A stretch of 21,002 nucleotides of DNA. Source: an uncultured virus (IMG/VR IMGVR_UViG_3300028591_000162) (lineage: Duplodnaviria; Heunggongvirae; Uroviricota; Caudoviricetes). The stretch lies in the IMG/VR virus record IMGVR_UViG_3300028591_000162. The stretch is one strand, 5' to 3'. Both the position numbers and the translations under genes were made by a program. The notes under the pieces were generated by a model. That model was not told where the DNA came from. It saw only the letters and a program-made list of their open reading frames with translations, and searched no databases. Positions 1 through 21,002 of this stretch are shown here, one piece after another (positions within the stretch are counted from its first letter, which is position 1; every line of letters begins with the position of its first letter).

Positions 1-3000
1 AAGGCTCGCTTCTGCATCGTTGTAGAAGTCGCCAAGCGTGTCATAGCCGTTGATGGTTCTGACAATACCCTTGAAACTATCGTCGTTCACTGTCTTGCCA
101 AGTTTCACGGCTTGCTCAGTCTTGTTCTGCGACTTCATTTCCTGTTGGTTGAACTTCGCAAAGGTCTCTGCCGTGTATGGCATTGCCTCATCGGGAACGA
201 ATGACACACGCGGATGCTGCATCGCTTCAACCTGTTCGGGAGTGAAGCCAAATTTGGGCGCGTACTCTTTCAGATAGTTCACGTATGCGCCATCGGTATT
301 GTCACGCGCTGCCAGTTCACCGGCCATGGTACGACCGTTGCCCGATAACACAACACCATCGTTGCTGACAACTGGAACACTCTGCAAGGCTCGCTGGTCA
401 TATTGACGCGCAATGCTCTGTGTATGCTCCTGCGCGTCGTGGTCTCGCTCATAGTCGCGGTCGTTCACGCTGTTGTCGTTGGCATCCATCGGGAAACCGT
501 CAGTCTTCTGCCATGTTTCGGGGTTGTGGCTTGGGGATGATGCACCACTCTCATGCAGGACGTAATGACCTTTCAGCGGTGTTCCGTCGGGCAGCATGAT
601 TTCGTCGCGGTGTCCGTCAACCTTTGTGGCATTGTTCCACTTCTCGGTAATGGCTGGCATCGGGTTCTCGTTGCCAACTGCCTTACGCTCTGCCTCGGCT
701 TGCTTGCGTGCCTCATATTCGGCTTGTGCCTCTGCAACGGCTTCATCATGACGCACGGCATCCTCTGCCGCTCTGCGTTCATTCTCCACACGCTGTATAT
801 CGTTCTGAATGTTGCGCACTTGCTGCCAGTAGTCCAATACGCGCTGTGCCTCGTCAATCTTCTCTTGACGTTTCGCCTTTGCCTCGTTGTACTTCTTGAT
901 GCTGGTGCCAACTCTTGGCATCTGTGCCGACTTCGCCTTGACAAGTGCGCTCTGCGCTGCCTGTGTCTGCGCTGCAATAAATTCGTTACCCTCACTGCGT
1001 GATAGTCCTGCCTCGTTGAAAATGTAGGCATGGGCGCGTTCGGGTGTGGTGGCTTGCCAGTCTTCTTCACCATCCTCACCAACAGGCATAGGCTCTGCCG
1101 TTGGCTGCTCAATTGGTTGTGCAGGTGCTTCGGCTGGTTGTGTCGGTTGAGGCTCTACCGTCTGCACTGGCTCCTGTACTGGCTGTGGTGCGACTTCGGC
1201 TTGCTGCTCAACAGGTGGGGGAGTAGTCTCTACCGTTGCAGGTGTTTCAGCGGAGGCTTCTTGTACTGGTGCAGCTTCGGGCTGCTGTGGTGCAACATGG
1301 CTCACAACCTTATCAACGAGTTTGTCTTCATGGTCGTGCTTTACCTCACCGTCCATGAAATACTCGATGATGTTTCCGTTTGCGTCGGGAACAAAACTGC
1401 CGTTCTCATAGCGCACACGTCCCATCACCATTGCAGGTTTCTCGCTGCCGTCCTCGTCGCGTATAGTCAACTCCATGTCGGCTGTATAGTCGGCTGGCGC
1501 ACCTGCCACACGTCCGTCAGTCTGTGGCTGTGCTGGTGCTGAGGCTTCGGGCTGCTGCGCTGCTGGTTCTTCGGTGATACCATGACGCTGACGATAGTCT
1601 GCAGATGCTTTCTCGTCTCTGATGCGCTGCAACTCTGAACGCTGGACGGTTGCTTGTGTGCCGTCGCCAAGTGCTACGGTGATGTTCTCACCGTCTGCAT
1701 CGGTAGCGACAACAACGGCTTCCTCACCAGTAGGCAACACCAACTGCTGACCAGGTACAAAGCGAACAGTGCCTTGTGCCTCGTCAATCTGTGCTTGAAC
1801 GTACTCCTGTCTGCTGCGCTCGATGTCGGCTTCACGCTGTTCTGCGGTTGTCACCTCACCAAGCGAAGAAATGCCGGTATCAGCGGACGGGTCTATCTGC
1901 TTGCGTTCTCCAGTGGCAGGGTTATATATTACGACAATGTTGTCACTCGAAGCCTTGTCAACAACCGAGCCGTCGGGCATCATCTGCACATTGCCATCAA
2001 CGATATACACCTGCTGGTCGTTACCCTCGCTGTCTTTCTCTTTGAGGATGGCAGGGCGCAAAGAGCCGTCAGTATGCTGCATCTGCTTGGTCTGCTCTCG
2101 CTGCTGGGCTACCATGTAGGCTGCATCCTCGTTGATGCGCTGCACAACACCGTTCCATGCTTCCTGTGCTTCCGAATTGTTTGGGTCGGTAAGTTCTATG
2201 GCGATGTCCTGACGCTCCTGCGCGTCGGCTTCGTGTCCTCTGTTGAAAGCTGCGCTGACAGGGTCGCCCTGCTCACCATCGTCAATGCCGAGTAATGCGG
2301 CTATCTGACTGTTACTTGTTGGTGCATCGGGGTCAACAGGTGCTTCGCCACGTTCTGCGGCTTCCTCCTGCTTGCGCTTCACGTCGGCAAACAGGCGGCT
2401 GGCATATTCGTCAACGGCTTTCTGCTCCTGCTCGCTGCGGCGGTTGCGCTCCTTACGGATAGCCTTGTCAACATCTACACCAAATTCTTCATTGATGGCT
2501 GTGCGTACTTCCGATGAACCGTATTTGTCACCAAGACCGTTGTAGGCATTAAGGATTTTCTCTGCCCACTCCAATTCAACTTCATTCATTGCTTCGGTCT
2601 TGCGCTTCATGAGGTCAAACAAAAGGTTGGCAGGTGCGCCTGTTTCCTCTGCAACAGTCTCACAAGCCTCATACATACGCTTGTTGTCGCCTTGCCAGTC
2701 ATAATAACGCTCACCCACGTCAAAGCCGTTCAACTCTGCTTGCCTGTTTATGCGGTTCACCTCCACGTCTGCACGTTTCTTGTCGCCAAACGAGCGACTG
2801 GTAATCACTCCATTTGCACCAAACGACTGCACGGTGTAACCTGTCACGTTGCCGTCTGCGTCCTTGTCTTCAAGGATGCTTGAACCCATGACGGTTGACA
2901 TTGGCAGACCATGCCCTGTGAGATAGTAGTACATCTTGGCACGTGCTGCCTCGCTGACGCTGTTGTCTGTCATCAACTCGACAAAGCGGTTATATGGTAG

Positions 3001-5178
3001 TTCAGCCTGTCCGTCGCCTCCCTCAATCATTCTGCTTGCATCGGTGGTGGTAGGACGAGCCTTGTCATATTCTTCTTTGGCTTCGGCATAACGGCTGTAT
3101 TCCTCCGTGAGGTCTTTCAAGTCGCCGTACCCTCTGCGTTCCAGTTCTTTCTTCTCGTCCTCAGTAAGTGCAAGGTCACCGCGTCCGTCAAGAATGGAAC
3201 GTAAACGTGTCTCAAAACCAGCCTTGCCGTTCTTGGAGCGTGCAAGGTCGTAGATAACACGCGGTGCAGACTTCAACAGATGTTGTGCCTTGAAACCTGC
3301 AATCATTGCCATGTTATCAGTCCAAACGTCCATCAGCGCGTCACCACGACTATTGCGAAGTTCCTCAATCTTGGCTGCGCGTTCCTGTTCGTCTGCAATA
3401 TAGTTAGGGCTGGTCTCATCAGACAGTGAGTTGATGAGGTCGCCATATTGTCCGTAGGTGTTGATTATCTCCGGCACGGCAAAGATTGTTCCCTCTGCCA
3501 CTGTACCTACACCAAGTTCACCGGCACGGATGCCCATCTTGCCAACGGTGCTTTCGGTGGCTCTGACAAGTTTGTCGCTTACATTGCCGAGGTATGGAGC
3601 AATTACACCAGTTACTGCACCCATCATCAAGCCGTGTCCTGCACGCCCTGCCACATTGCCAAACGAGAAACCGTCCTTGCGTTCACCTGTTTCCTCGTCA
3701 ATGTAACCTCCCCACTTCATTTGGTCGAGTGCTTCGCTTCCTGCCTCGTATGTACCGAAGTTCACAGCACCACCAATGGCTCCACCAAGCATACGACCTC
3801 CGAGCGTGGTGCCAAACTTACGCATGGCTGCTTCGCCAATCATCTTGCCACCGAGCCAAGTTGTGCCTTTAACGGCTGCACCACCTGCACCTGCAGATGC
3901 CCAAGTGAGAGGGTCTAAGGCAAAGCCTGTAACTGTTCCTGCGATACCTGCGACCTTATGGCCTTGCTTCTCAAAGCGTTGTTCTGCATCTTCGCGTGCT
4001 TCCCAGTCGCCTGTTGTACCTGCTTGCGCTCTTGCCGCTGCTTGCATCAATGTTCCAATTGCGTTACCTGCGGCAACTTTACGGATGAAATATTCGGCTG
4101 CGTCTTTAGGGGCGTTCTTGGCTACTGCCAGTTCATACATACGTCGGTCGCTCTGCTCACGCGCCATTTCCGTTGCTGCTTGCTGCAACTGTTGTTCTGT
4201 GGCTTGTGGGTAGCGGTTCTTCAGTGCGCCGTACATATCTTCGATGATGGACTGCTGTTTCTCCTTGCCCAGCATGTTCCAAGCATCATCAGCCATACGT
4301 TGCAGGTCGTGGTATTTCAAATGAGTGGCAAATGCCTTGATGCCGGTGTCAACATTATCAGCACCCAAACCTCCTGTTACGCTCGTACCCTCCGCAGCAC
4401 CACGGAGGAAATTGCTCCATGATGGTTTGCTACGCTCGTCCAAGTATCTACCAAACTCCTCATTAGATTTGTCCTCGGCTTGCTGCCATACCATTGCAGC
4501 AGCATTGTCCGGGTCGTACTTGTCAAGTGATGCACCCACACGACGCTCAAAGTCATTCTCAATTCGCTTCTCGCGGTGTTTGCGTCCCTCGGGTGTTGTG
4601 GCTTCCCACTCGTCACGGTATTTCAGATTGAGGCGCGACTGCTCCAGCGGTGTTGTTACTTCATCGCCATGCGTCGTGTAATACCTGCGCTCCATCTTTC
4701 CGCTTTCCGGGTTGAACTTCACTTCGCTTGTCTTACCCAAGGTGTTGCCCTTGCGGATATTCTCCATGCGTGTATTGAAGTCCTGCTGCGACTGCTTCAC
4801 TTGGCGCATGGTCTCGTCCAACTGCATCTGCATACCCATCTTCTCCTGCCAAGTCGGTTGCCATCCACCTTGCTTTTGTGGCTGTTCATCCTGTTTGGGC
4901 TGTGTCGATGTGTTCACGGTCGGGTTTACTTGCCCTGTAGTCTGCTTGACTACCGGCTGCGCTGGTGCCGGTGCTGGCTTCTGCACTGGCTGAACCATCA
5001 TACTTGCGAAATCGTCAGCACTACCAACATTCAAGCCTAAACTACGGCTCTTTTGGTAGTACCAATCGCGGTCTTCTTTATTGTCAAGGCTCTTTGTGAA
5101 GTCGTCGTAACTGCCAGTGTTTACGCCATTCTTCTTCATTTGCTCATAGAGCCACTTTCTATCGTCGTCATTCCACAT
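1..5178 (-). CDS. Giant polyvalent / internal virion (ejection) protein with ddrB-like ParB domain; 3' end outside the window
   Basis: ATG at 5178, 7 nt past the stop of 5185..6345. Read by hand the frame is open from MWNDDDRKWLYEQMKKNG to ...GYDTLGDFYNDAEASL at position 1 (1726 codons). Gly/Ala-rich hydrophobic segment ~3475-3957, Pro/Gln-rich linkers, and a ParB-like region ~130-620 (HYVLHE...PSH...NDRDY...VPVVSNDGVVLSGNGRTMA). Missing from the ORF track because the stop lies outside the window. Confidence 0.85.
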   Translation of the reverse strand, partial: MWNDDDRKWLYEQMKKNGVNTGSYDDFTKSLDNKEDRDWYYQKSRSLGLNVGSADDFASMMVQPVQKPAPAPAQPVVKQTTGQVNPTVNTSTQPKQDEQPQKQGGWQPTWQEKMGMQMQLDETMRQVKQSQQDFNTRMENIRKGNTLGKTSEVKFNPESGKMERRYYTTHGDEVTTPLEQSRLNLKYRDEWEATTPEGRKHREKRIENDFERRVGASLDKYDPDNAAAMVWQQAEDKSNEEFGRYLDERSKPSWSNFLRGAAEGTSVTGGLGADNVDTGIKAFATHLKYHDLQRMADDAWNMLGKEKQQSIIEDMYGALKNRYPQATEQQLQQAATEMAREQSDRRMYELAVAKNAPKDAAEYFIRKVAAGNAIGTLMQAAARAQAGTTGDWEAREDAEQRFEKQGHKVAGIAGTVTGFALDPLTWASAGAGGAAVKGTTWLGGKMIGEAAMRKFGTTLGGRMLGGAIGGAVNFGTYEAGSEALDQMKWGGYIDEETGERKDGFSFGNVAGRAGHGLMMGAVTGVIAPYLGNVSDKLVRATESTVGKMGIRAGELGVGTVAEGTIFAVPEIINTYGQYGDLINSLSDETSPNYIADEQERAAKIEELRNSRGDALMDVWTDNMAMIAGFKAQHLLKSAPRVIYDLARSKNGKAGFETRLRSILDGRGDLALTEDEKKELERRGYGDLKDLTEEYSRYAEAKEEYDKARPTTTDASRMIEGGDGQAELPYNRFVELMTDNSVSEAARAKMYYYLTGHGLPMSTVMGSSILEDKDADGNVTGYTVQSFGANGVITSRSFGDKKRADVEVNRINRQAELNGFDVGERYYDWQGDNKRMYEACETVAEETGAPANLLFDLMKRKTEAMNEVELEWAEKILNAYNGLGDKYGSSEVRTAINEEFGVDVDKAIRKERNRRSEQEQKAVDEYASRLFADVKRKQEEAAERGEAPVDPDAPTSNSQIAALLGIDDGEQGDPVSAAFNRGHEADAQERQDIAIELTDPNNSEAQEAWNGVVQRINEDAAYMVAQQREQTKQMQHTDGSLRPAILKEKDSEGNDQQVYIVDGNVQMMPDGSVVDKASSDNIVVIYNPATGERKQIDPSADTGISSLGEVTTAEQREADIERSRQEYVQAQIDEAQGTVRFVPGQQLVLPTGEEAVVVATDADGENITVALGDGTQATVQRSELQRIRDEKASADYRQRHGITEEPAAQQPEASAPAQPQTDGRVAGAPADYTADMELTIRDEDGSEKPAMVMGRVRYENGSFVPDANGNIIEYFMDGEVKHDHEDKLVDKVVSHVAPQQPEAAPVQEASAETPATVETTPPPVEQQAEVAPQPVQEPVQTVEPQPTQPAEAPAQPIEQPTAEPMPVGEDGEEDWQATTPERAHAYIFNEAGLSRSEGNEFIAAQTQAAQSALVKAKSAQMPRVGTSIKKYNEAKAKRQEKIDEAQRVLDYWQQVRNIQNDIQRVENERRAAEDAVRHDEAVAEAQAEYEARKQAEAERKAVGNENPMPAITEKWNNATKVDGHRDEIMLPDGTPLKGHYVLHESGASSPSHNPETWQKTDGFPMDANDNSVNDRDYERDHDAQEHTQSIARQYDQRALQSVPVVSNDGVVLSGNGRTMAGELAARDNTDGAYVNYLKEYAPKFGFTPEQVEAMQHPRVSFVPDEAMPYTAETFAKFNQQEMKSQNKTEQAVKLGKTVNDDSFKGIVRTINGYDTLGDFYNDAEASL

Positions 5179-5184
5179 AGTCAA

Positions 5185-6345
5185 TTATCTTCTGCTTGGT
5201 GGGGTATTTTGGTTGTTGTTTCTTCGGCTTGGAGGTGTGTTGTCTTCGGTAGTGGTTACGCCACCGATGGCACGCAAAGCACTCTGCACGTTCGGGTCGT
5301 CGATGTTTGAACCAATCCAGTCCATCATTTGGTCGGCTGAAACAGGCGTTGTCTGTCCTGTTGAGATATTGTAACCTCCAGTCGGGCGACCTGCGGACGG
5401 TGTTTTGCTGAACACATACGAGATATTATGCTGGTTCAGTCGGGTGTTTGGAATACGAACCATACCATTGCCCGAATAGAACTCAGTATATTTGCCGTCC
5501 TGCGATGCAGCAATACGCTGACGTTCCAAGCCCTCTGATGCCTTATTGTGCCGTCTCGTTTCGGCAATACCAGCAGCTTGAAGTCCCTCGGATGCTCTGT
5601 TGTGGCGTTCATGCTCCTTGGAGGTGACATCAAACTGACGTTTGTTCTCGTCGAAACCTTTCTGCCAGTGGTCGTTGTCAGAGTCAAACTTCTTGTCGCG
5701 GAAAGCCACATCGTCGGCACGGTCTTTGCGACCTGCGTCAAACTGTTGTTGCCAGTTGTTCTGCTGTTGCTCTGCTTGTGTAACACGAAAGTTGAAGTCG
5801 CGGTCTTTGTCCTTGATGTTTCCAAGGGTGATAGCGTAGTTCACCAGTCTGTCATTGTCCTTGTCGCGCTGTGCCTTGGCTTTCTCAAACAGTTCTTTGG
5901 CTTTTGCCGACATCTTAGGCATATCCATAGCCTTGATGCCACGCGCATGAGAAAACGCCGTGTGGAATGTTCCCAAGCCCTCAGCGAGCCTTGCGAGGAA
6001 GCCTACACGTTTCTCGCGCTTCTCTCGTTTCTCTCGTTCCTCCTTTGTCTCGGGCTTGATACTCTCCATCTGACCACGAAGAAACTGCTCCAGTTCTTCG
6101 TAGTTGTTACCCTTGAACTGCGCATAGGGGCTTGTAGTGGTTGCCGTAGTAGTCGTTGTTGAGGACGATGAGCCTCCATTACCTACGAGTGTAGGTGTTG
6201 CAAGCGATGGAGGGGCAGGTGTGCCGTTTCCTCCATCGTCCTGTGTCGAGGTCACTCCGGGCTGTTGCCCATCATCATTCTGCGAGAAGTCGTAGAATGA
6301 CGTTGCACCTCGCGGTATTGTCGTTCCAAATGGGTTTGTTGCCAT
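5185..6345 (-). CDS. Putative DNA ejection / internal virion protein
   Basis: 386 aa; low-complexity S/T/G N-terminus, coiled-coil and Q/D-rich repeats, two ExxRxNxxxE motifs; lies between a pilot-like gene and the giant protein. Function inferred from synteny. Confidence 0.6.
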   Translation of the reverse strand: MATNPFGTTIPRGATSFYDFSQNDDGQQPGVTSTQDDGGNGTPAPPSLATPTLVGNGGSSSSTTTTTATTTSPYAQFKGNNYEELEQFLRGQMESIKPETKEEREKREKREKRVGFLARLAEGLGTFHTAFSHARGIKAMDMPKMSAKAKELFEKAKAQRDKDNDRLVNYAITLGNIKDKDRDFNFRVTQAEQQQNNWQQQFDAGRKDRADDVAFRDKKFDSDNDHWQKGFDENKRQFDVTSKEHERHNRASEGLQAAGIAETRRHNKASEGLERQRIAASQDGKYTEFYSGNGMVRIPNTRLNQHNISYVFSKTPSAGRPTGGYNISTGQTTPVSADQMMDWIGSNIDDPNVQSALRAIGGVTTTEDNTPPSRRNNNQNTPPSRR

Positions 6346-6366
6346 GATGTTATAGTGTTTACGTGA

Positions 6367-6867
6367 TTATCCAAGTCCCATGCCACTGGCAAAGCCGTTA
6401 GCGGCTCCACCGATAGCGTTACTTACCATGCCGAAGCCATCAACCTTACCTGCTTCGAGTTCGCGCAACTTCTCGTCAAGTTGGTGCTGTCTCTCGCGGT
6501 ACTGACCCTCAATCTGGTCTTTGCGCTGTGCGCCAGCAACTGCAATCTGACTGGTAGCATCTGACAGTGCTTTCGCATTAGCCTCTTTCGCTGCTGCTGT
6601 GCTCTCCTCTGTGCCACCCATCACGGCTTGCGCTCCTGCTGACTGCTGGTTGCGTCGCTTTATCATGTCTGCTGTCTGCGTAAGAATGGCTTGCGCGTCT
6701 GCACGCTGAGTTGCATCCTCGTTATACCTGCGGTCGTACCAGTCTTGGTTCTCACGCTTCTGTTCCTTAATCATGGCCATCTGCTTCTTCAGCATCTTGT
6801 TCTTACTGATGCCTCCGAAAATGCCACCAAGCGCACCGGCTGCGCCTCCGATTATTCCGCCTAACAT
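6367..6867 (-). CDS. Putative DNA pilot/ejection protein (P22 gp7-like architecture)
   Basis: 166 aa; Gly-rich hydrophobic N-terminus (MLGGIIGGAAGALGGIFGG), Q/A-rich coiled coil, Gly-rich C-terminus; first gene of the leftward operon. Confidence 0.6.
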   Translation of the reverse strand: MLGGIIGGAAGALGGIFGGISKNKMLKKQMAMIKEQKRENQDWYDRRYNEDATQRADAQAILTQTADMIKRRNQQSAGAQAVMGGTEESTAAAKEANAKALSDATSQIAVAGAQRKDQIEGQYRERQHQLDEKLRELEAGKVDGFGMVSNAIGGAANGFASGMGLG

Positions 6868-6910
6868 ACTGTATGCTTTTTAATTGATTAAACAAAACTT
6901 ATAAGTCGTG

Positions 6911-6936
6911 TGCGAAATTACAACCTTATCTTTGCA
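6911..6936. promoter_or_regulatory. Back-to-back Bacteroidetes -7 promoter elements
   Basis: TATCTTTG(CA) at 6927-6934 on + (exact TAnnTTTG) upstream of 6962; TAATTTCG(CA) at 6913-6920 on - (one mismatch) upstream of 6867. Confidence 0.55.
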
Positions 6937-6961
6937 CCATCATTTTAAGTTTTGATTTACT

Positions 6962-7327
6962 ATGCCACGCAAAGCAGGAGATGGGCGCGGACGGCTCGGC
7001 GGTCGTGCCGCAGGAACACCCAACAAAGACAAGCCATTGAAGACGTTTCTCCGACAACACTCGGTGAAATACTTCACACCCAGCATCGAGGAAAAGGACG
7101 ATAACGGAAAGAAGACAGGGCAACTGGTCTCGCAGTTTGACATTGACTGCAAGACACTTGACCCGGAAAGCCGTGTCGATGCCGAAATAAAACTATTGAA
7201 GTTCCACACGCCTCAGATGCAGTCAACAAGCGTTGACATGACAATCGTCGATGAAAACAGGACGCTCTCTGAACGCATTGCACGCCTCGCTGCTGGCGAA
7301 GACATTGCTTCGCCGTCTGAGGAGTAA
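6962..7327 (+). CDS. Putative terminase small subunit
   Basis: 121 aa; N-terminal GGRxxGTPNK motif (GRLGGRAAGTPNK) common in small-terminase-like proteins; has its own promoter and terminator. Confidence 0.5.
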   Translation: MPRKAGDGRGRLGGRAAGTPNKDKPLKTFLRQHSVKYFTPSIEEKDDNGKKTGQLVSQFDIDCKTLDPESRVDAEIKLLKFHTPQMQSTSVDMTIVDENRTLSERIARLAAGEDIASPSEE

Positions 7328-7356
7328 TCCTTACTACTGTTTACTGTATTTAGTAT

Positions 7357-7386
7357 AAAACCGCTGGGCAATCGCTCGGCGGTTTT
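7357..7386. terminator. Bidirectional rho-independent terminator
   Basis: AAAA-CCGCTGGGC-AATC-GCTCGGCGG-TTTT: 9-bp stem with two G-U pairs, A/T tails on both sides, 30 nt after the stop at 7327. Confidence 0.75.
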
Positions 7387-7400
7387 GTTATGCTACAAAG

Positions 7401-7711
7401 ATAACTTAGTTATAACTAACTTATAACTCACTTATATATAATAATGTGTTAGTTACGACATGAGTTATAACTGACTGAAATTTGTAATCTCACAATTATT
7501 CTGAAACATGGCAAAAGAACTACGGAAACACCTAATTATTGTGCTTTTCGTTGGCTCTGAATATCAACAAGTTAATAACTCACTTATAACTCACTTACAC
7601 TTTTTGTATAACAAGTAAAGGAAAGTAAAGAAAAGTAAAAGAAAAGAAATATATAAAGAAAATAAATTTTCTTATTCTCGTCGTCGCCGCGCACGTACAC
7701 ACGCGCGTGTG
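7401..7711. repeat. Iteron-like 11-bp tandem repeats, purine-rich tract and palindrome (candidate replication origin)
   Basis: ATAACTTAGTT/ATAACTAACTT/ATAACTCACTT at 7401-7433; ATAACTCACTT x2 at 7575-7596; palindrome AGTTATAACT at 7408-7417 and 7463-7472; A/G-rich tract ~7613-7666; perfect palindrome CACACGCGCGTGTG at 7698-7711. Confidence 0.65.
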
Positions 7712-7720
7712 AGAGATTTC

Positions 7721-7752
7721 AAAAAAAAGGCTTCGCCTTTATGGAGAAGCCT
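7721..7752 (-). terminator. Rho-independent terminator of the integrase gene
   Basis: AGGCTTC (7728-7734) pairs with GAAGCCT (7746-7752); the A8 run at 7721-7728 gives a U-tract on the minus strand just after the int stop. Confidence 0.75.
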
Positions 7753-7761
7753 GTATCATGG

Positions 7762-9243
7762 TTAGAAACCTTTGCCTTTCTGACGCTCATAGACGGCAAC
7801 CTTGCCGTTGTCGCAGTTGACAATCTTGAATTGGACTATTGAGCGAGGAGGAATGTCCGATGGCAGTCCTTTCACCAGTCGCGCAATCACTTCGTCGATG
7901 TTGGAGCAGCCGATGTCGTCGAAACTTGCCAAGCATTTGCCTTGAAAGAAAGCTGCTGCCTTGATGAGCATCTTCGGTGACAGACGGAACACGCTGCTTT
8001 CCTCCTCCTGCGCAGCCTGTTTGCTGGCTTGGTCAGAGAAGAAGATAAAATCAACAACACGCTCGTTCAGTTCCCATGCAGGTGTGAAGTCCAGTTTGAT
8101 GTATCCGCGAGTGATGCGGTGTCCTGCACTATGGTTCATGCCGAAAGCAACCTCAGATATGGACGCGCCGCAATCGTTCTGCGCCACCGTTCCCCATGTG
8201 TGACGGAAAGTATAGACGCAATACCAGTTCTCCTTTGCAATGCCCATGCTCTCACAAATCTTTCGGATGCCTATGTTCACGTTCGCGCTGAAACTGTCGC
8301 TGGTGGTGTGCCTGTCATGGAAGTTGAACTGCCATTCACTGCCTGGTACTGAAGCATACTTCTCAAACAACGGCTTGATTATCTCCGGCACACGCATTTC
8401 AAAGTATGCTCCATCAGAACGGCTGCGCATGGTCTTCGCACGCTTGTAGTGGATGATGCCACCGTGATAGTCCTCCCTGCGCAGGTTGTATAAATCGACC
8501 GTGTTGATGCCTCCAAGACACAATACCATCATGGCTACGTCTCGACCAAGTTCGGGCAACGGCAACTTCATCTTGCTTTCGGGCAGGGGAGAAGAAAAGA
8601 ACCTGCGGCACTCCTCCGCACTGATGGCTCGCTTCTCGGGACGGTCTGCATGTGGTATCTTCACCTTTACCCACGGATTGGTCTTCACTCTGATAAGCCC
8701 GGTGTCATAGTCGTTCAGTTCCTCGATGGCTGCGCGAAACACCTGCCTCATGCACACAGGGTACATTTCCTTTGCCCTGTTCGTCTTCTCCAAACTCTTT
8801 ATCCACTTCGCCACGTTCGTTGAGGTCAGTTGCGAGAACTTCACTTTGGTGGTGCCGAAGTAACGCTCCATGTGCTGGAGTGCCAACTCGTAGTTTTTAG
8901 CGTTCCTCGCCTGTCCGTTGTCGATGAGCCTGTCAATGTGCCGTCGCGCATAGTCAGAGAAGCACAAGTCTTCCTCACCCTTTTGTAGGTAGTCCACAAC
9001 CATTCGTGCAGTCCAGTTGCGAGTGTCCGTCTTGTTCAACTTCGCATTATAGTCAAGAATGAGCGCAGTGCAGAACTGCATCACTACAGGGTCGGTGATT
9101 TCCTTACTCCTTGACAGTTCTCGCTTAGTCACCATCTTGTCCGTCTTGATGTACTGTGTCGTGCGGTTGTGCGTCACTCTGATATAGACAGGAAAGAACC
9201 CGTCATTGCGCATCTTCTGCACACATGCTTTCAGTGTTGCCAT
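7762..9243 (-). CDS. int: Tyrosine integrase (Bacteroidetes type)
   Basis: N-terminal arm-binding motif (FPVYIRVTHNR), SAM-like middle domain, catalytic motifs GGINTVDL, YKRAKT, YTFRHTWGT, MNHS, ITRGY. Confidence 0.92.
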   Translation of the reverse strand: MATLKACVQKMRNDGFFPVYIRVTHNRTTQYIKTDKMVTKRELSRSKEITDPVVMQFCTALILDYNAKLNKTDTRNWTARMVVDYLQKGEEDLCFSDYARRHIDRLIDNGQARNAKNYELALQHMERYFGTTKVKFSQLTSTNVAKWIKSLEKTNRAKEMYPVCMRQVFRAAIEELNDYDTGLIRVKTNPWVKVKIPHADRPEKRAISAEECRRFFSSPLPESKMKLPLPELGRDVAMMVLCLGGINTVDLYNLRREDYHGGIIHYKRAKTMRSRSDGAYFEMRVPEIIKPLFEKYASVPGSEWQFNFHDRHTTSDSFSANVNIGIRKICESMGIAKENWYCVYTFRHTWGTVAQNDCGASISEVAFGMNHSAGHRITRGYIKLDFTPAWELNERVVDFIFFSDQASKQAAQEEESSVFRLSPKMLIKAAAFFQGKCLASFDDIGCSNIDEVIARLVKGLPSDIPPRSIVQFKIVNCDNGKVAVYERQKGKGF

Positions 9244-9307
9244 AATCTGTGTTCCTATCGTTTTTTGTTATACATCTGTATCTTGTTGTTATCTCGGTCA
9301 TTCTGAA

Positions 9308-9567
9308 CTCTAAACACGCTCTAAACATGGGGTCTGAAAACTCGCAACTTTCTCTAAACATTTCCGTTCATTCTGCTCATTTTCCGTGTCGGAATGAACG
9401 AACCTCCATTTACGAAGTTAGGCGGAAGTCCCTTTGTTTTCGGGGCTTACCGCCTAACTCGCTTAGTTTCAAGTTCCGTCGCTTATTCCTCAACGGCTGC
9501 CTGCGCGGCTCTTTTTGGAGCCTCAAAATAAGCGAGTTTGCGGTTTTCTCTAATCAATGTCTAACTC
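9308..9567. other. Putative attP region (arm-type repeats and inverted repeats)
   Basis: CTCTAAACA at 9308, 9319 and 9352; variant CTCTAATCA at 9548; several inverted repeats in between; directly 5' of int. Confidence 0.55.
9416..9459 (-). terminator. Long hairpin, possible terminator between the lysogeny operon and int
   Basis: AGTTAGGCGG (9416-9425) / CCGCCTAACT (9450-9459) perfect 10-bp stem, extended inward by AAGTCCC/GGGGCTT; the U-tract is weak. Confidence 0.5.
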
Positions 9568-9931
9568 ATTCGTTTTTCTCCGTCAGGTCGTAATACAACT
9601 GAACTGCTGCATCAGTAGAAAATGCCTCTGCCCATGTCTTGAAGTCGTATTCCAATCCGCTAACCTCATCGAGGTATGGACTTTCCCAAAGAGCTTCCAA
9701 TGAAGCGTAGGCTTCTGCTGGGTCTTTGCCGTATGCGTCCACCACTTCCGTTCCATATTGCTCAACGAGTATCTTTGCCCAGTCACTTTGCTCACAGCCG
9801 GGATTGAGACGCAACACTTCGAACGCTGCGGCTTTCAGTTCCTCCAGCGTATCATCCTGCTCGTTTGCCTCTGTTACGGCTTTCATCAGCATGGACAGTT
9901 TGCGAAATGCTATGTCTTCTTTACTGCTCAT
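9566..9931 (-). CDS. Hypothetical acidic protein (lysogeny operon cargo)
   Basis: 121 aa; 4-nt ATGA overlap with the upstream gene. Confidence 0.8.
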   Translation of the reverse strand: MSSKEDIAFRKLSMLMKAVTEANEQDDTLEELKAAAFEVLRLNPGCEQSDWAKILVEQYGTEVVDAYGKDPAEAYASLEALWESPYLDEVSGLEYDFKTWAEAFSTDAAVQLYYDLTEKNE

Positions 9932-10158
9932 GGTGCAACAGGTCTTCTTAACGTATATGGGTTTGCGGTCTTATAATGTCCTGCACTATCGGGAACAAGA
10001 AGTTCTTTAGTCCATGTATCCATGACCACTACACCGCCAATAGTTTTATATCTATGATTAAGCGCATTAAGGTACAGACCGCCAAAGAATGCTGCTAATA
10101 GCAACGCTATGACGATATATCGAAAAGGCTTAAATGTCTGTACACGTTCTTCGCTCAT
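9928..10158 (-). CDS. Small single-TM membrane protein (lysogeny operon cargo)
   Basis: 76 aa; hydrophobic helix YIVIALLLAAFFGGLYL; ATGA overlaps on both sides. Confidence 0.75.
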   Translation of the reverse strand: MSEERVQTFKPFRYIVIALLLAAFFGGLYLNALNHRYKTIGGVVVMDTWTKELLVPDSAGHYKTANPYTLRRPVAP

Positions 10159-10502
10159 CGTTCCATCAATATTTTTATTGTACGTTCCTTTTCCTCCAGC
10201 AACTTCTCCAACATAGCCACACGCTCTTGAAGTACAGCATTATTACTACCGGCAATGTTGTTATTGCCAGCAATAGATACACCACCGTGGTCTGATATTG
10301 TTACATTCGCTGGTTCAATCGGATAGAATAACGACATATCTTCACCCAATGCTTCTGCAATGCGTTCCAGCAAACTTGATTTAATGTCGGCAGCAGCAAG
10401 CATTTGGTTAAATGATTGCTGCGACACGCCAAGCAGTTTCGCTATCTGAGATTGCGAAACTTTCTTCTCATAGAGAATTTCTTTTAGCCTATTGCCTGTC
10501 AT
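10155..10502 (-). CDS. XRE-family HTH phage repressor (CI-like), no peptidase domain
   Basis: RLKEILYEKKVSQSQIAKLLGVSQQSFNQML HTH; C-terminal coiled coil; divergent from the early operon. Confidence 0.88.
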   Translation of the reverse strand: MTGNRLKEILYEKKVSQSQIAKLLGVSQQSFNQMLAAADIKSSLLERIAEALGEDMSLFYPIEPANVTISDHGGVSIAGNNNIAGSNNAVLQERVAMLEKLLEEKERTIKILMER

Positions 10503-10504
10503 AC

Positions 10505-10586
10505 AACAATACTTTTATTGTTAATAATTCTTAAATCTACAAAGAAAAACAAGTATTTTATTGTTGGTTACAATACTTTTATTTAC
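10505..10586. promoter_or_regulatory. Three 18-bp operator-like palindromes
   Basis: AACAATACTTTTATTGTT (10505-10522), AACAAGTATTTTATTGTT (10548-10565), TACAATACTTTTATTTAC (10569-10586). Confidence 0.7.
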
Positions 10587-10593
10587 CTTTGCA
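10560..10593 (+). promoter_or_regulatory. Rightward (lytic/early) promoter
   Basis: -7 element TACCTTTG at 10584-10591; ATTG (-33 variant) 20 nt upstream at 10560-10563. Confidence 0.65.
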
Positions 10594-10637
10594 TCGTGTT
10601 TAAGCCTCGTTGCTGTGCAACTGGCTTGTTTTCAAAC

Positions 10638-10671
10638 TGCAAAGGTAATCATTTTTAATTAAATAAACGAA
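10638..10671 (-). promoter_or_regulatory. Leftward (repressor/lysogenic) promoter
   Basis: -7 element TACCTTTG on minus at 10640-10647; TTCG (-33 variant) 20 nt upstream at 10668-10671. Confidence 0.65.
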
Positions 10672-10676
10672 AGAAA

Positions 10677-10901
10677 ATGGCAAAATCTGAATTTCGCGTC
10701 GTTCGAGAAACGCAAGTTAACACTCCCGAAAGCCTTTTGACGGTTGAAAAGGGAGAAACGGTAAGAGTATCGTGCAAGGACTTTTCGCCTTATAGCACGG
10801 TCAAGAGTGCAGCCACACGCCTTAACCAGCGTGCTGGCTGTGTTGAGTTTGAGATAACCACACCCGACAATGGTGCAACTATCATCATCAAAAGAAACTA
10901 A
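10677..10901 (+). CDS. Small first early gene (Cro-position, probable DNA-binding protein)
   Basis: 74 aa; A-rich leader; position opposite the repressor. Confidence 0.7.
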   Translation: MAKSEFRVVRETQVNTPESLLTVEKGETVRVSCKDFSPYSTVKSAATRLNQRAGCVEFEITTPDNGATIIIKRN

Positions 10902-10903
10902 TC

Positions 10904-11128
10904 ATGAAAGAATTGTTCACTCCATTCAGAAACTGGCGCGTTATCGTGCTTGCAGTGCTTGTGATGATCGCTGCCGTGTTCATTCTCGGCGACTGCGACG
11001 ACATGGGTTATCTACTGTTTACAAAGGGTGTTGGCTTCGGTCTCGCCTACATCATCTATCGTCTTGGCAAGTATTGGGATGCCAAGGGCAAAATCAATGA
11101 GTTAACAGCACTCGCAGAAGAAGAATAA
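10904..11128 (+). CDS. Small two-TM membrane protein
   Basis: 74 aa with two hydrophobic stretches; 2-nt gaps to both neighbours. Confidence 0.75.
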   Translation: MKELFTPFRNWRVIVLAVLVMIAAVFILGDCDDMGYLLFTKGVGFGLAYIIYRLGKYWDAKGKINELTALAEEE

Positions 11129-11130
11129 CC

Positions 11131-11406
11131 ATGAGTACCTATATCCAGTTTCCCGACAAGGTGGTGTCATACGACACGTTCATGGACGACCTTTCATCGC
11201 GCATAGTTCGCAAGATGCAGCGTGCGGAGGCAGACCCTAAGACGGTCAGCCAACGAAAGGCTTACTCCATCTTCGGACGTGCCAATGTTGACCGCTGGCG
11301 CAAGGAGGGACGCATACATCCTTGCAAGCGTCCGGGCAAAGTGGAGTATTGCATGGCAGACTTACGACTTCTTCAGCAGACGCAACAAGATTACTTCAAA
11401 CGCTAA
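11131..11406 (+). CDS. Excisionase-like / MerR-type HTH protein
   Basis: VSQRKAYSIFGRANVDRWRKEGRIHP...KVEY pattern resembles winged-helix Xis-like proteins; early operon position. Confidence 0.6.
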   Translation: MSTYIQFPDKVVSYDTFMDDLSSRIVRKMQRAEADPKTVSQRKAYSIFGRANVDRWRKEGRIHPCKRPGKVEYCMADLRLLQQTQQDYFKR

Positions 11407-11411
11407 CGAAT

Positions 11412-11660
11412 ATGGATTACGCAATTTACAAAACTACCGACGGCAAGCACCCTCGCGTTATTCACCGCTTCACACAGGAGGCTTGCAACCACAAGGCAAA
11501 GGCTGCTGCGCGTGAAAAACTAAATGATATGTGGCTCCGCGTCCTCCAGCGTCCGATGCTCCATCACAACCCCAAAGGTACAAAGGACGATTTCCAGTAC
11601 GACTACATGACGAGCGTCAACACTTCCGAGTGCATCCGCTTCTACATAGACAAATTATAA
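11412..11660 (+). CDS. Hypothetical protein
   Basis: ATG at 11412, just after the previous stop (MDYAIYKTTDG...); the ORF-track start at 11322 overlaps the previous gene. Confidence 0.7.
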   Translation: MDYAIYKTTDGKHPRVIHRFTQEACNHKAKAAAREKLNDMWLRVLQRPMLHHNPKGTKDDFQYDYMTSVNTSECIRFYIDKL

Positions 11661-11685
11661 GTTAAACCATTTAATAGTATCAATC

Positions 11686-12657
11686 ATGAGTCAAATCACT
11701 CTCACCGTCGAGCAGCTTAACGAAATGCAGCCCCTCGACATCGTAACGTCGCCTATCGTTCGCGACAAGTTCATCAACATCTATGATACCCTTTGGGGTA
11801 ATGGCACAGGCGAAGCAGCCTACGAGCGCGAAAGCAACTACTTCAACAAGTTGCTGCGCGATACACCCGACCTGCAAAAAGGCACTCACTTCTCTTTGTT
11901 TACAGCGTTTATCGACCTCGCAGTGTGTGGTCTATCGCTTGAACAAGGTACACGCGCCTTGTGCTACCTTATCGGACGCAACCAAAAGACAACTCCGAAA
12001 CTCGACCAGCAAGGCAGACCTTTGAAAGACCAAAAGGGCTACATCATCTACAACTGGGAGGGTCGCGTTGTTCTCACTATCTCTGCTTACGGCGAACTGG
12101 TGCTGCGCGAACGTGCTGGACAGATACGTCATGCCGACAACCCGGTACTGGTGTATGCCAACGACGAGTTTTCTTTCTCTGATAAGAATGGACGTAAGGA
12201 AGTGGAATATGTTTGCCACCTGCCTCACACTGGTCAGCGTATCGTGGCTTGCTACCTCCGTATCACTCGCGCTGATGGGAGCATCGACTACTCTGTCATG
12301 ACAGAAGAAGACTGGGTGCGCCTCGCTCAGTACAGCGCACGTCAGAACAAGAATGGCGGTGCCAATGCTCTCTATGGAGTTGACCAGCAAGGTGTGGTCA
12401 ACATTGACAGTGGTTTCCTCATGGCGAAGTGTATCAAACACGCTTTCAAGACTTATCCAAAAGTCCGTATTGGACGTGGTACTGAGTTGCAGAGCCAGCA
12501 GGTTGAGGAGAAAGAAATTGAAATCAACGACGATTTGTATGGTGTTAACACCGAGACTGGCGAGGTCATGCAGCCAGAGCCACAGCCGTTCGGACCTCCT
12601 GCCAACGACGTTTCTGCAGGTGTAACCGTAGATGCCGGTGATGATGATGGCTTCTAA
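11686..12657 (+). CDS. recT: RecT-family single-strand annealing recombinase
   Basis: SLFTAFIDLAVCGLSL, ISAYGELVL, VLVYANDEF, M(A)KCIKHAFK motifs; acidic tail ending DDDGF. Confidence 0.85.
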   Translation: MSQITLTVEQLNEMQPLDIVTSPIVRDKFINIYDTLWGNGTGEAAYERESNYFNKLLRDTPDLQKGTHFSLFTAFIDLAVCGLSLEQGTRALCYLIGRNQKTTPKLDQQGRPLKDQKGYIIYNWEGRVVLTISAYGELVLRERAGQIRHADNPVLVYANDEFSFSDKNGRKEVEYVCHLPHTGQRIVACYLRITRADGSIDYSVMTEEDWVRLAQYSARQNKNGGANALYGVDQQGVVNIDSGFLMAKCIKHAFKTYPKVRIGRGTELQSQQVEEKEIEINDDLYGVNTETGEVMQPEPQPFGPPANDVSAGVTVDAGDDDGF

Positions 12658-12808
12658 CGAGAGAAAAGAAAGCGCGTGCAAAGGATGTCCGCAAGCCTAT
12701 CGCGCAATCAACGGTCTCTTTTGCTCACGCTTACACAGATATGTAGAGTATTGCTTGGTTCAACCTTGCACAAACATTATTCAATCCACAAAACAGGTAT
12801 CATCATGA
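12647..12808 (+). CDS. Small Cys-rich protein (not in ORF track)
   Basis: MASNERKESACKGCPQAYRAINGLFCSRLHRYVEYCLVQPCTNIIQSTKQVSS; overlaps the recT stop and has an ATGA overlap with 12805 (alternative starts 12641/12644). Confidence 0.7.
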   Translation: MASNERKESACKGCPQAYRAINGLFCSRLHRYVEYCLVQPCTNIIQSTKQVSS

Positions 12809-14007
12809 CAACAGAAATAACAATTTTTGAACCGCAGAATGTAGGCACGATTGCAAAAGTCGCGCCACAGGCTTTCAAAGAGAACAGCGTTTCACACGAC
12901 CGCTGCCTCCAGTTCGGACAGGAACTGCTCAACCGCGTAAATACCGAGGGTATGTCCGACGAACTCGACCAAGAGATTGCAACATTCATTGAACGTGCGA
13001 AGAAGACATTGAAGAAGATGAACGGCAAACGCTCTGCCGTTACCCAACTCTTTGACAACATCCGTTCGGTCTATACAAAACTGGAAAACGAGGTTGACCC
13101 TGCAAAGAAAGGAACGGTTGCAGCACAGTTGCAGGAACACCGAAACAAATACGCTGCCAAGAAACGTGAGGAATACGAGGCAGAGCAGCGCAGAAAGCAG
13201 TTGGAACAGGCTAAGGTGATGGCAAAGAACAAGTATGCTACCGATGTCGAAGACGACCTCCTGCGCCAGTTCAATGCGCTTGTTGCTTCTACGTGTAACC
13301 GTCTTATCGAACTTGACAAGTCTCTGACACTTGAAAATTATGCCATCGTTTACGATGGAGTGAAAAACACCAGCGACCAACTTTCACAGGACTGGTTCAA
13401 TGCGCTTCGTCCCGAAGTGCTGATGCCCTCAGTTCTCTCGCCCGAAGACGCGCGTGCCATCGCTGCCGAAGTGAAGCAGAAGATACAGCAGCGTTTCAAG
13501 GAACAATTCACTTTTGAGATTTCCACCAACCGCGACGACATTCTTGACCGTCTGCCATCCAAGCGCAAGGAATTGGAGCGCATTGCCAAAGCCAACAAGG
13601 AGGAGGCAGAGCGTATCAAGAAACAGATGGAGGAGCGCGAGCGCAAGGAAGCCGAACAGCGAGAGAAAGAACGTGTCGAACGTGAGGCAAAGGAGAAAGC
13701 TGCTGCCGAACTCGCTGCACAGAAGCAGGAAATGGACGGTCTCTTTGGTGCCGCTGAAATACAGGTCAACCAGTATCAGCCGAAAACATCAGTCAAAAAA
13801 CGCCTCAACGTACTAAACTCTGAGGGCTTCATGCAGGTAGTTGGTATGTGGTGGGCGCAACACGGCTGCACACTCTCTGTTGCTGAACTTGAAAAGATTT
13901 TCTCAAAGCAACTGACATACTGCAACAAACTGGCTAACGACAAAGAGCACCCAATCTTTATCCAGTCTGAACATATTGAATACGTGGACGATGTAAAAGC
14001 AAAGTAA
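12805..14007 (+). CDS. Coiled-coil hypothetical phage protein
   Basis: 400 aa from MTTEITIF; long E/K/R-rich coiled coils; sits in the recombination module. Confidence 0.8.
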   Translation: MTTEITIFEPQNVGTIAKVAPQAFKENSVSHDRCLQFGQELLNRVNTEGMSDELDQEIATFIERAKKTLKKMNGKRSAVTQLFDNIRSVYTKLENEVDPAKKGTVAAQLQEHRNKYAAKKREEYEAEQRRKQLEQAKVMAKNKYATDVEDDLLRQFNALVASTCNRLIELDKSLTLENYAIVYDGVKNTSDQLSQDWFNALRPEVLMPSVLSPEDARAIAAEVKQKIQQRFKEQFTFEISTNRDDILDRLPSKRKELERIAKANKEEAERIKKQMEERERKEAEQREKERVEREAKEKAAAELAAQKQEMDGLFGAAEIQVNQYQPKTSVKKRLNVLNSEGFMQVVGMWWAQHGCTLSVAELEKIFSKQLTYCNKLANDKEHPIFIQSEHIEYVDDVKAK

Positions 14008-14009
14008 CT

Positions 14010-14405
14010 ATGTACGAAAGCGGATATTACCCAGCAGGTGCGGAGCATGACCCAAACGCTCCGTGGAACCAGTCAGACCCCGAACCAGTATCGCAGGACA
14101 TCGAGTATTCTTGCACCATGCGTCGCACTGCAACCGTCGAGACTACCAACTATGTGCCTGGTACATGGGAAAAAGACGAGGACGGCTTTGGCTATCGTGA
14201 CGGTGATGATTTCTCCGATACCGATTGGCTGTCCGACTTCAAAGATACCTATCGTACACCGAAAGAACTCATTGACCTGCTCAAAGAAACAGCCAAAGAA
14301 CTTGCCAATGGCAAGATGCCTAACAAGCCAAAATCGTTTTGGAAAGACGTAATGGCTGACTGCGAAAACTGGAGTATTGACGATGAAGAAACAGAAATGC
14401 TTTGA
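14010..14405 (+). CDS. Hypothetical acidic protein
   Basis: 131 aa, begins MYESGYYPAGAEHDPNAPWNQ; tightly packed in the operon. Confidence 0.8.
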   Translation: MYESGYYPAGAEHDPNAPWNQSDPEPVSQDIEYSCTMRRTATVETTNYVPGTWEKDEDGFGYRDGDDFSDTDWLSDFKDTYRTPKELIDLLKETAKELANGKMPNKPKSFWKDVMADCENWSIDDEETEML

Positions 14406-14407
14406 TT

Positions 14408-15070
14408 ATGATGAATATCCAAGATATAAACTACTACGAGCGAAGTGAGGTCAGCAACTCTGACCTCACCGAACTCAAAAACCTGCTCCATCCGCGTCCG
14501 CAGTTTGGCGATAAGGAAGCAGCGTTCCGCTTCGGCTCTCTTGTCGATGCCATCATCACAGAACCCGACCGCGTGAACTACTACCAGTTCACCGTTGACG
14601 ATGTTCAGTACACGGAAGACGAGTTCCGACACGCGCAGGAAATGTACCGCTCTTTGCGTCGGGAGGCTCGCAATGATGCTTTTCTTGCAAAGGTGCTGGA
14701 GATTGCGGACACGCAACGCTGTATGGTAAATAAGCAACAGCAATTCGAGTATGGTGGGTTTGTTTTCACTCTCGACACTCGCTGCAAGTGGGATTGGTTC
14801 CTTGACCTTTTCGGCTTTGGTGGCGACCTCAAAACGACTTTCGCTTCTACGCAGAAAGAATTTGACGAGGCTGTGGACTTCTTCGACTGGGACAGGAGCC
14901 GTGCATGGTACATGGATATAGCACACTCCGACCGTGATTTTATCTACGGCATCAGCAAAAAGAACTGCTGCGTGTTCAAGAAGTTCATCAACCGTGGCGA
15001 CGCTATTTACAACCGTGGACGTGAGAAATATGAAGAACTGGCTTTCCAGTATTGGTGCTTAAACTTATAG
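14408..15070 (+). CDS. PD-(D/E)XK exonuclease, RecE/ExoVIII-like (DUF3799-type)
   Basis: VSNSDL, FRFGSLVDA, RCKWD...GGDLKTT motifs; same operon as RecT. Confidence 0.75.
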   Translation: MMNIQDINYYERSEVSNSDLTELKNLLHPRPQFGDKEAAFRFGSLVDAIITEPDRVNYYQFTVDDVQYTEDEFRHAQEMYRSLRREARNDAFLAKVLEIADTQRCMVNKQQQFEYGGFVFTLDTRCKWDWFLDLFGFGGDLKTTFASTQKEFDEAVDFFDWDRSRAWYMDIAHSDRDFIYGISKKNCCVFKKFINRGDAIYNRGREKYEELAFQYWCLNL

Positions 15071-15074
15071 TCAG

Positions 15075-16502
15075 ATGGAACTGAAACACAATCTTAAAAT
15101 AGAACCATACCCATACCAGCGTGAGGGTATCATCTTCGGGCTTGACAAACACAGGCTGCTCATCGGTGATGAACCGGGACTTGGTAAGACACTCCAGTCC
15201 ATCGGCATTGTCGATACGGCTAACGCCTACCCTGCGCTCGTTATCTGTCCGTCCTCTCTTAAAATCAACTGGCAGCGTGAGTTTGAGAAGTTCACAAACA
15301 AGAAAGCACTTGTACTTGACAACGCTACACGCACGGCATGGCCGTATTTCCTGCAAATGGGTATGTTCCATGTTGCCATTGTCAATTATGAGAGCCTACG
15401 CAAGTATTTCGTTTGGGACATTAATTCTTCAGACCGTCGTTCTTTCCGTCTCAAAGATGTTGTATTCAATGATGCCATCAAGGTTTTTCGCTCGGTTATC
15501 ATTGACGAAAGCCACCGTGTCAAAGACCCAAGCGCACAGCAGACAATCTTCACACGGGGCATTGTTGAGGGCAAGGACTTTCGTATTCTCCTTTCGGGTA
15601 CGCCTGTGGTAAATCGAGCAGAAGACTTGGTTTCCCAACTCTCCATCATGGGCAGGTTACAGGAGTTTGGAGGTCGTGGCAAGTTTCTCGCTGACTATGG
15701 GGAGAATGACAACCTTGAAGAACTGTCACAGCAACTCTACCGCCGCTGCATGATACGACGTGAAAAGGCAAAGGTGCTGACGCAACTGCCCGACAAGACA
15801 CGCACAGACCTCTATGTGGAAATATCCAATCGTGAGGAATACGAACTTGCAGCAGAAGACCTTGCCGAGTACCTGCGTCAATATAAGGAGTGCTCCGATT
15901 GGGAGATACGTCGCAAGATGCGCATGGAGGCTCTTGTCAAGTTCATGACACTGCGCTCGCTCTCTGCCAAGGGTAAGGTAAAGCAAGCCATTGACTTTGT
16001 TCGCGTTTTCCTTGCATCCGGCAAACCACTCATCCTGTTCTGCTCACTCCATGAGATTGTAGATGAACTGTGCAAGGCTTTTCCTGATGCTGTACGCGTA
16101 ACAGGGCGCGATAATGCCACATCGAAGCAACAAGCCGTTGACAGTTTTCAAAACGGATATAGCCAGTTGATTATCTGCTCAATCAAGGCTGCTGGTGTTG
16201 GACTGACGCTGACGGCATCGTCAAACGTGGCTTTCGTAGAATTTCCTTGGACTTATGCCGACTGCTGCCAGTGCGAAGACAGAGCGCACCGTATTGGACA
16301 AAAAGATAACGTGACGTGTTACTACCTCATCGGTCGCCATACCATCGACCGTGCGCTCTACGACATCATCCACAAGAAAAAGTCCATTGCTAACCAAATC
16401 ATGGCTGCTGACGATGAGATACCTACCGACGAAATGTATTTCAACGAACTGGCTTCTATGATACTCAACCCAGACAATGACGATGGAGATATGCAAGACT
16501 GA
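15075..16502 (+). CDS. SNF2-family helicase/ATPase
   Basis: GDEPGLGKT (I), IIDESH (II), LSGTP (III), AAGVGLTL (V), QCEDRAHRIGQ (VI). Confidence 0.92.
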   Translation: MELKHNLKIEPYPYQREGIIFGLDKHRLLIGDEPGLGKTLQSIGIVDTANAYPALVICPSSLKINWQREFEKFTNKKALVLDNATRTAWPYFLQMGMFHVAIVNYESLRKYFVWDINSSDRRSFRLKDVVFNDAIKVFRSVIIDESHRVKDPSAQQTIFTRGIVEGKDFRILLSGTPVVNRAEDLVSQLSIMGRLQEFGGRGKFLADYGENDNLEELSQQLYRRCMIRREKAKVLTQLPDKTRTDLYVEISNREEYELAAEDLAEYLRQYKECSDWEIRRKMRMEALVKFMTLRSLSAKGKVKQAIDFVRVFLASGKPLILFCSLHEIVDELCKAFPDAVRVTGRDNATSKQQAVDSFQNGYSQLIICSIKAAGVGLTLTASSNVAFVEFPWTYADCCQCEDRAHRIGQKDNVTCYYLIGRHTIDRALYDIIHKKKSIANQIMAADDEIPTDEMYFNELASMILNPDNDDGDMQD

Positions 16503-16656
16503 CATCAAAGCAATCATCGGTTTTCTCGATGATGCGGCAACGCTCGTAGATGAGGAATGCCAACGGCGAAGCCAGCAGAAACGCGGCTACCTGCTGATGC
16601 TCAACAAGGCAAGGCTCATGCGACTAATGAAACAGAAACTTGAACGTAAATTATAA
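16483..16656 (+). CDS. Small hypothetical protein (not in ORF track)
   Basis: MEICKTDIKAIIGFLDDAATLVDEECQRRSQQKRGYLLMLNKARLMRLMKQKLERKL; fills the gap between the helicase and HU. Confidence 0.65.
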   Translation: MEICKTDIKAIIGFLDDAATLVDEECQRRSQQKRGYLLMLNKARLMRLMKQKLERKL

Positions 16657-16675
16657 ACTCTAAAAATTTGAAGTT

Positions 16676-16975
16676 ATGACAAGAAAAGAAATCGCAAAGG
16701 AACTGGCAAATCGTTCCAACCTCACCCCGTCACAGGCTACTCACGCCGTAGAGGGTATCATTGAAATTATTGAAGACGCACTCGCCAAGGATGAACCAAT
16801 CTTGTTGCGTGGCTTCGGCACAATCAAGACAGTGCAGCGTGCAGCCAAGCCAGCACGAAACATCAGCAAAGGCACAACGATGATGCTGCCACCTACCAAG
16901 CAAGTGAAATTCATCGCCTACAACGAACTTAAAGAACGTATCAACCATCATGGACGTTACGCAATTCTTCCGTAA
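16676..16975 (+). CDS. HU/IHF-family DNA-binding protein
   Basis: MTRKEIAKELA...LRGFGTI...ARNISKGTTM...VKF pattern. Confidence 0.9.
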   Translation: MTRKEIAKELANRSNLTPSQATHAVEGIIEIIEDALAKDEPILLRGFGTIKTVQRAAKPARNISKGTTMMLPPTKQVKFIAYNELKERINHHGRYAILP

Positions 16976-17300
16976 GGGAAACAACAAGTACCATGCGCAG
17001 AAATCGGGTGGCTATGCCTCGCGCAAGGAACACAGACGCGCCAACGAATTGCGACTGATGCAACGAGCAGGGCTTATCTCCAATCTGCGTGAACAGGTTT
17101 CCTACGAACTCATACCGGCACAACGAGGTGCCGATGGCAAAGTGCTTGAACGTGCCTGTAACTACATCGCTGATTTTGTCTATACCGACAAGGACGGAAA
17201 GACGGTGGTCGAGGACACAAAGGGAATGAGAACTGATGTGTACCGCATCAAGCGGAAACTCATGTTGCATGTTCACGGCATAAGAATTTCAGAACGATAA
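16950..17300 (+). CDS. DUF1064-family PD-(D/E)XK nuclease (putative resolvase)
   Basis: NKYHA...ASRKE...LREQVSYELIP...YIADFVY...VVEDTKGMRTDVYRIKRKLM. Confidence 0.85.
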   Translation: MDVTQFFRKGNNKYHAQKSGGYASRKEHRRANELRLMQRAGLISNLREQVSYELIPAQRGADGKVLERACNYIADFVYTDKDGKTVVEDTKGMRTDVYRIKRKLMLHVHGIRISER

Positions 17301-17312
17301 AAACTTGACGAT

Positions 17313-18071
17313 ATGGCTACGCGGCAAATAAAATCAACAAATTATTTCTCCCACGATAGTAATGCACGCAACGATGAGAAACTGGTGCGACTGCGCATGA
17401 AGCAAGGGGCAGCAGGGTATGGCGTGTATTTCATGATACTGGAGCGGTTGAGGGAGGAAGCCGACTACATGAGTGCCAAAGATTATAACATGATAGCCTT
17501 TGACCTTCGTGTGGATGCTGCCATTGTCAAGTCAGTTGTTGAGGACTTCGGGCTATTTACCTTTACCGATGATGGTAAGTGTTTCTATTCGGAAAGTTTC
17601 ACTCGACGTATGGACATCAAGGACACACTGCGCCGTCAGCGTTCCGAGGGTGGTAAGATTGGTATGAAAAATCGTTGGAAAAAAGAACAGGGGAAACAGG
17701 ACAAAGAAGTTAAGCCACAACCGAAAGCGGCTTCTGCGCCAACGACACAACCAGCCGACAACCAAACCTGTCTCAAACGCTTCTTTGGCAAAGAGAACGC
17801 CAGTAACCTTGAAGTGTTGCTAATGAACTTCGGACTGAAACCCGACGACATTACAATGATACGCAAGGTAGCAAAGGAGGTTGTCGCTGAATGGGAGATT
17901 TCCAAGAAAGAACATACCGACTACACCGACTGGTCTCAACATCTTATCGCCACAATGCGCATTAAGGTTAAAGACAAGCAACAGGCAAAGGGTAAGACCG
18001 CCACGGAAACAGTTCCGCCATCAACTGCCGACTATCAGTATGACGGTGGCTTTGGAAGCAAAGATGTATAA
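17313..18071 (+). CDS. DUF4373 (Lin1244-like) phage replication initiator
   Basis: YFSHDSNARNDEKLVRLRMKQGAAGYGVYFMILERL N-terminal domain; immediately upstream of a DnaC-like ATPase. Confidence 0.8.
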   Translation: MATRQIKSTNYFSHDSNARNDEKLVRLRMKQGAAGYGVYFMILERLREEADYMSAKDYNMIAFDLRVDAAIVKSVVEDFGLFTFTDDGKCFYSESFTRRMDIKDTLRRQRSEGGKIGMKNRWKKEQGKQDKEVKPQPKAASAPTTQPADNQTCLKRFFGKENASNLEVLLMNFGLKPDDITMIRKVAKEVVAEWEISKKEHTDYTDWSQHLIATMRIKVKDKQQAKGKTATETVPPSTADYQYDGGFGSKDV

Positions 18072-18082
18072 CTCTCACAACT

Positions 18083-18883
18083 ATGACAATGGAAGAACAG
18101 AAACAACTGACAGAGGAACAAAAGCGTGAGGCACAACAGAAAGCGGCTCTCGCACGGATGCACATCAGCACACTCAACCAATGCGTGGAACGTGCATGGA
18201 AAAAGATGCAGCAGGAAAAAGAGAAGTCACAAGACCTTTCCATCAAGGAAGTGTTTGACGCTCATGCCAAAACGCTAATGTGGGTGGCAAACAACGTAGT
18301 GTTGGCTCACCAGCGACGCAAGTTCGTGGTCGATGATAACAACCGGGACGTGCTGCGCTTCTTGCTCTACTACTTCAACGGCTGTCCGCTCGCTGAAGAT
18401 GTGTTCCCCGGACGTGGCTATAAACTGCACAAGCATATCATGTTGCAAGGGGCTGTCGGAACTGGTAAGACATTGCTCATGCAAGTATTTTCGGAGTACC
18501 TGCACATTACAGACAACCCTCGTTTCTTCCATAACCTTTCCGTAACGCAGATGGTGAACTACTACACGCTGCACAACAACCTCGACCGCTACACTTTCAA
18601 TGAGGAGGAAAACAAGGGGTTCAAGTGTGAACCGGTAAACATCTGCCTCAACGACATCGGCGTACAATCTACCAAGTTCTACGGCACGGACACCGAAACA
18701 CTCACTAACGAGTTTCTTCATGCTCGCAACGAGATTTGGACGCAATACCACAAAATGGCACATCTTACAACCAACCTCACTAACGAGCAACTGAAACAGA
18801 AGTACAGGGATGGCTTCGGGCGACTGCTCGACCGCTTCAAGACCTACAACATTATCCCACTCACAGGGGATAGCCGGAGATAA
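18083..18883 (+). CDS. DnaC/IstB-like P-loop ATPase (helicase loader)
   Basis: Walker A GAVGTGKT, Walker B-like ICLNDIG, HLTTNL, RLLDR, GDSRR. Confidence 0.82.
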   Translation: MTMEEQKQLTEEQKREAQQKAALARMHISTLNQCVERAWKKMQQEKEKSQDLSIKEVFDAHAKTLMWVANNVVLAHQRRKFVVDDNNRDVLRFLLYYFNGCPLAEDVFPGRGYKLHKHIMLQGAVGTGKTLLMQVFSEYLHITDNPRFFHNLSVTQMVNYYTLHNNLDRYTFNEEENKGFKCEPVNICLNDIGVQSTKFYGTDTETLTNEFLHARNEIWTQYHKMAHLTTNLTNEQLKQKYRDGFGRLLDRFKTYNIIPLTGDSRR

Positions 18884-18917
18884 TTCACTTATTATTCACC
18901 AATAAAATCAAAACAGT

Positions 18918-19178
18918 ATGACAAAAGATTTCATTCCCGAACTCCAACCGCTGTTCTGCTCTCGCGCTTCACTGCTGCAAGCACAGGACAAGTTGACGAA
19001 CAATCCCGACATGGATTGTCAAATGCGCCTACGTTTCGCAGATGGCTCGGAAGTCGCGCTCAAAATCAAGCGTGCCGACATTGAGAACATCATCACGGAA
19101 CACATCGGCACTATTGAAACCAGCATACACAAAACGCTGGACGAGATTGTAACAGAAGAAACAAACCAAAACCAGTAA
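18918..19178 (+). CDS. Hypothetical protein
   Basis: 86-aa ORF with A-rich leader, in operon. Confidence 0.7.
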   Translation: MTKDFIPELQPLFCSRASLLQAQDKLTNNPDMDCQMRLRFADGSEVALKIKRADIENIITEHIGTIETSIHKTLDEIVTEETNQNQ

Positions 19179-19181
19179 GTC

Positions 19182-19619
19182 ATGAACAGTTATTTTGAAG
19201 TCGGAGTCCGCTACGACAAGACAATGGAAGACGGTGTTATCCGCAAGGTAACAGAGAACTACCTTTTGGATGCTCTCTCTTTCACAGAAGCGGAAAAGCG
19301 TGCCACTGAGGAAATGGAAGCCTACATCAGCGGAGAGTTCAGAGTGGTAACAGAGAAAATTACCAACATCGCAGAGGTGGTTACTACGACCGATACGTCT
19401 GCCGACAAGTTTTACAAGGTCAAGCACAGCCTCATCACCATTGACGAGAAGACCGCCAAAGAGAAGAAGCAAGCGCAGTATATCATCATTCAAGCATCAA
19501 GTGTTGATGATGCACGCGACCGCTACAAACAGCACATCAAAGGATGGCTCGTTGACGTGGTACTGGAGGCTGTCAGCGAAACAAAGTACATGGATTATTT
19601 CCCTTATAACAACAATTAA
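19182..19619 (+). CDS. DUF4494-family protein
   Basis: YFEVGVRYDKTMEDG...KVTENYLLDALSFTEAE...IDEKTAKEKK...ETKYMDYF pattern. Confidence 0.85.
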   Translation: MNSYFEVGVRYDKTMEDGVIRKVTENYLLDALSFTEAEKRATEEMEAYISGEFRVVTEKITNIAEVVTTTDTSADKFYKVKHSLITIDEKTAKEKKQAQYIIIQASSVDDARDRYKQHIKGWLVDVVLEAVSETKYMDYFPYNNN

Positions 19620-19632
19620 AAATCAAAAGACA

Positions 19633-20085
19633 ATGAAAACAAATTTCTTTGAGAGAAATGGTATCGCAGTGTTTTACGCTCTGCAAGTGTTGTTCATCCT
19701 GCTCGCCATCGCCGAGGCTTATTGCCACCGTTGGCTGGGCGTCGTCTCTAACCTCGTCATGGTTCTCGCTATTGCCGTGTTCATCACTCACGTTCGTATG
19801 AGCATCAGGCGCAAAGGTACTATCTCTATGTTGATGGACTTGGTGGTACTGATTGCCCATAGTAAGGTGCAGGAGCAAGAGAATAAGGAAGACAAGCAGT
19901 CAACCGAGGAAGAAGTTGCTGCAAAGCAACAGATGCTTGACAGCCTTGTCGGTCTCACCATTGTGAAGACAGGTCACTGCGACACTTGCCCGAATGAGAA
20001 GTCCGACTGCAAGAAACTTATCCTTGCCGACGGCTCGCACATCTGCGTGAAAGACATGACTAAACAACCCTCTAAAGCACAGTAA
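19633..20085 (+). CDS. Membrane protein with Cys/His-rich C-terminus
   Basis: Start at MKTNFF (19633); two TM helices; C-terminal HCDTC...C...HIC. Confidence 0.7.
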   Translation: MKTNFFERNGIAVFYALQVLFILLAIAEAYCHRWLGVVSNLVMVLAIAVFITHVRMSIRRKGTISMLMDLVVLIAHSKVQEQENKEDKQSTEEEVAAKQQMLDSLVGLTIVKTGHCDTCPNEKSDCKKLILADGSHICVKDMTKQPSKAQ

Positions 20086-20087
20086 CC

Positions 20088-20723
20088 ATGAGTAAAGAAA
20101 TAACTATCCCTGTTCCCGACGGCAAACGTGCCGAGTGGATTAACGGTGTTCTTACACTCGTTGACGAGCAGAAAGTAGAAAACCGTCCTGTAACAGAACG
20201 TATCAAGACGCTTGATGATGCCTGCAATGCGCTGGGCGATGAGCATCCGCTTGTCACACAATACCGTCTTACCGCTGCCGCATATAAAGGCGACCCCATG
20301 ACGGAAGATTTCATTGCTTACCTCAAACTCCGTATCATCGTTGCTGCCCTCAATGAGGGCTGGGAACCGAAGTTCACAGAAGATGAGTATAGATACTTCC
20401 CTTGGTTCTACTTCTATACCAAAGAGGAGTACGACAAGTTAGACGACGAGGAAAAAGGGCGTTGTGTTCTTCGCTCCGGCGGCGGCACGAACTCGAGCAG
20501 CGGCTTCGTGAACTGCTACGCGAATAACGTTGCTTCGAACTCGAACACCAACGACGGCTCGCGGCTTGCCTTCAGAACTCGTGAACTCGCAGCCTACGCA
20601 GGTAGGCAATTCATCGAGGAATGGGCTGACTTTATGTTTAAGCCTCGCACTGGCGAGGAGTTAAACGGAAAGTCAGAAGCAGGGAAAACCACCATCGACT
20701 TCAACAACAAAGAAGATGAATAA
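20088..20723 (+). CDS. DGR target-type protein (C-type-lectin-like variable region)
   Basis: 211 aa, no signal peptide; RCVLRSG...GSRLAF motif enclosing an Asn/Ser/Gly-rich segment. Confidence 0.8.
   Translation: MSKEITIPVPDGKRAEWINGVLTLVDEQKVENRPVTERIKTLDDACNALGDEHPLVTQYRLTAAAYKGDPMTEDFIAYLKLRIIVAALNEGWEPKFTEDEYRYFPWFYFYTKEEYDKLDDEEKGRCVLRSGGGTNSSSGFVNCYANNVASNSNTNDGSRLAFRTRELAAYAGRQFIEEWADFMFKPRTGEELNGKSEAGKTTIDFNNKEDE
20457..20573 (+). repeat. Putative DGR variable repeat (VR)
   Basis: 39 consecutive codons with none ending in A; 7 AAY codons plus AAC-derivable GGC/AGC/TAC/GAC; ends in GGCTCGCGGCTTGCC. Confidence 0.72.
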
Positions 20724-20913
20724 CGGACGCTTACAATTCTTCAACCTTGTAAAGGCTATGCGTGAGGCGCAAAGGGAATACTTCTCTACGCGCTCTCACG
20801 AAGCCTTACAAAAGGCTCGCTCACTTGAACGTAGTGTTGATGCCTACATCAAGCGTGGCGACGATTACCTTAAAAAACAAAATCAAGAACCAACTTTATT
20901 CGATAATGACTGA
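20716..20913 (+). CDS. Small hypothetical protein
   Basis: 65 aa (FFNLVKAMREAQREYFSTRS...LERSVD); overlaps both neighbours. Confidence 0.75.
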   Translation: MNNGRLQFFNLVKAMREAQREYFSTRSHEALQKARSLERSVDAYIKRGDDYLKKQNQEPTLFDND

Positions 20914-21002
20914 TAATATTAAACTCCTATATATAGACCTGTTCTGTGGGGCTGGCGGCACCAGTACAGGTGTTGAAAAGGCAACCTTTCACGGTGATAA
21001 GT
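20906..21002 (+). CDS. C5 DNA cytosine methyltransferase (5' fragment)
   Basis: MTDNIKLLYIDLFCGAGGTSTG: SAM-binding motif I (DLFxGxGG); truncated by the window edge. Confidence 0.85.
   Translation, partial: MTDNIKLLYIDLFCGAGGTSTGVEKATFHGDK

Follow-up and report, generated by a model that had tools for sequence, protein, structure and literature searches.

Nearly all that is understood of phage DGRs comes from receptor-binding tail proteins, and the locus described here raises the question of whether such an element may also rewrite a non-structural protein encoded among early genes. In the stretch of phage DNA that we analysed (21,002 nucleotides, hereafter the window), an earlier note, made from the letters alone, had pointed to a remote DGR variable repeat (VR) near the right end. 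We asked whether this repeat is genuine, where its template (TR) and reverse transcriptase (RT) reside and what the diversified protein may do for the phage.

A variable repeat near the right end of the window

The gene under study and the elements within it are the following.

20088-20723, + strand: target gene, an open reading frame of 211 aa with translation, phrog_11581 family
20457-20567, + strand: variable repeat VR2 of 111 nt, which encodes residues 124-160 and is co-linear with the TR found in related phages
20568-20576, + strand: nine bases GCCTTCAGA, common to VR1 and VR2; the bases after the TR are ACCAGCAAGA
20592-20607, + strand: small inverted repeat with a 6-bp stem and a 4-nt loop, 16 nt past the IMH-like bases

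The letters of 20457-20573 are as the earlier note had quoted them and lie in frame with the 211-aa reading frame. None of the 39 codons of this stretch ends in A; the remaining 172 codons of the gene include 40 that do, a rate that would give such a result with P about 3e-5. Seven codons of the stretch are AAY, and both features had been reported in the note. The A fraction of the stretch is 0.17 against 0.31 in the rest of the gene, and its G+C content 0.62 against 0.47. The VR is not placed at the extreme C-terminus of the protein: it is followed by 49 residues, with predicted helices at 165-198, that are conserved family-wide. A repeat search and short-word blastn found no TR in the 21-kb window, and it contains no RT, as the first reading had also stated.

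The small inverted repeat downstream was tried as a target-recognition hairpin. The 85-nt stretch folds no better than its shuffles (z -0.31) and the stem is imperfect in 2 of 11 relatives; it is a weak candidate for this role.

Genomic context of the target gene

The target gene closes a long series of co-directional genes, and the window contains no structural genes.

7762-10502, - strand: lysogeny module, divergent from the early operon
7762-9243, - strand: tyrosine-type integrase, phrog_1
10155-10502, - strand: repressor-like regulator, phrog_3/8
10677-20085, + strand: co-directional early operon upstream of the target gene, identified by PHROG matches
20716-20913, + strand: 65-aa open reading frame, phrog_15937, whose start overlaps the stop of the target gene
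20906-21002, + strand: start of a C-5 cytosine DNA methyltransferase, phrog_116, which runs past the window end

Products of the early operon include RecT-like, exonuclease VIII, helicase, DNA-binding, Holliday-junction resolvase, replication initiator and DnaC-like loader proteins, together with small open reading frames without assigned function, three of which precede the target gene. The integrase and the repressor-like gene indicate that the phage is temperate. The full homologue of the methyltransferase, in the nearest record (G001), is 561 aa long and matches PF00145 with an E-value of 4.6e-29. On the + strand, the promoter and terminator scan detected no terminator-like site from 10621 to 21002, and its counts were those expected of shuffled sequence; a sigma-70 consensus probably does not suit the host of this phage. 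Six RNA runs contain 20-42% of the sampled words of 17000-21002, which is no evidence of expression. From the gene order we infer that the target gene is expressed early.

Neighbours of the family gene were counted over 80 sources (79 IMG/VR loci and the window), in 77 of which the family gene was recognised.

Replication initiator / replisome organiser: 35 of 80 sources
DnaC-like loader: 35 of 80
DNA-binding protein phrog_379: 24 of 80
phrog_19572, without assigned function: 20 of 80
Helicase: 15 of 80
Metal-dependent hydrolase: 14 of 80
SbcC-like protein: 12 of 80
RecE-like exonuclease: 12 of 80
RecT-like protein: 12 of 80
Methyltransferase: 6 of 80

Over the 77 loci these neighbours are nearly all on the same strand as the family gene; resolvases are also common among them and structural genes are not. 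Adjacency to a methyltransferase was rejected as the defining context, being too narrow: a methyltransferase cluster is present in only 6 of the 80 sources, the initiator and the loader in 35 each. The proposal of a remote, non-structural target in an early gene agrees with these data: the gene stands at the end of a replication and recombination operon, and the cassette lies about 13 kb away in relatives.

Template, reverse transcriptase and VR1 in related phages

A pattern made of the invariant bases of the VR was run on IMG/VR contigs and retrieved 14 loci on 11 contigs. Five of the matched copies are TRs, with AAC at each variable codon and a distinct 3' flank. A TR of the sequence that the earlier note had predicted therefore exists in related phage contigs, beside an RT. 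In three contigs (G007, G008 and one further), 12.8-13.2 kb separate the TR from the target-gene homologue, and the two are on opposite strands. The TR comes some 320 nt downstream from a further variable repeat (VR1) and immediately upstream of a 447-aa RT. VR1 lies at the C-terminal end of a protein of at least 2040 aa that matches phrog_14959/5302, annotated 'tail'; in G007 only about 7 residues follow the repeat. Similarity between the VR1 protein and the target protein covers only 40 residues, those of the VR, and ends at the VR borders. Judged from sequence, the variable loop is a shared module carried by unrelated scaffolds.

The G007 RT is a single 447-aa open reading frame that reaches 32.5 bits for RVT_1 (cut-off 29.6) and matches phrog_1423 with an E-value of 1.8e-90; its translation carries YCDD and GLRSSQ, and GxxxSQ marks DGR-type RTs. 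The G008 RT is also above the RVT_1 cut-off, while NCBIfam gave only generic RT matches, below its cut-offs. Avd was not detected among the eight open reading frames of the G007-type cassette (Pfam only, bAvd); Avd is not universal among DGRs.

The bases that follow the repeats differ between donor and recipients. In the related contigs GCCTTCAGA is exact after all three VR1 and after 9 of 11 VR2, the other two VR2 being one base off within the first two positions, and ACCAGCAAGA follows the TR in all five TR copies. By analogy with known elements, this pair of motifs sits where the IMH/IMH* distinction that marks the VR as recipient is expected, and it may play that role.

Differences between template and variable repeats fall on adenines

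The 29 adenines of the 111-nt TR occupy the first codon position in 15 cases and the second in 14, and never the third. The reference for the window VR was the TR consensus of four related contigs, not the own TR of the window genome; against it, 9 of 29 A sites differ and none of the 82 non-A sites (Fisher 2e-6). Over 13 distinct VRs (10 VR2 and 3 VR1, one duplicate VR2 being left out) we counted 200 differences at A sites and 14 at non-A sites, with Fisher values for the other VRs ranging from 1e-6 to 3e-13. When VRs were compared with the TR of their own genome, three VR2 and three VR1 each displayed 13-18 differences at A sites and none elsewhere. In addition, C-to-T and A-to-T changes peculiar to the TRs of G007 and G008 recur in both VRs of those genomes, as expected if both VRs were copied from that TR. 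The existence of the TR, the adenine specificity of the differences and the hypervariable VR codons described below confirm that the stretch carries the footprint of a DGR variable repeat, as had been proposed.

Hypervariability is confined to the repeat in a large protein family

Among clusters built at 90% identity, 5586 match the target protein with E ≤ 1e-3; in a whole-library search at 50% identity, 1485 clusters had E ≤ 1e-3 and 645 had E ≤ 1e-10. Variability was measured in an alignment of 103 of the best 120 relatives, those of differing length being left out, which are 85-94% identical to the window protein. Entropy exceeds 1 bit at 17 of the 211 columns and 15 of these lie in the VR. 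The 13 VR columns that correspond to Asn codons reach 2.5-3.2 bits; each of them holds 9-12 residue types, for the most part Y, S, N, F, V, G, D and H. Two more VR columns, T134 and T154, are at about 1.3 bits; their codons, ACG and ACC, begin with a TR adenine. Elsewhere in the protein, 1 bit is exceeded at residues 43 and 176 alone (1.2-1.4). In these 103 proteins high variability falls on 15 VR codon positions that contain TR adenines.

The same pattern of fixed small residues alternating with variable positions recurs in the 79 IMG/VR loci (44-90% identity), where the loop is bounded by conserved R-x-V and G-S/V-R-L-A-F motifs. Longer forms of the protein are rare: only six were found, two of which have an N-terminal Lcl_C (PF07603) lectin-like domain just under the Pfam cut-off, a weak lead to function.

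We also examined a distant set of five complete records, whose family proteins share 47-57% identity with that of the window. Every record has an RT above the Pfam cut-off with a TR and a VR1 beside it, and the mismatches between TR and family-gene VR fall on TR adenines in 14/14, 12/13, 15/15, 13/13 and 12/12 cases. VR1 is located near the end of a phrog_14959 or phrog_5302 tail-type protein, and the family gene is about 8.5-48 kb from the RT. A TR shared by the tail-type protein and the family gene was found in three close relatives, in LoVEphage and in all five distant records; it is absent from three complete close relatives in which the cognate cassette is swapped or gone (G002, G003 and G004). 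Its presence in the five distant lineages indicates that the pairing of tail-type and early-gene targets is old and conserved. The opposition drawn in the earlier note, a target in an early gene 'rather than a tail fibre', holds for the early gene and fails for the tail, as the same TR serves a tail-type protein too in every lineage checked.

The target protein and its predicted structure

The target protein matches phrog_11581, a family without known function, over residues 28-186 (PHROG profile search, E 5e-51). It is acidic, with a net charge of about -11, and has no hydrophobic segment (top Kyte-Doolittle 19-residue score of 1.06). The absence of a signal peptide cannot set it apart from virion proteins, since these are also made in the cytoplasm; the intracellular role, perhaps against host defence proteins, that the earlier note had suggested is a conjecture. 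Searches of Pfam, NCBIfam and PADLOC gave no match, either to a defence or anti-defence family or to any other, and a Pfam search of 91 family members matched no family. The best hit of a PDB profile search had an E-value of only 0.058, and the ESM Atlas search returned unnamed viral clusters only. The tail-associated profiles phrog_5302 and phrog_14959 match the protein at residues 120-165 only.

AlphaFold2 run on 91 diverse sequences gave a model with pLDDT 80.8 and pTM 0.71, in which an N-terminal beta-hairpin and helices at 42-88 and 165-198 are predicted and the VR loop 130-154 is below pLDDT 50. A model built from 103 near-identical sequences had a pLDDT of 48 and was discarded. Foldseek found no match in the PDB at E ≤ 1e-3, VIA-align over 48,161 chains gave nothing informative (best Z 4.8), and BFVD returned uncharacterised phage proteins only, four of them at E ≤ 1e-3. 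The C-type lectin (CLec) fold that the earlier note had associated with such regions found no confirmation in these comparisons, which assigned the protein to no fold.

A probable cognate DGR in the window phage

By analogy with the three related contigs, the window phage would have its cognate cassette on the opposite strand, some 12.8-13.2 kb rightwards of VR2. The close relatives do not all carry it. With G001, the nearest record, the window shares 97.3% identity over 19.6 kb, and repeat search and short-word blastn found no cognate TR in that record; G002, which is complete and has an RT 100% identical to that of G001, has no cognate TR either. The cassette of these two phages is a different one, with a sub-threshold Avd (29.3 bits against a cut-off of 40 in Pfam, 29.7 against 80 in NCBIfam), a TR' that consists of runs of AAC, an RT' of 509 aa and a VR' carried by a 260-aa protein. 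G003 holds another RT and another repeat pair of 114 nt, and the genome of G004, which is complete and has terminal repeats, lacks both RT and TR. The DGR cassette is a swappable module among otherwise syntenic phages. VR2 is identical in G001 and G002, and in G004 it is intact and diversified, which means that VR2 can persist as an orphan.

The window VR differs from the VR2 of G001 at about 20 sites, of the A type, while the rest of the target gene is almost identical except for one mosaic patch; such a contrast implies that diversification is more recent than the divergence of the flanks. The right end of the window is 93.2% identical to the TR-bearing G008 as against 90.1% to G001.

Metagenome contigs of several runs were then compared with the cassette locus of G007. 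This evidence consists of contigs, not raw reads, and includes no physical link between TR and VR2; run X1 is the probable source sample and as such is not independent. In X1, a 5607-nt contig (depth 16.7) extends across the lysis genes and the RT and reaches into the TR; it shows 70 differences over 2150 nt, and its RT is about 97% identical to that of G007. A 354-nt contig covers the remaining TR and the spacer. A 30.7-kb contig (depth 17.6) begins in VR1 and continues through the tail-type gene; the contig bearing VR2 has a depth of 16.4. The X1 TR reads AACACC and AACAAC: the window VR also has AACACC, and its AGCAGC departs from AACAAC at adenines only. The cassette is also covered in X2, X4 and X9 (bovine and pig gut), and one X4 contig joins RT, TR, VR1 and the tail-type gene. 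At the level of the sample, these contigs support, but do not prove, the presence of a cognate DGR in the window phage, and current DGR activity in its genome is likely, though not proven.

Comparison with known systems

The DGR of the Bordetella phage BPP-1 acts on a single adjacent target, the CLec-fold tail-fibre tip protein Mtd, which carries the VR at its extreme C-terminus; the element also includes Avd. The system described here resembles it in the flow from TR to VR, in the A-specific changes, in the AAY design with adenines at positions 1 and 2, and in the recipient-specific 3' boundary. It differs in that the related contigs have two targets 13 kb apart on opposite strands, in that no Avd was detected in the cognate cassette, and in that VR2 is followed by 49 residues of conserved helices. 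In tentaclin DGRs one element also diversifies two proteins, and the role of dual mutagenesis is called unclear in the passages concerned (PMC10743442). As described there, however, the tentaclin targets are receptor-binding proteins within the cassette, whereas the second target of the window lineage is an early-operon protein far from it.

The closest counterpart is the distal target of Quimbyvirus and LoVEphage (Benler et al. 2021, PMC8008677), which the earlier note had invoked, through the proposed Quimbyviridae, as the precedent for non-structural DGR targets. The precedent proves to be a homologue: tblastn of deposited phages found relatives of the target protein in Bacteroides and Phocaeicola phages, among them BT-TP2 (52% identity), PV4-TP1 and BI-TP1 (about 41%) and LoVEphage itself. 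In LoVEphage (MW660583.1) the coding sequence 33613-34197, 194 aa and annotated 'hypothetical', is 39% identical to the target protein (E 1e-28); two repeats on the other strand, at a distance of 15.5 kb, match its VR, and it sits among methyltransferases and an RtcB ligase. The papers on Quimbyvirus and on LoVEphage each give about 95% identity to the same B. dorei prophage. The two systems have in common a VR at the same place in the distal target, far from the RT and on the strand opposite to the TR, a paired VR1 in a structural-module protein beside the RT, a methyltransferase nearby, and a temperate phage of Bacteroidota-type hosts. One close homologue of the target protein was also found in a Prevotellaceae MAG.

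The window lineage is nevertheless distinct. Its genomes are 62-66 kb long and come from ruminant and pig gut, its TR has another sequence, and the window phage has no nucleotide match to LoVEphage. Its RT is one 447-aa open reading frame in G007, as opposed to the three overlapping frames described for Quimbyvirus (PMC8008677). The window gene closes an operon of RecT, helicase and replication-initiator genes, whereas the LoVEphage gene is found in an island of methyltransferase and tRNA ligase genes. The same architecture has been described in four prophage species, whose second VR is remote from the RT and has counter-defence genes, for instance a methyltransferase, in its vicinity (Nature 2025, PMC12629997). 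These phages are human-gut isolates, in contrast to the ruminant and pig gut lineage of the window. BT-TP2, PV4-TP1 and BI-TP1, which have homologues of the target protein, belong to that collection, and LoVEphage-type lysogens of Bacteroides and Phocaeicola have been isolated (PMC12629997).

The class to which the target family belongs is thus already published for Quimbyvirus/LoVEphage (Benler 2021; Nature 2025), at least as these papers' passages present it. Its function was left for investigation in the passages on the distal target (PMC8008677), and the main text of the later study offers no family definition, structure or function for the second target (PMC12629997). Our literature search, confined to main texts, found no functional study of the PHROG 11581-type target family. 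What we add to the published passages is that the family is large, that it resides in replication modules and that tail and early targeting are paired in five of five distant lineages.

Discussion

We consider it very probable that 20457-20567 is a second, remote variable repeat (VR2) of a phage DGR and that its product most likely acts early as a ligand binder of variable specificity. On this model, the cassette would open with a giant tail-type protein that has VR1 at its end, followed by the TR and by a 447-aa RT of DGR type. TR RNA would be reverse-transcribed with random misincorporation opposite adenines, and the cDNA would replace VR1 or VR2, both marked by the same nine bases after the repeat. 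In this way 13 AAC and one AAT Asn codons would be recoded, together with single ACG, ACC and GAT codons. The loop so altered, of 37 residues (TR translation GRCVLRSGNNTNSNNGFVNCNANNDASNSNTNNGSRL), would be displayed on a conserved helical scaffold from the early operon. The retrohoming mechanism itself is well supported. Judging from genomic context, the target protein is most likely a ligand binder acting early in the conflict or compatibility between phage and host.

Other explanations have to be weighed against this one. That the stretch is Asn-rich and A-poor by chance, without any retroelement, would account for nothing more than the absence of a TR from the window; it is vanishingly improbable given the exact TR in relatives and the Fisher values obtained for the window and the other VRs, and it is refuted by a hypervariability that is confined to the predicted codons. 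A more serious alternative concerns the state of the element: the window phage may have swapped or lost its cognate DGR, so that the VR would be a fossil, the frozen product of past diversification. The foreign avd-TR'-RT' cassette of G001 and G002, with its unrelated repeat, the other repeat pair of G003, the bare genome of G004 and the identity of VR2 between G001 and G002 all show how this could come about. The probable source run, however, holds the cognate RT, TR and VR1 at the depth of the VR2 contig, the window VR has changed at adenines while the gene around it has hardly diverged from that of G001, mosaic patch aside, and the right end of the window is nearer to a TR-bearing phage; loss of the element is accordingly quite unlikely.

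The role of the protein is a separate matter. It might be a second receptor-binding or adhesin-type protein, associated with the virion or released at lysis, that happens to be encoded in the early region. This protein and the tail-type protein have exactly the same 37-residue loop, virion proteins lack signal peptides as well, the homologue in phage Versailles is annotated 'tail protein', and the rare longer forms have the lectin-like Lcl_C domain at their N-terminus, just below the Pfam cut-off. Yet the common neighbours in 77 loci are replication and recombination genes, not structural ones, the likeness to the tail protein stops at the VR borders, and the 'tail' label probably derives from the VR alone, the only part that the two tail-type profiles recognise. 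We therefore regard a virion role as unlikely and retain an early-acting ligand binder as the preferred reading of the target protein.

A broader scheme can be offered tentatively, with little confidence that it will hold as a whole. One TR would maintain the 37-residue binding loop on two unrelated scaffolds, the tip of a tail-type protein and a cytoplasmic early protein whose gene directly follows those of the replication initiator and helicase loader, and would so broaden host range at two stages, when the phage adsorbs and once it has entered. The cytoplasmic protein would be a re-programmable binder whose partner, a host factor or a defence protein, differs from strain to strain. Where the cassette has been lost or swapped, the orphan VR2, its recipient boundary being preserved, could still be rewritten in trans by the TR and RT of a co-resident relative.

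Up to now, as far as the published passages tell, a second, non-structural target was known from Quimbyvirus/LoVEphage and a few gut prophages, with neither family definition nor function. The window places this target family in another phage lineage, one of ruminant and pig gut. Remote targets were, by its authors' account, beyond the detection of one survey (Roux et al. 2021, PMC8144416); surveys that score only RT-proximal targets miss a whole class of DGR targets. The benefit that antibody-like variability brings to an early phage protein could be tested in cultivable LoVEphage lysogens.

DGR cassettes of the relatives and the TR 3' flank

Phages that are otherwise syntenic carried three differing DGR cassettes, or none, and in each of the related records G002, G003 and G004 the VR2 of the early gene was intact and present as an orphan. 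The reverse transcriptase of the G002 cassette is a 509-aa protein and the match to its Avd was sub-threshold. No RT was found in the whole record of G004.

Repeats and cassettes of G002 (locus L032) and G003 (locus L033)
L032 4025-6900: DGR cassette of G002, with candidate Avd, TR', RT and VR'
5274-5394: TR' of G002, AAC runs on the minus strand
6116-6239: VR' of G002, within a 260-aa protein
L033 6273-7176: repeat pair of G003, 114 nt, differing from the others

A stem-loop of about 10 pairs lies 8 nt past the end of TR in L016, the cassette locus of another relative, and its sequence was the same in all five TR copies. The 91-nt stretch just 3' of TR (L016 5850-5940, minus strand) folded with a z-score of -1.81 relative to shuffled sequences. 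Work on BPP-1 places the DGR RNA spacer element, which primes cDNA synthesis, just 3' of TR. By its position, the stem-loop lies where such an element would be expected.

Diversity of the target gene and its family

When contigs of one bovine-gut run (X9) were aligned to L016 at 6261, three separate contigs ended with the 3' flank that is specific to VR2. A single sample may thus hold several variants of VR2, although contigs cannot tell strains from ongoing diversification.

The target gene is near-identical to that of G001 except over some 60 nt (window about 20260-20320, encoding residues about 58-76), which could not be aligned and differed in length by 9 nt. The differences were not adenine-specific, and family members in general show little conservation here; the patch looks like mosaic recombination.

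Longer family members are rare. Two of them (P0276 and P0277, 399-402 aa) carry a lectin-like Lcl_C domain (PF07603) N-terminal to the family domain, scoring just under the Pfam cut-off (34.3 versus 34.9 bits). A homologue with 33% identity in Bacteroides phage Versailles (ON453897.1, 10319-10726) is labelled 'tail protein', a label that may derive only from the likeness of its VR loop to those of tail proteins.

Other features of the window and a hybrid repeat copy

1-5184, minus strand: very large ORF, >1728 aa, continuing beyond the left end of the window
7385-7614: direct-repeat cluster with inverted arms, in a non-coding stretch to the left of the integrase gene

The large ORF gave weak matches alone, to PHROGs with no assigned function (phrog_5143, phrog_2299), and is distinct from the VR1-bearing protein of the relatives (2040-2351 aa). 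The cluster comprises 11-nt and 23-nt direct repeats, with an ATAACT-type unit present five times, and inverted arms of 40 nt; it possibly represents attP arm sites or another array of binding sites.

One contig of 8,974 bp (IMGVR_UViG_3300026549_000532; L007/L050) ends in a hybrid repeat copy, in which an unmutated TR body and TR's own 3' flank follow the 5' portion of the early gene. Either the assembly produced a chimera at the repeat, or the copy is a recombination product of the inverted VR2 and TR copies. If it arose by recombination between VR2 and TR, the 13-kb segment between the copies would be inverted.
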